Positions 1-64,000 of a DNA stretch of 64,000 nucleotides are shown here, piece after piece (within the stretch, counting starts at the first letter, position 1; the number at the start of each line of letters is the position of its first letter). The DNA comes from an uncultured Clostridia bacterium (GTDB taxonomy: Bacteria > Bacillota > Clostridia > Christensenellales > DTU072), in contig CALVJA010000012.1 of NCBI GenBank assembly GCA_944331875.1, positions 638 through 64,637 of the forward strand, written 5' to 3'. The position numbers were made by a program, and so were the translations under genes. Under the pieces are notes generated by a model that saw only the letters and a program-made list of their open reading frames with translations, was not told the origin of the DNA and ran no database searches.

Positions 1-57
1 CTTCGCCCGTTCCTTATTCAGATGAAGCGCTATGCTTTTTACTTTCAGATACAGCAT

Positions 58-1464
58 TCAACACCTCTTTATAAGCCTGAGATAAAATTCCACCGCCTCG
101 AATATACCGCGGAAAGTGATCCTTTCGTCTACGCCGTGGACGAGCTTTCTTTCCTCGTTCGACATCGCCATAGCCGAGAAACGGTAGACCTTGTCGGATA
201 TCGCGCCGTAATGCCTGGAGTCCGAACACGCTATCATCAGATACGGCGTGACCACGGCGTCGGGGAACACTTCGTTTATTACCGAAACAAGCTTTTGATA
301 TTCCTCCCCGTCCGTCACCGACACCCTGGACGGCTCCGCGCCGCCGAAGTATTCTATCTTTACCCTGTCGTCAGCAAGCGTGTCCGTCAGGCGCTTTACA
401 ACCCCATCGCGCGTTTCGCCGCTGATGATACGGACGTTTGCAGTCATCTCGGCAGATGTCGGTATCACGTTGTACGCGTCCGACCCCTTCGCCGTCGTGA
501 ATGCGGTGGTGGTGCGCATCAAAGCGTTCATTTCGCCGCCCGATTTTTTGCCGATCATGTTCAAAACGGGCTTGAAAAGCCAAAGATTTGCAAAAATCAA
601 CCGGTACAGGAAGGTGGAATGCCTGCCCAATGTATCGAACATCTTCCTCACCGTCGGGGTGTAAACCATGGGGAAGGGATCGTTTTCAACCTTTACGCAC
701 GCCGCCGAAAGTATGCCTACGGGCGTGTGCGCGGGCGGCGCGGAGGCGTGCCCGCCGCCGGAACTTGTCGAAAAACGGATGTTCGTAACGCCCTTTTCGG
801 CGGTGCCCACGACCGCTATGCGCTTTTTGACTCCGGGGAATACGTTCTCTACGACGGCGCCCCCTTCGTCCACCACCAGCGCGGGCTTTATGCCGCGCTC
901 GGAAAGGAGTTTTACGATGTTAGGGGTGCTGTCGCCCTGCGTTTCCTCGTCGCCCGCAAACGAAAAATATATGTCGTTCGCGGGAACGAAACCCTCTTCC
1001 AAAAGCCTCTCCGCCGCCTGAAGGATGCCGTTCAAGGTGCCCTTCGTGTCCAAAGTGCCCCTGCCCCACAGCGTTTCGCCCTCGATGACCCCGCCGAACG
1101 GGGGACGGCTCCACTCGGAGTCCGCAGCGGGCACGACGTCGTAGTGCGCCATCAAAACGGTGGGGCTCACGCTCGAGCGCCCCGCCCACTTATACAAAAG
1201 CCCCTTCGGCGGAACGCGCTCCAGCGTCAGTTTCTTGTGAACCAGCGGGAACAGCTTAGCGATGACATCCGAAAATCTCGAAAACTCCGCCTCGTCCTCT
1301 TTCGAGGTATCGGTATAGCTGACGGTGCGTACCGTCACCATTTCCCTTAGCGCCGAGACCGCCTTTTGCCTGTCGAACTCGACCGGCTCCTGAGATACCG
1401 GAGCGGAGGGCGCGGGTTTGAACCTTAAAGCGCGGATAAGACATATCAATAGCAGCGTAAACAT
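58..1464 (-). CDS. M20/M25/M40-family metallopeptidase with hydrophobic N-terminal signal/anchor
   Basis: 468-aa ORF. Blocks MAHYDVVPA, LWGRGTLDTKG and FAGDEE resemble the metal-ligand blocks of M20 peptidases. N-terminus MFTLLLICLI is hydrophobic. GGGAGAG SD lies just upstream of the ATG at 1464. Confidence 0.8.
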   Translation of the reverse strand: MFTLLLICLIRALRFKPAPSAPVSQEPVEFDRQKAVSALREMVTVRTVSYTDTSKEDEAEFSRFSDVIAKLFPLVHKKLTLERVPPKGLLYKWAGRSSVSPTVLMAHYDVVPAADSEWSRPPFGGVIEGETLWGRGTLDTKGTLNGILQAAERLLEEGFVPANDIYFSFAGDEETQGDSTPNIVKLLSERGIKPALVVDEGGAVVENVFPGVKKRIAVVGTAEKGVTNIRFSTSSGGGHASAPPAHTPVGILSAACVKVENDPFPMVYTPTVRKMFDTLGRHSTFLYRLIFANLWLFKPVLNMIGKKSGGEMNALMRTTTAFTTAKGSDAYNVIPTSAEMTANVRIISGETRDGVVKRLTDTLADDRVKIEYFGGAEPSRVSVTDGEEYQKLVSVINEVFPDAVVTPYLMIACSDSRHYGAISDKVYRFSAMAMSNEERKLVHGVDERITFRGIFEAVEFYLRLIKRC

Positions 1465-1594
1465 TTATCTCTCCCGATGTTGATATTTTAATGATACCAC
1501 TTTCGCACGGCGTTTTCAATAGTTTACGCGCGCCCGCGTTGTTTTCCGCACATTCGCCGCCTGGAGGTGAATACGGTGTAGTGTACGGGGGCTT

Positions 1595-2191
1595 ATGATC
1601 TGTATAGCGGCAAACGATTTTCCGGAGATATTCTCGGCAGTGCACGGTACGGGCGCCATGCTGAACGAGCTGACGGCGCCGTATGTGCGACGCGCCGAAA
1701 TAAACGGGCGCGGGTTTCTGATAGCGGATGTCGGAGCCGCTCCCGAGGAAGTGGCGGCGAAAACGGCGCTTCTGATCAGACGTTTTTCGCTTTCCGGTGT
1801 GATAGGCGTGGGCGCCGCGGTGGGTACGGATATCCCGGACGGGACGGTCGTCCTCGCCGCCGTGTGCACAGGCGAAGGGCGCGAAAAACGGGGACTGTGG
1901 TCGGAGCGCGCTCCGGATAAATTGTACGGCGATCCGTCTATGCTGAGCATAGTCCGCGCCGCGTCGGGCGCGGCAAGACCGGCGAGGGCGTCTTCCGTCC
2001 CCGGCGCGTTAGATATATGGGATCCACCGGGCTACGCCGTTTACGTCGCGGCAAATATCATGCGAGTTCCCGCGGTCAATATAAAAGGGATCGCGGGGCG
2101 CGGAAAAAAGGACTACGCCTCGGGAAGACTTCCTGCCGCCATGAACGCGCTGGAGACGGCGCTAAGGGCGATTCCGCTCTTACCGCGTTAA
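1595..2191 (+). CDS. Divergent phosphorylase-superfamily (PNP/MTAN-fold-like) protein, function uncertain
   Basis: 198-aa ORF with a G-rich SD-like run before the ATG. The beta-alpha pattern GRGFLIADVGAAPEEVAAKTALLI..VIGVGAAVG recalls nucleoside phosphorylase/nucleosidase folds. I cannot see the expected catalytic acidic blocks. Confidence 0.4.
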   Translation: MICIAANDFPEIFSAVHGTGAMLNELTAPYVRRAEINGRGFLIADVGAAPEEVAAKTALLIRRFSLSGVIGVGAAVGTDIPDGTVVLAAVCTGEGREKRGLWSERAPDKLYGDPSMLSIVRAASGAARPARASSVPGALDIWDPPGYAVYVAANIMRVPAVNIKGIAGRGKKDYASGRLPAAMNALETALRAIPLLPR

Positions 2192-2220
2192 AAAAATTTT
2201 TTAACGCGTTTATATATAAG

Positions 2221-2262
2221 GGGCTCCCGAATATTCATATTCGGGAGCCCTGCTTTTTCATT
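2221..2262 (+). terminator. Intrinsic terminator between convergent genes
   Basis: Perfect 13-bp stem GGGCTCCCGAATA-TTCA-TATTCGGGAGCCC followed by TGCTTTTTCATTTTT. Confidence 0.7.
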
Positions 2263-2278
2263 TTTGTTTAGGGATAAA

Positions 2279-2926
2279 CTATCTGTCCGCGCGCGGGATA
2301 AGTCCGGAGGCGCCTATTCTGGAGGCGCCGGCAAGTATCAGTTCCTCCGCAAACCGTATATCCCTTATGCCGCCCGCCGCCTTTATTTTAAGGCTTTCGG
2401 GAGCGCATCTTTTGAACAATGCGACGTCCTCGACGGTCGCGCCGCCCTTTTGAAAGCCGGTGGACGTTTTGATATAATCGGCGCCCGAATCCGCCACCAG
2501 GCGGCAGGCGTCCGCTTTTTGTTCGTCCGTCAATAAACAGCATTCCACTATGACTTTCAATACGCGGTCGCCGTGAAGTTTTTTTAATTCTTCCAATTCC
2601 TTAAGGCAATACGCGTAGTCGCCGGAAACGAATCTTGCGATATTCAGGACGGTATCCGTCTCCGCGGCGCCCTGTTCCAAACAGTATTCCGTTTCCCTGA
2701 GCTTCGCCGCGGTGGAGTCGTACCCGTTCGGAAAACCGGTGACGACCGCTACCGGGACGCGCCCCGCGGAGCGGCGGACCGCTTCCCCTACGAACGACGG
2801 CGGCACGCACACCGCAGCGGTTTTATAGGCTATCGCTTCGTCCACCGTTTTTTCTATATCCTTCGCCCCCGCCGTGAGGCTTAGGCAGGTATGGTCGACT
2901 TTTGAAAGTATTTCGGATATCTCCAT
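2279..2926 (-). CDS. deoC: Deoxyribose-phosphate aldolase
   Basis: 215 aa. Class I aldolase blocks ADYIKTSTGF (Schiff-base Lys) and KAAGGIR. The start codon lies 1 nt after the ATPase stop. Confidence 0.9.
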   Translation of the reverse strand: MEISEILSKVDHTCLSLTAGAKDIEKTVDEAIAYKTAAVCVPPSFVGEAVRRSAGRVPVAVVTGFPNGYDSTAAKLRETEYCLEQGAAETDTVLNIARFVSGDYAYCLKELEELKKLHGDRVLKVIVECCLLTDEQKADACRLVADSGADYIKTSTGFQKGGATVEDVALFKRCAPESLKIKAAGGIRDIRFAEELILAGASRIGASGLIPRADR

Positions 2927-2927
2927 A

Positions 2928-5579
2928 TTATTTCGCTCTCTTTTTGTCTATGGCGTTTTCGATGAGCTTCTGCGCTTCCACCAAGGGGATTATGGCTATG
3001 GCGCAGCCTATCGCTATGAACCACTCGGCGGCGGTCAGCGGCGAGATATCGAATATACCGTGGAACGCGGGTATCAACGTGATGAATAGTATCAGCGCCG
3101 CGCCCACCAAAAACGATATGTTGAGCCACTTGTTGTCGAGTATGTCCTTGTGGAAGATGCTGCCATCCTGGCGCTTTAGGTTGTAGCTGTGGAACAGCTG
3201 TATAAGGCAAAGGCTTATGAACGCCATCGTCATGCCCACCTGCTCGTGGCTTGCGTCCAGGACGTAGTGCCCCAGGCAGAACGACATCATCACGAGTCCC
3301 GTCTGCATTATGCCCTGGATAATGATGTCCTTGCCCATCTTGCCGCGGAACAGGTTGCCGCCCGCTTTTCTCGGAGGCCTCAGCATGACGTCCGCTTCAG
3401 CTTTTTCTACGCCGAGCGACAGCGCCGGCAGACTGTCCGTCACGAGATTGACCCAAAGTATCATGATCGGTGTCAGGAACTCGAGATCCAAAAATACCGT
3501 CGCTATGAACAGGCACAGCACCTCGGCGATGTTCGCCGACAGCAGGAACTGTATCGCCTTTTTGATGTTCTGGAAGATCTTTCTTCCCTCTTCCACCGCC
3601 GAAACTATGGTCGCGAAGTTGTCGTCGGCAAGTATCATATCCGCGGCGCCCTTGGAGACGTCCGTTCCCGTGATGCCCATGCCGATGCCGATATCCGCTT
3701 CCTTTATGCTCGGAGCGTCGTTCACGCCGTCACCCGTCATCGCCACGACGTGCCCGAAGGAGCGGTACGCTTTTACGATACGCACCTTGTTTTCGGGGCT
3801 CACCCTCGCGAACACCGCGTAGTCCTTGATGACCTCGCGGAATTCCTCGTCCGACAACGCGTCTATCTCGGCGCCCGTCATCACTTTGTCGCCCTCGCGG
3901 AGTATGCCTATCTCCTTCGCAATAGCCGCCGCGGTGTCGCGGTGGTCGCCAGTTATCATTATCGGGCGCATGCCCGCGCCTATCGCGACGCTGACGGCGT
4001 CCTTGACCTCGGGGCGCGGAGGATCTATCATGCCGACGAGCCCTACGAAAGTCAGATCGTTTTCGACGGTATCCATGTCGGTGTTATCGCCGTATTTGAC
4101 CGCCACGCCCAATACGCGCAGCGCGCCGCCCGCCATTTCGGCGTTGGCTTCGTATATTTTTGCGACGTCGTCCGAAGTGATGGGGCGCGCTTTGTCGTTT
4201 TCGAGTATCGAGGTGCAGCGGCCTATCATTATGTCCGTCGCGCCCTTTACGTTCGCCACGCGTTCCGCGCCGTCGAAGTTCACCGTCGTCATCATCTTCC
4301 TGACGGAATCGAAAGGCACTTCGTCGACGCGCGCCCAATCCTCGCGGAGCTTATTAAAATCGCCGCCCTTGTCGATATAAAACTGCACCAGCGCCGTTTC
4401 GGTGGGGTCGCCCGTCAGGCGCCCCTCGCTTCCTATCGCGGTGTCGTTACAAAGAGTCATCGCCCTGACCAGCGTTTCGCGGTCGCAAGCGGGGTCGTAT
4501 TCCGCGTCGGAAACCAGGCCGCCCGCCGGCGTGTACAGGCTCCGCACCGTCATTTTGTTCAAAGTCAGCGTGCCCGTCTTGTCGGAACAGATTATCTCGC
4601 AGCACCCGAGCGTCTCCACCGCGGGAAGGTTTCTGATGATAGCGTTCCGCTTCGACATGCGCTGTACGCCTATCGCGAGTACGACGGTGACTACCGCGGG
4701 AAGTCCCTCCGGTATCGCCGCCACCGCTATCGCCACCGCCGTCATGAACGCCGCCATCCACTGGCTGACGTCGCGGATGAGAGCCGCGGCGAATATCACC
4801 AGCGCTATCACTATGACCATCAGCGACAATACTTTCGCGGTCTTGTCGAGCTGCTTTTGGAGAGGCGTCGTCTGGTCGCCGCCCTCTTCGAGCATCTTCG
4901 CTATCTTGCCGACCTCGGTGTGCATCCCCGTCGCGCACACGACGCCGCGACCCCTGCCGTACGACACGACGCCCGTGCCGTAAGCCATGTTCTTCCTGTC
5001 GCCGAGCGGCGCGTTTATGTCGATCCGGGCTTCCGCATCCTTTTCTACGGGTACCGATTCCCCGGTAAGCGCTGCTTCCTCTATCTTCAGCGAAGCGGAG
5101 TGGATGAGCCTTAGGTCGCACGGAACTATGTCCCCAGCCTCCAGCTGCACGATGTCGCCGGGGACTATCTCCTCGCTCTTTATCTGCATCAAAGCGCCGT
5201 CCCTTATCACCTTGGAATAGGGTTTGTTCATGTTCTTCAGCGCTTCCAAGGCGGACTCGGCTTTGTTTTCCTGCACCACGCCGATGACGGCGTTTATGAT
5301 GACTATCAAAAGTATGAGTCCCGATTCGAACAGATCGACATAGTTTTGGTTGACGATCGTGAGGATAGCCGAAACCACCGCCGCGGTGATCAGCACGATT
5401 ATCATTACGTCCTTGAACTGCTCGAAGAACTTAACGATGAGCGGCTTTTTCTTTTTGGAAGCAAGCTCGTTTTTGCCGTGCTCCTCCAGCCGTTTCGCCG
5501 CCTCCTCCGGGGATAGCCCGTCCTCGGATGCGCCGAGGTCGGACATCACTTCGGACAAATCTTCGGAATAATAGTTCAT
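2928..5579 (-). CDS. P2-type cation-transporting P-type ATPase (Ca2+/Mn2+ efflux type)
   Basis: Signatures TGES, CSDKTGTLT (phospho-Asp), PEGLPAVVT (P2-type M4 motif) and MTGDGVNDAPS. Start set at ATG 5579, preceded by AGGAGAGA. The track ORF continues to 5771, but that part is the riboswitch leader. Confidence 0.9.
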   Translation of the reverse strand: MNYYSEDLSEVMSDLGASEDGLSPEEAAKRLEEHGKNELASKKKKPLIVKFFEQFKDVMIIVLITAAVVSAILTIVNQNYVDLFESGLILLIVIINAVIGVVQENKAESALEALKNMNKPYSKVIRDGALMQIKSEEIVPGDIVQLEAGDIVPCDLRLIHSASLKIEEAALTGESVPVEKDAEARIDINAPLGDRKNMAYGTGVVSYGRGRGVVCATGMHTEVGKIAKMLEEGGDQTTPLQKQLDKTAKVLSLMVIVIALVIFAAALIRDVSQWMAAFMTAVAIAVAAIPEGLPAVVTVVLAIGVQRMSKRNAIIRNLPAVETLGCCEIICSDKTGTLTLNKMTVRSLYTPAGGLVSDAEYDPACDRETLVRAMTLCNDTAIGSEGRLTGDPTETALVQFYIDKGGDFNKLREDWARVDEVPFDSVRKMMTTVNFDGAERVANVKGATDIMIGRCTSILENDKARPITSDDVAKIYEANAEMAGGALRVLGVAVKYGDNTDMDTVENDLTFVGLVGMIDPPRPEVKDAVSVAIGAGMRPIMITGDHRDTAAAIAKEIGILREGDKVMTGAEIDALSDEEFREVIKDYAVFARVSPENKVRIVKAYRSFGHVVAMTGDGVNDAPSIKEADIGIGMGITGTDVSKGAADMILADDNFATIVSAVEEGRKIFQNIKKAIQFLLSANIAEVLCLFIATVFLDLEFLTPIMILWVNLVTDSLPALSLGVEKAEADVMLRPPRKAGGNLFRGKMGKDIIIQGIMQTGLVMMSFCLGHYVLDASHEQVGMTMAFISLCLIQLFHSYNLKRQDGSIFHKDILDNKWLNISFLVGAALILFITLIPAFHGIFDISPLTAAEWFIAIGCAIAIIPLVEAQKLIENAIDKKRAK

Positions 5580-5650
5580 ATATCTCTCCTTGTGTCGCGG
5601 ACGGCGTGCCGTCCCGTTTGACTTTCGCCGATTTTCCCCTTTTTTCGCCG

Positions 5651-5687
5651 GAAAACAAAAAGACTTCCGACCACTGTCAAAAGTCTT
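5651..5687 (-). terminator. Riboswitch expression-platform terminator (attenuator)
   Basis: On the minus strand, AAGACUU...AAGUCUU stem followed by UUUUUGUUUUC. The 5' arm of the stem overlaps the 3' P1 strand of the aptamer. Confidence 0.6.
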
Positions 5688-5762
5688 GACTGCCACCGGG
5701 GCGGCGCAAACCGGATTAGATCGTGATGGCGGCTTACGCACTTTCAGGCTACTCCCTTTTGA
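5678..5762 (-). ncRNA. yybP-ykoY (Mn2+-responsive) riboswitch-like aptamer
   Basis: Minus-strand RNA reads UCAAAAGGGAGUAGCC...GGCAGUCAAGACUUUUG. CAAAAG pairs with CUUUUG to close P1. GGGAGUAGC and CAAGAC match the two hallmark conserved strands of this family as I recall them. It sits directly after a sigma-A promoter and before a P-type ATPase. Confidence 0.65.
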
Positions 5763-5769
5763 TGAAGGC

Positions 5770-5798
5770 ATTATATCATACGCTTAGGACTTCGTCAA
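5770..5798 (-). promoter_or_regulatory. Sigma-A-type promoter of the riboswitch-ATPase-deoC unit
   Basis: Minus strand TTGACG-17 nt-TATAAT (-35 at 5793-5798, -10 at 5770-5775). Confidence 0.6.
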
Positions 5799-5807
5799 TA
5801 TTATTTT

Positions 5808-5972
5808 GTGGCGGCTCAAGCCGATTTTCGACTCAATAGGGCGCGTCCTTTCCGCTACGTCGTCGAAAACCCCGCTTGCTAAGACCGCAAGAGTATTAGC
5901 GGCGGGGGTTTTCTTAGACGTAACGAAAAATCCACTGCCCTATTGAGCCGAAAATCGACTTTCACCGCCACT
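5808..5972. repeat. Foldback element, copy 1 (inverted orientation relative to copies 2 and 3)
   Basis: Nested inverted repeats: GTGGCGG/CCGCCAC; a 23-nt arm GCCGATTTTCGACTCAATAGGGC pairing 21/23 with GCCCTATTGAGCCGAAAATCGAC; inner GAAAACCCCGC/GCGGGGGTTTTC. The core contains AGTATTAGCGGC, the reverse complement of the GCCGCTAATAC core of the neighbouring copies. Confidence 0.7.
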
Positions 5973-6009
5973 GACTGCTTACCAAACTTTCCTAAAAATT
6001 TTGTTAGAC

Positions 6010-6360
6010 AGCATAGTGTCGGTGAAGCTAAAATTTTGCTGTGATACGGTGATGGATCTCGGATACAGACGAAGAAAGGCGGTGCCGCTAATACCCGGAG
6101 GGTCTTGCGGCGCCGTTAGAAGCTTTTGGCTTGTGGCACTTAAATGATTGCGGCAACTCATGCATTTCAGCATTAGATTATTAGGAAGTATAGTGTCGGT
6201 GAAGCGGAAATTTTAGCGTTTTGCGGCAGGAGATTTTTCGTTAATGCGAAGAGAACTTCCGACGTTAATACCCGTAGGGTCTTAACTAGGAAGTTTTCAA
6301 AGCAGTAGCGGAAAAGATACGATGCAAAACGTTAAAATTTCCGCTGAGCCGACACAAAAA
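6010..6360. repeat. Foldback elements, copies 2 and 3 (tandem ~175-bp units)
   Basis: ATAGTGTCGGTGAAGC(T/G)(A/G)AAATTTT occurs at 6014 and 6190. Its inverted partner GTTAAAATTTCCGCTGAGCCGACAC is at 6331, giving a ~30-bp stem. Both units share the core TAATACCCG(G/T)AGGGTCTT. Confidence 0.7.
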
Positions 6361-6363
6361 AAA

Positions 6364-7836
6364 TCATGCTTTGCTCCAAGCCTTGGGATAGAAGAGAAGT
6401 AAAATGGGTATTATCTCGAGTCTTCCCATGAGCATTGTGAAGGAAAGCACTATTTTGGAAAATCCGGTGAGGTGCGCGAAGCTGTACATCGGACCGAAAG
6501 AACCGAGTCCGGGGCCAACGTTGTTGATGCAGGTGGCTACCGCCGAGAAGTTTTCCACAAGTCCCACGGAATCCACTTCGGCAAGCGAGATGAGTACCAA
6601 AGATATCACCGTTACCAGGAAATATCCGATAAAATAGTGTCCTACCGACGTTCTGAGCTCGTCCGAAAGCGGTCTGCCGTCCAGTTTTACGGGGAATACG
6701 CCGCGCGGCGAGTACACTTTTCTGACCCCCGCCACGGCGGATTTGGCGCCTATGACGATCCTGGAGACTTTTAACCCGCCCGCAGTGCTCCCGGCGGAGC
6801 CGCCTATGAACATCAATGCCAGCAAAACGACGTGGCAAAGCGTCGGCCATGTATTGAAGTCCGCCGTCGCGAATCCCGTCGTTGACATCACCGAAGCCGC
6901 CTGGAACGCGGCGTAGCGCAGCGATTCCCAGAAGTTGTCGTAAATATCGTATACCGTGAGGCTCACGGTCATCAAAAGCGTCGCGACCCCGAAGATTATA
7001 AACATCGTGCGGAACTCTTCGCTCCTCAGCGCCGCGGACACGCGCCCTATCAAAATGAAATAGAACACGTTGAAATTGGCGGCGAAAAGCATCATGAACA
7101 CCGTTATCACGACGTCGATATACACCGAATCGTAATACGCGACCGATATTCCCCTGTTGGAAAATCCGCCCGTGCCCGCGGTGGACATCGAAAATACCAC
7201 CGCGTCGTAAAGGTCCATTTTCGGAGAAGCGACCAGGAATATAACCTGCAAAACGGTGAGCGCCAGGTATATGCAATACAGTATGCGCGCCGTGAAGCGC
7301 AGCTTCGAAACGAGTTTGCCGAACTCCGGGCCGGGGACTTCCGCTTTCATCAGGTGCACGATCGCGGGACCCGTCTTCGGCAAAAGCGCCACCACGAAAA
7401 CCAGAATGCCCATACCGCCTATCCAGTGCGTCATCGAGCGCCAAAACAATATGCTTTTGGGCGCGGCGTCGATATTTGTCATTATGGTGGCGCCCGTTGT
7501 CGTGAATCCCGAGACCATTTCGAATATGCAGTCGATGAAATTCGGGATGACCCTGCTGATGCAAAGCGGCAGCGCGCCCGCTATACTCATCAATATCCAC
7601 GCCAGAGCCACCGTGACGAAGCCGCAGGAGGACGTTATATGCGTGTTTTTGGGTTTTTTGACGATAAACGGGATACCCGCCGCCAGCAATATCGCTATGG
7701 TGACGCCGAACCCCAGCGCGGTGCTCGACAGATCCTCGCCGTACCCGAACGTCATCAAAAAGGGTATAAGCATCAGACCCGCCGTTATGACGGCGATACT
7801 GCCCAGAATATACGATGTCATCCTGTAGTTCATCAT
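6364..7836 (-). CDS. trkH: TrkH/KtrB-family K+ uptake membrane subunit
   Basis: 490-aa polytopic protein with repeated pore-loop-like motifs GFTTTGATI, STAGTGGFSN, MSTTGFATADF and GGSAGSTAGGLK. Lies directly downstream of trkA. Confidence 0.9.
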   Translation of the reverse strand: MMNYRMTSYILGSIAVITAGLMLIPFLMTFGYGEDLSSTALGFGVTIAILLAAGIPFIVKKPKNTHITSSCGFVTVALAWILMSIAGALPLCISRVIPNFIDCIFEMVSGFTTTGATIMTNIDAAPKSILFWRSMTHWIGGMGILVFVVALLPKTGPAIVHLMKAEVPGPEFGKLVSKLRFTARILYCIYLALTVLQVIFLVASPKMDLYDAVVFSMSTAGTGGFSNRGISVAYYDSVYIDVVITVFMMLFAANFNVFYFILIGRVSAALRSEEFRTMFIIFGVATLLMTVSLTVYDIYDNFWESLRYAAFQAASVMSTTGFATADFNTWPTLCHVVLLALMFIGGSAGSTAGGLKVSRIVIGAKSAVAGVRKVYSPRGVFPVKLDGRPLSDELRTSVGHYFIGYFLVTVISLVLISLAEVDSVGLVENFSAVATCINNVGPGLGSFGPMYSFAHLTGFSKIVLSFTMLMGRLEIIPILLLFYPKAWSKA

Positions 7837-7840
7837 ATGG

Positions 7841-9193
7841 CTATTCTACCAAATCGTTCAGTTCGTCCGTGTATTCGCTGGCGGTCACGACGATAACGGT
7901 GTCTCCCGCTTTTATCTCGGACTCGCCGTCCGGTATGAAAACCTCTCCGCCCCTTATGATCGTGGCGACGAGCGCGTTGTTTTTGAGCCGCACGTTTTTA
8001 AGCGGCGTGTCAAGCGCGCGGAAAGACTGCTCCACCGTAAATTCAAGCGTTTCCGCGCGGTCGTTCATTATCCTGATGAGCTTTTTGACGGCGCCGCCCG
8101 ATTTCGAGCCGCTCCTGCTTCTCGCGAACCGCGCGATAAGGTCTGCGGTTATCGCCTTCGACGACACCACGGAGTCTATGCCCGACTCCTGCAGCATCGA
8201 ATAGTACCCGTTCTTTTCGACTCTCGCAATGACTTTTTTGGCGCCGCGGCTTCTGGCGAACAGCGACATTATGATGTTTTGTTCGTCCAAAGTGCAAAGC
8301 GACACGAATGCGTCCGTCTTCTTTATGCCCTCGTTGATAAGCAAAGTGTGGTCGGACGCGTCGCCGCATATCACCTCCGCCTTGTCCAAAAGCTCGGAAA
8401 GTACCTTGCATCTTTCCTCGTCCGATTCTATTATCTTGACTTTGACGCCCATGCGCTTTAAGTTTTTCGCAAGATAATATGCCACTCTGCCGCCGCCCGC
8501 TATCATAACGCGACGCATCTGTTTGTCGCCGGATATCTCCTTGAAAAAGGTACCTATGTCTCCGGACGCCGCGGCGATATACACGGTGTCGCGAGCGCGG
8601 AGCGTGAAATTGCCGCGCGGTATCGAAACGGTGCCGTCCTCTCTTTCCACGGCGCATACCAAAAACTTTACGGAAAAGCGCGTTTTGATGTCCTTGAGTT
8701 CCAGCCCGTCCATGACCGAGCCGGGGGCGACTTTTACTTCCGCGAGGCTCACCGAGCCGTCAGCGAAGGTCTCTATCTTTATCGCGGACAGATACTTGAG
8801 CGCCGACGCTATCTCCCGCGCAGTCTGGTATTCGGGGTTCACCATCATCGTCAGTCCCAGGTCGCGCTCCTTGAACAGCTCGAAGTACTCGGGGGATCTG
8901 ACGCGGGCTACTGTATCCTTCGCGCCGAGCTTCTTCGCGACCAGCGAACACAATATATTCAGCTCGTCCTGCGGAGTGCACGCCACGAACAGATCCGTCG
9001 TCGCTATGCCCGCTTCCTCCAAAACGTCGAAATCGGCGCCGTTGCCGACTACCCCCATCACGTCGTAAAGGTCAATGAATTCGGAAAGCTGTTTCGCGGA
9101 CGAATCCACCACGACGATGTCGTGTCCCTCTTCGGAAAGCCTTGCGACGAGTTCCTTGCCGACGTTTCCCGCGCCGACTATAACTATTTTCAT
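7841..9193 (-). CDS. trkA: Trk system NAD-binding peripheral subunit
   Basis: 450 aa. Two Rossmann GxGxxG motifs (VGAGNVG, IAGGGRVA), each followed by an RCK_C-like segment. Confidence 0.9.
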   Translation of the reverse strand: MKIVIVGAGNVGKELVARLSEEGHDIVVVDSSAKQLSEFIDLYDVMGVVGNGADFDVLEEAGIATTDLFVACTPQDELNILCSLVAKKLGAKDTVARVRSPEYFELFKERDLGLTMMVNPEYQTAREIASALKYLSAIKIETFADGSVSLAEVKVAPGSVMDGLELKDIKTRFSVKFLVCAVEREDGTVSIPRGNFTLRARDTVYIAAASGDIGTFFKEISGDKQMRRVMIAGGGRVAYYLAKNLKRMGVKVKIIESDEERCKVLSELLDKAEVICGDASDHTLLINEGIKKTDAFVSLCTLDEQNIIMSLFARSRGAKKVIARVEKNGYYSMLQESGIDSVVSSKAITADLIARFARSRSGSKSGGAVKKLIRIMNDRAETLEFTVEQSFRALDTPLKNVRLKNNALVATIIRGGEVFIPDGESEIKAGDTVIVVTASEYTDELNDLVE

Positions 9194-9252
9194 ATTCCGT
9201 ACCTCTCAACGAATGCGGGGCATTGCCCCGGAGTGAAAACCATCATAAAAAA

Positions 9253-9657
9253 TCATTCCCCCGCCCGAGCCTCGGCAAACGCAATAAGAGCGTCGGCGTT
9301 TTTTCCTCTGCGGAGCGAATAGTAATAGTCCCTGCCGCCGAATTTTCCCGCTACCGAACGCATGAACTCCATTCCGCACGACCCCGGAATAAGTTTTACC
9401 GCCAAAAGGTCGAACGGCATTTCGTTATAGATCTCGGTCTTCGCAAAAGAAAAAAGGACCCATACCCCCTCGTCTAGCGCCCTTTGCACCTCGGAGTCGA
9501 GAGAAACACCCAACGCGGGCATCTCGTAGCCGCCCGAAAATACCTCTTTCAGCAGAGTGAAAAACTCCGCTTTCCCATCCGGATCGAGCGTCGTACGCCT
9601 CCCCGAAACCGATACGCTCACTTCACGCGCCCTTTCGAGGCGCTCCGTTAGTCCCAT
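9253..9657 (-). CDS. Hypothetical protein
   Basis: 134-aa ORF co-oriented with and upstream of trkA. No motif recognised. Confidence 0.45.
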   Translation of the reverse strand: MGLTERLERAREVSVSVSGRRTTLDPDGKAEFFTLLKEVFSGGYEMPALGVSLDSEVQRALDEGVWVLFSFAKTEIYNEMPFDLLAVKLIPGSCGMEFMRSVAGKFGGRDYYYSLRRGKNADALIAFAEARAGE

Positions 9658-9900
9658 GATAGTATATTATACAACCCCGACGGCGCGTTGTACAGTATTT
9701 TTCGGATATCCTCGATACGCTCTCGCGCGCATATGCGTTTATTAATGATATATTCCGTAAAACAAAAGTAAATCGGGGTACGCCTCATTCGCCCCGTCGG
9801 GGGGCTTTCGGAAAAGCGGGATATCCGAATTTGCCGCGAAAGATTGATTTTCCCGCGCCGATGGTTTATAATTTCAATTACCGACTTTTCGGAGGGCGTT

Positions 9901-10770
9901 ATGTACGACGTGATTCTTAATCCCGTTTCCGGCAAAGGAAACAGCATGAAGGCATATATGACGGTGAAAGCCGTACTGGACAAAGCGGGCGTGGAATGGG
10001 CGCTGCACAAGACGGAATACCCCCTGCACGCTACCGAAATCGTCAGAAAATTGAACGAAAAGGAGCACGCCGACGTCATCGTCATGGGCGGCGACGGCAC
10101 TTTGAACGAAGTGTTGAACGGCATAACCGATTTTTCGCGTATAAACCTCGGGATAATCTCCTGCGGCACCGGAAACGATTTTATACGCGCGGCAGGACTT
10201 CCGTCCGATCCCGCCGAGGCAGTGAGGCTCATCCTCGCGGGCAACACGGGCTACGTCGATTTTCTGGAACTACCGATGAGGCGCGCCATGAACTGCGCCG
10301 GAGCGGGAATGGACGTCGACGTCCTCGTCAGATACGCTTCGATGAAGGCGTTCAAAGGTAAAATGAAATACTACGCTTCCCTTATCGACACCCTCATCAA
10401 ATGTAAATTCCACAAAATAGCGCTCGAGGTGGACGGCGTCAGATCGGAAAAATCGGTTTTCATGATAGCCGCGGCGAACGGCACCTGTATCGGCGGCGGC
10501 ATGAAGATAAGCCCCAATTCCGTCACCGACGACGGGAAACTGAACGTCGTTTTGATAAACGAAATGCCCAAAAGAAAGATACTTCCCACCCTCATAAAAT
10601 TTTTGAACGGCGGAAAGCATATAACCTCTCCGTATACCGAGGAGTATCTCGCGGAGCGCGTAAGGATAGAGGTTTTGGACGAGGGTCTTACCGAAGTGGA
10701 CGGCGAGGTCATGAACGAAAAGGTCATCGACTGCAAAATAGTCCCCCACACCCTTATGATTTTCAAATGA
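9901..10770 (+). CDS. Diacylglycerol-kinase-family lipid kinase (YegS/DagK-like)
   Basis: MYDVILNPVSGKG N-terminus and GGDGTLNEV catalytic loop. GGAGGG SD before ATG 9901. The track start at 9844 lacks an SD. Confidence 0.85.
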   Translation: MYDVILNPVSGKGNSMKAYMTVKAVLDKAGVEWALHKTEYPLHATEIVRKLNEKEHADVIVMGGDGTLNEVLNGITDFSRINLGIISCGTGNDFIRAAGLPSDPAEAVRLILAGNTGYVDFLELPMRRAMNCAGAGMDVDVLVRYASMKAFKGKMKYYASLIDTLIKCKFHKIALEVDGVRSEKSVFMIAAANGTCIGGGMKISPNSVTDDGKLNVVLINEMPKRKILPTLIKFLNGGKHITSPYTEEYLAERVRIEVLDEGLTEVDGEVMNEKVIDCKIVPHTLMIFK

Positions 10771-10910
10771 TTTTTTTGCCGAAAAGATGATAATTTAATG
10801 CTTTGACAGGAACATAAAAGCAATGTAATGAAAAATGGTGCATTCGACCGAATGCGCTTTTTTTCATAAGGTGAAAATATATTCGGCAAAAAAATCAATA
10901 CCACCGCTTT
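10768..10910 (+). repeat. 143-bp MITE-like module, copy A
   Basis: 141/143 identical to 20857-20999. 13-bp terminal inverted repeats TTTTTTTGCCGAA/TTCGGCAAAAAAA. An internal TTGACA box is followed ~40 nt later by hairpin GCATTCG-AC-CGAATGC plus GCTTTTTTT. Confidence 0.85.
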
Positions 10911-11835
10911 ACCGCGTCTTTCGGGCTCTTTTTTTCGAAATCTTCGACCCCCGCTTTGGAGACCAAACGGGGGCAGCGTCGGCGCGTATGCTATACGCGC
11001 TGTCCTTGTTTCGAAAAAAATAGCGCAGAAACTCACGGCAAATCGGCGCCAAGTATGCTGTTCGAAGCGATAAAATACACAGTGGACTATATTCTCATGT
11101 CGTGGAAAACACTAGTACAGTCGAACTGCTATTCATGGCGATTGCAATATGGTCTTTAGATTGAAGCCCCGCCCTCCCGCCCTATGTGGGGGTATAGGGA
11201 CATGGTAGGTATGGGCTTTATAATGAAGTAGGCTTTTGTGCTAAAGTGTTATACTGCCTTAAATCAAAAATCTTTTCTAGTGTTTAGCGGGGAAGAATGT
11301 GGAAAACTCCGATTTCGCGTATAGTTTTTCCCTTTCCCGTAATACACAAAGTTTATTATTCCTTTAACAGCATATCCCCAAGCCATTTCAACGGGGGAGG
11401 CGCGCGAAGCTTTAGCGGAGCACTTATTCGCCGGGGGTGAAGCGTAAGCGTAACCCCCTCCGATTACATGGCTTGGAAGGTTCAAAGTTTGTTTTCCTTT
11501 TCGTCTGTAATAGTGCCTTTATGAAAGAAATATACACAATGGGAACAGCGCTCCATACTGCTAAACTCTATGATGGGCAAATAAAACACAAAAGCAAATA
11601 CTACGCCTACAGCCGTAGATTTTCGGGTGATTTTTCGTGAACAAAATATCGGCATACGATGTATGCCGACATTTTTTCGCGGAAAAGGACCGAAAAGATA
11701 CGGGAAAGGAATGTTTAAGTTCTTTAATATTTTTTATATCGGAGCGTAGCGACCCTGAACAAAATCCGCGGACAAAAGCAAGAGTGGATATGATGTTTTT
11801 TTTATTTGAGCATTCTATAAAACTCTTAGCGGATT

Positions 11836-12011
11836 TTATTTCACAAATCGACACTTCGGAAAGTTGATTTAACTTCATAAATTTATAGTGTCGATTTATT
11901 TCACAACGCGCCCGTTACGGCTCTACTTCCTACCCTCGGGCGCGTTATTTCACAATTCCGCTTGCGGAATTATTTCACTTTTTTTGCGGCGGTTTCGCCG
12001 CCACAAAAAAA
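11836..12011 (+). repeat. TTATTTCACAA-punctuated hairpin array A
   Basis: TTATTTCAC(AA) at 11836, 11896, 11945 and 11970. Each is followed by a hairpin: ATCGACAC..GTGTCGAT; CGCGCCC..GGGCGCG; TTCCG-CTTG-CGGAA; T7-GCGGCGG-TTTC-GCCGCCAC-A7. Confidence 0.8.
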
Positions 12012-12038
12012 CTCATTCCAACCTTACAACGTGCGTAT

Positions 12039-12962
12039 TCAGTCGTTTTCGAGGAGTTTGTTTTTGAACGCCGCTTTGCGGGCGTTGGCTGAAAGGATCT
12101 CTCTTTCCTCCGCGGTTATGGCTAAAAGTTCGTATTCGCGCCTGAGGGTGGTGGCGGAAACGGCGGTGTTGTCGGTATTCAGTGTGACCGCTACGCCCTG
12201 TGCCATGAGCCGCCTTAGCGGATATTCGCCCCCTTTCCATGCGCCCGTTTGCAGATTCGAGGTGTAACAGAGTTCAAGCGTTACCCCCTCCGATATTATG
12301 CGGCGCAGCGTTTCCGGGTCCTCCACAGCCCTTACGCCGTGCCCCAGGCGCTTTGTACCCATATCAAGCGCCGCGCGGACGGACTCCGCGCCGCCTGCCT
12401 CGCCCGCGTGTATCGTAAACGGTATGCCCTTTTCGCGCGCACGGTCGAATATATATTTATACTCCTCGGTCGGGAAACGCCCCTCGTCGCCCGCAAGATC
12501 TATCGCGACTATTCCGGAGGCGGTTTTTACATATTCCTCTGCAAGCCTGAGCGTTTCGAGGTTCGCATCCCGTTCCCCGCCGCGCATACAACACAAAATT
12601 ATCCCTATCGGAAAACCCCTCTCGAAAGATCTTTTAGCGGCGAAAGAAGCCGCGGAAACTATCTCGCTTTGCGTTGCGCCCGTATCGGTACTGAGCGACG
12701 GCGCAAAGCGTATCTCGGCGTATTCCAGCCCTTCCTTTTCGAGCCTTTCAGCAAGGAGCATTATCGCATGATATACCGATTCGGGTGACTGCAAAAGCGA
12801 TAACGGGAGCCTGAAACGCTCTAGATATGCTTTAAGTCCGCCCTCGGGATCGGGCGGCGAGGACGGATACGTCACCCGCGTTTTCGCATTTTGTTTTGCC
12901 GCCAGCGCGTTTAATTCTCTTTCCCCCAGCGAGCCGTCCAGATGTATATGCAGGTCTATCAT
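12039..12962 (-). CDS. add: Adenosine deaminase
   Basis: 307 aa. Metal-site blocks IDLHIHLDG, FTIHAGE and LNTDN. Overlaps the punA stop. Confidence 0.85.
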   Translation of the reverse strand: MIDLHIHLDGSLGERELNALAAKQNAKTRVTYPSSPPDPEGGLKAYLERFRLPLSLLQSPESVYHAIMLLAERLEKEGLEYAEIRFAPSLSTDTGATQSEIVSAASFAAKRSFERGFPIGIILCCMRGGERDANLETLRLAEEYVKTASGIVAIDLAGDEGRFPTEEYKYIFDRAREKGIPFTIHAGEAGGAESVRAALDMGTKRLGHGVRAVEDPETLRRIISEGVTLELCYTSNLQTGAWKGGEYPLRRLMAQGVAVTLNTDNTAVSATTLRREYELLAITAEEREILSANARKAAFKNKLLEND

Positions 12963-13771
12963 ACGGCGGCGATAAGCGCTCGGACGATAGACCTGAAAAG
13001 CTCTCCGCCGCGTTCGGCGCTCTCCCTGACTTCCTCGTGCGACAGCTTTCCGCCCCCTAAGCCTGCGGCGCGGTTTGTGATGAAACTGACTCCCGCGACT
13101 TCCATTCCCGCGTGTCGTGCGGCGATCGCCTCTATCGCCGTGCTCATCCCCACCATGTCGGCGCCGAGAGCGCGGTATGCGTTTATCTCCTCGGGCGTTT
13201 CGTATTGGGGGCCCGTGACCTGAAGATATACGCCCTCGCGGTATTTAACGGAGCGTTTCTCGAAAGCAGAGCGCGCGATATCCCTTATCCGCGCCGAATA
13301 AACCTCGGTCATATCCGGAAAGCGCACGCCGAGAGCACTTGGGTTTTCCCCGACGAGCGGCGACGGGACGAAAGAGGATATTTGTCCCGATATCATCACG
13401 GGGTATCCGACCTCGAAGTCCGCGTTTATCGCGCCGGCAGCGTTGGTGAGTATCAGCTTTTCCGCGCCCGCCAGGCGCATGAGCCTTACGCCGCGCACCG
13501 CTTCCGCGGGGGAATATCCCTCGTACAGGTGCGCCCTTCCCGACATGAACAGCACGCGTTTTCCCTGCACTTCGTCCATGCAGAACGCCCCGTCGTGCCC
13601 GGGAACGGTGGAACGCGGCATTCCGGGTATCAGCGAATAATCGACCCTTATCGGCGACGCTTGCGCCATTTCCCCGAGCCCCGAGCCCAATACCACCGCG
13701 ACGTCGGGCTTTTTGTCAATTTTCATTGCCAGCGCTTCGGCGCCCCGAAGCAGGATATCGTATTCTTTCAT
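12959..13771 (-). CDS. punA: Purine nucleoside phosphorylase (trimeric PNP family)
   Basis: 270 aa. Blocks VVLGSGLG, HLYEGY, VTGPQYETPEE and MSTAIEAIAARH. Confidence 0.9.
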   Translation of the reverse strand: MKEYDILLRGAEALAMKIDKKPDVAVVLGSGLGEMAQASPIRVDYSLIPGMPRSTVPGHDGAFCMDEVQGKRVLFMSGRAHLYEGYSPAEAVRGVRLMRLAGAEKLILTNAAGAINADFEVGYPVMISGQISSFVPSPLVGENPSALGVRFPDMTEVYSARIRDIARSAFEKRSVKYREGVYLQVTGPQYETPEEINAYRALGADMVGMSTAIEAIAARHAGMEVAGVSFITNRAAGLGGGKLSHEEVRESAERGGELFRSIVRALIAAV

Positions 13772-13879
13772 ATTAAGATGTTATCACCCCGTGCCGCCGA
13801 AGTCAATCCCATCGCCGACTCGTCGCCGTTTCGTATATAAAATTATGTCGAATAAGTCCGTTTGACGTAATTTACCGTC

Positions 13880-13908
13880 TTTACAGAAACAGACGTTTCT
13901 GTTATAAT
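13880..13908 (+). promoter_or_regulatory. Sigma-A-type promoter of the alpha-galactosidase gene with embedded palindromic operator candidate
   Basis: TTTACA-17 nt-TATAAT. The spacer is filled by ACAGAAAC-AGAC-GTTTCTGT (13883-13902, 8-bp perfect arms). Confidence 0.55.
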
Positions 13909-13939
13909 TTTCTAGGAAAAAAACCATCTCGGAGGGTAT

Positions 13940-15577
13940 ATGAAACGCAACGGAATGTGTCCCATTTGCTATTTGAAACAATTTTTCACCAAAAGACAGG
14001 CTGTGACCGATCTGCACACGGCAAAGCCCTATCCGACGGGGGCGCTGACCGCTCCTCCCATGGGTTGGTCCAGCTGGAACACCTTCAAAAACCGCATAGA
14101 CGAGGATCTCATATACGAACAGGCGGTGTGCATGAAGGAAAAAGGGCTTCTGGACGCGGGATATACATATATAAATCTCGACGACAACTGGCACAGCTCG
14201 CTGAGGGACGCGGAGGGAAGACTGCAAGGCGATCTCGCGACGTTCTCGCGCGGGATACCCGATCTGGTCCGTAGGATAAACGCGCTCGGATTGAAAGTAG
14301 GCATATATTCCTCGAACGGAACGGAGACCTGCGAAGACCTCCCCGCAAGCCTGTATCACGAACGCGTGGACGCGGACACTTTCGCGAAATGGGGTATCGA
14401 ATATTTCAAATACGATTTCTGCCATAACGAGCCGCTGTCGGGATATGCGCCGCTCATATACGGGATATCTGTGGCGGCGAAGGGTGAACGGAAGGAGACG
14501 TTCTATCCCGCTTCCGAGGCGCGCCTCGAGGGGCTCGCGCGTTTCATGCCCGCGAAGAATCTGCCCACCGACAAATACATAAGCGGACTCGATAGAAACG
14601 GCGGCTCGGCAGAGTTCAAAGTGAGCGTGCCCGCGGCGGGCGAGTACGTTCTGACCCTGAACGTCTACAAAAAAGGAAAATACAAAAAATGCGCGATGAT
14701 GCTGATAAACGGCGAGGACGACTATATCGTGGAAACGCCGCCGCAGAAGATATGGAACTATACCGCCCGCTTCCAGATACCCGTATCGCTGAAAGAGGGC
14801 GAAAATACCGTAAAAGTTTTCAACCCCGTCTTCAAGCGCGCGGATTCGGCTATGCTCCAGTACCGCAGGATGGGTAAGTACCTAGTCGAAGCGGCGGAAA
14901 AGGTAGCAAAGGATACAAATATGCCCGTAAAACCGATCGTATTCTCCATTTGCGAATGGGGCGCGAACCGTCCGTATATGTGGGGAAAGACCGCGGGGAA
15001 CCTGTGGCGCACCACCCCGGACATACGACCCGTATGGACGTGGATGGTGACTATATACAAATTAAACGTCGACCGCTACCCCTATTCCGACGTCGGGCAT
15101 TACAATGACCCGGATATGCTGGAGGTAGGAAACGGCACCCTGACATACGACGAGAATTTCGCGCATTTCGCGGTTTGGTGCATGATGGCGGCGCCGTTGA
15201 TACTCGGAAACGACCTGAGAGCCATGCCGGACAACGTTGTGAAGATCGTTACCGATCCCGACCTTATCAAAATAGATCAGGATCCCCTCGGCAAAGCCGC
15301 AAAGCGCATCGTCAAAGGTTTAGACGCGGATATTTTGGCAAGACCTTTATCGGACGGCAGCGCCGCTGTATGCTTTTTCAACAAATTCGGCGGCGAAAAG
15401 GATATGGCTCTCGACGTAGCGGCGCTCGTAAACGACGGTTACGTCTCGCTGAAACCCGCGAAGAGCTATATCGTTCGCGAGATACAGGGCGGAGACGCCG
15501 CGGAAACGGATCGCATCGTTTCGCGCGTGCGCACGCACTCGGCGAGAGTATACATCGTGACCCCGAAAGAGCAATAG
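13940..15577 (+). CDS. GH27 alpha-galactosidase with internal beta-sandwich (CBM-like) insertion
   Basis: PMGWSSWNTF, YINLDDNW, KYDFC (nucleophile block) and SICEWG. GGAGGG SD. About 175 aa separate KYDFC from SICEWG, against roughly 40 aa in the canonical GH27 I recall. Confidence 0.85.
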   Translation: MKRNGMCPICYLKQFFTKRQAVTDLHTAKPYPTGALTAPPMGWSSWNTFKNRIDEDLIYEQAVCMKEKGLLDAGYTYINLDDNWHSSLRDAEGRLQGDLATFSRGIPDLVRRINALGLKVGIYSSNGTETCEDLPASLYHERVDADTFAKWGIEYFKYDFCHNEPLSGYAPLIYGISVAAKGERKETFYPASEARLEGLARFMPAKNLPTDKYISGLDRNGGSAEFKVSVPAAGEYVLTLNVYKKGKYKKCAMMLINGEDDYIVETPPQKIWNYTARFQIPVSLKEGENTVKVFNPVFKRADSAMLQYRRMGKYLVEAAEKVAKDTNMPVKPIVFSICEWGANRPYMWGKTAGNLWRTTPDIRPVWTWMVTIYKLNVDRYPYSDVGHYNDPDMLEVGNGTLTYDENFAHFAVWCMMAAPLILGNDLRAMPDNVVKIVTDPDLIKIDQDPLGKAAKRIVKGLDADILARPLSDGSAAVCFFNKFGGEKDMALDVAALVNDGYVSLKPAKSYIVREIQGGDAAETDRIVSRVRTHSARVYIVTPKEQ

Positions 15578-15597
15578 ATCATGCCCGAAGCATAGCT

Positions 15598-15640
15598 AAG
15601 CGGGCGCATTTGCGCCCGCTTATTGTTTCCTCTTTTATTT
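15598..15640 (+). terminator. Intrinsic terminator after the alpha-galactosidase gene
   Basis: AAGCGGGCGCA-TT-TGCGCCCGCTT followed by the T-rich tail ATTGTTTCCTCTTTTATTTT. Confidence 0.7.
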
Positions 15641-15844
15641 TCCGCGCGAGTTTTTCGCATTTTCGATACGCTTTTCGGCTTCCGCCTTTCCGGTTTCCGC
15701 TTCAGCTATGCGCGCGTCGTGCTTTTCTTTTTCCTTTTCTTTGCGCACCGACGCCTTGCTCATCGCCTTCATTTCCGCCCGATCGGCTCTTGATTCCGCC
15801 TTTACCGCCTTGAAACAGCGGTTTTCCGGCATTATGAAACGCAC
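15635..15844 (-). CDS. Possible small highly charged (Lys/Glu/Ala-rich) protein
   Basis: 65-69-aa ORF directly after the tuf terminator. No clear SD. Coiled-coil-like composition. Weak call. Confidence 0.25.
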   Translation of the reverse strand: MRFIMPENRCFKAVKAESRADRAEMKAMSKASVRKEKEKEKHDARIAEAETGKAEAEKRIENAKNSRGK

Positions 15845-15847
15845 AAT

Positions 15848-15872
15848 AAAGGGCGCGTTATACGCGCCCTTT
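15848..15872 (-). terminator. Hairpin terminator downstream of tuf
   Basis: AAAGGGCGCG-loop-CGCGCCCTTT. Only a modest U tract follows on the minus strand. Confidence 0.5.
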
Positions 15873-15915
15873 ATATCAGGGATAAAATCCGTGTATTTAA
15901 CTTGCCGTCACTCGA

Positions 15916-17118
15916 TTATTCGAAGATCTTCGCAACGACGCCCGATCCGACGGTCCTGCCGCCTTCACGGATAGCGAAGCGCAGTCCCTGCTCGATAGCG
16001 ATGGGGGTGATAAGGGTGATGTCCATGTCGATGTTGTCGCCGGGCATGACCATTTCAACGCCTTTCGGAAGAGCGATGGTGCCGGTAACGTCGGTCGTAC
16101 GGAAGTAGAACTGGGGACGATAGCCGTTGAAGAACGGGGTGTGGCGTCCGCCTTCTTCCTTGGTGAGGACGTAGACCTGACCTTCGATGTGGGTGTGGGG
16201 ATGGATGGAACCGACCTTCGCGAGGACCTGTCCTCTTTCGATGTCCTTCCTGTCAACGCCGCGCAGCAGTGCGCCGATGTTGTCGCCCGCCTGAGCGTAG
16301 TCAAGGAGCTTACGGAACATTTCAACGCCGGTAACGGTGGTTTCGCGGGTGGGTTTGATACCTACGATCTCGACCTTGTCGCCGACTTTGACTTCGCCGC
16401 GCTCAACTCTGCCCGTAGCCACGGTGCCGCGGCCGGTAATGGTGAACACGTCTTCGACAGGCATAAGGAAGGGCTTGTCGTTCGCGCGCTCGGGGGTGGG
16501 GATATAGGAATCCACCGCGTCCAAAAGCTCACGGATGCAATCGCAGTCGGGGCTGTCGGCATTACCTGCGGCAGCGGCTTCCATCGCCTTCAAAGCGGAG
16601 CCTCTGATGACGGGGATGTCATCGCCGGGGAAGTCGTACTGGGTCAGCAGCTCGCGGATCTCCATTTCGACGAGGTCGAGAAGTTCGGGATCGTCGACCT
16701 GGTCGGTCTTGTTCATGAATACGATGATATAAGGAACGCCGACCTGACGGGCGAGCAGGATGTGCTCACGGGTCTGGGGCATCGGTCCGTCGGTAGCCGC
16801 GACGACCAGGATAGCGCCGTCCATCTGCGCCGCGCCGGTGATCATGTTCTTGACATAGTCGGCGTGTCCGGGGCAGTCGACGTGAGCATAGTGCCTGGTG
16901 GCGGTCTGATACTCGACGTGAGCGGTGTTGATCGTTATACCTCTTGCCTTTTCCTCGGGCGCCTTGTCGATCTGGTCATATCTCATGACCTCGGCGTTGC
17001 CGGCGGCAGCCGCGACCATCGTGATAGCGGCGGTAAGAGTGGTTTTGCCGTGGTCAACGTGGCCGATGGTGCCGATGTTGACGTGCGGTTTGCTTCTGTC
17101 AAACTTTGCTTTTGCCAT
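15916..17118 (-). CDS. tuf: Elongation factor Tu
   Basis: 400 aa. [18 protein letters not shown] and NKTD GTPase motifs. The full-length EF-Tu sequence is recognisable. Confidence 0.98.
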
Positions 17119-17190
17119 ATTAGATTTTATCCTCCAAATTATGGTTTATTAATTTTTTCCGTCCGCCTTTTTCGCGGACAGTAAATTCAT

Positions 17191-17219
17191 TATATAATAA
17201 TTGAAGCGCCTTGTCTAGT
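17191..17219 (-). promoter_or_regulatory. Internal sigma-A-type promoter for tuf
   Basis: Minus strand TAGACA-17 nt-TATAAT within the fusA-tuf spacer. Confidence 0.5.
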
Positions 17220-17260
17220 TTTTTCCACGCTTTTTTCTAAATTTTCGGTGTGAGCCGGGT

Positions 17261-17281
17261 GAAAAAAGCGTGCCGTACGCT
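17261..17281 (-). terminator. Partial terminator after fusA
   Basis: Minus strand AGCGU-ACGGC-ACGCU followed by UUUUUUC. Confidence 0.45.
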
Positions 17282-17285
17282 CATA

Positions 17286-19355
17286 TCAGTGCTTTTTGCC
17301 GGTAATACGTTCGTATTCCGCGCGCGGCACTTCCTGGTAGTGGCTCAGCTGCATCGTGTAATTGCCCCTGCCCTGAGTCGCCGAACGCAGCGTCGTCGCG
17401 TAACCGAACATCTCCGAAAGCGGCACGTCCGCGTCCACGACCTTTATGCCCTTTCTGTCCTCCATGCTCTTGATCGAGCCGCGGCGCGAGCTTATCGTAC
17501 CGAGAACGTCGCCGAGGTAATCGTCGGGGCAGGTGATCTCCACCGCCATGACGGGTTCGAGTATCGTGGCGCCCGCCTTTTGCGCCGCTTCCTTCAGCGC
17601 CATACTGGCGGCGATCTTGAACGCCATTTCCGAGGAGTCCACCTCGTGCGAGGAGCCGTCCACCAGCCTTACGCGGAAATCGACGAGCTCGTAGCCCGCG
17701 ACAACGCCCGCTTTCGCGGCGTCGCGGATGCCTTCTTCGACGGGTTTGATGAACTCTTTCGGTACCGATCCGCCCACGGTCTCGTCCACGAATTCTATGC
17801 CGGAACCGGGTTCCAGAGGCTCGATGTCGATGACGACGTGGCCGTACTGACCTTTACCGCCCGACTGGCGTATGAATTTGCCCTCGGCGTGCGCGGGATT
17901 TTTGATGGTCTCGCGGTATGCGACCTGCGGTTTGCCGACGTTGGCTTCCACCTTGAACTCCCTCAAAAGTCTGTCCACGATTATCTCGAGGTGCAATTCT
18001 CCCATTCCCGCGATGATGGTCTGTCCCGTTTCGCGGTCGGTATAGGTCTTGAAGCTGGGGTCCTCGTCGGAAAGTTTGGCTAAAGCGAGGCTCATCTTCT
18101 CCTGACCGAGTTTGGTCTTCGGTTCTATCGCTACTCGTATGACGGGGTCCGGAAACTCCATCTTTTCCAAAACGACGGGTTTGTTGAGGTCGCAGAGCGT
18201 GTCGCCGGTGGACACTTCCTTCAGCCCCACCAAAGCGATGATGTCGCCCGCGTACGCTTCCTCTATCTCCTTTCTGGAGTTTGCGTGCATACGCAGTATC
18301 CTGCCGATACGCTCGCGCTTTTCCTTTACCGAATTATAAACGGTCATGCCCGTTTTGATGATGCCGGAGTATATGCGGTAGAACGCGAGTTTTCCGACGA
18401 ACGGATCGACCATGATCTTGAACACCAGGCCCGAAAGCGGTTCGGAATCGGAGGGGTGCCTCAGCTCTTCCCTGCCGTGGTATTCCCCTTTTATCGCCGG
18501 AATATCCGTGGGCGCGGGCAGAATGTCGACTATAGCGTCCAGAAGTATCTGCACGCCCTTGTTGCGGTACGCGCTGCCGCAGATGACGGGGACGACCTTC
18601 ATCTGTACCGTCGCCTTCCTCAAAACCGTCAAAAGCTCTTCCGGGGTTATCTCTTTGCCGTCTAAATATTTATTGAGCAGTGCGTCGTCCTGTTCCGCGA
18701 CGGATTCCACCAGCTTTTGGCGGTATTCCGCGACGACCCCGGCATATTCTGCGGGGATATCCACGACGTCGTATTCCTTTCCGAGGTCGTCGTCGTGATA
18801 CATAAGCGCATGGTCGTGGATAAGGTCTATGATGCCGCGGAAAGAGTCCTCTGCGCCGATGGGCAAAGTAATTGGCACCGCATTCGCGCCGAGACGCTCG
18901 TGCATCATTTTGATGACGCGGTAAAAATCGGCGCCGTTTATATCCATTTTATTTACGAACGCGATCCTCGGAACGCCGTATCTGTCTGCCTGGCGCCATA
19001 CCGTTTCGGACTGCGGCTCGACGCCGCCTTTGGCGCAGAACACCGCCACGGCGCCGTCCAGGACTCTGAGGCTCCTCTCGACTTCGACGGCGAAATCGAT
19101 GTGCCCGGGGGTGTCGATAAGGTTTATGCAGCAATCGCGCCAATGCGTGGTGGTCGCGGCGGAGGTGATGGTTATGCCTCTCTCCTGCTCCTGCACCATC
19201 CAGTCCATCGTCGCGTCGCCCTCATGCACTTCGCCGAGTTTGTGCGTTTTTCCCGTATAGAAAAGTATACGCTCCGATGTCGTGGTCTTGCCGGCGTCGA
19301 TGTGCGCCATGATTCCGATATTTCTGATTTTTTCCAGCGGATACTCTCTTGGCAT
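17286..19355 (-). CDS. fusA: Elongation factor G
   Basis: 689 aa. [18 protein letters not shown] and NKMD motifs. Canonical position in the str operon. Confidence 0.98.
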
Positions 19356-19416
19356 TTACTTACTCCTGAATGATTTCAAACGTGTTGTTTCGATATAGAC
19401 CGAAAACAAACGGGCT

Positions 19417-19473
19417 AGAAAATGCCCAAAGGCAGGGTTTAGTTCGACCTAAATGACTGCTTTTGGGCGTTTA
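19417..19473 (+). repeat. Long-stem hairpin element, copy 1 (inside the rpsG-fusA spacer)
   Basis: 16-bp stem AAATGCCCAAAGGCAG/CTGCTTTTGGGCGTTT around the apical module GGTTTAGTTCGACCTAAATGA. Sibling copy at 39769-39826. Confidence 0.8.
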
Positions 19474-19572
19474 GACAAGCGAACGGGAAACTATATCTTC
19501 CCGGGCGCGACGTTTATCTCCGGCGCAAAACGGTACGCGCGTACCGTCCGGCTTACGGTATTTTTCGTCAGA

Positions 19573-20043
19573 TCACCAGCGGAAGTGCGCGAACGCTTTG
19601 TTCGCTTCCGCCATGCGGTGCGTGTCTTCCTTCTTTTTGATGGAGCCGCCCGTGTTGTTGTAAGCGTCCAAGATCTCTCCCGCAAGTCTTTCCGCCATCG
19701 TCCTCTCGCCGCGCTTTCTGGCGTAAAGCACCAGCCAGCGGATACCCAGGGTCTGTCTGCGGACGGGACGGATCTCGAGCGGTACCTGATAGTTCGCTCC
19801 GCCTACGCGGCGCGCTTTGACTTCGAGTACCGGCATGACGTTCTCGAGCGCTTTGAAAAACACTTCGTCGGGCGCGTTGCCCGTCTTTTTGTTGATGATG
19901 TCGAACGCGCTGTAGACTATTTTCTGAGCCGTGCCGAGCTTGCCGTCGTACATGACCTGGTTGGTAAGTTTCGTGATGACCTCGGAATTATATACGGGAT
20001 CCGGAAGTACGTTTCTTTTTGGAACTCCGCTTCTTCTAGGCAT
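19573..20043 (-). CDS. rpsG: 30S ribosomal protein S7
   Basis: 156 aa. [19 protein letters not shown]-terminus. str operon context. Confidence 0.97.
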
Positions 20044-20081
20044 TTTTCAGTCCTCCTGTAGTTGATTGGCGGCGCGCCCCG

Positions 20082-20453
20082 TTATTTGGGGGTCTTTGCG
20101 CCATACTTGGATCTTGCCTGCTTGCGCTTTGCAACGCCCGCAGTGTCCAGCGTTCCGCGTATGATATGATAACGCACGCCGGGCAGATCCCTGACTCTTC
20201 CGCCTCTGATGAGCACGACGGAGTGCTCCTGCAGATTGTGGCCCTCGCCGGGAATGTAGATGGTTCCTTCCATTCCGTTTACGAGACGTACCCTTGCAAT
20301 CTTTCTGACCGCGGAATTAGGCTTTTTGGGAGTGGTCGTCGTGACCGAAAGGCAAACGCCCCTCTTTTGCGGGCAGCCGTCCATGATAGGAGTCAAGGAC
20401 TTTTTGGTCTGACGCTTCCTTCCCTGCCTGATGAGTTGGTTGGTAGTTGGCAT
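20082..20453 (-). CDS. rpsL: 30S ribosomal protein S12
   Basis: 123 aa. [20 protein letters not shown]. Confidence 0.97.
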
Positions 20454-20514
20454 TATGGTCCTCCTTTTGTTCCGTCCGCTTTCAACCCAACAGCGAACCT
20501 TCTACAGTAAAACT

Positions 20515-20766
20515 TTACCCGATTATCCCTACCGCCGCCGACGCGACGTCGATGCCCGCTGCGCGCCCCAGTTCCTCCTTGGAAGGGACGAACACCGCCT
20601 CGACTCCCGCCAAACGGCATTGAGATACGAGTTCCAGCTTTATATGCTCCTCGGCGTCCTCGGCGATCAGCACACACCTTATCCGACCGTCGCGGAAACC
20701 GCGCATTATTTGTCTTGATCCGATAACCTTTTCCCGCGCCAGAAGCGCCTCGGCTTTACGGTCCAT
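20515..20766 (-). CDS. L7Ae-family ribosome-associated protein (YbxF/RplGB-like)
   Basis: 83 aa from ATG 20766, preceded by AGGAGAAATA. Lies upstream of rpsL as in Bacillus. The track start at 20808 lacks an SD. Confidence 0.75.
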   Translation of the reverse strand: MDRKAEALLAREKVIGSRQIMRGFRDGRIRCVLIAEDAEEHIKLELVSQCRLAGVEAVFVPSKEELGRAAGIDVASAAVGIIG

Positions 20767-20816
20767 TATTTCTCCTGCAACACAGAAATAAGCCTGCTGT
20801 CTCCGCAAGCTTTGTC

Positions 20817-20845
20817 ATTATATCAACCCGTATCCCCAAAGTCAA
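20817..20845 (-). promoter_or_regulatory. Sigma-A-type promoter of the str operon
   Basis: Minus strand TTGACT-17 nt-TATAAT. Confidence 0.65.
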
Positions 20846-20856
20846 GCATTTACCAT

Positions 20857-20999
20857 TGATTTTTTTGCCGAAAAGATGATAATTTAATGCTTTGACAGGA
20901 ACTTAAAAGCAATGCAATGAAAAATGGTGCATTCGACCGAATGCGCTTTTTTTCATAAGGTGAAAATATATTCGGCAAAAAAATCAATACCACCGCTTT
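20857..20999 (+). repeat. 143-bp MITE-like module, copy B
   Basis: 141/143 identical to 10768-10910, with the same TIRs, TTGACA box and hairpin/T-tract. Confidence 0.85.
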
Positions 21000-21632
21000 G
21001 CGCCTCTTTTCCGCCGTATCGCACGAAATTACTTAAAGCCTTTAATATCACCCCGTTTTGGAGACCAAAACGGGGCGCGGACGGCGCATAGTCCCGCTAT
21101 AGCGCCGCCCGCGTTTCTTGCGATACGACGCAAAATAGTCTGCAAATCGGTGCCGAGTATGCTTTCCAATGCGCCAAAATACACAGTGAACTAAACACTC
21201 TCAACGTAGCGAAAAAATACAAAGTGAACTATACACGCTCTACTTGGCAACAAAATACATAGTGGACTGCATTCTTCTTTCATGCAAAACACTAATGCAA
21301 GCAAACTGCTGTTCATGGCTAAAGCAAATCGGTGCCGAGTATGCTTTCCAATGCGCCAAAATACACAGTGAACTATACACGCTCTACTTGGCGACAAAAT
21401 ACACGCCTACAGCCGTAGATTTTCGGGGGATTTTTCGTGAACAAAATGGCGGCATACGATGTATGCCGATATTTTTTCGCGAAAAAGGACCGAAAAGATA
21501 CGGGGACTAAAGTATATAGTTGATATATGACTCTTCAATCTAACGACCGCAACAAAATTCGAAACTTTTTGCTTGAACGGGGGAGTGTATATCTTTTTGC
21601 TTGTGCGAGGATATAAAAGTGCGGTTCGAATT

Positions 21633-21768
21633 TTATTTCACAAATTGAAACTTTGCCCGCGAAGTTTCAATTTATTTCACAACGCGCGCCCATGGGGCGC
21701 GCGTTATTTCACAATTCCGCTTGCGGAATTATATCACCGTTTTTGCGGCGACAACGTCGCCGCAAAAA
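21633..21768 (+). repeat. TTATTTCACAA-punctuated hairpin array B
   Basis: Motif at 21633, 21672 and 21704, plus the TTATATCAC variant at 21729. Hairpins: ATTGAAACTT..AAGTTTCAAT; CGCGCGCCC-ATG-GGGCGCGCG; TTCCG-CTTG-CGGAA; GTTTTTGCGGCGA-CAAC-GTCGCCGCAAAAAC. Confidence 0.8.
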
Positions 21769-21769
21769 C

Positions 21770-22420
21770 TCACCCTCCCTGTTTTATCTTCGTGTCGAGT
21801 ACATGGCGGGCGGCGAGTTCTTTGAATACGTCTTTGGGTTCGATACCCATTTCCACCATCATGACCATGGCGTGGTAATAAAGGTCGGCAAGTTCGTATA
21901 TCGCCGCTTCCTTGTTCCCCGCTTTCCCTTCGATGATGACTTCGGTGGATTCCTCGCCCACTTTTTTCAGTATCTTGTCTATCCCCTTATTAAATAGGTA
22001 TGTGGTGTAGCTGCCTTCTTTCGGGGAAGTCTTTCTCCCCTTTATGAGTTCGTAAAGCCCTTCTATCGAAAAAGGCTTCATGTCCTTACCTACGAACAGC
22101 GTTCTGTAAAAACAGCTTTCGTTTCCCGTGTGGCAGGCGGGGCCGTCCTTTATGACCTCGGCTACGAGCGAGTCGCCGTCGCAGTCGAGGCGCATTTCGA
22201 CTACGTGCTGGAAGTTTCCGCTCGTTTCGCCCTTTGTCCAGAGCGTCTTCCTCGAGCGGGAATAAAGGCAGGTGACTCCCTTTTCGAGGGTCGCTTTCAG
22301 GCTTTCCTCGTTCATGTACGCGAGCATCAGCACCTGTTTCGAGTAGTAGTCCTGCACGACGCAGGGCACCAGCCCTTTTTCGTCGAATTTTACTTTGGAT
22401 AAAATATCTGCCGCTATCAT
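21770..22420 (-). CDS. hisIE: Bifunctional phosphoribosyl-AMP cyclohydrolase / phosphoribosyl-ATP pyrophosphatase
   Basis: 216 aa from ATG 22420, overlapping the hisF stop. LVPCVVQD and CHTGNESCF (HisI) plus a C-terminal HisE helical part. The track extension to 22606 runs inside hisF. Confidence 0.9.
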   Translation of the reverse strand: MIAADILSKVKFDEKGLVPCVVQDYYSKQVLMLAYMNEESLKATLEKGVTCLYSRSRKTLWTKGETSGNFQHVVEMRLDCDGDSLVAEVIKDGPACHTGNESCFYRTLFVGKDMKPFSIEGLYELIKGRKTSPKEGSYTTYLFNKGIDKILKKVGEESTEVIIEGKAGNKEAAIYELADLYYHAMVMMVEMGIEPKDVFKELAARHVLDTKIKQGG

Positions 22421-23175
22421 ATTCTTACCTCCACGCCCCGAGTGCGGAGCCTTTGCTTTATATCGGATATAGACACTTCGCCGAAGTGGAAAATGCTCGC
22501 CGCAAGCGCCGCGTCCACGCGGGGCACCTTGTCGAAAAGCTCCTCGAAGTGCTCTATCTTCCCCGCGCCGCCGGAAGCTACGACGGGCACGTCCACCGCG
22601 CTGCATACGGCGTCAAGCATCTCTATGTCGAAGCCGTCCTTGACGCCGTCGGTGTCGATGCTGTTCAACACTATCTCGCCCGCGCCGAGGCTTTGTCCCT
22701 TTTTCGCCCAGGAGACCGCCTCGAGCTCCGTTTCCTCCCTGCCGCCGCGCGCGAAAACTTTGAATATCCCGTTCACACGCTTTACGTCCATGGAAAGCAC
22801 CACGCACTGGTCGCCGTATTTTTTTGCCGCGGCGGTTATGACGGAGGGGTCGCGTATCGCGCCCGTATTGACGGACACCTTGTCCGCACCGCTTTTCAGC
22901 ACGCGGTCGAAGTCCTCGACGGTGTTTATGCCGCCGCCCACGGTAAGCGGGATGAATATCTCGCGCGCCACTTCGCTTAAAACCGACGTGAACAGTTTTC
23001 TTCCCTCGTTCGAGGCGGTGATGTCGTAAAATACAAGCTCGTCCGCGTTCTCCGCGTTGTATCTGCGGGCAAGCTCCACAGGGCTTTCGACGTCGCGGAT
23101 ACCGACGAAATTTTTGCCTTTGACCACTCTGCCGTCGCGCACGTCAAGACATGGTATTATACGTTTAGCTATCAT
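22417..23175 (-). CDS. hisF: Imidazole glycerol phosphate synthase cyclase subunit
   Basis: 252 aa. RIIPCLDVRDGRVVKG. his operon order. Confidence 0.95.
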   Translation of the reverse strand: MIAKRIIPCLDVRDGRVVKGKNFVGIRDVESPVELARRYNAENADELVFYDITASNEGRKLFTSVLSEVAREIFIPLTVGGGINTVEDFDRVLKSGADKVSVNTGAIRDPSVITAAAKKYGDQCVVLSMDVKRVNGIFKVFARGGREETELEAVSWAKKGQSLGAGEIVLNSIDTDGVKDGFDIEMLDAVCSAVDVPVVASGGAGKIEHFEELFDKVPRVDAALAASIFHFGEVSISDIKQRLRTRGVEVRI

Positions 23176-23893
23176 ATTCGTCTCCCGTTTTTACGGCTTC
23201 GGATACCGAAACGATGTTTTCGTAAATGGCTTTGCCGATTATCGCGCCGTATACGCCGGTATTGCGGAGTTTAACGACGTCGTCTAGCGAACCGACGCCG
23301 CCGGAGGCTATTATTCTCGCGGAGGAGATCCTCGCGAGCTCCGCGTACATATCCGCGTTTATACCTTGGAGCCGTCCGTCCCTGGAGATATCCGTATATA
23401 TCACCGTTTCGACGCCGATGTCGGAAAGTTTTTTGACGAACCCGAAGCCGTCCAGATCGCACTCCCGTTCCCAGCCGCGCGTTCTGACCTTGCCGTTCAG
23501 CGTATCGACCCCTACCGCAATTTTACCGCCGAAGCGCCTGACGGCGTCCCGCAAAAACTTTTCGTTTTCCGCGGCGGACGTGCCGAGTATGACGCGGTTT
23601 ACGCCGAGCGCAAGGTACGTTTCTATCCGTTTTTCGTCGCGGATGCCGCCGCCTACCTCTATATCGGGTATGCCCGCCGCCGCGACAATTTTACCTATAG
23701 CGGAAAAATTTACGTTCTCGCCGCTCCTCGCGCCGTCGAGGTCTACAATATGCAGGTGTCTCGCGCCCTCCGCACGGAAGCGCGCCGCTATTTCCTCGGG
23801 GCAGGCGGAGTAGACTTTTTTGGAGTCGAACGCGCCTTTCGTCAGACGCACCGCCTCGCCGTTCATTAGATCTATCGCCGGAAATATCTCCAT
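23165..23893 (-). CDS. hisA: ProFAR isomerase
   Basis: 242 aa. IFPAIDLMNGEAVRL. his operon order. Confidence 0.93.
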   Translation of the reverse strand: MEIFPAIDLMNGEAVRLTKGAFDSKKVYSACPEEIAARFRAEGARHLHIVDLDGARSGENVNFSAIGKIVAAAGIPDIEVGGGIRDEKRIETYLALGVNRVILGTSAAENEKFLRDAVRRFGGKIAVGVDTLNGKVRTRGWERECDLDGFGFVKKLSDIGVETVIYTDISRDGRLQGINADMYAELARISSARIIASGGVGSLDDVVKLRNTGVYGAIIGKAIYENIVSVSEAVKTGDEYDS

Positions 23894-23894
23894 A

Positions 23895-24500
23895 TCACAA
23901 CTTACCGAACGCGCGAAGTATCTTCAGCCCGTCGTTCCCGCTTTTTTCGGGGTGGAACTGGGTGCCGAACACGTTTTTTCCGTTCCACGTCACCCCGGAC
24001 ACTTCGGCGCCGTACTCCGAATACGCCGCTGTAGACGCGCCGCGCGGCACAAAGTATGAATGCACGTAGTACACGTATCCGCCGTCGGGGAAGTATTTCA
24101 GGATGGGGCACTCCTTTACCGCTTTCAGCGCGTTCCAGCCCATCGCGGGGACTTTGAGCCCCGAGGTGTGCGCCTTTAGCGGCTCCACCCTGCCGGGGAT
24201 GAGCCCCAAACCCTTGTGCCGCCCGTATTCCGAGCTTTCCTCGTGAAGCATCTGCATACCGAGGCATATGCCTAGAAAAGGTTTACCTTTTCCCGCTTCC
24301 GAAATCAGCACGTTTTCGAGCCCCTTGTCCCTTAGTTTGTCCATCGCGTCGCCGAAAGCGCCGACGCCGGGAAGGATTATCCTGTCCGCGGCGGCAATCA
24401 TCGCGGGATCGCCCGTGACGACGTTTCCGAGTCCCAGACTGTTCAGCGAAGCGGTCAGACTGAACAGATTCCCTACACCGTAATCGACTACCGCAATCAT
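23895..24500 (-). CDS. hisH: Imidazole glycerol phosphate synthase glutaminase subunit
   Basis: 201 aa. MIAVVDYGVGNLFS, GICLGMQ (catalytic Cys). Confidence 0.95.
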   Translation of the reverse strand: MIAVVDYGVGNLFSLTASLNSLGLGNVVTGDPAMIAAADRIILPGVGAFGDAMDKLRDKGLENVLISEAGKGKPFLGICLGMQMLHEESSEYGRHKGLGLIPGRVEPLKAHTSGLKVPAMGWNALKAVKECPILKYFPDGGYVYYVHSYFVPRGASTAAYSEYGAEVSGVTWNGKNVFGTQFHPEKSGNDGLKILRAFGKL

Positions 24501-25117
24501 AACACTCCTTTTGTGGACGGCACCGCGCCCGCGTTCGCGGGATCTATTTTTATCGCCTCGCCGAGCGCCTTGCCGAAGCCTTTGAATACGGCCTCGATGA
24601 TGTGGTGCGTGTTTTTACCGCATATCTTTTTGATGTGCAACGTGACGCCCGCGCTTCTCGTAAACGCGGTGAAAAATTCCTCCACGAGCTCGGTGTCGAA
24701 TACGCCTACCTTTGCAGCGGTGAGCGCGCCGTCGTCGTTTAGGCGCGAGGCTCTGAGTTCGACGTCATAGCTTAGATACGCTCTGCCGGAAATGTCCAAA
24801 GCCACCATCACCAGCGCTTCGTCCATCGGCATTATGCGCTGACCGTAACGGTTGATCCCCTTTTTGTCGCCGAGCGCCTCTTTGAATGCTTCCCCCATCG
24901 CTATACCGATGTCCTCGGCGCTGTGGTGGAAGTCTACCCACGTGTCGCCGGAGCATTTGACTTTTAGGGATATGCCCGCAAAGGACGCAAAAAGCGTCAG
25001 CATATGGTCGAAAAATCCGGAGCCGGAATCTATCTCGGGCTCCCGGGATACATCGAGCTCTAATTTTACCTCGACGTCCGTTTCCTTCGTCTTTCTCGTT
25101 ATGTTTGCTACTCTCAT
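24497..25117 (-). CDS. hisB: Imidazoleglycerol-phosphate dehydratase
   Basis: 206 aa. GFFDHMLTLF and HHSAEDIGIA-type blocks. Confidence 0.93.
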   Translation of the reverse strand: MRVANITRKTKETDVEVKLELDVSREPEIDSGSGFFDHMLTLFASFAGISLKVKCSGDTWVDFHHSAEDIGIAMGEAFKEALGDKKGINRYGQRIMPMDEALVMVALDISGRAYLSYDVELRASRLNDDGALTAAKVGVFDTELVEEFFTAFTRSAGVTLHIKKICGKNTHHIIEAVFKGFGKALGEAIKIDPANAGAVPSTKGVL

Positions 25118-26181
25118 TTTCGGACTCCCGAAAGTATTTTTTCAAGTACCTTTATAAAGGTTTTCATTTCATCCATGCTCCCTATCGTCACGCGTATGTA
25201 CGGCGACAAAAGCGCGGGAGAGGAGAAGTGCCTAACGATTATCTTTTCGTCGTAGAGGCGGTTTTTGAGTTCGCCGCCGTCGATATCTTCGGAGCTCATC
25301 AGTAAAAAATTCGCTTTCCCGCGTATGACGCGCAAACCGAGCGCCTCCGCCCTTCGCAAGGTGTATTCGCGCGCCTCGATGATTTTTTCGCGGCAGGTAT
25401 CGAAATATTCCTTGTCCTCGAGTGCGCCCGTCGCCGCAGCCTCCGCCGCGCGCCCGAGGTTATAGGGATTGAAGGAATACTTCACGAGTTTCAGATCGGC
25501 GACGATATCCTCCGCCGCTATTACGAAACCGATCCTTGCGCCCGCAAGCGAGCGTGACTTGGAGAACGTGCGCACGACTACGATATTCGGGTACTTCCGT
25601 ATGAGCGCCACCGCGCTCTCCGCGCCGAAATCGACATATGCTTCGTCGACTACGACGAGGCGCGAACGCTTTCTCGCTATCTTCTCGATATCGGATATCG
25701 GCATGAACGTGCCCGTCTGCGCGTTCGGATTGGCGAAGATGACGTTTAGGTCGCACTTAGCGAACGCTTCCGCATCAACCGAAAGGTCCTCTTTCAGCGG
25801 GTATGTGACTATATCCGCGCCCACCAGCCGCGAGAACACGGGATAAAAACCGTAGCTCACCTCGGGCGCGGCGAAGGGCTTCCCCTTTTCGGCGTACGCC
25901 ATATATATGAACGCCAAAGCTTCGTCGGAGCCGTTGGTGACCAGGACGTTTTCGCGTTTCAAACCGAATTCCTCGGCTATCGCCCCCGTCAGCGTACCGT
26001 TTTCGGGGTCGTTGTACAGGTTCAGTTTATCGAACGCCCGCATATACCTTTCGCGCGCCTTTTCGGAGGGCGGGAAGGGAGATTCGTTCGTGTTCAATTT
26101 GATATAACCCGCTTCCTTCGGCTGTTCGCCCGGTACGTAAGGGGAGATACCGCGGTATTTTTCAAGCAAAAACCCACTCAT
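25114..26181 (-). CDS. hisC: Histidinol-phosphate aminotransferase
   Basis: 355 aa. Class II aminotransferase with the PLP-Lys block RTFSKSRSLAGARIG. Confidence 0.9.
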   Translation of the reverse strand: MSGFLLEKYRGISPYVPGEQPKEAGYIKLNTNESPFPPSEKARERYMRAFDKLNLYNDPENGTLTGAIAEEFGLKRENVLVTNGSDEALAFIYMAYAEKGKPFAAPEVSYGFYPVFSRLVGADIVTYPLKEDLSVDAEAFAKCDLNVIFANPNAQTGTFMPISDIEKIARKRSRLVVVDEAYVDFGAESAVALIRKYPNIVVVRTFSKSRSLAGARIGFVIAAEDIVADLKLVKYSFNPYNLGRAAEAAATGALEDKEYFDTCREKIIEAREYTLRRAEALGLRVIRGKANFLLMSSEDIDGGELKNRLYDEKIIVRHFSSPALLSPYIRVTIGSMDEMKTFIKVLEKILSGVRK

Positions 26182-27452
26182 TTCGATCTCCTTGCCATTA
26201 CCGACGCCGCGTGCGCGTCGAGCCCTTCCGACGCGGCAAACGCGGCGATGTCGTCGGCGTAGGCGTCGATACTTTCGGGGGTGAAACGGATGTACTGCGT
26301 CTTTTTTATGAAATCGTCCACGCCGAGTGCCGACGAAAAGCGCGCGGTGCCGCCCGTAGGAAGCGTGTGGTTCGCGCCCGCCATATAGTCGCCCGTCGCC
26401 TCCGGGGTGTAATATCCCAAAAACACCGATCCGGCGTTTCTGACGTACGGCAGCAGTTCGTCCGCGTTCGCCGCGGCAAGTTCGAGGTGCTCGGGCGCGA
26501 GTTCGTTCGAAAGCTCCACCGCCTCGCGGATACTTTCCGTCAAAACTATCTTTCCGTTCCTTTCAAGGGACGCAGACGCTATTTCGCGCCTCGGCAGCGT
26601 TTTAATGCGATTATCTATCGCTTCGCTCACCTTTTCGGCAAACGCCCTGTCGTCCGTTATAAGGATGGCGGTAGCCATTTTGTCGTGCTCCGCCTGCGAT
26701 AATAGGTCCGCCGCGATCCAGTCGGGATCGGCGCCGCCGTCGGCGACGACGAGTATCTCGCTGGGGCCCGCTATCATGTCTATCCCGACTTCGCCCTGTA
26801 CCAGCTTTTTCGCGGTGGCGACATAGACGTTGCCGGGACCCGTTATTTTATCGACCTTGGGTACGGATTCGGTGCCGTATGCAAGCGCCGCCACTGCCTG
26901 CGCGCCCCCCGTTTTGTATATCGCGGTGACTCCCGCGACCCTTGCCGCCGCCAGAATGTTGTCGGGAATGCTGCCGTCCGAGGCGGGCGGCGTGGTCATC
27001 ACGATATTTTTTACGCCCGCGATACGCGCGGGTATCGCGTTCATCAGAACGCTCGAAGGATACCTCGCGGTGCCGCCGGGAACGTATATCCCCGCGCTCT
27101 CGAGCGGCAGAAAGAGCTGTCCCGCCGTGATACCGTCGTATTTAAGTTCGAAATCGCTCCTGAGCTCTGCCCTGTGGTAGCGCTCGATATTGTCCGCCGC
27201 GCGCTCGAGTATCCTTATATAATCCGCGCCCACCCTTTCCATGGCGCGGGAGATCTCCTCCTCGCTTACTTTGAGGGCGGGTATTTCGGCTTTGTCGAAG
27301 CGGCGCGCGTAATCGATGAGCGCCTCGTCGCCGCGCGCGCGTACGTCCGCTATTATAGCCTTTACAGTCTCCTCGACGTCGGCGTAATCGGCGTTTCTAG
27401 CCGAAACGAGCTCTTTTGCCGTTATGTCCTTTGCGTATACGATCTTAGGCAT
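26178..27452 (-). CDS. hisD: Histidinol dehydrogenase
   Basis: 424 aa. LLSQAEHD block. his operon order. Confidence 0.93.
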   Translation of the reverse strand: MPKIVYAKDITAKELVSARNADYADVEETVKAIIADVRARGDEALIDYARRFDKAEIPALKVSEEEISRAMERVGADYIRILERAADNIERYHRAELRSDFELKYDGITAGQLFLPLESAGIYVPGGTARYPSSVLMNAIPARIAGVKNIVMTTPPASDGSIPDNILAAARVAGVTAIYKTGGAQAVAALAYGTESVPKVDKITGPGNVYVATAKKLVQGEVGIDMIAGPSEILVVADGGADPDWIAADLLSQAEHDKMATAILITDDRAFAEKVSEAIDNRIKTLPRREIASASLERNGKIVLTESIREAVELSNELAPEHLELAAANADELLPYVRNAGSVFLGYYTPEATGDYMAGANHTLPTGGTARFSSALGVDDFIKKTQYIRFTPESIDAYADDIAAFAASEGLDAHAASVMARRSK

Positions 27453-28071
27453 TTGCTGTTTCTCCGAGTTTTTTCGTCAGAAGATCTATCTCGCCGCGCT
27501 TGAAGCGGTAGGAAGCTTTGTTTGCGATGAGCCGCGCGCTTATTTTCGTTATCTCGCGCACGACGCCCATGTTGTTTTCCTTCAACGTCGTCCCCGTTTC
27601 CACCAGGTCGACGATGACGTCGGACATGTTCAGAAGGGGCGCAAGCTCTATCGAGCCGTTCAGCTTTATGACCTCTATGTCGCGCCCTATGGAGGCGTAA
27701 TAGCGTTTGGCGCAGTTGACGAATTTGGTGGCGACGCGTATTTTTTCGGAGGGGTCGTCCCTGTATCCGTTTACGGCGCATACCGCGAGGCGGCATTTAC
27801 CGATGTTCAGGTCCATCAATTCGTAAACGTCGGGGGAGTTTTCGTCGATGACGTCCTTTCCCGCGACCCCCACGTCCGCTATACCCCTTTCGACGTACAC
27901 CGGAACGTCCCACGGCTTGACCAGAAAGTACCTTATGTCGCCCGCGGCGTTTTCGAAAACCAGCTTCCTGCCGGAGTCCTCTATCGACGAAAGTATCCCC
28001 GCGCGGAGCATCATATCCAATGTCTTGTCGGCAAGCCGTCCTTTCGGCAAAGCGATGTTAAGCATTTTCAC
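27445..28071 (-). CDS. hisG: ATP phosphoribosyltransferase, short form
   Basis: 208 aa. LNIALPKGRL. Short form, consistent with an adjacent hisZ. Confidence 0.92.
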   Translation of the reverse strand: MKMLNIALPKGRLADKTLDMMLRAGILSSIEDSGRKLVFENAAGDIRYFLVKPWDVPVYVERGIADVGVAGKDVIDENSPDVYELMDLNIGKCRLAVCAVNGYRDDPSEKIRVATKFVNCAKRYYASIGRDIEVIKLNGSIELAPLLNMSDVIVDLVETGTTLKENNMGVVREITKISARLIANKASYRFKRGEIDLLTKKLGETANA

Positions 28072-29149
28072 CCTCCCCGAATATATACACCTTTTCTCTG
28101 CCGCCCGAATAGCTTTTTTCGGGAAGCACCGAAACCTTTAAGCCCCCTAAGCGAAGCTCTTCCGCCTTTTTCATGACCGCACTAAGCGGAGCGCCTTCGG
28201 GATACAACAGGACCGCGTCCGCGGCTCCGGAGCCGGGGGCGGTGAGTTTTTCTATTTCGTTCATATAAAGCGCGAACCCCACCGCGCCCTTTCCGGCTAA
28301 GCCCGCGGGATCCACGAGCTTATCGTACCTTCCGCCCTTCAGCACCGCGCCCGCGGCGCCCAGAGCGTAGCCCGAAAACAATACGCCGTTATAGTAGCGC
28401 GTGTTGCCCGTCAGGGAAAAGTCTATCTGCAGATTTCCCTCGAATCGGGTACCCTTAAACGCGCAAACGATATCCTTAAGTTCCTCTATCGCGTGCTCCG
28501 CCTCCGAGCCGAAAGCGAAACGGCGGGCGGAGTCCAACGCTTCGAAAGCGTTTTCGGGAAGCGCTATGACGTTTTCGAGCGCGAGTTTTATATCGGCACC
28601 GAACCCGTATTTCGCGGCGGCTAGAGGAATATCGCCCGCGCGCTTTTTGGAGAGGATATCCTTCAGTTCCGCCCTTATGCTCTCGTCCCGTGCCGCGGCG
28701 GATAAAAGCCCCTCGGTGAACCTGACGTCGGAAAGCGCCAACACGAACTCGGCACCCGTTGCCGAAAGCGTTTCGAGCGCGAGCTCCACCGCTTCCGCCG
28801 TCGTGAACGCGTCGACGTCCCCCAAAGCCTCGAGCCCCGTCTGGATGACCTCTTTGAACTCCGTGCCCGCGCGGTCGGGGCGGTAGACCGCCTCGGAATA
28901 GTAATATTTCCCGACTCCCTTTTCGGGGGTCGCGTTTTTGACAATGGACAAAGTGACGTCCGGTTTCAACGCCATCAGCCGCCCGTCCAGATTGTTGAAA
29001 GTGATTATCTTGTCGCTTATCAGGAAATTCTTGTTTTCCATGTAAAGCGCGTACTCCTCGAACCCCGACATCCTGTATTCGCGGTATCCGAATGAGGAAT
29101 ATAATTTTTTGAGTTCGCCGTTCAATGCGGCGGCGCTTTTTTTCGTCAT
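28058..29149 (-). CDS. hisZ: ATP phosphoribosyltransferase regulatory subunit (HisRS paralog)
   Basis: 363 aa. Class II aaRS-like fold signals. First gene of the his operon, directly before the short hisG. Confidence 0.85.
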   Translation of the reverse strand: MTKKSAAALNGELKKLYSSFGYREYRMSGFEEYALYMENKNFLISDKIITFNNLDGRLMALKPDVTLSIVKNATPEKGVGKYYYSEAVYRPDRAGTEFKEVIQTGLEALGDVDAFTTAEAVELALETLSATGAEFVLALSDVRFTEGLLSAAARDESIRAELKDILSKKRAGDIPLAAAKYGFGADIKLALENVIALPENAFEALDSARRFAFGSEAEHAIEELKDIVCAFKGTRFEGNLQIDFSLTGNTRYYNGVLFSGYALGAAGAVLKGGRYDKLVDPAGLAGKGAVGFALYMNEIEKLTAPGSGAADAVLLYPEGAPLSAVMKKAEELRLGGLKVSVLPEKSYSGGREKVYIFGEGENA

Positions 29150-29176
29150 AACGCTCTCCTAAGACGGAATGCAAAC

Positions 29177-29205
29177 ATGATATCACACTTTAGCGATTTA
29201 GTCAA
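29177..29205 (-). promoter_or_regulatory. Sigma-A-type promoter of the his operon
   Basis: Minus strand TTGACT-17 nt-TATCAT. The leader is only ~25 nt. Confidence 0.55.
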
Positions 29206-29223
29206 TTAAATTGCTAAATTAAA

Positions 29224-29937
29224 TTATTTGATTTTTCCGAGAGTTTCTCCCACTTTTCCGCAAATAAACAGTGCGCCGCTCGCGGGAACGGGCTCGCGGT
29301 TGATGACGACGAGGTTTTCGCCCGTAAAATAATTTATGAGCCCCGCCGCGGGATATACCGTAAGCGACGTACCCGCAACGATGAGAGTGTCCGCCGCCGA
29401 TATCGCCCTTACCGCGCCCGCAACGGTGTCTTCGTCCAGATTTTCGCCGTACAATACGACCTCGGGTTTCACCACGCCGCCGCATTTTATGCAGCGCGGT
29501 ATGCCTTCGGAGTTTTTTATGAATTCGACGTCGTACCGATGGCCGCACTCCGTACAGCGGTTTTTTAGGACGGAGCCGTGCAGTTCGTATACCGCTCGGC
29601 TCCCCGCCGCCTGATGCAGTCCGTCTATGTTTTGGGTGACGACGGCGATAAGTTTTCCCAATTGCTCCCATTCCGCGAGTTTATAGTGCGCCGCGTTCGG
29701 TTTGACGCCGCCGACAAGTATTTTATCGCGGTAGAAGCGGAAAAATTCCTCGGTATGGCGGTAGAAGCAGTCGCGGCTGAGCATATATTCGGGCGGATAG
29801 ACGTATTTTTCGCGGTAGAGCCCGTCCTCGGAGCGGAAGTCCTTCAGTCCCGATTCCGTGGAAACGCCCGCTCCGCCGAAAAAGACGATCCGATGCGAAC
29901 GATCGACTATATCCCGGAGCCGTTCGATATCCGTCAT
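29224..29937 (-). CDS. cobB: NAD-dependent protein deacylase (Sir2 family)
   Basis: 237 aa. GAGVSTESGLKDFRS, TQNIDGLH, and a CxxC...CxxC zinc ribbon. The ATG overlaps the pyrE stop (ATGA). Confidence 0.9.
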   Translation of the reverse strand: MTDIERLRDIVDRSHRIVFFGGAGVSTESGLKDFRSEDGLYREKYVYPPEYMLSRDCFYRHTEEFFRFYRDKILVGGVKPNAAHYKLAEWEQLGKLIAVVTQNIDGLHQAAGSRAVYELHGSVLKNRCTECGHRYDVEFIKNSEGIPRCIKCGGVVKPEVVLYGENLDEDTVAGAVRAISAADTLIVAGTSLTVYPAAGLINYFTGENLVVINREPVPASGALFICGKVGETLGKIK

Positions 29938-30569
29938 TTGACCTCGAACCAGTTGCCGCCGGGATCCAAGCGGAACGCGGTGACCATTTCGTATTCCGAT
30001 TCGGTGATGTATTTTTCCGCCAAAGCGACGCGTGACAAGGTCTCGAAATCGCTGAGGGAGACGTTTTTAAGCTCCGCCGCCGCCAGACGGTCTATGCCTT
30101 TTTGCAGACCGTAGGTAAAAAGCGACGCGATGCCAAGGACGTTGCCGCCCGCTTCGCGGAGCGCCTCCGCGACCTCGATGACCGATCCGCCGGTGGATAT
30201 GAGGTCCTCGACGATGACCACGTTTTTACCGTTGGGGTCGGCGCCCTCTATGCGGTTTTGTCTGCCGTGGTCTTTGTTGCCGGAACGCACGTAGCCCATG
30301 GGGAGCGCCATGCGCTCCGCGACTATAGCGGCGTGGGGTATCCCTGCGGTGGCGGTGCCCATCAGCACCTCGGCGCCGGGGTACTCGCTTTTTATAAGTT
30401 CGGTCAGAAGCGATTCGACCTCCGACCTTATCTCGGGATACGCGAGGATGAGCCTGTTGTCGCAGTATACCGGGGATTTTATGCCCGAAGCCCATGTGAA
30501 CGGCTCCGACGGGCGCAGGAATACGGCTTTTGCTTTCAGTAACGCTCTTGCGGCGCGCTCTTTATCCAT
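29934..30569 (-). CDS. pyrE: Orotate phosphoribosyltransferase
   Basis: 211 aa from ATG 30569 (GGAGCGATATAT upstream). PRPP loop VIVEDLISTGGS. The track extension to 30803 overlaps pyrF. Confidence 0.9.
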   Translation of the reverse strand: MDKERAARALLKAKAVFLRPSEPFTWASGIKSPVYCDNRLILAYPEIRSEVESLLTELIKSEYPGAEVLMGTATAGIPHAAIVAERMALPMGYVRSGNKDHGRQNRIEGADPNGKNVVIVEDLISTGGSVIEVAEALREAGGNVLGIASLFTYGLQKGIDRLAAAELKNVSLSDFETLSRVALAEKYITESEYEMVTAFRLDPGGNWFEVK

Positions 30570-30583
30570 ATATATCGCTCCTT

Positions 30584-31273
30584 CTAGGAAAATTGTCTTA
30601 CGGTTTCCAGGTACGCGGCAAGCGGATCGGCAGCCGCGGTGATGCTTCTCCCCACCACGATGTGCGTGGAGCCCAATGCCCTCGCCATCGCCGGGGTGGC
30701 GACGCGTTTTTGGTCGTTTACGTCGTCGCCCGCAAGCCTTATCCCCGGGGTGACGGAGATGAGCCCCATTTTGCTTATAGCGGGCGCTTCGTGCGCGGAG
30801 CACACCACGCCGTCGAGCCCCGCCGCTTTAGCGTTCAGCGCGTACTTTTCGACGGTGACCGAAAGCGGCTCCGGTATGAGAAGTTCTTCGTGCAGCGTCC
30901 TTTCGTCGGTCGAGGTCAGCTGCGTTATCGCTATGAGTTTGGTGTCCGCGCCGGGTGCGCCTTCGCGGAGCCCTTTCAGCGCCCATTCCATCATCTTTAT
31001 GCCGCCCGCGGCGTGCACGTTGGTGATATCTGCGCCGAGCCGCGCGATATTCTTCATCGCCTTGTATACGGTATTCGGGATATCGTGGAGTTTGAGATCC
31101 AAAAATATCCTGTACCCCGCGTCCTTTAGCCTAATTACCATGCCGGGGCCCTCTTTATAAAAAAGCTCCATGCCTATCTTCAGGTACGGCCTCTCGCCGC
31201 CCAGCTTTTTCAAAAACGAAGTGACTTCGTCCTCGGACGAAAAGTCCATCGCAACAATTACTTCGTGCTCCAT
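30584..31273 (-). CDS. pyrF: Orotidine 5'-phosphate decarboxylase
   Basis: 229 aa. DLKLHDIPNT block. Confidence 0.93.
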   Translation of the reverse strand: MEHEVIVAMDFSSEDEVTSFLKKLGGERPYLKIGMELFYKEGPGMVIRLKDAGYRIFLDLKLHDIPNTVYKAMKNIARLGADITNVHAAGGIKMMEWALKGLREGAPGADTKLIAITQLTSTDERTLHEELLIPEPLSVTVEKYALNAKAAGLDGVVCSAHEAPAISKMGLISVTPGIRLAGDDVNDQKRVATPAMARALGSTHIVVGRSITAAADPLAAYLETVRQFS

Positions 31274-32199
31274 TTGTGCGCCCTCCCTATGATGTCTTCG
31301 AGTTTTTCTATGCCGAGTTTTTCCATTACCCGCGGCAGGTCTTCGATTATTTTTTTCGCGGCGAACGGATCGATAAGGTTCGCCGTCCCCACCATCACCG
31401 CCGAGGCGCCCGCGTACATCATCTCGACGACGTCTTCCGCAGTCATTATGCCGCCCATGCCGATGACGGGGATATTTACCGCTTCGTATACGTTATATAC
31501 CATGTTCAACGCAACGGGGAACACCCCGGGCCCCGAATATCCGCCGCGCCCCACCGATATTATCGGCCGCGCCGTCTTTAGGTCCAAACGCATACCCACC
31601 AGTGTGTTTATAAGGCTTACGCCGTCCGCGCCGCCGCGCTCCGCGGCGCGCGCCGTTTTCGTGATGTCGGTGACGTTCGGCGACAGTTTTACGATGACGG
31701 GCTTCAAGGAAGCTTCCTTTACCGCGCGGGTCAGCTCCTCCAATATCCCCTCGTCCAGCCCGAACGCCATGCCGCCGCCCTCGACGTTGGGGCAGGAAAC
31801 GTTCAATTCCACCGCGAAAACCTCGTCCGCGGAGGAAAGTATCCTCGACGTTTCGACGTACTCATGAAAGCTGTGTCCGCCGACGTTCGCGATGACCTTT
31901 TTGGGATAGACCTCTTTTAGTTTTTTGAGTTCTACGTCCTTTACCGCCGCGGCGCCGGGGTTTTGCAGTCCTATCGCGTTTATCATGCCGGCGGGGCATT
32001 CCGCTATCCTCGGGAGCGGGTTTCCGTAGCGCGCTTCAAGAGTCGTCCCCTTCAGCGCTATAGAGCCTAGTATCGATATGTCGTACCAGTCCCGAAATTC
32101 GTACCCGAAGCCGAACGTCCCCGAAGCGGGTATCACGGGATTGTCCATTACGTTTCCGAAAAGCGATATTTCGGTATCCCTGACGCAATTTTCACGCAT
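31258..32199 (-). CDS. pyrD: Dihydroorotate dehydrogenase B catalytic subunit
   Basis: 313 aa. Class 1B DHOD blocks (NPVIPASGTFGFG, LSPNVTDI). Follows pyrK. Confidence 0.92.
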   Translation of the reverse strand: MRENCVRDTEISLFGNVMDNPVIPASGTFGFGYEFRDWYDISILGSIALKGTTLEARYGNPLPRIAECPAGMINAIGLQNPGAAAVKDVELKKLKEVYPKKVIANVGGHSFHEYVETSRILSSADEVFAVELNVSCPNVEGGGMAFGLDEGILEELTRAVKEASLKPVIVKLSPNVTDITKTARAAERGGADGVSLINTLVGMRLDLKTARPIISVGRGGYSGPGVFPVALNMVYNVYEAVNIPVIGMGGIMTAEDVVEMMYAGASAVMVGTANLIDPFAAKKIIEDLPRVMEKLGIEKLEDIIGRAHKWSTK

Positions 32200-32920
32200 C
32201 GAAGATCACCTCCCCCGCTTCGAATACGGGACCCTCGCGGCAGACGCGTTTGTATCCGGAGCGCGTTTTGACGCTGCACCCCATGCACGCGCCGAAGCCG
32301 CAGCCCATCCTGGCTTCCAAGGAAAGCTCCCCCTTTTCGGAATACGCCTTCATGCCCTTCAGCATCGGCACGGGGCCGCAGGCGTAGTAGCGGTCGAACG
32401 ATATATCGTTATCTTTCAGATACATGACGGCGTTGCCGTTATATCCCGCGGAACCGTCGTCGGTAGTTATCCTTAGGTCGCAAATCTTTTCGAGCTCGTC
32501 CCTTAATATCACCTCGGAGGCGGTTCTGAAACCCGCGACGAACACCGGCTTTATGCCGCGCGCGTAAAACTCCTCCGCCAGATATTTCACCGGCGCTATC
32601 CCGAGCCCGCCCGAAACGATGAGCGGCTTTTTAGTGCCGCCAAAGTCGAAGCCGTGCCCGAGCCCGGTCAGCGCTTCCGCTTTCGTGCCTGCGGGGAGCG
32701 CCGCCATTTTTTCGGTGCCCGCGCCGACAACGCGGTAATATATCGTAACTATCCCGTCCGACCAGCCCGCCGCGCCGAAGGGGCGTTTCAGGAAAAATCC
32801 GTCCACGGCAATCTCGAGGAACGTCCCCGGTTCCGGGCGCGACGTGCCCGAAAGGCGCATTTCGAATATATCCGCGGCGAGCCGCCTGTTTTCCTCGACG
32901 GTCAATATCTCTTTTTTCAT
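32192..32920 (-). CDS. pyrK: Dihydroorotate dehydrogenase B electron-transfer subunit
   Basis: 242 aa. C-terminal 2Fe-2S motif [11 protein letters not shown]. Confidence 0.9.
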
Positions 32921-35900
32921 ATCGTGGATATCCCCATCGTCGTTTCCTCAAGGACGTCCAGAAGCACTCTCACCGTGTCCAGCGACGTGAATACGGGCAC
33001 GTTGTTCTCGACGGCGGTACGCCTTATCAGCATACCGTCCGCGTGGCCGGAGCCGCCCTCGGTTATGGTGTTGACGACGTACGTCACATAACCGCGCCTG
33101 AGAGACAGCAGTATCTCGTCGCTTCCCTGCGATATCTTTTTCCTGACGCGCGTGCGGATGCCCGCCGCCTTCAAAAATTTCGCGGTGCCCAAAGTCGCCT
33201 CGATGTTGAATCCGAGGTCGTAGAAGCGCTTGATGAGCGGCAGCGCCGCCTCTTTGTCCTGATCGCCTATCGTGGCGAAGACGGTGCCGTAGTTATCCAC
33301 TCTGAGTCCGCTCGCCTTGAGCGCCTTGTACACCGCGCGGGTAAGTTCTGAGTCGTAGCCTATCGCCTCGCCCGTCGATTTCATTTCGGGGGAGAGCACC
33401 GCGTCGAGCCCGGTGAGCTTGGAGTACGAGAAGGTGGGTGCTTTTACATACCAGCGCGTCTTCTTCGGATACACACCGGTGTATCCGAGTTCCTTCAGCG
33501 TAAATCCCAGCATCACCTTTGTGGCGATATTCGCTATAGGCGCGCCCGAGGTCTTCGCAAGGAACGGTACCGTCCTCGAAGAGCGCGGGTTGACCTCGAT
33601 GATATACACCTTTTTGTCGCCGTCCACAACGAATTGGATATTGAACGGACCCACGATATTGAGTCCCAAACCTATCTTTTCGGTATACTCGATTATCGTT
33701 TTTTGTACTTCATCCTCGAGCGAATACGGCGGGTACACGCTCATCGAATCGCCCGAGTGCACCCCGGCGCGCTCGATGTGCTCCATTATGCCGGGTATGA
33801 AAACTTCGCGCCCGTCGCATACCGCGTCCACTTCGCATTCTCTGCCGAGGACGTATTTGTCGATGAGCACGGGGTGTTTTTTGTTCAAAGCCACCGCCTC
33901 TTTCAGTATCGGCTCCAGCTGCGCCCTGTCGTAAACGATGTGCATCATCCTGCCGCCAAGCACGAACGAGGGGCGCACCAATACGGGATATCCGATGTCC
34001 TCGGCGGCTTTTACGCCGTCTTTTACGGAAAACACCGATTCGCCGCGCGGCATGGGGATCTCCATTTTCTGAAGAGCCTCCGCAAACATATCCCTGTCCT
34101 CGGCGAGCGCTATCGCCTTCGCGTCGGAGCCGAGTATTTTTACGCCGGCTAACGAAAGATCCTCCGCAAGGTTTATCGCCGTCTGCCCGCCGAGCGCGAC
34201 TATCACGCCGTCGGGGGATTCGTAGTCGACGATGTTCATCACGTCCTCGAACGTGAGCGGCTCGAAGTAGAGTTTATCGGATATCGTATAATCGGTCGAA
34301 ACGGTTTCGGGGTTGTTGTTTATTATTATCGCCTCGTAGCCCGCCTCTTTTATCGCCCATATCGCGTGGACGGTGGAATAGTCGAACTCTATGCCCTGAC
34401 CTATCCTGATGGGTCCCGAGCCCAAAACGATGACCTTTTTGCCGCTTCCGACGACGGATTCGTTTTCGTGTTCGTAGGTCGAATACAGGTACGGGGTATA
34501 GCCGTTGAATTCGGCGGCGCAGGTGTCTATCATCTTGTATACGGGATAGATACCGTTTTCACGGCGCATTTCGTATACTTCGCGCGCGGTAAGCCCCTTC
34601 TTCGAAGCGATGTATTCGTCGGAAAAGCCCCATTCCTTCAGCGCCCGCAGAAAATCGGGGGTGAGAGAGGTCGTTTCCAAGCGCTTTTCCATTTCCACTA
34701 TGTGCTGCACCTTCTCCAGGAAAAACCTGTCTATTTCGGTCAGCTCGTACATATAGTCTATGGGTATGCCCCTTCTAATCGCCTCCGCGACGGCGAATAT
34801 CCTTTCGTCGGTGTTTTCGATGATAAGGTCGACGAGGTCGTGGTCGGAAAGCGTTTTAAGGCGCGGTATCTCGAGGTGTATAAGCCCCGTCTCCAGGCTC
34901 CTTACCGCTTTCAGCAAAGCCTCCTCGAAGGTCCTTCCGATACTCATCACCTCGCCCGTCGCTTTCATCTGCGTATTGAGTTTTCTGCTCGCTTTCGTGA
35001 ATTTATCGAACGGGAAGCGCGGCACCTTGCAAACGACGTAATCGAGAGTGGGTTCGAATGCGGCGTAGGTGTTCGGAAGTTTTATCTCGTCCAAAGTCAA
35101 TCCGCAGGCGATCTTTGCGGAAACGCGCGCTATCGGATAGCCGCTTGCCTTGGAAGCGAGAGCGCTGCTTCGGGACACCCTGGGGTTTACTTCGATGACG
35201 TAGTACTCGAAGCTGAACGGGTCGAGCGCGAACTGCACGTTGCATCCGCCCTCTATGCCGAGCGCGCGGATTATCTTCAAAGCGGCGCTCCTTAGCATCT
35301 GATACTCCTTGTTCGTCAGCGTCTGGCTGGGCGCCACGACTATGGAATCGCCGGTATGCACGCCGACGGGGTCCACGTTTTCCATGCAGCATATCGCCAC
35401 GACGTTGTCTGCGCCGTCGCGCATGACTTCGAACTCTATTTCCTTGTAGCCCTTTATCGATTTTTCGATGAGCACCTGGGTGACGGGCGAAAGTTTAAGC
35501 GCGTTTTTTGAAAGCGCGTAGAGCTCGTCCGCGTTGTCCGCGAAGCCGCCGCCCGTGCCGCCCAGCGTGAACGCGGGGCGTACAATGACGGGATACCCTA
35601 TTTTATCCGCTATCGCTATGCAGTCCTCGACGGTGTGCGCGGTATTCGATTCGAGAACGGGCTCACCGATCTTTTCGCAAAGGTCCTTGAACAGTTGTCT
35701 GTCCTCCGCTTTCGAAATGGAGTCGTAACCCGTGCCCAGAAGTTCCACCTGGCACTCCTCCAACACGCCCTTCGTATGCAGCTGCATCCCGAGGTTCAAC
35801 CCCGTCTGCCCGCCTATGGAGCATATAAGTCCGTCCGGGCGTTCGCGGCGGATTATCTTCGCGACGTGCTCCAAGTCCAGCGGCTCCATGTACACCTTGT

Positions 35901-36084
35901 CCGCCATCGCCTTGTCGGTCATGATCGTCGCGGGGTTGGAATTTACCAGAATGACTTCGTAGCCTTCCTCCTTCAGCGCGATACATGCCTGCGTTCCCGC
36001 ATAGTCGAACTCCGCAGCCTGTCCTATCACGATGGGCCCGGAGCCTATCACCATTATCTTTTTAATATCTGTTCTCTTTGGCAT
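32917..36084 (-). CDS. carB: Carbamoyl-phosphate synthase large subunit
   Basis: 1055 aa. Duplicated ATP-grasp halves, each starting (I/V)GSGPI(V/R)IGQ..EFDY. Confidence 0.97.
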
Positions 36085-37210
36085 GTTTGCCGCCTCCCGC
36101 TTTTTTCAGAAAACCGATGAAACTATCGAAAAGGTAGTCGGAGTCCTCCGGACCCGCCGCCGATTCGGGATGATATTGTATGCTGATGACGCTGTTTTTC
36201 TCGTCCAGCATCCCTTCGGGCTCCGAATCGGTCAGGTTGATGTGCGTGAGAGTCATCCCCGTACCCTCGAGGCTCGATTTGTCTATAGCGTAGCTGTGGT
36301 TTTGCGAGGTGATCTCCACTTTTCCCGTCGTCATGTCCTTTACCGGGTGGTTGCCGCCGCGGTGACCGAATTTCATCTTGTACGTCTTCGCACCGTACGC
36401 GAGCCCTATTATCTGGTGCCCAAGGCATATCCCCATTATCGGGAGTCTCCCTCTCGCTTTTTTTATAAGCTCCCTGACCTCGGGCACGTCCTCGGGGTCG
36501 CCGGGGCCGTTAGAGATGAACAGTCCGTCGGGTTTGAAACGCATGACCTCTTCGAACGGAGTGTTGTACGGCACCACGACGACGTTCGCGCCGTGCGCGT
36601 TTAATTTTTTGATCATGCTGAGCTTTACGCCGCAGTCCACGACGACGACGTTGAATTCGGGGTTTTTCGTCCTCGAATACCATATGTTTTTGGAGGAAAC
36701 GCGGCTGACCTGGTCGTGCGGCAGGCTGTATGCCTTGAGCTCGGCGACACACTCGGCGACGTCTCTTCCTGCGTCCGTTATCATCGCGCGCATCGCGCCC
36801 TCGTTGCGGATGAGCTTTACGATCTCGCGCGTGTCCACCTGCGATATCCCCGCCGCGCCGTTGTCGAACATGACCTCGGAGAGCGTTTTCGTAAAGCGGA
36901 AGTTCGACGGGGAGTCGTTGTACTCCCTGACGATGAATCCCGACATGTATATCCCCTTCGATTCGTAGTCCTCGTCCGCAAGTCCGTAGTTTCCGATGAG
37001 CGGATAGCTCATGACCACCATCTGCCCGCAGTACGAGGGATCGGAAAGTATCTCCTGATAACCCACCATCGAGGTGTTGAACACTATCTCGGCGATACGC
37101 GTTTCGGGGGAACCGAAGCCCTTTCCGATGAAATATCTGCCGTTTTCCAGAACGAGCATACGCCTCTTTTCGGGCTCCGCAAAGTCGCCTATGTACCTTA
37201 ACTTCTCCAC
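36062..37210 (-). CDS. carA: Carbamoyl-phosphate synthase small (glutaminase) subunit
   Basis: 382 aa. GICLGHQ catalytic Cys block. GTG start at 37210 with GGAGG 8 nt upstream. Confidence 0.93.
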
Positions 37211-38427
37211 TATAGCTCCTCCTTCGCTTTCGTTTCGTCGGTGAAGACGATCTCGCCATCTATCATCGTCAATATGTTGTACCCCGTCATGCGTCTCCCG
37301 ATGAAGGGGGAATTTTTGGCTTTTCCTCTTATCTCTTCCGCGGTATATTCGCGGTAAGAAGCGGTATCCAACGCGATGATCTCCGCCTTTTGACCTATAT
37401 CCAAAACGCCCGAGGGGATACCGAAGCGCTTCGCGGGCAATACGCTCGTAAGCTCCGAAAGCCTATCTATACCTATCACTCCACGCTCGACGAGTTCCGT
37501 CACGCACACCGAAAAAAGCGTCTCGAAACCTATTATCCCGTTCGGAGCCGCAGCGTATGCGACCGCCTTTTCGTGTGCCGCGTGCGGCGCGTGGTCGGTC
37601 GCTATCATGTCCGCGGTGCCGTCCGCGACCGCCTCGACGACCGCTTCCCTGTCAGCGGGTGACATAAGCGGCGGATTCATCTTCCAGTTTGCGTCCCGTA
37701 TCATCGTTTCGTCCAGGGCGATATGGTGCGGCGTGACCTCGATGCTCACGTCAAGCCCTTCGCGCTTCGCCCGGCGTATGACGTCCAGACTCTTTTTTGT
37801 GGATATATGGCAGAAGTGATACCTGACGCCCGTCTTTTTGACAAGCTCCGTTTCCTCGGAAACGGCGCGGTATTCCGCTTCCGCCGCGCTTCCCGCTCCC
37901 CGCCGCTCCGCGTGGGAGGCGATGATGCCGCCGCATTCTTTTACGCGGCGCATACCCTCTTCCAGAAGCTTGAGGTCGTTTACGCAAACGCCGTCGTCGC
38001 TGAACGCTTTCACGCGTTTCGACAGTGCCTCTATGTCCGAAAGGCACTCGCCTTTTTCTCCCTTTGTGAGCGAAGCGTACGGGTATACGAAGACCTTCGC
38101 GTTATTTTTTATGAGTTTCTCCTCGACCTCCAGGTTTTCCTCCGAATCCGGCACGGGTTTTAGGTTCGGCATCGCCATAACGCGCGTTATGCCGCCTTTT
38201 GCCGCGCTTTCGGTAGCCGAAAGTATCGTTTCCTTGTATTCGTATCCCGGTTCCCTAAGGTGCGCGTGGACGTCCACGGCGCCGGGGAGAACGGTGGCGC
38301 CGCCTAGATCTATGACGCGCTCCGCCCCGCTTTTATTCCCGTTAAACGAAGTGATGACGCCGTCCGTTATGAAAAGGGACGTCAGTCCTTTCCCCGGTAT
38401 GAAAGCGTTTTCGAGAAGCGTTTTCAA
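37210..38427 (-). CDS. pyrC: Dihydroorotase
   Basis: 405 aa. VDVHAHLREPG HxH metal motif. Confidence 0.92.
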   Translation of the reverse strand: MKTLLENAFIPGKGLTSLFITDGVITSFNGNKSGAERVIDLGGATVLPGAVDVHAHLREPGYEYKETILSATESAAKGGITRVMAMPNLKPVPDSEENLEVEEKLIKNNAKVFVYPYASLTKGEKGECLSDIEALSKRVKAFSDDGVCVNDLKLLEEGMRRVKECGGIIASHAERRGAGSAAEAEYRAVSEETELVKKTGVRYHFCHISTKKSLDVIRRAKREGLDVSIEVTPHHIALDETMIRDANWKMNPPLMSPADREAVVEAVADGTADMIATDHAPHAAHEKAVAYAAAPNGIIGFETLFSVCVTELVERGVIGIDRLSELTSVLPAKRFGIPSGVLDIGQKAEIIALDTASYREYTAEEIRGKAKNSPFIGRRMTGYNILTMIDGEIVFTDETKAKEEL

Positions 38428-39302
38428 AGTTTGCCCTCCAGCGCCAGCGTCAGCACCGCCATGCGGACGTAGACGCCGTTTTCCATCTGTTTATATATCC
38501 TCGATTTTTCGCATTCGGCGACTTCGCTCGCTATCTCTATGCCGCGGTTTATCGGCGCGGGGTGCATGATGATGGCGTTTTTCTTCATCTTCGCCACCCT
38601 CTCCACCGTAAGCCCGTAGCGGCGGAAGTATTCCTCTTTCGTGATGTTCATCGCCTGCTCGTGCCTTTCGAACTGCACCCGAAGAAGATTTATTATATCC
38701 ATTTTTTCGACCGCTTCGTCCAAAGGCATGTATTCGCCCGTTTTATCGGACAGCTGCTCGGGTCCCGATACATAGACTTTCATCCCCAGCCTTTTCATGA
38801 CCTCGGAATTACCGTGCGCCACGCGGGAGTGGGATATATCGCCCACCATCGCTATCTTGAGCCCCTCGAACGCGCCGTATTCCTCGTATATGGTCATCAG
38901 ATCCAAAAGCGTCTGCGTGGGGTGGTCGGACGTGCCGTCGCCGCCGTTGAAAATTGGTATTTTTATGGTTTCGAGATCCTTGTAATAAACGTCTTTGGTG
39001 TGTCTTATCACCACGCCGTCCACGCCGAGAGATTCGAACGTTCTGACCGTATCGTACAGCGTTTCGCCCTTTTGTACGCTGGACGACGCCAGATTGAACG
39101 AAAGCGGTGTGATACCGAGATTTATCATCGCTATCTGGAAGCTGTATTGCGTTCTGGTGGAGTTCTCATAAAAAAGGTTGACCATTTTCTTCCCGGGGAA
39201 GTTGATTGACCAACCTTTTTTGAAACGAATAGCAAGCTCTATGATGTCCATTATCTCGGGCGAGGACAGCGTCCTCAAAGTCAGAAGACCTCTCATAAAC
39301 AC
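38424..39302 (-). CDS. pyrB: Aspartate carbamoyltransferase catalytic subunit
   Basis: 292 aa. ENSTRTQYSF and SDHPTQTLLD signature blocks. Confidence 0.95.
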   Translation of the reverse strand: MFMRGLLTLRTLSSPEIMDIIELAIRFKKGWSINFPGKKMVNLFYENSTRTQYSFQIAMINLGITPLSFNLASSSVQKGETLYDTVRTFESLGVDGVVIRHTKDVYYKDLETIKIPIFNGGDGTSDHPTQTLLDLMTIYEEYGAFEGLKIAMVGDISHSRVAHGNSEVMKRLGMKVYVSGPEQLSDKTGEYMPLDEAVEKMDIINLLRVQFERHEQAMNITKEEYFRRYGLTVERVAKMKKNAIIMHPAPINRGIEIASEVAECEKSRIYKQMENGVYVRMAVLTLALEGKL

Positions 39303-39333
39303 CTCTTTTGAACGTTAAAATTTTATCTTTCCG

Positions 39334-39362
39334 ATTATACCAAATACCCGCGCCAAAGTAAA
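39334..39362 (-). promoter_or_regulatory. Sigma-A-type (extended -10) promoter of the pyr operon
   Basis: Minus strand TTTACT-17 nt-(TGg)TATAAT. The leader is ~25 nt to the AAGAGG SD. Confidence 0.6.
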
Positions 39363-39394
39363 GCGTTTTCCGCCCCAAACGGACTTGAGTTTCA

Positions 39395-39700
39395 TTTTTA
39401 GCCTTTCGGCTAAAAGTGATATGCACGTTCCGTGCGTGATATTTTCAGCCCGAGGGCTGAAAGTTACCTTAACTTCTCCCAACGGGAGAAATATCACTCT
39501 GCGAAGCAGAATATCACTTGACGAAGTCAAATATCACTTTGCGAAGCAAAATATAACTTGAGTGTTTAAGTGATATTTTTTAGCCTATCGGCTAAAAAGT
39601 GATATGCACGTTCCGTGCGTGATATTTTGCCCTAAAGGGTCAAAGTTATATTTTCAGCCTTGCGGCTGAAAGCTTTTTCAGCAGTCCGGCTGAATAGAAG
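39395..39700. repeat. ATATCAC/GTGATAT-punctuated mini-hairpin array with a 4 x 20-bp iteron-like core
   Basis: GTGATAT at 39416, 39436, 39570, 39599 and 39619. ATATCAC at 39491, 39511 and 39531. Degenerate ATATAAC at 39551 and GTTATAT at 39645. 12 or more hairpins lie between the motifs. See findings. Confidence 0.85.
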
Positions 39701-39768
39701 CAAGCGAGACAAGGCTCGCACCCTTTCTAGCGTGCTCTGACCGGATAGAAACGAGCTAGACGAGGCTC

Positions 39769-39826
39769 GAAAACGCCGCGGGACAGGAGTTTAGTAAAAC
39801 CTAAATGACTGTTCCGCGGCGTTTTC
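39769..39826 (+). repeat. Long-stem hairpin element, copy 2 (possible terminator after the 878-aa protein gene)
   Basis: 18-bp stem GAAAACGCCGCGGGACAG/CTGTTCCGCGGCGTTTTC around GAGTTTAGTAAAACCTAAATGA. Same architecture as 19417-19473. Confidence 0.8.
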
Positions 39827-39848
39827 AGTAAACGAAGTATAGCGAAGT

Positions 39849-42485
39849 TTATATCCGGTCAGAGCCGGTGAGACGATCATAGAGGGTTTGATCGTTGGGA
39901 ATTTGGTCGCCCGGTTCGATGAGGGGCGGACCGGAGGTAAAGTCGGCGCAGATGAGGAAGCAGTCGTGGTTGATGGTGAGTCCGTCGACGAGCATACTGG
40001 CAATGTTTGCGATGGCGCGTATGGTATCGCTGTCGGCGATGGCGAGGTCGGCTATGCGCATACCGGTCTCGGGAGCCACGGTGACGCCGGTAAGGTCGTA
40101 GGAGCACATGAGCCCGAGGCCGAAGCCCGCTATCGAAACGTACTCCGCGCCACCGTAATTATAGATCAACCCGTCGAAAGCGCCTGCGGCAAACATTTCG
40201 TTTACGGCGGTTGCGAAAGGTCCGTCCAGAAGAGAGCTCGCCGCCTGCAGCGCGGGTACCATGGTATAGACGGTCGTGGTCAGAATGTTGTAGACTTCGT
40301 CCGTCGTTTTCCAGTTATACACGTCCATTATCCCTTCTATCGTGATATTGGGGATTATGTTACGATTCATGTTGTTGGCGTCTATGACGCGCGGGACGAT
40401 CTGTACCGATGCGCCGTAACTCATCTTGAAGACGTTGTTGCGCAGCGTGACGTGGCAGTTTTTGGCGTCCTCTCTGTAATATCCGAGCTCTATGCCGGAG
40501 GTGTAGTTATCGCCCAGAATGCAGCCTTCTATCGTCAGGTCGCCGACGGAGTGCGCCTGCAGTCCGCGGGTAGTATTATAGATCTGGCAGTAGCGGTATG
40601 TGACGGAACTGTTCCTTACATCGCGCGCACGAATAAGATGGGAGGTCTTTCCCGCGTCGTCCAGAGTCAACGCGCCGCGCATGACGATGTCCTCGAATAC
40701 GAAACCGTCCGTATAGACCTCGCCCGCATACTCCTGCCCCTCGGCAAAGTGCGTGCCGCCGTTGATCTCGAAAACGAATTCGGTGGACTGCGACTCGGTC
40801 GGTCTGTGCGCCGAAAAGTCGAAGAGGAATCCGTTTCCGTATATGCTGGAGCGCATGGTTTTCGCTCTGACGTCGTTGGTGGCGTATGCGTCGCCCTGCA
40901 TAACGATGTCGTGACTGCCGAGGTCTATCGCGCTCAGCACGTCCTCGAAATCGTAGGTGTTGAACGCAGGAAGTTTATGGAAGCGGAAAGTAAAGCTTCT
41001 TCTGACGTCTACGGGACGGTTGTTTACCATCAGCGTCGCGGTCAGTGTCACGTTCTTCCCGAGCGCCCGGACGGGATCGACGGTAATCAGAGCGGCTTGA
41101 GAGCCTTCCTCTTTCGCCACGCTCACGGGCTGCACGGCGCCCTCTTCGAGCCCCTCCGTGGACACGCTCCACCTGACGTCGAAGGAATTCGAGTCGCCCA
41201 CTATCCCCAGGCGGAAAGTGTTCGTGGGTTCGTTGTTTTCGTTAAGCCACTCCGTCCCCCATATCCTCGACATTTGGATGCCGCGGGCGGCGTCGGCGGT
41301 GGTAAGTTCCAGCGTGAACGATACCGGTCGTTCGCGCACGGTGACGATCTTGGATACCGTATGTCCGTTGTATTCGGCAGTCAGAGTGACCACCCCGGCT
41401 TTTACCGGTTTTAACTCGAAACCTTTACCGCCCGATATCGTTTCGACAATTTCCACGCCGAGAACGTCGGTATCGTCCGAAACCAGCGTCAGAGATTCGT
41501 CCTCTATCGCTTCTCCGGAGATCAAGTATCCGAACGTCGCATAATAGGGACCGTTCTGCGTATATATCGTGGTGAGTCCGTCGGTAAATCCCCATTCGTC
41601 CTCGGCGCAGTAGATAACGCCTATCTCCACGGTGGTGAGCTCTCCGCCGGAGACGATCTCCACGGCATAGCGGTCGTCGGACAGCCTTTCGATGCCTGAT
41701 ACGGATACGTCATCGCCCGTGACGACGTTCATTCTGATCAGCTCGTCTATATCCCGAATACCGTCCGCCACGTAGATCTCGGTCTTCTTGACCAAAGCCT
41801 CGGAAGTGTCCACATAGACGGTCCTGCGATGATGGTTGCCTTCGCGGTCGGTCGCCGCCAGCGTGACCGTGGTAATGCCGCGGGATACAGGCGTCACTGT
41901 GCCGTTCACGGAAACGGAAACTATACCGGAATTTCCGCTTATCCACTCCACGTTGGATTCGTGGAGCGCCGCCATCGGGTTTATGTCGTAATAAAACTGC
42001 TCCGTGGTCTTCAGGGAGTAGACGGCGCTTTCCGCTATCTCCGCGCCCTCGCCGTTATAGATGTCGATGGAAGCTATTTCGGTCGTGGTCACGTAAAAAT
42101 GCAGGGTGAATACAACGTTGATGTTCTTTGACGCACGGATGATGAGATCGGTCGCGCCCATCTCGAGAGCGCGTATACGGTAACGGTTCGTCCCTTCTAT
42201 CGGCACGAGCTCCACGGAACCGGAACCCGCCCCCTCGTCGCGTTCCTGCAGAATGCTTTTATCGGGCGTCATGGACGGATAGACTTCGATAATCAGAAAG
42301 TCTTCGGTATTTATATCGACCGTTATCAGTTCGCCCGCGGCGATCTCCTCGTTACGGGAATTTTTAACGACGATGCTCTCCGGATTGACCGGAGTCGTCA
42401 GCAAAATGATATTCGACGTCACGCTGAGCGCCAGTACAGCCACTATCGGTATTATACAGATCACGGCTATCAGAAATTTTTTCAT
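39849..42485 (-). CDS. Signal-anchored surface protein with Big_2 (Ig-like) repeats and a C-terminal beta-helix-like region, paralog 1
   Basis: 878 aa. N-terminus MKKFLIAVICIIPIVAVLALSVTS. Big_2-like block NVEWISGNSGIVSVSVNGTVTPVSRGITTVTLAAT. The C-terminal half has PbH1-like strands (IYGNGFLFDF, LTIEGCILGDN, VTLRNNVFKM). Confidence 0.75.
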   Translation of the reverse strand: MKKFLIAVICIIPIVAVLALSVTSNIILLTTPVNPESIVVKNSRNEEIAAGELITVDINTEDFLIIEVYPSMTPDKSILQERDEGAGSGSVELVPIEGTNRYRIRALEMGATDLIIRASKNINVVFTLHFYVTTTEIASIDIYNGEGAEIAESAVYSLKTTEQFYYDINPMAALHESNVEWISGNSGIVSVSVNGTVTPVSRGITTVTLAATDREGNHHRRTVYVDTSEALVKKTEIYVADGIRDIDELIRMNVVTGDDVSVSGIERLSDDRYAVEIVSGGELTTVEIGVIYCAEDEWGFTDGLTTIYTQNGPYYATFGYLISGEAIEDESLTLVSDDTDVLGVEIVETISGGKGFELKPVKAGVVTLTAEYNGHTVSKIVTVRERPVSFTLELTTADAARGIQMSRIWGTEWLNENNEPTNTFRLGIVGDSNSFDVRWSVSTEGLEEGAVQPVSVAKEEGSQAALITVDPVRALGKNVTLTATLMVNNRPVDVRRSFTFRFHKLPAFNTYDFEDVLSAIDLGSHDIVMQGDAYATNDVRAKTMRSSIYGNGFLFDFSAHRPTESQSTEFVFEINGGTHFAEGQEYAGEVYTDGFVFEDIVMRGALTLDDAGKTSHLIRARDVRNSSVTYRYCQIYNTTRGLQAHSVGDLTIEGCILGDNYTSGIELGYYREDAKNCHVTLRNNVFKMSYGASVQIVPRVIDANNMNRNIIPNITIEGIMDVYNWKTTDEVYNILTTTVYTMVPALQAASSLLDGPFATAVNEMFAAGAFDGLIYNYGGAEYVSIAGFGLGLMCSYDLTGVTVAPETGMRIADLAIADSDTIRAIANIASMLVDGLTINHDCFLICADFTSGPPLIEPGDQIPNDQTLYDRLTGSDRI

Positions 42486-42547
42486 AGCTTTCTTTAATTT
42501 ATCTCCGTTGTCATTAGTTTTTCACAAATCCGCCGCCACACCATGCG

Positions 42548-45463
42548 TCACCGAGTATATTTCGCCCACGGAGCAGCCTCTCCTCTAGACGCCGTGAGCT
42601 TATCGTACAGCGCGTCGTTTGCGGGCACCGGGTCGCCCGGTTCTATTTCGGACATACCGGACGAGAAGTTGTTACACAATATCATGCATGTGTTGGACGC
42701 CGTGCTGAAGCCGTTGAGTTTCATAGTTCTGACGAGGTCTTCTATTGCTTGGAGATTTGAGGGAATGCTGCCGTCGGCGTACCTCATCATCATTTTGATG
42801 ATCTCCACGTCCGACGACGTCGCTTCCGATATACGCACCCTGTCGAAATCCCATCCGTATACGCAGCCCATGCCGAACATGCCGAGCCCTATATATTGGT
42901 CGCCGGCGTACGAGTAGTACAGGTTGTCGTTTTCGGAAATGCCCAAAAATTCGTTCACCACCCTTTCGAGATAGCTGTCCAGAAGCGTAGTGACCAAAGT
43001 TTCGAATTGCTCTCCGGCGACCATAACCAAATAATAAGCGATGAGATCTTTTACGCTTTTATAAAAAGTATCTTTCGTCATCCAGTTGTATATATCCAAA
43101 GAGCCCTCGACATACAGGTTGGGCGCCACCGAATAGTCGCCCCAATTATAGTTGTAACCGCCGGGCATGCCCGTACCGGAGAAGACCACGGCGGGACCGG
43201 AGCTCATTTTGAACACGTTGTTGCGGAAGGTGAGGTTGTACCCGGGGCGGCGGTCGTCGGTATAAGTATTCGGCGCCGACGAGACCACATTGCGCCCGGA
43301 ATCGAATTCGTAGATGTAGTTCGAGTACCTTCTGAGCGGTTCCATATGATAGACCGTGAGCACGGAATGCTTGAAGTTGTCGCCCAGTATGCAGCCCTCT
43401 ATAAGCACGTCGTTGACGCGGTCGATATGGATACCGCGCTCGGAATTGTATACCTCGCAGTATTTTATCGACATGGGCGGGTCGCGCGGCACGTTCGCGT
43501 TTATCGCCGGCTCGTTGTAGAATCCCAGAGTATAACCGATCACGCCGAAGCTGCCGTCGGCTTCCTCCAGCGTTTCGGCGCCGCGTATTTTAAGGTTGTA
43601 CACGGTAAATTCCGATATGCCGAGCTCTTCCATTTTGTCCAGCATTATCTCTTTCGAGGGCGTAGCCCCGCCGAAATACGTACTTCTGAGCCTGTTGTAT
43701 ATGTCCTCCCAGCGGTACCTGAGGGCTGAATCTCCGTTCGTCGGCACATCGACCGCCGCCGCGTCGTACAGGAAACCGTTGCCGTATACGGAGCCCGTCA
43801 TGCTCGAGAACATCCTGTCCGCGGCAATATCGGACTGCAGCACATAATCGTACGTCGGATAAGAATCGTAGACGGCGGCGAAATCCCCGGCGTCGTATAC
43901 GTTCACCGAATTCTGTTTTTCGAGCATGGAGAACACGAAACTTCTCTGCATACTCTCCACCACTCTTCCCTGCATATACAGTTTCGCGGTCACTCTGACG
44001 TCTTTACCCGCCGCCGCTTCGGTGAACGTGATGTACACGTCCGAGGTGGAATCGTACGCCGGAGTAAGTTCCGCGAGCTCGGGATCGTTCACGAACCAGC
44101 GCACCTCGAACGCGCCCGTATCGTTTTTCAGACCGAAACGCATCGTCCGACTCAATCCTCCCTCCTCATCGAGCCAATAATTACCCCAATAGCGGTCGCG
44201 CGCTATGCCGCGCTCGGTGTCGGTCATCTGGAGCATAAGGTCGAACGCGACGGGACGCTCTTTTACCGTAAAAGACGCGGATACGCTCTCGCCGCCGTAC
44301 GTCAGCGTGACGGTCGCCGTGCCCGCTTTCAGCGGAATGAGACGCGAAGTTTCCGCGTCCACCCCCAAAACGTCGGGAGCATCGCTCGACGCGGCGAATC
44401 CCGTCGCGATCCTTTCACCGCTCGTATAATCGAACACGGTGAACGGATACGCGCCGTTTCCGGAATATATCGTTTCGTCCATGGCGCCGAAGCCCCAGCC
44501 CGTATCGGAGTAGCGCACCTCGACGTCGACCGAGTATATGCCCGAAGTGACTCTGAACAGCCTTACCGTGCCCTGAGCGCCGCCTGAAACGGCGATCTCG
44601 GAGACTTCGGCTTCCGGGTCGAGGAGTTCGGTTTCGTTGAGCCACGCGGCGATTTCGCGTTCCGTCGAACCGAACAGCGCCTCGTCCGTGACGAACACCG
44701 TCGTATCCGACACCAGCGCTCCGGAAAGATCGACCGTGAACGAAGCCGTAAACTGTTTGCCCGCTCCGTCGTAGGCGGTGGCGGTTATCTGCACTCTCTC
44801 GTCGGTGCGCTGCATCGGAGTGACCAGCCCCGTTTCGTCCACCGTCGCGAGCTCGGGATCGGAGGACTGCCAGATTATATCGTTATCGAGCGACGTATAC
44901 GCGCTGTGCGGCTCCGCCGCGGTATAAAAGCGCTCCGCTCCGACAAGCTTTATCTCGCCCGAGTATTGCGTTTCGTTTTTCGTCGCGTACGCTATCGGTT
45001 TATCGGGGTCGTCGCCCGTATCGGTATATATCTCGAAGCGGTCTATTTCCTTCGTCGTGACGTTGAAAGTGACCGTTTTGTACACGTCTCTTGCGGACGC
45101 GGCGCGTATCGTCAGCTTGGCGACTCCCGCGGATACGGGCACTATCGTGTAGCGGTCGGAGGAACCGTCCCGCTTTTCGAGCTCTACTCTGCCGCTCATG
45201 CCCTCTTCGGACGCGTCTTCGTAGACTATCTCTTTGTCCCTGACGAAAGAGGGAAGGATCTCTATCACCAAAAACTCGTCCGTTTCAGCGACGTCGATAT
45301 CGACGACCTCGTCCGAACCAAGCTCCACGTTCGAGGAATTTTTGATGATCAAGTCGCTCGCGTTGGGGCTCGTCGCGGACAATATGAGCGAACTCGTGAC
45401 GCTCAATGCCAGCACGACTATGACGGGGATTATGCAGATGACGGCTATCAGAAATTTTTTCAT
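42548..45463 (-). CDS. Signal-anchored surface protein with Big_2 repeats and a C-terminal beta-helix-like region, paralog 2
   Basis: 971 aa. N-terminus MKKFLIAVICIIPVIVVLALSVTS. Big_2-like block IIWQSSDPELATVDETGLVTP. VYGNGFLYDA, LIEGCILGDN, LTFRNNVFKM. The C-terminal tail is shared with paralog 1. Confidence 0.75.
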   Translation of the reverse strand: MKKFLIAVICIIPVIVVLALSVTSSLILSATSPNASDLIIKNSSNVELGSDEVVDIDVAETDEFLVIEILPSFVRDKEIVYEDASEEGMSGRVELEKRDGSSDRYTIVPVSAGVAKLTIRAASARDVYKTVTFNVTTKEIDRFEIYTDTGDDPDKPIAYATKNETQYSGEIKLVGAERFYTAAEPHSAYTSLDNDIIWQSSDPELATVDETGLVTPMQRTDERVQITATAYDGAGKQFTASFTVDLSGALVSDTTVFVTDEALFGSTEREIAAWLNETELLDPEAEVSEIAVSGGAQGTVRLFRVTSGIYSVDVEVRYSDTGWGFGAMDETIYSGNGAYPFTVFDYTSGERIATGFAASSDAPDVLGVDAETSRLIPLKAGTATVTLTYGGESVSASFTVKERPVAFDLMLQMTDTERGIARDRYWGNYWLDEEGGLSRTMRFGLKNDTGAFEVRWFVNDPELAELTPAYDSTSDVYITFTEAAAGKDVRVTAKLYMQGRVVESMQRSFVFSMLEKQNSVNVYDAGDFAAVYDSYPTYDYVLQSDIAADRMFSSMTGSVYGNGFLYDAAAVDVPTNGDSALRYRWEDIYNRLRSTYFGGATPSKEIMLDKMEELGISEFTVYNLKIRGAETLEEADGSFGVIGYTLGFYNEPAINANVPRDPPMSIKYCEVYNSERGIHIDRVNDVLIEGCILGDNFKHSVLTVYHMEPLRRYSNYIYEFDSGRNVVSSAPNTYTDDRRPGYNLTFRNNVFKMSSGPAVVFSGTGMPGGYNYNWGDYSVAPNLYVEGSLDIYNWMTKDTFYKSVKDLIAYYLVMVAGEQFETLVTTLLDSYLERVVNEFLGISENDNLYYSYAGDQYIGLGMFGMGCVYGWDFDRVRISEATSSDVEIIKMMMRYADGSIPSNLQAIEDLVRTMKLNGFSTASNTCMILCNNFSSGMSEIEPGDPVPANDALYDKLTASRGEAAPWAKYTR

Positions 45464-45584
45464 TTACAGAATGCCTCTTTCAAGTACGATTTTTTTGCCT
45501 TTTGCCGATCGGGATCGGCGTATTTTTTCGACTTTTTGTTTTTTCACGCTTCTCCGGGAACCCAAACAAGCGTTTTATATGCGA

Positions 45585-47246
45585 TTATTTCGCGATTTTG
45601 TTATATGCCTTTTTCAGCCCTATCGTGTATATCAGGACGGAAACCACGAAGAACGCTCCCGCCAGCGCGGTGACCAGGATATACATGAATCGCATGTCGA
45701 ACGTCAGTGTGAACGTGCCGAACGCAAGGGCTATCGGAGTCTCCAGGGAGCCGATATAGCTAAGGAACATACACAGTATTCCTACCGTCAGCGCGACGGC
45801 GAATCCGAGCGCCACCGAAAACGTCGTCGAGGCGTTGTTGTTGACGACCTCGCCTTCGCCGGAGAGGTTGAAGTACGGACGCGCTATGTCCATGCGCATC
45901 GACACCAGAGTCAGTCCCACGGAGCACATCTCGACGACGGCGAAAAGCCACAGCCCGTTCGACACCGCTACCTGTTCGGAGCCGATGAGCACCCCGACGC
46001 ATATCGCGTTGGCAATGACGGACACGATAAGGTACATGACGAATTTGGCGAAAAGCTGCGTCCTTATCGACACCGGCGCCACCTTGGTATGATAGAAGTT
46101 ATCGCCCTCGCGGCTGGTGGACGTCGCCGAAAACGAGGTAATAACGGTGGCGAAGATAAGCATGACGAGCATCGACATGCCGAGAGATATCTGCTCGCCG
46201 ACCTGGTTTTGCCCCAGCTCCCTGGTGATGTTGTTGCAGAAAAACACCATTACCGGCATCGCGCACGCCAAAACGAAGTATTGGAAGGAGTAGTTGACGG
46301 AGCGGAATACCTGCAGAAACTCTTTGTGCATCAGCGTTACGAACACGGGGCGGCGGCGGTTTCCGGTAACGTGTTTGAACGCGCTGCCCTCCACCTCGAC
46401 GTTGTTCAGAAGCGTTTTGGCATACAGGAAATATATCACCATGATGGTCCCTATGAGCGTGATCCCCGTCAGTCCTATCAGCACGGGATATGCGATATAT
46501 AACTCATGCCCCACCATGACGTCGGCAAAATACTTCATCGGTATCAGCCATTTTGCGACGTTTTCGATTATTTCGACCATACTGTCGCTGAAAACGGAGA
46601 ACTCCCTGTCGTTCATGAACGTCACCATACTGTTGAACAGCAGCATATATACCGCGAACGCCGCGGTGACGAGAACGGCAAGTCCTATTATGATCAGCGC
46701 GAATTTGTTGCGGATCTTGTTCGTCAGGTGCATTATCGGTATCGCGAGTATGTTGCTCAGGAAAAACGTAATGAACACCAAAAACAGTATCGGAATTGGT
46801 ATTTTGGCGTAAAACGCCGCCCCCAGCCCGCTCACCTCGGCATACGCCACCAAAAAAGGCGCCATTATTATCGCGGTGGCGAAAAACTGGGTCAGGAACA
46901 AAAACAGCGTTTTGGATATGAAAACCTCCGTACCCGACACGGGATAGCGCATGAGTATCTCGTTGTCGCCCTTGTAATACAGTACTTTTATCGTGCTGGT
47001 AATGCCGGCGAACAGCATGAACAGGAATATGACCGACACCAAAAGCACCAACGCTTCGTACAGCAGTCCGCCCGTGTCGAACATATCGAAAAACAAGCCT
47101 GCCGCCCAGTATATCGCGTATATCACGGCGGCGAGGAGAACAAGCGTCCCGAACAGTCTGAAATAGGATTTGTAATCGCTGACGGAATAGTTCGAGAACC
47201 TGTTTTTTATCTCGAGCCTCAGGAGAGTGCGGATGTTGCCGTTCAT
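45585..47246 (-). CDS. Large polytopic ABC exporter permease (ABC-2 / putative ABC-exporter type)
   Basis: 553 aa from ATG 47246 (ATGA overlap with the ATPase stop). Roughly a dozen hydrophobic segments. The track extension to 47573 runs inside the ATPase gene. Confidence 0.75.
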   Translation of the reverse strand: MNGNIRTLLRLEIKNRFSNYSVSDYKSYFRLFGTLVLLAAVIYAIYWAAGLFFDMFDTGGLLYEALVLLVSVIFLFMLFAGITSTIKVLYYKGDNEILMRYPVSGTEVFISKTLFLFLTQFFATAIIMAPFLVAYAEVSGLGAAFYAKIPIPILFLVFITFFLSNILAIPIMHLTNKIRNKFALIIIGLAVLVTAAFAVYMLLFNSMVTFMNDREFSVFSDSMVEIIENVAKWLIPMKYFADVMVGHELYIAYPVLIGLTGITLIGTIMVIYFLYAKTLLNNVEVEGSAFKHVTGNRRRPVFVTLMHKEFLQVFRSVNYSFQYFVLACAMPVMVFFCNNITRELGQNQVGEQISLGMSMLVMLIFATVITSFSATSTSREGDNFYHTKVAPVSIRTQLFAKFVMYLIVSVIANAICVGVLIGSEQVAVSNGLWLFAVVEMCSVGLTLVSMRMDIARPYFNLSGEGEVVNNNASTTFSVALGFAVALTVGILCMFLSYIGSLETPIALAFGTFTLTFDMRFMYILVTALAGAFFVVSVLIYTIGLKKAYNKIAK

Positions 47247-48001
47247 TGTCCCCTCCTCAGAAGCGTCTGATCGTTGATCCTGTCCTGCTCGGTAGCGGTG
47301 ATCTCGACGAAACGTTTTTCGAGAGTTTCCTTGTTGCCCTTTACGTGCAGATCGATGACGTCCTGCAGCTTGCCGTCTTTGATTATCGCGGCGCGGTCGC
47401 ATATCTTGGCGACGAGATCCAGGTTGTGCGACGAGAAAAACACCGTATTCCCGTCCGCGCAGTGATCGTCCATCCTCTTCAATATCTCCGCCATCGACTG
47501 ATGGTCTAGTCCCATCATCGGTTCGTCCAGCACCCACAGTTTCGGATTGTGGATGAGCGCGGCGATGATGCATATCTTCTGTTTCATTCCGTGTGAATAC
47601 GATTTTATCTGAGTGTCGACCGCTTTCGTCAGTTTGAACTGCGAAACGTATTTGTCGAAGCGTTCGTTTCTGTCGCGTTTAGAAACTTTATACAGGTCCG
47701 CGGTGTAGTTGACGTATTCGCGGCCCGTCAGCTTTTCGTATACCGAGTGGTTGTCGGGAACGTATCCCATATTCAGTTTGGCGTTGATGGGATCGCGGGC
47801 TATGTCGTATCCGCAGATCGTTATTTTCCCGGAGTTGAACGGGTAGATCCCGGTCAGGCACTTTATCGTAGTAGATTTTCCCGCACCGTTTTGTCCCAAA
47901 AACCCGAAGATTTCGCCCGGGTTCAGTTTCAGCGACAGATCTTCCACCGAAAAACGTTCGGAGTTGAGGTACTTTTTATACAGATGACTTATTTCCAGCA
48001 T
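47243..48001 (-). CDS. ABC transporter ATP-binding protein
   Basis: 252 aa. Walker A GQNGAGKST, signature YSHGMKQK, Walker B LWVLDEP. AGGAGAAATAA SD. Confidence 0.92.
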   Translation of the reverse strand: MLEISHLYKKYLNSERFSVEDLSLKLNPGEIFGFLGQNGAGKSTTIKCLTGIYPFNSGKITICGYDIARDPINAKLNMGYVPDNHSVYEKLTGREYVNYTADLYKVSKRDRNERFDKYVSQFKLTKAVDTQIKSYSHGMKQKICIIAALIHNPKLWVLDEPMMGLDHQSMAEILKRMDDHCADGNTVFFSSHNLDLVAKICDRAAIIKDGKLQDVIDLHVKGNKETLEKRFVEITATEQDRINDQTLLRRGQ

Positions 48002-48065
48002 TTATTTCTCCTATTTATGTATTCGCGCGCGCACGCGCGCCTTTTATTATATATAATCTTTTAAT

Positions 48066-48094
48066 ACTCTATCATATTATTATATATCTGTCAA
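48066..48094 (-). promoter_or_regulatory. Candidate sigma-A-type promoter of the ABC/surface-protein cluster
   Basis: Minus strand TTGACA-17 nt-TAGAGT. The ~58-nt leader contains the GC-only hairpin GCGCGCG-UG-CGCGCGC. Confidence 0.4.
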
Positions 48095-48159
48095 CGAAAT
48101 TTTACCGTTTACTCCGTTCGGGACGCCCGAACCGCAAAAAAAGAGCTCTTTTTAATTTA

Positions 48160-48188
48160 TTGCAATTGCGCTCCCCGCGTGATAAAAT
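48160..48188 (+). promoter_or_regulatory. Candidate sigma-A-type promoter of nagB
   Basis: TTGCAA-17 nt-TAAAAT. Confidence 0.5.
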
Positions 48189-48227
48189 AAGAAAAAACGG
48201 AATATAATTACCCGAACAGGAGTTATT

Positions 48228-48956
48228 ATGATAGTCATTCAGGCAAAAGACTACGATGAAATGAGCAAAAAAGCGTACGAATCGATGAAGATCGTACTCA
48301 CGGAAAAACCGGACGCCGTCCTCGGTCTCGCGACGGGCTCCACGCCGATAGGACTGTACAAGGAAATGATCGCCGACTACAAAGCGGGCGCGGTGAGCTA
48401 CAAAAAAATGACGAGCATAAACCTGGACGAATACGTAGGTCTCCCCGTCGAGCACCCCGAGTCATACAGGAGCTTCATGAACAGAAACCTGTTCGATCAC
48501 ATCGATATCGTAAAGGAAAACACCCACGTTCCCGACGGACTCGCGGCGGATCTGAAACTGGCGGCGGACGAATACACCGCATTCGCCGCGGCGCACCCCA
48601 TCGACATACAGATCCTCGGCATAGGCGCGAACGGTCACATCGGATTCAACGAACCCGGCACCCCCTTCGATTCCCACACCCACGTCGTCGAACTAAAAGA
48701 AGGAACGCGCCGCGACAACGCGCGCTTTTTCGATAACGACATAGACCTCGTTCCCACCCACGCGGTCACGCTCGGCATGGCGGATATCATGAACGCGAAA
48801 GCGATAATCCTCTTGGCCTCCGGTGCCGGCAAGGCGGAAGCGGTGCGCGACATGGTGCTTGGTCCCGTCAGCGAGAACTGCCCCGCGTCGATACTGCAGA
48901 CGCATCCGAACGTGCTCGTCGTGACGGACGAAGCGGCGGGATATTATTTGAACTGA
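48228..48956 (+). CDS. nagB: Glucosamine-6-phosphate deaminase
   Basis: 242 aa. GLATGSTP, NLDEYVGL and GIGANGHIGFNEPG blocks. Confidence 0.93.
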   Translation: MIVIQAKDYDEMSKKAYESMKIVLTEKPDAVLGLATGSTPIGLYKEMIADYKAGAVSYKKMTSINLDEYVGLPVEHPESYRSFMNRNLFDHIDIVKENTHVPDGLAADLKLAADEYTAFAAAHPIDIQILGIGANGHIGFNEPGTPFDSHTHVVELKEGTRRDNARFFDNDIDLVPTHAVTLGMADIMNAKAIILLASGAGKAEAVRDMVLGPVSENCPASILQTHPNVLVVTDEAAGYYLN

Positions 48957-49026
48957 TTTTGTATCTGGGGATACGGAAAATCAGTTCAAATAAGTAAAAA
49001 GTAATAGTGAAGAGTGAAAAAGTAGA

Positions 49027-49057
49027 GCGGCAGTCGGATGACTGCCGCCTTTGCTTT
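49027..49057 (+). terminator. Intrinsic terminator after nagB
   Basis: GCGGCAGTC-GGAT-GACTGCCGC followed by CTTTGCTTT. Confidence 0.65.
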
Positions 49058-49125
49058 AAGGGCAAATTTCCGCGTGCGGATCTACCGCCGCATACCACTA
49101 AAAATTAATTTTTATGTTGCTTTAG

Positions 49126-49737
49126 CTACAGATTTTCCTCGTTTATTTCCCTGTCCCTGTAGTAATATCTTTTGTCGCGTTCTCCTATTTCGCGCGCCAC
49201 CCTGCAGGGATTGCCGAAAGCCACGGAATTCGCGGGAATATCTTTCGTGACCACAGCCCCCGCGCCTATCACGGAATTGTCGCCTATCGAAACTCCGGGA
49301 ACTATGACTACGCCCGCGCCTATCCAGCAATTTCTTCCTATCCTTACGGGCATATTGAATTGGTACGCCTTCTCCCTCAATTGCGGAAGTATCGGGTGTC
49401 CCGCCGTCGCCACGGTGACGTTGGGGCCGAACATCGTATTGTCGCCGACATATATATGCGTGTCGTCCACGAGCGTCAGACCGAAATTGGCGTACACATT
49501 GTTGCCGAGGTGAACATGCCTTCCGCCCCAATTTGCGTGAAGCGGAGGTTCTATATACACGTTTTCGCCGACCTCGGCAAACATCCGTTTCAGGAGATCT
49601 CCCCGCTTTTCCGCTTCCCCGGGGCGCGTCGCGTTGTAATCGTATAATAGTTCCATGCACTCCGCCTGCCGTTTCATGAGATCTTCGTCGCCAGGCAGAT
49701 AAAGTTCACCCGAATGCAGCTTTTCGTATATATCCAT
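49126..49737 (-). CDS. maa: Maltose/galactoside O-acetyltransferase (hexapeptide-repeat)
   Basis: 203 aa. N-terminal Mac domain (MKRQAECMELLYDYN) and left-handed beta-helix hexapeptides (IGRNCWIGAGVVIVPGVSIGDNSVIGAGAVV). Confidence 0.88.
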   Translation of the reverse strand: MDIYEKLHSGELYLPGDEDLMKRQAECMELLYDYNATRPGEAEKRGDLLKRMFAEVGENVYIEPPLHANWGGRHVHLGNNVYANFGLTLVDDTHIYVGDNTMFGPNVTVATAGHPILPQLREKAYQFNMPVRIGRNCWIGAGVVIVPGVSIGDNSVIGAGAVVTKDIPANSVAFGNPCRVAREIGERDKRYYYRDREINEENL

Positions 49738-49879
49738 GATCCGTATCCTTTTATAGTCTTTGCAGCCATATTATATCCGCTCTCCCATTCTTTTTCAAGA
49801 TTATTTTCGAGGCGAAGTCGGTATTTTTTTGTTTTCGCGGGCAATAATCATCGATATCAACAGGATACCGGAGGTAAAA

Positions 49880-50467
49880 ATGAAACTCAAAGAAAGTAAA
49901 ACTTATTTGAACCTCGCAAAATCGTTCGCGGGCGAATGTCAGGCGATGGTGCGTTACAGATTCATGGAGTACGGGCTCAGAAAAGAGGGCTACAAGTGTC
50001 TGGCGGAGATGGTAGACAACGTTGCTTACAACGAATTCCAGCACGCCAGGATGTTCTATACGAAGCTGCAGGGCGCGGACAACATGCAGATAGACAACAT
50101 AGATATCTCGTCGGGATATCCTTTCCGCCAAAAATGGGATCTGAAGGAGAACCTGAGGCTTGCCGCCATCGACGAGGGGGACGAGTCGGACAGGATTTAT
50201 GCCGAATACGAACGGACGGCGCGCGAAGAAGGTTTCGAGGACATCGCCGAGCTTTACAAAAACGTGCGCCAGGTGGAAAACTGCCACAGAATGCTTTTCG
50301 AGGATCTGTTCGAACAGATGAATACGGGAACTCTGTATTCGAAGCCGACAAAACAAAAATGGAAATGCTCCGCATGCGGATACGAGGAAGAAGGAAAGAA
50401 CGCTTTCTCCGTATGCCCGCTTTGCGGCGAGATGCAGGGCGCGGTCATGCTGAAAGTGGAGTCGTAA
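49880..50467 (+). CDS. rbr: Rubrerythrin
   Basis: 195 aa from ATG 49880 (GGAGGTAAAA SD). Ferritin-like di-iron helices plus a C-terminal rubredoxin-like CSACG...CPLCG. Confidence 0.9.
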   Translation: MKLKESKTYLNLAKSFAGECQAMVRYRFMEYGLRKEGYKCLAEMVDNVAYNEFQHARMFYTKLQGADNMQIDNIDISSGYPFRQKWDLKENLRLAAIDEGDESDRIYAEYERTAREEGFEDIAELYKNVRQVENCHRMLFEDLFEQMNTGTLYSKPTKQKWKCSACGYEEEGKNAFSVCPLCGEMQGAVMLKVES

Positions 50468-50492
50468 GCGCCTTGAAACGCAGTATGTGACG

Positions 50493-50522
50493 AAAAAGTC
50501 CGCTCGTTCGAGCGGACTTTTT
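50493..50522. terminator. Bidirectional intrinsic terminator
   Basis: AAAAAGTCCGCTCG-TT-CGAGCGGACTTTTT between convergent rbr and the ROK-family gene. Confidence 0.75.
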
Positions 50523-50539
50523 ATGTCATATCGAGAATA

Positions 50540-51874
50540 TCACAGCTGGGTCGCGGTAAAACTCTGTCCGAGCCGTCTGGACATTTCGTCGGGAAGTTCT
50601 ATCGTAACGGCGCTGCCCTCTTTTTTCAGAAGCTCCCTCGCCGTGGAGATCAGCGTATCGCCGCCCTTGCCGCTCGTCACCCTGCCCAGGAAAATGGCTT
50701 TGTCGAAATCGTAGAATTCGTTGAACCACATCAGAGTATAAGCCGCGTATTCGCCTAATCTCGTGAATATCGCCGCCGCCCTTTCGTCGCCCTCTTCCGC
50801 AAGGTTTTGAACGACTTTCAGCTTCTCCGCGGGTGTCAAAGAGGGATCGAGCTCTATCCCCGCCTCCGGCGCAAGACGTATGACCGCGTCCTGGGAATGG
50901 TACATACCGCCCACGCCTCTGTCGCCGCTCCATTCGTCCGCCGCGGCCTCCCTGTTCGCGTCCACGGGAACGAAGGCGAGCTCGTTCAGATACCCGCGTA
51001 TGCGCATATCCCTGTCGACGTATCCGCCCGCGAGACTTGTGCCCATCGCTATCCCGAGAACGCCGCCGCGCTTCAAGCCGAACGCGCCCGCAAGCGCCGC
51101 CACGTCGCCGTCGTTTGCCACCTTGACGGGGCAGCCGTACTCCGCGGCGAGATTTTTGTATATCGGGAATATCTTTTCGGCGTACACTTCCTCGGGAACT
51201 TTACGGAACAACGAAGCGACCCTCACCTCGTTATCCACCACGATGCCCGCAGTCGATACGCCTATCGCGTCCACTTCGCCGCCGAGAGCCTCGAGCGCCG
51301 CGTCGACGCTTTCGTGAATTCCGTCAATGTGGTACTGCGGATCGGAATTGAGCTTCGGGTGCCATATCGTTTCGTTTTCGTATACCGGAACGCCGTTTAT
51401 GCACGCGGTGACCTTTCTGTCTGAGCCGCCCGCGTCGAAGCCTATGCGCTTTCCCGCGCCCTCGGGGGCGGCGGGAGCGGCTGTGACGGACTCGGCGGGG
51501 AGTTTGTCCGGGGACGTTACCGCCTCGAACTCAAGACCCCTAAGGTACACGCCTTTCATGAATTTATAGTCGAAACTTCTTTCGCCCATGTCCGAATAGC
51601 ATTCGGAGAGCCTATTTAGAAGCTTTTTGTCGGCTCCGTATATGTAAAACTTATAGCCGCCGTACGCCCACAGCAAAAACTTTATTATGCGTTCGGCATA
51701 CGCGAAATTTTCGTCGTCGTGCCCCTCGGCGTACAGTACGGTCGAGTACCTCGCAACCTCGCCTTCGCCGCGCCTCAAGGCGATCTCAAAGGGCTTTTCG
51801 CCCGCCTTTACCGCCGCGTCGGTGAAATCGCGCGCGTACAGGTACATAGGGTAATAGTTTTTATCTAGCATCAT
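50540..51874 (-). CDS. ROK/ASKHA-family sugar kinase with ~190-aa N-terminal extension
   Basis: 444 aa from ATG 51874 (ATGA overlap with the upstream stop). GFDAGGSD, ANDGDVAALAGA and GIAMGTSLAGG blocks in the C-terminal two thirds. Confidence 0.75.
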   Translation of the reverse strand: MMLDKNYYPMYLYARDFTDAAVKAGEKPFEIALRRGEGEVARYSTVLYAEGHDDENFAYAERIIKFLLWAYGGYKFYIYGADKKLLNRLSECYSDMGERSFDYKFMKGVYLRGLEFEAVTSPDKLPAESVTAAPAAPEGAGKRIGFDAGGSDRKVTACINGVPVYENETIWHPKLNSDPQYHIDGIHESVDAALEALGGEVDAIGVSTAGIVVDNEVRVASLFRKVPEEVYAEKIFPIYKNLAAEYGCPVKVANDGDVAALAGAFGLKRGGVLGIAMGTSLAGGYVDRDMRIRGYLNELAFVPVDANREAAADEWSGDRGVGGMYHSQDAVIRLAPEAGIELDPSLTPAEKLKVVQNLAEEGDERAAAIFTRLGEYAAYTLMWFNEFYDFDKAIFLGRVTSGKGGDTLISTARELLKKEGSAVTIELPDEMSRRLGQSFTATQL

Positions 51875-52710
51875 TCCAGCCTCCATTTTTCGATATGGAC
51901 TATCTCCTCGCCCGGTGCGACGGTCACCGCGGGCGACAGCGTTTCGCACTCGTGAATGAGGTCGCTGGTGTATGTTTCGAAATTCGACGTAAAATCGGGA
52001 TACGCGCCGGGTAAGGCTGTGCATTCCTTCGTAAAAAGCGTGTCGCCGTAACGGTAATACGCGCGGATGTTATCGAGATACGTTCCTATCTTCAGCGGTT
52101 TTTCCGCCTCGGTGGAGCCGGTGAGTATGATGCGGTCGTTCGCTATCGTGAGGCGCGGGTCGTTGATGTCGGTATAATGCCACAAAACGATGTTCCTGTT
52201 CGCCAGATATCCCGTGTCCTCGGTGGAAAGCGGCAGCGTAAGCGTACCGCCGCATTTCATTACCGTCAACGCCCATACGATGAGCGTTTGGGGCGCCGAG
52301 GATATGTTTTTGACGCGCATTTTGACTTCCAGCGCGCCGTCCGGAGTAAACGTAAGTTCCAATACGGGCTGCACGCCCCTTTCCGTCCACGCGGGCGGCG
52401 TGAACATCGCGCCGTCCGGCTTCAGTTCCGACACCACCGGCGCGTTGTCGGGGTAGTATGTCGCGAGAGACTCCGGCGAAAGCCATATCCTGTGACCGCC
52501 GTATATGTGCCACTTTTTGCCCTCGCCGTACACCTCGGAAACGTCCTTGGACACGTTGTCGCCGACATCCTCGAACATTATGTTTTCGCCGTCCGTTTTC
52601 TGCAGCTTGATGATCCTGGGACCCACGTCCAGAGTCACTCCCACGACGATATTGCCGTTAGTGAGCTCCAATGTCCTTCCCAAAAAACAACTTCCTATCT
52701 TTGCTTCCAT
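51871..52710 (-). CDS. Hypothetical protein, possibly mutarotase-like (DUF4380-like)
   Basis: 279 aa, all-beta-looking. The GGHRIWLSPE block resembles what I recall of DUF4380. The functional assignment is tentative. Confidence 0.6.
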   Translation of the reverse strand: MEAKIGSCFLGRTLELTNGNIVVGVTLDVGPRIIKLQKTDGENIMFEDVGDNVSKDVSEVYGEGKKWHIYGGHRIWLSPESLATYYPDNAPVVSELKPDGAMFTPPAWTERGVQPVLELTFTPDGALEVKMRVKNISSAPQTLIVWALTVMKCGGTLTLPLSTEDTGYLANRNIVLWHYTDINDPRLTIANDRIILTGSTEAEKPLKIGTYLDNIRAYYRYGDTLFTKECTALPGAYPDFTSNFETYTSDLIHECETLSPAVTVAPGEEIVHIEKWRLE

Positions 52711-52739
52711 ATAAACTCCCGAAATCGATTTTTTATACG

Positions 52740-55700
52740 CTAAAACGTTATATGCAGGATGAGTTTGACGAGCGTTCCGCGCGAAATTAACGAACTTGCA
52801 ATGCTGATACCCATTTCCCGGGCGATGTCGCGCGCTTCGTCTATGACGCCCTGGGTGCCGCCGAGAGACGTCGTGAACTCATTGTCCAGCGCTACGCTGA
52901 ACCACGCGTTGCCGGGCATCCTCGACGTAACGAATTCGAACGCCGCCGCGAGTTCCTCGACGGAGCCTATCGTTAGATCGGTGCCCTCGCCGGTGGATAT
53001 CTCGTATGCGTACAGTCTGCTGTCCGTAGGAGTTGCGTAGTGGGTGCCGTAGAACCGGCGCGAGACTGCCGCGTCGTCGTAACTGAGCAGGAAATACTCG
53101 TGGTCTATCGTTTCGTAATTATCGTTTCCTACCTGTATGGTCATGTTCGCCCACGTCGGGTCGACATAGAAGTAGCGTCCGTCTATCACCAACGCGTTCC
53201 ATGTGTGTCCCACGGCGGGGACGTTCCTGGTGACGCCCATTATCTTGTAACTATGTATACCTTCCATGCTGCACATCAGCGCATACGCTTTGGCGATGCC
53301 GTCGCATACGGCTGTGCCGTCGTCGAAAACGCCCTCCGGATAGAACGCGTTATACGAGCCTATGCCTGCGACTCCGACCCTAGCCGCGGCAAGGTTGTCG
53401 TAGCTGACGTTGACGGCTATCCAATCGTATATCGCAAGAGCTTTGTCTATGTCGCTCATACCGCTATCGATGATCGAGTTCAGCGCGCTTTTCGCCTTGT
53501 TATATATCCTTTCCGCGGCGGAACCCTGAGCGGGGAGCGGTCTGTAGCCGTTTATCGCCGCATAATAAAGCTGGTTAGACGTGCTCACCTCAAGCGTGTA
53601 TTCCAGGCTCTCTATCGGGAGTGCCGCGCCCGTGCCCCTCGGGTCGGAGGAATAATTCGTCAGCGCGTCCTCTACGTCGGGATAACGACCGTCGGTATTG
53701 TCCGGCTCGTACATCCCTACGGGGGATAAGTCGGACAGGACCGCAACGGAATATGTGACTCTGCCCGCCCGATCGGCGGATGTCACCCTTATCCCGAGGC
53801 TCACCGATTCGACGTATCCGTACACCGCCGCCACCATGATATGGTATGCGTCGCGTTGGTCCTCGCTGTAGCCGGAGATGCTGTCGGGATCGAGGACAGC
53901 GTCGTCGAACGTATAGAACTCCGCGGGAAGATCCTCGAAATCGAACGGTATAAACAAATCGACGCTGTACCATGTATTTTCGCCCGATGCGGTCGCGTCG
54001 ACCAGCTCCGCGGGTCTGAACAGGGAAATGTAGTTTATGATATCCCCGAGCTCTTCGACGTCGGATATGTAACCGTCGAGTCCCCCCGCGACCTCGGCAA
54101 AGTATTCGTAATGCGAGGGAGTGAAAGTCCCCGCCTCGTAATTCACCCAATCCGTCCAGTTATCGTATCGGGAACCCCGTACTCTGACGGCGAAACTTTC
54201 CGCACAGTTCGCCATGTCGTCGGGAATGACCGCATGGTTCCTGCCGAAATACTCCGCGTTGAGGACGGAGTTCAACGACACGATGGCGCCGTTTACGTTT
54301 ATCTCTATATAATAGTCGCTCTCGTACGGGAGCGCGTCCCACAGGACTTTGACCTGCCCTTCCGGCGTTCCCTCCACGGTCACGCCGTAAATATCGTTTT
54401 CGGAGCCGCCCGCGCCTACGACGACGGTGACGGTTTCGGAGACCACTCCGGAGGCTACGCTCTTGACCACCGCTTCAGCCGTGAAAGAATATGTGCCCGT
54501 TTCCTCGAAGATATATGTCAGATCGCTTATGACGTCTGCGCCGCCCGTCTGCGCCGCGGGCGCGCGGTTGAACGTTTGACTGGTAACGACGCCGTCCTCG
54601 TCCGTATGCGTGACGGTCCAGCGGTACTGCTCCGGCGGATACTGACCGCTCGTATACGTCACCAGGAAGCGCGCGGAATCGCCTACGAGATAATCGTAAT
54701 TTTCGCCTCCCCCGATAACGTCAAGACTGATGCTCTCGAGCGGACTGTAGATTATCAGCGGATCCGATTCAAGCACCTGCCGCTGCGTGCCGTTCGAAAG
54801 CTCCGCCCTGATGACATACTCGCCCGGAGGCAGCGTCGACGGAGTGTAATTCAATATCTTGCTCCCCCTGGACACGCCGTCCTCTATGGGGAACGTGTTT
54901 ACATACCACACTATCTCCGGCTCCGGGTCGGATATCGAATCCAGCTGTATCAGATTGAATTGCAGCGTTTCGGGGCTTCCCGCTATCTGCCGCATCGCGC
55001 TTTCGTCCGTTATAAGCTCCATGCGGTAATTGAGCGCGGAATATCTGACGTCTATCGTGACGTGCGTTTCCACCTGCGTGTCGAACGCGCCCTGCCGCGG
55101 AGTTCTGACCCATATAGCGACCTTGCCGATCCCGCGCGGAGTCACGAATCCCGAGGAATCTACCGTCGCTATCGAGGTGTCGTCGGAGGAATATTCGACG
55201 TTTCTGCCTATCGACGCGTGCGAGGGTCTGAATTGCGGGTTAAGCTGTACGCCGCCGCTGTGCAGTTCGACCACGATGACGTTTTCCGAAAAAATTATCT
55301 GCTCGACAGCGACCTCCTCTATCGTCACGGTCACCTCGACATACACGTCTGAAGACTGGTCGGAAGTGATGACGACTATAATGTCCTGTACGTTGCCCTC
55401 TTCGTCCTGCTTCACCTCTCCCCTTGCGGTCAGCGTGCCGTCCGTCCCGACCAGAAGATATCTCCTGTCCGAGTTGTCCCTGAGGGAATAATGCACGCCC
55501 TGGCTCGCCGTTTCCGTGGGATATACCCTGGGCTCCAATTTGTAGGTGGAAGCGTCGCCCGTCGGCGAAAGATAGATATGCGTCGTTTCAATTTCGATAC
55601 GCTCGGCGGCGCCCTCCGAAGGAGTGCAGCCCGCGGCGATCGAAACGACGATAAGCGCCGCCATAACGATCAATATGATGCCGATAGCCCTTTTTCGCAT
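52740..55700 (-). CDS. Lipoprotein with Big_2 repeats and C-terminal transglutaminase-like cysteine protease core
   Basis: 986 aa. Lipobox SIAAGC. Big_2-like block VEYSSDDTSIATVDSSGFVTPRGIGKVAIWV. Cys-His-Asp core AVCDGIAKAY ... VGHTWNALV ... YVDPTW. Confidence 0.8.
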   Translation of the reverse strand: MRKRAIGIILIVMAALIVVSIAAGCTPSEGAAERIEIETTHIYLSPTGDASTYKLEPRVYPTETASQGVHYSLRDNSDRRYLLVGTDGTLTARGEVKQDEEGNVQDIIVVITSDQSSDVYVEVTVTIEEVAVEQIIFSENVIVVELHSGGVQLNPQFRPSHASIGRNVEYSSDDTSIATVDSSGFVTPRGIGKVAIWVRTPRQGAFDTQVETHVTIDVRYSALNYRMELITDESAMRQIAGSPETLQFNLIQLDSISDPEPEIVWYVNTFPIEDGVSRGSKILNYTPSTLPPGEYVIRAELSNGTQRQVLESDPLIIYSPLESISLDVIGGGENYDYLVGDSARFLVTYTSGQYPPEQYRWTVTHTDEDGVVTSQTFNRAPAAQTGGADVISDLTYIFEETGTYSFTAEAVVKSVASGVVSETVTVVVGAGGSENDIYGVTVEGTPEGQVKVLWDALPYESDYYIEINVNGAIVSLNSVLNAEYFGRNHAVIPDDMANCAESFAVRVRGSRYDNWTDWVNYEAGTFTPSHYEYFAEVAGGLDGYISDVEELGDIINYISLFRPAELVDATASGENTWYSVDLFIPFDFEDLPAEFYTFDDAVLDPDSISGYSEDQRDAYHIMVAAVYGYVESVSLGIRVTSADRAGRVTYSVAVLSDLSPVGMYEPDNTDGRYPDVEDALTNYSSDPRGTGAALPIESLEYTLEVSTSNQLYYAAINGYRPLPAQGSAAERIYNKAKSALNSIIDSGMSDIDKALAIYDWIAVNVSYDNLAAARVGVAGIGSYNAFYPEGVFDDGTAVCDGIAKAYALMCSMEGIHSYKIMGVTRNVPAVGHTWNALVIDGRYFYVDPTWANMTIQVGNDNYETIDHEYFLLSYDDAAVSRRFYGTHYATPTDSRLYAYEISTGEGTDLTIGSVEELAAAFEFVTSRMPGNAWFSVALDNEFTTSLGGTQGVIDEARDIAREMGISIASSLISRGTLVKLILHITF

Positions 55701-55785
55701 ACCACCTCACGTTCGGGATGGACCCGTTCACTGCCGGGGATCCGCCGTAACATATGCGCGCATACGCGCACACATATACATAATG

Positions 55786-55814
55786 ATACTACACCGTATC
55801 CCGAGATTTGTCAA
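55786..55814 (-). promoter_or_regulatory. Sigma-A-type promoter of the lipoprotein operon
   Basis: Minus strand TTGACA-17 nt-TAGTAT. The predicted transcript begins at the 33-nt alternating purine-pyrimidine tract. Confidence 0.55.
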
Positions 55815-55987
55815 CCCCCCTTATCTCTTTTGCCCGCCGACGCCGGGAAAGCGGCGTTTCTTTGAAACGGTAAAATTTCATTATCGTTACGATTTATGTG
55901 TTATAATACTGCCGAGAACGCAGGAAAGGTGCAAACTTGAACGAAATCCCGGCGGTCATCAAAACGAAAGGAAACCACGGAACGACC

Positions 55988-56782
55988 ATGAAAATCATCG
56001 ACGCGCATTGTCACATATATCCTCAAAAAATCGCGGGAAAAGCCGCTCGGAGCATCGCGGACTTTTATTCGATAGATTCCGCGAGGCTCGGCGGCACGGA
56101 TACGGAGCTACTCGAGACAGGCAAAAAAGCGGGCGTAGAGCGTTTCGCGGTGTGTTCCGTCGCAACGAAAGCGGCGCAGGTGAAGTCCATAAACGAGTTT
56201 TTATACCGTGAGACCCGGGCTCATCCCGAATTCGCGCCGCTTATGGCGCTGCACCCCGATATGAGCGAGGAAGATATCGAAAATGAAATAGACTTAAATC
56301 TCGCCCGCGGCTTTTGCGGGATAAAGCTGCACCCCGACTTCCAGCATTTTTACCTGGACGACGAAAAGGCGTTCCCGATATACGAAGCCGCCTCGGGGCG
56401 TCTGCCGATACTGTTCCATACCGGGGACAAACGCTACGAATTCTCGGCGCCGAAACGCATGGCGCGCGTAGCCCGGGAATTCAAACGCCTGACGTGCGTC
56501 GCCGCCCATTTCGGCGGCTGGTCGAGGTGGGAGGAGATATCCTGCTACAAGGGATTGGAGAACGTCTACGTGGACACCTCCTCTACTCTCGAATACATCG
56601 GCGCCGACGAAGCGGAACGCTTCATAAAATTTTTCGGCGCCGAATGGTTCATGTACGGGACCGATTACCCGATGTGGACCGAAGGAAACGAGCTCGAGCG
56701 TTTCATGAGCCTGAAACTCACCGACTCCGAATTTGAAATGATTCTTTCGGGTAACGCTATGCGTGTTTACGGCATCCGATAA
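55988..56782 (+). CDS. Amidohydrolase-2 family metal-dependent hydrolase (TIM barrel)
   Basis: 264 aa from ATG 55988. MKIIDAHCHIYP HxH motif, HPDFQ, FHTGD, GTDYPMW. Confidence 0.8.
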   Translation: MKIIDAHCHIYPQKIAGKAARSIADFYSIDSARLGGTDTELLETGKKAGVERFAVCSVATKAAQVKSINEFLYRETRAHPEFAPLMALHPDMSEEDIENEIDLNLARGFCGIKLHPDFQHFYLDDEKAFPIYEAASGRLPILFHTGDKRYEFSAPKRMARVAREFKRLTCVAAHFGGWSRWEEISCYKGLENVYVDTSSTLEYIGADEAERFIKFFGAEWFMYGTDYPMWTEGNELERFMSLKLTDSEFEMILSGNAMRVYGIR

Positions 56783-56789
56783 TAGCGTT

Positions 56790-57491
56790 TTATAGCGAAT
56801 ATTCGATTATCAGTTTATCCGCCACGAGCGCAATGAGTTCGCCGTTGGTGGGCTTTTCCCCGCGGCCGAAGATCTTTATGCCGTATATATTGTTTATGTT
56901 TTCTATCTTGCCCCTGGACCATGCCACTTCTATGGCGTGGCGTATGGCGCGTTCCACTTTCGACGGCGAGGTCATGAACCTTTTAGCGACCGCGGGATAG
57001 AGTTGCTTTGTGATATTGTTTATCATTTCCGGAACGTCCACGGTCTGCTTTACCGCCTCGCGCAGAAACTGGTATCCTTTGATGTGCGGCGGTATGCCGG
57101 CGGTGATGAATATGTTGGCTATCCTTTCGTCGAGCGCTTTTTCGCGGCTTAAACGGATCTCCTTTTTCCCGTCCGAGTCGAGAACCGTTTTCAGCGCCCG
57201 ATAGCCGTCCGAACAATCTGCGTATTTTACTCCGTCCGCCTTTTTCGTACCGGCACGGGCGACGAATACCACTTCCGTTTTACCCGAGCCGAGTTTCAGG
57301 TAGTCTTCTTCCGTTTCGCCCTCCTTTACGGCATAGACAATGACCGCGTCGGGTACCCTCTCGGTCATAAGCGCCGCCGCCTCATTCAGGTCGTCGGCAA
57401 ACCCGACAACGTTCAGCCGGTCCGACACTCCGGGCAGCAAAGCGTTCAGTTCCGCCGTCGGGAATCCGATGGCAATGCAAGTTTTCAACAT
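56790..57491 (-). CDS. Spo0A-type DNA-binding protein with degenerate (pseudo-)receiver domain
   Basis: 233 aa. The C-terminal half matches the Spo0A effector domain (GIPPHIKGYQFLREAV, SKVERAIRHAIEVAWSRG, KPTNGELIALVADKL). The N-terminal half lacks the DD, phospho-Asp and Thr positions. Confidence 0.8.
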   Translation of the reverse strand: MLKTCIAIGFPTAELNALLPGVSDRLNVVGFADDLNEAAALMTERVPDAVIVYAVKEGETEEDYLKLGSGKTEVVFVARAGTKKADGVKYADCSDGYRALKTVLDSDGKKEIRLSREKALDERIANIFITAGIPPHIKGYQFLREAVKQTVDVPEMINNITKQLYPAVAKRFMTSPSKVERAIRHAIEVAWSRGKIENINNIYGIKIFGRGEKPTNGELIALVADKLIIEYSL

Positions 57492-57656
57492 ATCGTCCCT
57501 CCGTGTTTCAGGCTCCGCGTTTTACTCCTTGCGAAGCCGTTGATTTTCGATATTTTCCGCACTCGTGCGTTCATCCCGGGTAATTTGGCGCTTACGGGGA
57601 AAAGTTCCCGTTTCGGCGTAATAAAATCGTGTATTTTGCCTAATCTTGTTGCTACG

Positions 57657-57686
57657 ATTATAGCATCGCGAAACGATCGCGTTCAA
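57657..57686 (-). promoter_or_regulatory. Sigma-A-type (extended -10) promoter of the Spo0A-like gene
   Basis: Minus strand TTGAAC-18 nt-(TGc)TATAAT. Confidence 0.5.
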
Positions 57687-57733
57687 CGCGATTTCAGGTG
57701 TAATTTATCGTAATTTTGTCGAATATGGGCTTA

Positions 57734-58621
57734 TTAAGTAGATAGTTTTTCGCGCTCCAGGCAGAGTATCGTTTCCGCTATTTCACGCGCCGCGTTTATG
57801 CCCGTCGCGCGCTCGAATCCGCCGAAAAAGGGATTGGAATTTACTTCCGTAAGATAAAATTTTTCTCCCGAGACCAAAAAGTCGACGCCGCAGTAGTCAA
57901 GCCCCAATACTCTCGCCGCTTTGAGTGCCGCCGCGGAAAGTTCCTCGCCCGCCTCTATCGCGCGCGCCGTGCCGCCGAGAGATACGTTCGCCCTGAAATC
58001 CCCCTCGGAGCGCCGCTCTATTGCGCCTAACACCCTCTCGCCCGCGACCATCACCCTCACGTCGCGCCCGGCGCTTTCCCCGATAAATTCCTGGAAAAGA
58101 TGGGGGCGCGTTTTTACATTTTCGGCGATAACGGAGAGTTCTTCGGCGTTGCGGGCAAGATACACGCCTCTTCCGCGCGAGCCGTAGCACTCCTTTACGA
58201 CGACCGGTGAGCCGAGAGCGCCGAGCACCTCGTCCTCGAGCCCCTCTTTCAACGCTGCCTCGGGGCGGTAACACATCAGTCCCGGCATCGTTTTCGGCAT
58301 GGGTATCCCCTCTCCGGCAAGGCGTATCGCACACTCCGCCTTGTCGTCCGCAAGGCGTATCGCCTCGGCGCCGTTATACAGAGGTATCCCCGCGCGCTCG
58401 GCAGCCGCCGCGACATATTTGTCCTTGTCGTAATAAACAATGAAATCGATATCCGGTATGGCGGAAACTATATCGCCGCCCTCTATCGAAAAAGGGAAAA
58501 AATCGTTTGCCCTTATCTTTGCCTCCACGCCGAGCGCATTGAGCTCCTCCGCTATCCTTCGCGGAGCGTACATGTATTCCTCCGCACGGTAATAGGCGTT
58601 GGTCAGAACAAGCGCTCTCAT
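57734..58621 (-). CDS. RimK-like ATP-grasp ligase
   Basis: 295 aa. VVVKECYGSRGRGVYL, QEFIGESAGRDVRVMV, GDFRANVSLGG, GVDFLVSGEKFYLTEVNSNP. The ATG overlaps the upstream stop. Confidence 0.85.
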   Translation of the reverse strand: MRALVLTNAYYRAEEYMYAPRRIAEELNALGVEAKIRANDFFPFSIEGGDIVSAIPDIDFIVYYDKDKYVAAAAERAGIPLYNGAEAIRLADDKAECAIRLAGEGIPMPKTMPGLMCYRPEAALKEGLEDEVLGALGSPVVVKECYGSRGRGVYLARNAEELSVIAENVKTRPHLFQEFIGESAGRDVRVMVAGERVLGAIERRSEGDFRANVSLGGTARAIEAGEELSAAALKAARVLGLDYCGVDFLVSGEKFYLTEVNSNPFFGGFERATGINAAREIAETILCLEREKLST

Positions 58622-59940
58622 CTTGCGCCCCGCGTGCCCGTCTCGCGCAGATTGGAGCTTATCTCCACCTCGAGCCCCAGCTCCGTAAGTATCCCGAAAA
58701 AGTGTTTTTCAAGTTCCGTACTCACCAGCATTCTGGTAAACGATATCGCGGTTATGCCGTTATAGGTAACTATACCCATATTTACGGGACACTTTCTGCT
58801 GATATTTATGTTGAACGTGAATCTGGATACGAATTCGGACATCGCGGGCGGCATCTTTACCACTCCGAGGTTGGAGATTATGATCGTCTGCTTCGTCTGC
58901 ACCGATACCGCCTTTCCGAACTTGGTGAAAAAGGTCTTCAGCCCCACGGGCAGTATCTTCATGAAAGGGTTGGTCGAATAAAATGCGGAAAGCGACAGTT
59001 TTTCCTTCAGCTCGCGCTTATCGGAAAGCCCTTCCCGAAGCATCCTTTTCGAGATATCGACATATGTTTTCAGATCGTCCGGCGTGACCGCGGGACACAC
59101 CGAGCACTTTGTGAGCGTCGTAAAATTCCTGAGCGTTTCCGAGGGGAATATCTTCCTCAGGTTTATCGGGATCATCGCCACGATGTCGCGCCCCGATTCG
59201 TTGTCCTTGTAAAACGCTTTTTTTATCGCCAGCATCGCCGCGCCCGCGATGAGCGCGGTCACCGTGCAATCCATTTCCTTTGCCGCGGCGTGCAGTTTCT
59301 CCGCGGATACATAGCCGTGGATGAGCCCGTATCCCAGCGTTTTGAAACGCTTGGCGCGTATGCCGAAAGCGCTTTTTCCCGCCATCTTTCCGACTACGCC
59401 GCCGGTAAGTTTGTATTGGGTGTAATACTTCGAGATACTGTCCTCCGTTTCGGAGTCCCTGATGGGCTCGCCGACCACCTTTATATCGCCGTGCGGCGGA
59501 AGCTCCTTGCCGCATTCGTCCAGGTACCTGTAGACCAACGATCTTAAAAACTCCATCGCCCCGGAGCCGTCGCACAGCCCGTGAAAAAAATCGACCGATA
59601 TTCGTTTTTTGTAGTACAGCACCCGGAACAGATAGCGGTTGTTCGCAAGCATATCTATCTTCTGAAAAAGCACTCCGTTGTCCGGGAACACCCTGGGTTC
59701 CAGATCGTTTGCGTCGAAATAGTAGCGGAAAAAGCCCTTCCTAAGTTGAACGGCGAAAGTGGGAAAACGCGTGATGACGTCTTTCAGGGCGGTCAGAAGG
59801 TTATCGCCGTCGACGAATTCCTCCATCTCGGCGGAAAGTCTGAATATCGACATCGTAGTCATGGTCGAACTCATCGGATATATATCCGCCGAGTTGTCCA
59901 TCCTGTACCATTTGCCGAGCGATTCGTTCCCTTTTCTCAT
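58618..59940 (-). CDS. HxxxD-motif acyltransferase (condensation / alcohol-acetyltransferase-like superfamily)
   Basis: 440 aa. FFHGLCDGSG matches the HxxxDG catalytic motif of condensation-type acyltransferases. No other domain recognised. Confidence 0.65.
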   Translation of the reverse strand: MRKGNESLGKWYRMDNSADIYPMSSTMTTMSIFRLSAEMEEFVDGDNLLTALKDVITRFPTFAVQLRKGFFRYYFDANDLEPRVFPDNGVLFQKIDMLANNRYLFRVLYYKKRISVDFFHGLCDGSGAMEFLRSLVYRYLDECGKELPPHGDIKVVGEPIRDSETEDSISKYYTQYKLTGGVVGKMAGKSAFGIRAKRFKTLGYGLIHGYVSAEKLHAAAKEMDCTVTALIAGAAMLAIKKAFYKDNESGRDIVAMIPINLRKIFPSETLRNFTTLTKCSVCPAVTPDDLKTYVDISKRMLREGLSDKRELKEKLSLSAFYSTNPFMKILPVGLKTFFTKFGKAVSVQTKQTIIISNLGVVKMPPAMSEFVSRFTFNINISRKCPVNMGIVTYNGITAISFTRMLVSTELEKHFFGILTELGLEVEISSNLRETGTRGAR

Positions 59941-60027
59941 ACACTAATTATATTATCGCAAAGGCGTTTAGTCAATCTCTCCCACATAATCGGGATGCCT
60001 CCGGCGTAAAATAGTGCGTGAGGTAAT

Positions 60028-60276
60028 ATGGCGCATTCTTTTTCCTATGCAAACGACGAGATATCCGTCACGGGCATCACCGACGTCAAAGAGTTCGGCG
60101 ATACGGAGATAGTCGCCGCCCTAGAAAACGAGAGCATCACCGTGCAGGGCAGCGGTCTGAAAATAGTTTCGATGGACCTTGCCGAAGGAAAACTGAGGGC
60201 TACGGGGAAACTCGCGCTTCTGAAGTACGGCTCCGCACCCGCCGCCAAAGGTTTTCTGAACCGCATTTTCAAATGA
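60028..60276 (+). CDS. yabP: Sporulation protein YabP
   Basis: 82 aa. ISVTGITDVKEFGDTEIV...LKIVSMDLAEGKLRATGKL matches the YabP/YqfC pattern. Confidence 0.75.
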   Translation: MAHSFSYANDEISVTGITDVKEFGDTEIVAALENESITVQGSGLKIVSMDLAEGKLRATGKLALLKYGSAPAAKGFLNRIFK

Positions 60277-60602
60277 CCGCTCCCGTATGGGCGGAAGCGC
60301 TGAGCGCGGGAGCGTATCTTGCCGCGGGGGTGCTGACGTGTATCGCCGCAGGGGTAAGACCGCCGCTTAGATCGAAAGCGCTCGCGGCGCTTTTCGATCT
60401 CGCCCTCGGCGTTTCGGCGGGGGTATTGTTCATAGGAGTGACGGAGCTTTTTTTCGACGGCACCGTCACCGTTTCCGCCTGCTCCGCGTTTGCCGCGGGA
60501 GTCGTGATATCCGCCGCTTTTGCCGTGAGATCCCCGCCGAAACCGGTCGCGGCGCGAGAACGCCGCAAAGAGAAAAAGGCGGACGCGCGCGAAGAAGATT
60601 GA
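60273..60602 (+). CDS. yabQ: Probable spore cortex protein YabQ (small membrane protein)
   Basis: 109 aa, 3-4 hydrophobic helices. ATGA overlap with yabP. Called mainly on position. Confidence 0.5.
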   Translation: MTAPVWAEALSAGAYLAAGVLTCIAAGVRPPLRSKALAALFDLALGVSAGVLFIGVTELFFDGTVTVSACSAFAAGVVISAAFAVRSPPKPVAARERRKEKKADAREED

Positions 60603-60633
60603 CATTATCTTTTAAGTCCCATATAATAAGCGC

Positions 60634-61569
60634 ATGGAAATGAGAAAAGCATACGCCGCGGCGCTTGAAAAAATAATGAGGGAAGACCCCCGCGTCGTCA
60701 CCGTCGACGCCGACGTCGGAAAGGCTTTGGGGACCGAAAAATTCCGGGATATTTTCGGCGCGCGCGCAACGGACGTCGGTATTGCGGAACAGAACATGGT
60801 CGGTGTCGCCGCAGGGCTAGCGTCCTACGGGTTCAAGCCCGTGTGTCAGAGTTTCGCGCCCTTCGTCACTAGGAACGTATGCGATCAGATATGTATGAAT
60901 CTTCGATTTACGGGTCTCAAAGCGCTCATTGTGGGAGCCGATCCGGGGATCTCGGCGGAACTTAACGGCGCCTCGCACATGGCGACGGAGGATATTTCCG
61001 TTATGCGCGCCATACCCGGGATGCAGGTATTCGAACCGGCGGACGACATAGAACTTACCCGGGCGCTTCCCTGTATTATAAACTCCGAGGACACCGTATA
61101 TATGCGGATGTATAGAAAAACGCTTCCGCGCGTACACGGCGAGGATTATAAGTTCCAATTCGGCAGGATAGACGTTTTGGCGGAAGGCGGCGACGTCGCC
61201 TTGTTCACCTCCGGGATATTCGCCGCGGACGCCATGAAAGCGCGCGGGGTACTCGCCGAAAAAGGCATATCCTCAGCGGTCGTCAACATACACACCGTAA
61301 AACCGATAGATACCGAGGGCATCCGGCGCGTGTTGTCACGGGTAAAGCTCGGAGTCGTCTACGAAAACCACAACGAATGCGGGGGATTGTACTCCGCCGT
61401 CGCGGAGGTAAATTCCGCTTCGCCGCGCCCGCGGCCGGTGTACCCGTTCGGCATTCGCGACAGGTTCGGCGTTCGCGGCACTTTGGAGGGGATAAAAGCG
61501 GAGCTCGGACTGACGCCCGCGGATCTCTCCGCGTTTATTTCGGAGCTACTTGACGACCTTGTCGAATAG
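60634..61569 (+). CDS. Transketolase-family protein, C-terminal (Pyr + C domain) subunit only
   Basis: 311 aa. DVGIAEQNMVGVAAGLA block typical of the pyrimidine-binding half of split transketolases/DXS. No N-terminal TPP-binding subunit gene is adjacent. Confidence 0.8.
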   Translation: MEMRKAYAAALEKIMREDPRVVTVDADVGKALGTEKFRDIFGARATDVGIAEQNMVGVAAGLASYGFKPVCQSFAPFVTRNVCDQICMNLRFTGLKALIVGADPGISAELNGASHMATEDISVMRAIPGMQVFEPADDIELTRALPCIINSEDTVYMRMYRKTLPRVHGEDYKFQFGRIDVLAEGGDVALFTSGIFAADAMKARGVLAEKGISSAVVNIHTVKPIDTEGIRRVLSRVKLGVVYENHNECGGLYSAVAEVNSASPRPRPVYPFGIRDRFGVRGTLEGIKAELGLTPADLSAFISELLDDLVE

Positions 61570-61803
61570 CGCCGCGAGCTCGTTCAGCTTCTCCTCTTTC
61601 GCTTCCCCCGCCGCATCGTTCACGCATCCGTACAGATGCGCTTTCAGCACTTCGCGGTTGACTTTTCCGAGTATCGCCTGGCACGCCATTATCTGATTCG
61701 AAATGTCGATGCAGTACTTCTTTTCGACGAGCATTTTTTCGATACCCTCGATCTGTCCTGCCGCCGTTTTCAAAAGGTTTATGAGCTTTTTATCGTCCCT
61801 CAT
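61546..61803 (-). CDS. csoR: CsoR/RcnR-family metal-sensing repressor
   Basis: 85 aa. The YCIDI...H...C pattern gives the Cys-His-Cys Cu(I) site. ATGA overlap with the copA ORF stop. Confidence 0.85.
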   Translation of the reverse strand: MRDDKKLINLLKTAAGQIEGIEKMLVEKKYCIDISNQIMACQAILGKVNREVLKAHLYGCVNDAAGEAKEEKLNELAALFDKVVK

Positions 61804-62006
61804 ACCCGTTTTATCTCCGTCACGGTGTAGCCCGCCTCTTCGACCGCTTTTTTCAGCGCCTCGGGTTCGCCGCCCGATACGACGGCGTTTTTGTTCTCGA
61901 GCGAAACTTCGACTTCGCTTACTCCCGCCGTTTCCTTAAGCGCCTTCTCGACGCGCGAAACGCAGTGCATGCACATCATGCCGTCAATGTTCAATTCCGT
62001 TTTCAT
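61800..62006 (-). other. CopZ-like HMA domain with its own SD and ATG, in frame with copA
   Basis: MKTELNIDGMMCMHCVSRVEKAL... (68 aa). GGGAGG lies 9 nt upstream of ATG 62006. Confidence 0.7.
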
Positions 62007-64000
62007 AGGACTATACCTCCCTGTATCGATTTTATAGTTGTTTGTATCCGCTATGGGACACGCCCCTGCGGCGCACCCGTCCGGGGATTTTTTGTAATGT
62101 TCTTCGTGCGTTCCCTGCGATAAACTCTTTGCAGGGCGCAGCGGTTTGAACAGTTTCAGCCTCAGCGCGTTCCCCACCACGAACAGGCTCGACAGACTCA
62201 TCGCGAGAGCGCCTATCATCGGGTTAAGCCTTATGCCGAACGGAACGTATAACACGCCTGCCGCGAGCGGGATACCCAAAGTGTTGTAAAAGAATGCCCA
62301 AAACAGGTTTTCTTTGATATTCCTCATCGTCCTTGCCGACAGGCGCAAAGCGTTCACGACATCCATCAGATCGTTTTTGACCAAGATGATATCCGCCGAA
62401 TCCACCGCTATGTCGGCGCCGGAGCCTATCGCTATCCCGACGTCCGCGCGAGTCAGGGCGGGCGCGTCGTTTATACCGTCGCCTACCATCGCGACTTTGC
62501 CTTTTTCCATAAGCACTGCGACCGCTTGTTCTTTGTCCTCGGGGAGAACCTCGGCTATCACTTCGTCCACGCCCGCGACCCGCGCTATCGCCTCGGCGGT
62601 GCGCCTGTTGTCGCCGGTGAGCATGACCGTTTTGATGCCCTCTTTTTTGATGAGAGATATCGCCTCCGCGCTCGTTTCCTTTACGGAGTCTATCGCGGCT
62701 ATGAGCCCGAGATACTTCCCCTCCGCCGCGACCATAAGCGGCGTTTTCCCTTCACTCGTTACGCGCTCGAGCTCCTTCGAGTACTCTTTTTCGTCGACGC
62801 CGCTCTCGCGCATGAAAAGAGCGTTTCCGATACAATAGGTCTTTCCCGCGACCTCGCCCTTTATGCCGCGCCCGGGTATCGTTTCGAACGCGCCCGTCTC
62901 GGGTGCGGATATGCCGCGCCCCTCGGCGTATTCGACAACGGCGGAGCCCAGCGGATGCTCGCTTTTTTTCTCGAGAGCGTAGACCGCACGGAGCGTTTCT
63001 TCGTCCGTCGTGACGTCGGTAACGCCGGGTCTTCCCTCCGTTATAGTGCCCGTTTTATCCAAAACGACGTATTTTACGGTATGGAGCGTTTCGAGCGCCT
63101 CGCCCGATTTTATCAATATCCCGTTTTCGGCGCCCTTTCCCGTGCCCACCATGATGGCGACGGGGGTTGCGAGTCCCAGCGCGCACGGACAGCTGATGAC
63201 CAATACGGATACCGAGGTCTGCCACGCGGTCTCGATGTCGCCCGTGCCCCACGCCCAGCCGATGAACGTGGCAAGTGCTATCGCCATCACGACGGGTACG
63301 AAGATACCCGAAACTTTGTCGGCGATCTTCGCTATCGGCGCCTTGTCCGCGCCCGCTTCCTCGACAAGGTTTATTATCCTTTGCAGCACCGACTCGTTCC
63401 CCACGGCGCTGACTCTGGCGCGGACGTAGCCGGAGCGCGAGATAGTGCCGCCGATGAGGCGCGCCCCTTCGCTTTTTTCGACGGGCACCGACTCGCCGCT
63501 TATCGCCGATTCGTCCACGAACGCGTTCCCCTCGGTGACCACGGCGTCCTGCGGCACCGCCATGCCCGATTTTACCGCTATGATATCGCCCACCGCGAGC
63601 GACGAGGACTCCACTTCGATCTCCCTGCCGTCACGCACCAAAAGCGCCGTTTCGGGGGCGAGCTTTTTCAATTTGTCCAACGCGTCGCCCGTCCTGCGCT
63701 TCGAGAGCGTTTCGAGGTATTTCCCCACCGTAACGAGCGCCAATATCATGCCTGCGGATTCGAAATACAGGTCGTGCATATAGCCTTCTACGGTCGCGAT
63801 ATCCCCCGCGCCCAAAGCGTAACTCATCCTGTATATCACGAATATACCGTATATGAGCGAGGCGACCGAGCCCACCGCTACCAGCGTGTCCATATTCGGA
63901 GCGCGCCGAATGAGCCGCTTGAAGCCGTTGATATAATACGCTCTGTTGACGTATATTATCGGCAGCGTCAGCAAAAGCTGTGTGAACGCATACGACACCG
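61800..64000 (-). CDS. copA: Copper-translocating P1B-type ATPase (5' end outside window) with in-frame C-terminal HMA domain
   Basis: CPC motif (SCPCALGLATP), DKTGTIT, GDGINDAPAL. The ORF continues without a stop through a ~45-aa linker into a GMMCMHC HMA domain. The N-terminus lies beyond position 64000. Confidence 0.9.
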   Translation of the reverse strand, partial: VSYAFTQLLLTLPIIYVNRAYYINGFKRLIRRAPNMDTLVAVGSVASLIYGIFVIYRMSYALGAGDIATVEGYMHDLYFESAGMILALVTVGKYLETLSKRRTGDALDKLKKLAPETALLVRDGREIEVESSSLAVGDIIAVKSGMAVPQDAVVTEGNAFVDESAISGESVPVEKSEGARLIGGTISRSGYVRARVSAVGNESVLQRIINLVEEAGADKAPIAKIADKVSGIFVPVVMAIALATFIGWAWGTGDIETAWQTSVSVLVISCPCALGLATPVAIMVGTGKGAENGILIKSGEALETLHTVKYVVLDKTGTITEGRPGVTDVTTDEETLRAVYALEKKSEHPLGSAVVEYAEGRGISAPETGAFETIPGRGIKGEVAGKTYCIGNALFMRESGVDEKEYSKELERVTSEGKTPLMVAAEGKYLGLIAAIDSVKETSAEAISLIKKEGIKTVMLTGDNRRTAEAIARVAGVDEVIAEVLPEDKEQAVAVLMEKGKVAMVGDGINDAPALTRADVGIAIGSGADIAVDSADIILVKNDLMDVVNALRLSARTMRNIKENLFWAFFYNTLGIPLAAGVLYVPFGIRLNPMIGALAMSLSSLFVVGNALRLKLFKPLRPAKSLSQGTHEEHYKKSPDGCAAGACPIADTNNYKIDTGRYSPMKTELNIDGMMCMHCVSRVEKALKETAGVSEVEVSLENKNAVVSGGEPEALKKAVEEAGYTVTEIKRV

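Follow-up and report, generated by a model that had tools for sequence, protein, structure and literature searches.

A conserved ABC-2 transporter and beta-helix protein cassette as a candidate envelope module of Christensenellales-type Clostridia

An ABC-2 ATPase, a fused permease and one to four large, membrane-anchored proteins with Ig-like stalks and beta-helix tips are encoded together in uncultured gut and digester Clostridia, and the way in which this cassette is conserved suggests a three-part envelope module that acts as one machine in Clostridia of the Christensenellales type. The genes, their order, the fold of the tip and the pattern of conservation were observed directly, starting from a window of 64,000 nucleotides (the whole stretch of DNA that was analysed). 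As a tentative reading, with a probability of roughly 45%, the N-terminal transmembrane (TM) helix of each large protein docks on the permease and thereby links the hydrolysis of ATP, or a substrate that is exported, to a tip at the wall surface that binds or cuts glycans. Bacteria of the Christensenellales type are widespread in guts and digesters, most of them uncultured, and their envelope biology is almost unknown. The cassette is among their most consistently kept surface-protein loci and joins a membrane motor of very high conservation to outside proteins that evolve fast and have been duplicated repeatedly.

Organization of the locus

Four co-oriented genes on the minus strand, in the order ABC ATPase, fused permease, 971-aa paralog and 878-aa paralog, make up the cassette, which is bounded by a putative sigma-70-like promoter at its start and a strong hairpin, the likely terminator, at its end. 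The features are as follows:

48228..48956, plus strand: divergent glucosamine-6-phosphate deaminase gene (nagB-like; PF01182, 2.1e-21)
48066..48094, minus strand: promoter-like site 5' of the ATPase gene (TTGACA, 17 nt, TG-extended TAGAGT; consensus match only)
47243..48001, minus strand: ABC ATPase, 252 aa, DrrA/ABCA-like nucleotide-binding domain (PF00005)
45585..47246, minus strand: fused double ABC-2 permease, 553 aa, ~12 TM segments (PF16949 and hydropathy)
45464..45584, minus strand: spacer of 121 bp between the permease gene and the first large gene, without an intrinsic terminator on this strand
42548..45463, minus strand: large paralog 1, 971 aa, TM helix, Ig-like stalk and beta-helix domain with conserved tail
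39849..42485, minus strand: large paralog 2, 878 aa, TM helix, ~5 Ig-like domains and beta-helix domain
39770..39826, minus strand: long hairpin with A-tract and U-tract flanks, likely operon terminator

The gene coordinates proposed by an earlier, sequence-only reading all hold, including the ATGA overlap that joins the ATPase and permease genes, the 121-bp spacer and the gap of 62 bp between the two large genes. For the permease, the ORF lister gives a frame of 662 aa from an in-frame ATG further upstream. The promoter-like site before the ATPase gene has 10 of 12 consensus matches in a consensus scan, and a search of the operon leader for riboswitches and other known RNAs found none. The same reading had seen no evident minus-strand terminator in the 121-bp spacer, and this is borne out: the consensus scan finds none on that strand, shuffled sequence folds as well as the spacer does (z -0.65), and the hairpins of the spacer lack U-tails, having A-runs behind them instead. 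A weak promoter-like site (9/12) lies around the spacer, at 45454-45483. The hairpin beyond the last gene starts 23 nt past the stop codon and has a predicted fold of -34.6 kcal/mol (z -7.84; 0 of 200 shuffles equally stable); it likely serves as the operon terminator and was left unflagged by the consensus scan because its loop contains an inner stem.

The divergent nagB-like gene occupies the equivalent position in 18 related loci (55-90% identity), while the pyr operon downstream of it is unconserved across those loci, and no nagB-like gene stands beside the two other paralogous systems described below. By its sequence and position it is a conserved neighbour and only a candidate member of the cassette.

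The ATPase and permease

The ATPase has a canonical ABC nucleotide-binding domain of the DrrA/ABCA class (PF00005, 2.1e-29). Its best NCBIfam match is drrA (TIGR01188, 4.8e-60), which falls under the subfamily cut-off, and its closest solved relatives are the nucleotide-binding domains of ABCA7, ABCA1, ABCA3 and ABCA4 (E ~1e-56), followed by LptB (1e-30) and NosF (9e-30). The permease matches ABC_tran_2 (PF16949) at 5e-9, its 36 bits exceeding the cut-off of 25.7 and the alignment spanning positions 21-533 of the 542 in the profile; matches to PF12730 and PF12698 are weak, and no sequence relative of it was found in the PDB. Hydropathy predicts 6+6 TM segments, a longest loop of ~52 aa and no large outside domain, so that contact with the large proteins would most likely be made inside the membrane. 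Judged on these sequence features (a nucleotide-binding domain; an ABC-2 clan permease with six predicted TM segments per half), the pair fits the ABC-2 or type-V class of putative exporters, and its sequence points to no particular substrate. Identity among related loci is 77-97% for the ATPase and 50-85% for the permease.

Literature searches on PF16949, on the genus name and on NosD with beta-helix turned up nothing specific. ABC pairs with a PF16949 permease occur in 59 of 300 genomes of other Clostridia. At 12 readable loci of this kind no comparable large anchored protein is evident downstream, as judged by ORF length and N-terminus only, so the transporter appears to work partnerless elsewhere. 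At one of these loci (L076) there is an open ORF of >436 aa with a hydrophobic N-terminus.

Architecture of the large proteins

The 971-aa and 878-aa proteins can be aligned over their whole length with 33% identity (E 2e-119), which confirms the common plan that had been read from their sequences. Their parts, all on the minus strand, are as follows; the borders in the 971-aa protein were transferred from the 878-aa model through the pairwise alignment:

45374-45463: TM helix, 971-aa protein
~43913-45373: Ig-like stalk, 971-aa protein
~42551-43912: beta-helix and tail, 971-aa protein
42396-42485: TM helix, 878-aa protein
40971-42395: ~5 Ig-like domains, 878-aa protein
39852-40970: beta-helix, 878-aa protein, with a helical insert and a conserved Cys-containing tail

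The full-length AlphaFold model of the 878-aa protein (pLDDT 77) has one TM helix at residues 2-30 (hydropathy peak 4-22), ~5 beta-sandwich domains from residue 31 to 505 and a beta-helix from about residue 506. Several Big_2 domains had been proposed for each protein. The model agrees as to several Ig-like domains, but only one per protein is recognisable by sequence as Big_2 (PF02368), with 32.3 bits in the 971-aa protein and 22.6 bits, slightly under the cut-off of 22.8, in the 878-aa protein. Neither protein has an LPXTG motif with C-terminal TM segment, SLH repeats or a lipobox cysteine, their C-termini ('...LYDRLTGSDRI' and '...LYDKLTASRGEAAPWAKYTR') have no hydrophobic tail, and an NCBIfam search with both gave no matches.

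Across 57 proteins, conservation is highest in residues 1-25, with a mean pairwise identity of 0.675 versus 0.336 overall; the adjoining stalk domain is the second-most conserved domain, and the distal parts are the most variable. Pro13 and an MKK start are common to all three paralogous systems. Between the 971-aa and 878-aa genes, codons 1-24 differ by 10 synonymous changes and 3 conservative replacements, which points to selection on the peptide rather than to gene conversion.

The beta-helix domain

Generic multi-Ig matches (S-layer proteins, cadherins; E ~1e-10) dominated the Foldseek search with the full-length 878-aa model, and the C-terminal domain was therefore modelled separately. 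This model (AlphaFold; pLDDT 89, pTM 0.90), together with Pfam and Foldseek, identifies a right-handed beta-helix with PbH1-type repeats. Beta_helix (PF13229) matches the 878-aa protein with 28.3 bits (cut-off 25.9; 1.6e-6) and 55 of 65 relatives of the domain. In Foldseek, the domain returns weak matches in the PDB and BFVD (best E 3.7e-3, TM <=0.37), all of them polysaccharide-active beta-helix proteins, including VexL (6fi2, rank 39), an alginate lyase, the AlgE6 epimerase and phage capsule depolymerases. PDB sequence searches with the large proteins and with a 65-sequence domain profile gave nothing meaningful. The characterised lyase and hydrolase families PL1, PL9, GH28 and GH87 were rejected on the same sequence and structure searches, and no other characterised enzyme family emerged from them. 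With 53 clusters in a set of 1.84 billion representative proteins the domain is rare, and sequence and model together suggest a previously undescribed family of the pectate-lyase-like superfamily.

The motifs picked out by the sequence-only reading (YGNGF, EGCIxGDN, NNVFK and the C-terminal tail) fall on columns with little or no variation in alignments of 21 and 65 sequences. The beta-helix motifs represent, for the most part, structural PbH1-type rung consensus and not catalytic signatures. None of the residues could be given a catalytic role, and the sequence-only reading had likewise recognised no catalytic motif. The rung register of the sequence suggests that E653/R682/E717 and D659/K687/D721 may form stacks. 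Homologs that consist of the domain by itself also exist (hhalign probability 100%, E 1e-46), as ~465-aa lipoproteins with lipoboxes that adjoin GH35 or GH18 genes and are without any ABC link.

Conservation and distribution of the cassette

Among the related loci with enough flank to judge, ATPase, permease and one to four large proteins keep their order and strand in all 34 of 34, and the adjacency of the ABC and large-protein genes is not due to chance. The cassette is present in every sampled genome of the genus and in four families, with up to three paralogous systems per genome. In family f1, 31 genomes have both the orthologous system-1 permease (identity of 49% or more) and the beta-helix protein, and no genome was found with one of the two alone. 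In the second system the genes are arranged alike, with 3-13 bp between them, the ATPase being 60-69%, the permease 30-33% and the large protein 20-25% identical. The third, on contig C20 of the genome analysed here, has a permease of 25% identity and a 1053-aa protein whose gene overlaps that of the permease by 4 nt and whose C-terminal region matches the domain profile with an hhalign probability of 69% (E 4e-5). By profile search, the long form of the protein occurs in families f1, f24, f26 and f100, all of one order, and sits right after the permease in 12 of 14 assessable genomes; in genus g44 (G306, G421) the beta-helix matches do not adjoin the permease. The large proteins diverge fast, with repeated tandem duplication.

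The uncharacterised cell-surface system first proposed for this locus is supported by these results: synteny is kept across the three systems and four families, no terminator parts the genes here and the paralogous systems are spaced still more tightly, and the C-terminal domain matches no characterised enzyme family.

Proposed mechanism and alternative explanations

One transporter would presumably consist of a fused 12-TM permease and two copies of the ATPase, joined by one to four bitopic proteins encoded directly downstream. The N-terminal TM helix of each, with its invariant Pro, would dock on the permease, as in LptC and MlaD; docking is inferred because this helix is the most conserved segment and synteny is kept. 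The ~5 Ig-like domains would form a stalk across the cell wall, and the distal beta-helix domain may bind or cleave a glycan or wall polymer. The ATP cycle could drive the hand-over of an exported substrate, be it lipid or glycan, to the stalk and tip. Alternatively, it could act as a mechanical switch on the outside proteins, in the manner of NosFY with NosD or of FtsEX with its wall hydrolases. The docking itself, the kind of ligand and a role for ATP are proposed from sequence and by analogy. The weak but uniformly polysaccharide-active Foldseek matches of the tip and the GH35 or GH18 neighbours of the stand-alone homologs also speak for this reading. Weighing against it are the seemingly partnerless PF16949 pairs elsewhere, a candidate signal-peptidase I site past the hydrophobic core at which the helix may be cleaved, the failure to assign catalytic residues, the g44 beta-helix matches away from the permease, and a cassette devoid of glycosyltransferase or other polymer-synthesis genes.

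A stricter version of the switching option, which we consider unlikely, dispenses with transport altogether: the ABC-2 complex would use ATP via the TM helices to switch the cleavage of surface glycan or wall by one to four interchangeable, wall-spanning Ig-stalk/beta-helix proteins, as a monoderm counterpart of the NosDFY/FtsEX principle. If true, a PF16949 permease and a new beta-helix domain family would for the first time be seen to form a machine of this kind.

TagGH, Wzm/Wzt and KpsMT are ABC exporters of envelope polymers, and outside enzymes such as the VexL lyase of the Vi-antigen ABC pathway and the AlgG epimerase provide precedents for polymer modification. The ABC-2 pair might likewise export a glycopolymer destined for the wall or capsule, or a lipid-linked precursor, that the beta-helix enzymes trim, modify or release, with the TM helix merely holding them at the exit site and no need for mechanical coupling. 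The DrrA/ABCA class of the ATPase (type-V exporters), the polysaccharide-active Foldseek matches and the nagB gene conserved in 18 loci, hinting at hexosamine metabolism, are consistent with this. However, the window has no gene for a glycosyltransferase, polymerase or flippase inside the cassette or next to it, the structural matches are all weak, and polymer export alone leaves the top conservation of the TM helix unexplained. On balance it seems improbable, on a par with switching without transport.

Equally doubtful is that the two parts share no more than an operon, the large proteins being anchored or secreted glycan degraders or adhesins for dietary or host glycans and the ABC pair an unrelated drug, peptide or ion exporter co-transcribed by happenstance. 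The stand-alone lipoproteins beside GH35 and GH18 genes fit this, as do the apparently partnerless PF16949 pairs of the other Clostridia examined, and fast divergence with tandem duplication is typical of substrate- or host-facing surface proteins. Against it stand a linkage that has survived in three systems diverged to 20-30% identity and across four families, in many cases with translational coupling, the complete co-presence and co-absence of both components in family f1, and the unusually strong constraint on the TM helix.

Less probable again, and very unlikely in our estimate, is dedicated secretion or signal-peptide handling, with the conserved N-terminus as a specialised cleavable signal and the ABC complex releasing the proteins, clearing the cleaved peptide or pulling the anchor from the membrane. 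EcsAB, which influences signal-peptide processing, and Lol, which extracts lipoproteins, offer parallels. Past the hydrophobic core stands ALS-VTS or ALSATG, with small residues at -3/-1 (ALS, VTS, ATG), which could be a signal-peptidase I site at which the helix is cleaved; the N-terminus is also much more conserved than usual signal peptides, and neither LPXTG and SLH nor any other established wall anchor is present in the large proteins. However, the hydrophobic stretch of ~26 residues and the single helix through residue 30 in the AlphaFold model are more anchor-like, and to our knowledge ABC-2 type transporters do not secrete large folded proteins. Anti-phage defence was rejected, PADLOC having returned generic ATPase matches only.

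Comparison with known systems

The tip shares the right-handed parallel beta-helix, the only fold that Foldseek returns, with PL1/PL9, GH28 and GH87 enzymes, VexL and tailspikes. Unlike these lyases, hydrolases and depolymerases, it has no identifiable catalytic constellation and carries its own helical insert and conserved Cys-containing tail.

In NosDF2Y2, an ABC-2 complex carries a beta-helix protein that is seated on the permease and switched by ATP binding (PMC13685413). The cassette resembles NosDFY in encoding a type-V/ABC-2 ATPase-permease with an extracytoplasmic right-handed beta-helix protein of the carbohydrate-binding or sugar-hydrolase type, and NosF is among the solved relatives of its ATPase. 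However, NosY is a 6-TM homodimer, whereas the permease here is a fused 12-TM PF16949 protein, and NosD is soluble and periplasmic, without TM anchor or Ig stalk, whereas here one to four tandem paralogs occur in a strictly fermentative-type gut monoderm. Membership in NosDFY was rejected: PF05048 (NosD) matches neither window protein at E 0.01 or better (weak matches in 6 of 65 relatives, best 6.3e-5), PF12679 (NosY-type 6-TM permease) does not match the permease, and the 50 best PDB matches in Foldseek do not include NosD. There is no nosZ/nosL context within the window; a genome search for nosZ (PF18764) gave no match, but control genomes likewise gave none.

FtsEX, with PcsB, CwlO or EnvC, uses ATP to switch an extracellular wall-cleaving enzyme and transports nothing, and such switching of an outside enzyme is a possible working model here. 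FtsX is a type-VII (MacB-like) permease whose large outside domain holds the partner, whereas the permease here belongs to the ABC-2 clan and has short loops only, and no peptidoglycan-hydrolase domain was detected.

LptC docks in LptB2FG, and MlaD on MlaE (MlaFEDB), via an N-terminal TM helix. Like them, the large proteins are predicted single-pass partners with an N-terminal TM helix and an all-beta outside part, encoded with an ABC transporter. Lpt and Mla serve lipid transport in diderms with beta-jellyroll or MCE domains, in contrast to the Ig stalk and beta-helix of this monoderm, for which docking is suggested by conservation only. If the parts form a complex, the list of ABC systems with tethered partners (NosDFY, Lpt, Mla, FtsEX) gains a monoderm member with a new beta-helix domain family, and the function of PF16949 transporters becomes approachable for the first time. 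Should the tip prove to be a glycanase, it would be a candidate for a new family of carbohydrate-active enzymes.

Organization of the cassette

The four genes of the cassette run consecutively on the minus strand from 48001 to 39849, exactly as the sequence-only reading had laid them out. They are preceded by a promoter-like site and followed by a long hairpin, and a nagB-like gene faces away from them on the opposite strand:

48228-48956, plus strand: nagB-like glucosamine-6-phosphate deaminase, divergent from the cassette promoter region
48066-48094, minus strand: promoter-like sequence match, TTGACA-17-TG-TAGAGT
47243-48001, minus strand: ABC ATPase, 252 aa
45585-47246, minus strand: permease, 553 aa, its start codon overlapping the ATPase stop codon (ATGA)
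42548-45463, minus strand: large paralog 1, 971 aa, 121 bp after the permease gene
39849-42485, minus strand: large paralog 2, 878 aa, 62 bp after the 971-aa gene
39770-39826, minus strand: long hairpin after the last stop codon (-34.6 kcal/mol, z -7.8)

The reported lack of a minus-strand terminator in the 121-bp spacer is borne out, as the hairpins there precede A-runs and the spacer folds no more stably than shuffled sequence. The 5' leader of the ATPase gene contains a perfect GC-rich palindrome (CGCGCGCGCACGCGCG; 48024-48040), which lies past the promoter-like site and ahead of the ribosome-binding site and was detected by a plus-strand terminator scan.

The flanking genes are not related to the cassette, with the divergent nagB-like gene upstream and a Gut-1 repeat followed by a pyrB-pyrC-carAB operon downstream. 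The nagB-like gene holds the same position in 18 related loci, at identities down to 55%, and the downstream neighbour is not conserved. This conserved neighbour is suggestive of hexosamine metabolism; the gene is missing beside systems 2 and 3, the two diverged paralogous cassettes. Copies of the Gut-1 RNA/repeat (Rfam RF01706) occupy 39361-39630, separating the likely terminator of the cassette from the promoter of pyrB; the top copy (39486-39559, minus strand) scores 66.4 bits (gathering score 50), and two weaker ones lie on the plus strand. In the two closest relatives, the place after the second large paralog is instead taken by a gene for a lipoprotein of 857-888 aa (L016:12611 onward and L017:12634 onward, plus strand); strains thus differ in the downstream border of the locus. 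Nearby in the window, an operon at 50540-55700 (minus strand) encodes a 986-aa Big_2/transglutaminase-core protein together with a DUF4380-like protein and a long member of the ROK family. This looks like a second locus for a large surface protein, and nothing evident connects it with the cassette.

Conserved linkage of the large proteins to the ABC transporter

The ATPase is a DrrA/ABCA-class nucleotide-binding domain, with ABCA7 and ABCA1 as its closest solved relatives (~1e-56) and LptB and NosF near 1e-30. The permease matches PF16949 over almost the entire profile, and a sequence search with it returned no solved relative. Its 6+6 hydrophobic segments, joined by loops that are all short, indicate a fused double ABC-2 permease that lacks any large outside domain.

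The link between this transporter and the large proteins is real, to the extent that comparative genomics can tell. The sequence-only reading had drawn it from adjacency; it is considerably strengthened by a gene order (ATPase, permease, then one to four large genes) that is constant in 34 public loci, across which identity declines from the ATPase (77-97%) to the permease (50-85%) and the large proteins (27-70%). Every other genome of the source genus (21 of 21) encodes the C-terminal domain of the large proteins, as do most genera of its family, f1. Wherever both share one contig in f1 genomes, the orthologous permease lies just upstream, and a co-occurrence check also favours the link, since no genome of this family turned up with one of the pair, system 1 permease or beta-helix protein, and not the other.

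The arrangement recurs in the paralogous cassettes. System 2 repeats this layout, with gaps of 3-13 bp; its permease is 30-33% and its large protein 20-25% identical to those of the window, and it is present also in a genome of another family. System 3, which is strongly diverged, lies on a further contig of the source genome (locus L100, G000 contig C20:8000-19000):

L100 8299-9072, minus strand: ATPase
L100 6635-8425, minus strand: permease, 25% identical
L100 3477-6638, minus strand: large protein, 1053 aa, its gene overlapping the permease gene by 4 nt

The 1053-aa protein comprises an N-terminal helix (MKKKVILLIIIIPLVF), an Ig domain and a remotely related beta-helix domain (hhalign probability 69%, E 4e-5). 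A gene for a lipoprotein of >1157 aa comes after this cassette (3477-9072) in L100.

Across 201 genomes of the order, a profile search located the domain in five families, four of which (f1, f24, f26 and f100) carry the long form and one (f11) the stand-alone form only. In 12 of 14 assessable genomes, a permease gene immediately precedes the long form; the sole exceptions are two members of one genus in f26 (G306 and G421), where the beta-helix hits are ORFs of 981 and 1006 aa on contigs other than that of the permease, itself 34-35% identical. Other Clostridia often carry PF16949 ABC pairs (59 of 300 genomes), and a check of ORF length and N-terminus at 12 readable loci there revealed no comparable big anchored protein evident downstream; one of the 12, L076, does show an open ORF longer than 436 aa whose N-terminus is hydrophobic. 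From these loci, the partner proteins look like an addition specific to this group of Clostridia.

Architecture of the large proteins

The 971-aa and 878-aa proteins are 33% identical over their full length (E 2e-119). An AlphaFold model of the latter (pLDDT 77) has four parts:

Residues 2-30: N-terminal helix
Up to residue 505: ~5 beta-sandwich domains
From residue 506: right-handed beta-helix
Helical insert and C-terminal alpha/beta cap with the conserved tail

Against the several Big_2 domains originally claimed, Pfam sees Big_2 in just one of these ~5 beta-sandwiches. The claim of a beta-helix-like C-terminal region is confirmed by the model, by Pfam (Beta_helix above cut-off in the window protein and 55 of 65 relatives) and by Foldseek. 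A separate model of the C-terminal 383 residues, built with 65 homologs, has a pLDDT of 89 and a pTM of 0.90. Foldseek matches to this domain are exclusively beta-helix proteins, almost all polysaccharide-active (pectate lyases, polygalacturonases, an alginate lyase, GH87, phage depolymerases, tailspikes and VexL), the top match having an E of 3.7e-3 and TM scores being at most 0.37. The motifs noticed earlier fall in register as consecutive rungs (TIEGCILGDN / TLRNNVFKMS / TIEGIMDVYN) and are thus mostly structural repeat consensus; E653/R682/E717 and D659/K687/D721, which appear to stack in the rung register, are candidate ligand-facing residues. Cys655 and a Cys in the tail are conserved as well. 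The domain family is previously undescribed, and rare, with 53 clusters recovered when 1.84 billion representative proteins were searched exhaustively with HMMER. Searches of the PDB with a single sequence and a profile of the domain found nothing, which, together with the wide synteny, supports the uncharacterised cell-surface system first proposed.

The domain also occurs alone, in lipoproteins of ~465 aa whose profile aligns with that of the long form over the whole domain including the tail (hhalign probability 100%, E 1e-46). Public records name these proteins only 'right-handed parallel beta-helix repeat-containing protein' or 'hypothetical'. The stand-alone gene is directly upstream of genes for a GH35 beta-galactosidase and an Fe-alcohol dehydrogenase at L052:7515-12036 (same layout in L053-L058) and, in another lineage, upstream of those for a metallophosphoesterase and a GH18/F5-8-type-C protein (L050:7620-12493). 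The GH35 and GH18 neighbours are a modest hint of a glycan-related function.

Constraint and divergence

Signal peptides and anchors of the ordinary kind usually rank with a protein's least-conserved parts. Among 57 full-length large proteins, the first 25 residues are the most conserved stretch (mean pairwise identity 0.675 vs 0.336 overall), followed by the C-terminal tail (0.567); within the stalk, conservation is higher in the membrane-proximal domain than further out. All three systems share MKK, nine hydrophobic residues and Pro13. Gene conversion does not account for this N-terminal likeness: of the differences in codons 1-24 between the window paralogs, 10 are synonymous and 3 are conservative replacements, so the peptide itself is under selection. 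A conserved membrane partner would be the simplest explanation, with the co-inherited permease the obvious candidate. A signal-peptidase site may follow the hydrophobic core.

Copies 1 and 2 form sister clades within each sub-clade of the source genus, and copies in other genera cluster by genome, a grouping that points to repeated tandem duplication or concerted evolution. The duplication pattern and fast divergence fit outward-facing proteins with changing specificity.

Proposed mechanism and comparison with known systems

On this comparative evidence, the cassette may be read as one envelope module. The transmembrane helices of the large proteins would dock on the permease, the Ig stalk would span the wall, and the beta-helix tip would bind or cut glycan or wall polymer, with ATP either delivering a substrate or switching the tip. 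Docking by way of an N-terminal helix has precedents in LptC and MlaD, and ATP-switched wall hydrolases have one in FtsEX. No polymer-synthesis genes lie near the cassette. NosDF2Y2 is the sole characterised ABC-2 complex bearing a beta-helix protein (PMC13685413); membership of the cassette in NosDFY was rejected by Pfam on the window proteins and their relatives and by Foldseek. On this reading the cassette would be an ABC transporter with a dedicated outside partner, a known kind of system, and it brings in a new beta-helix domain family.
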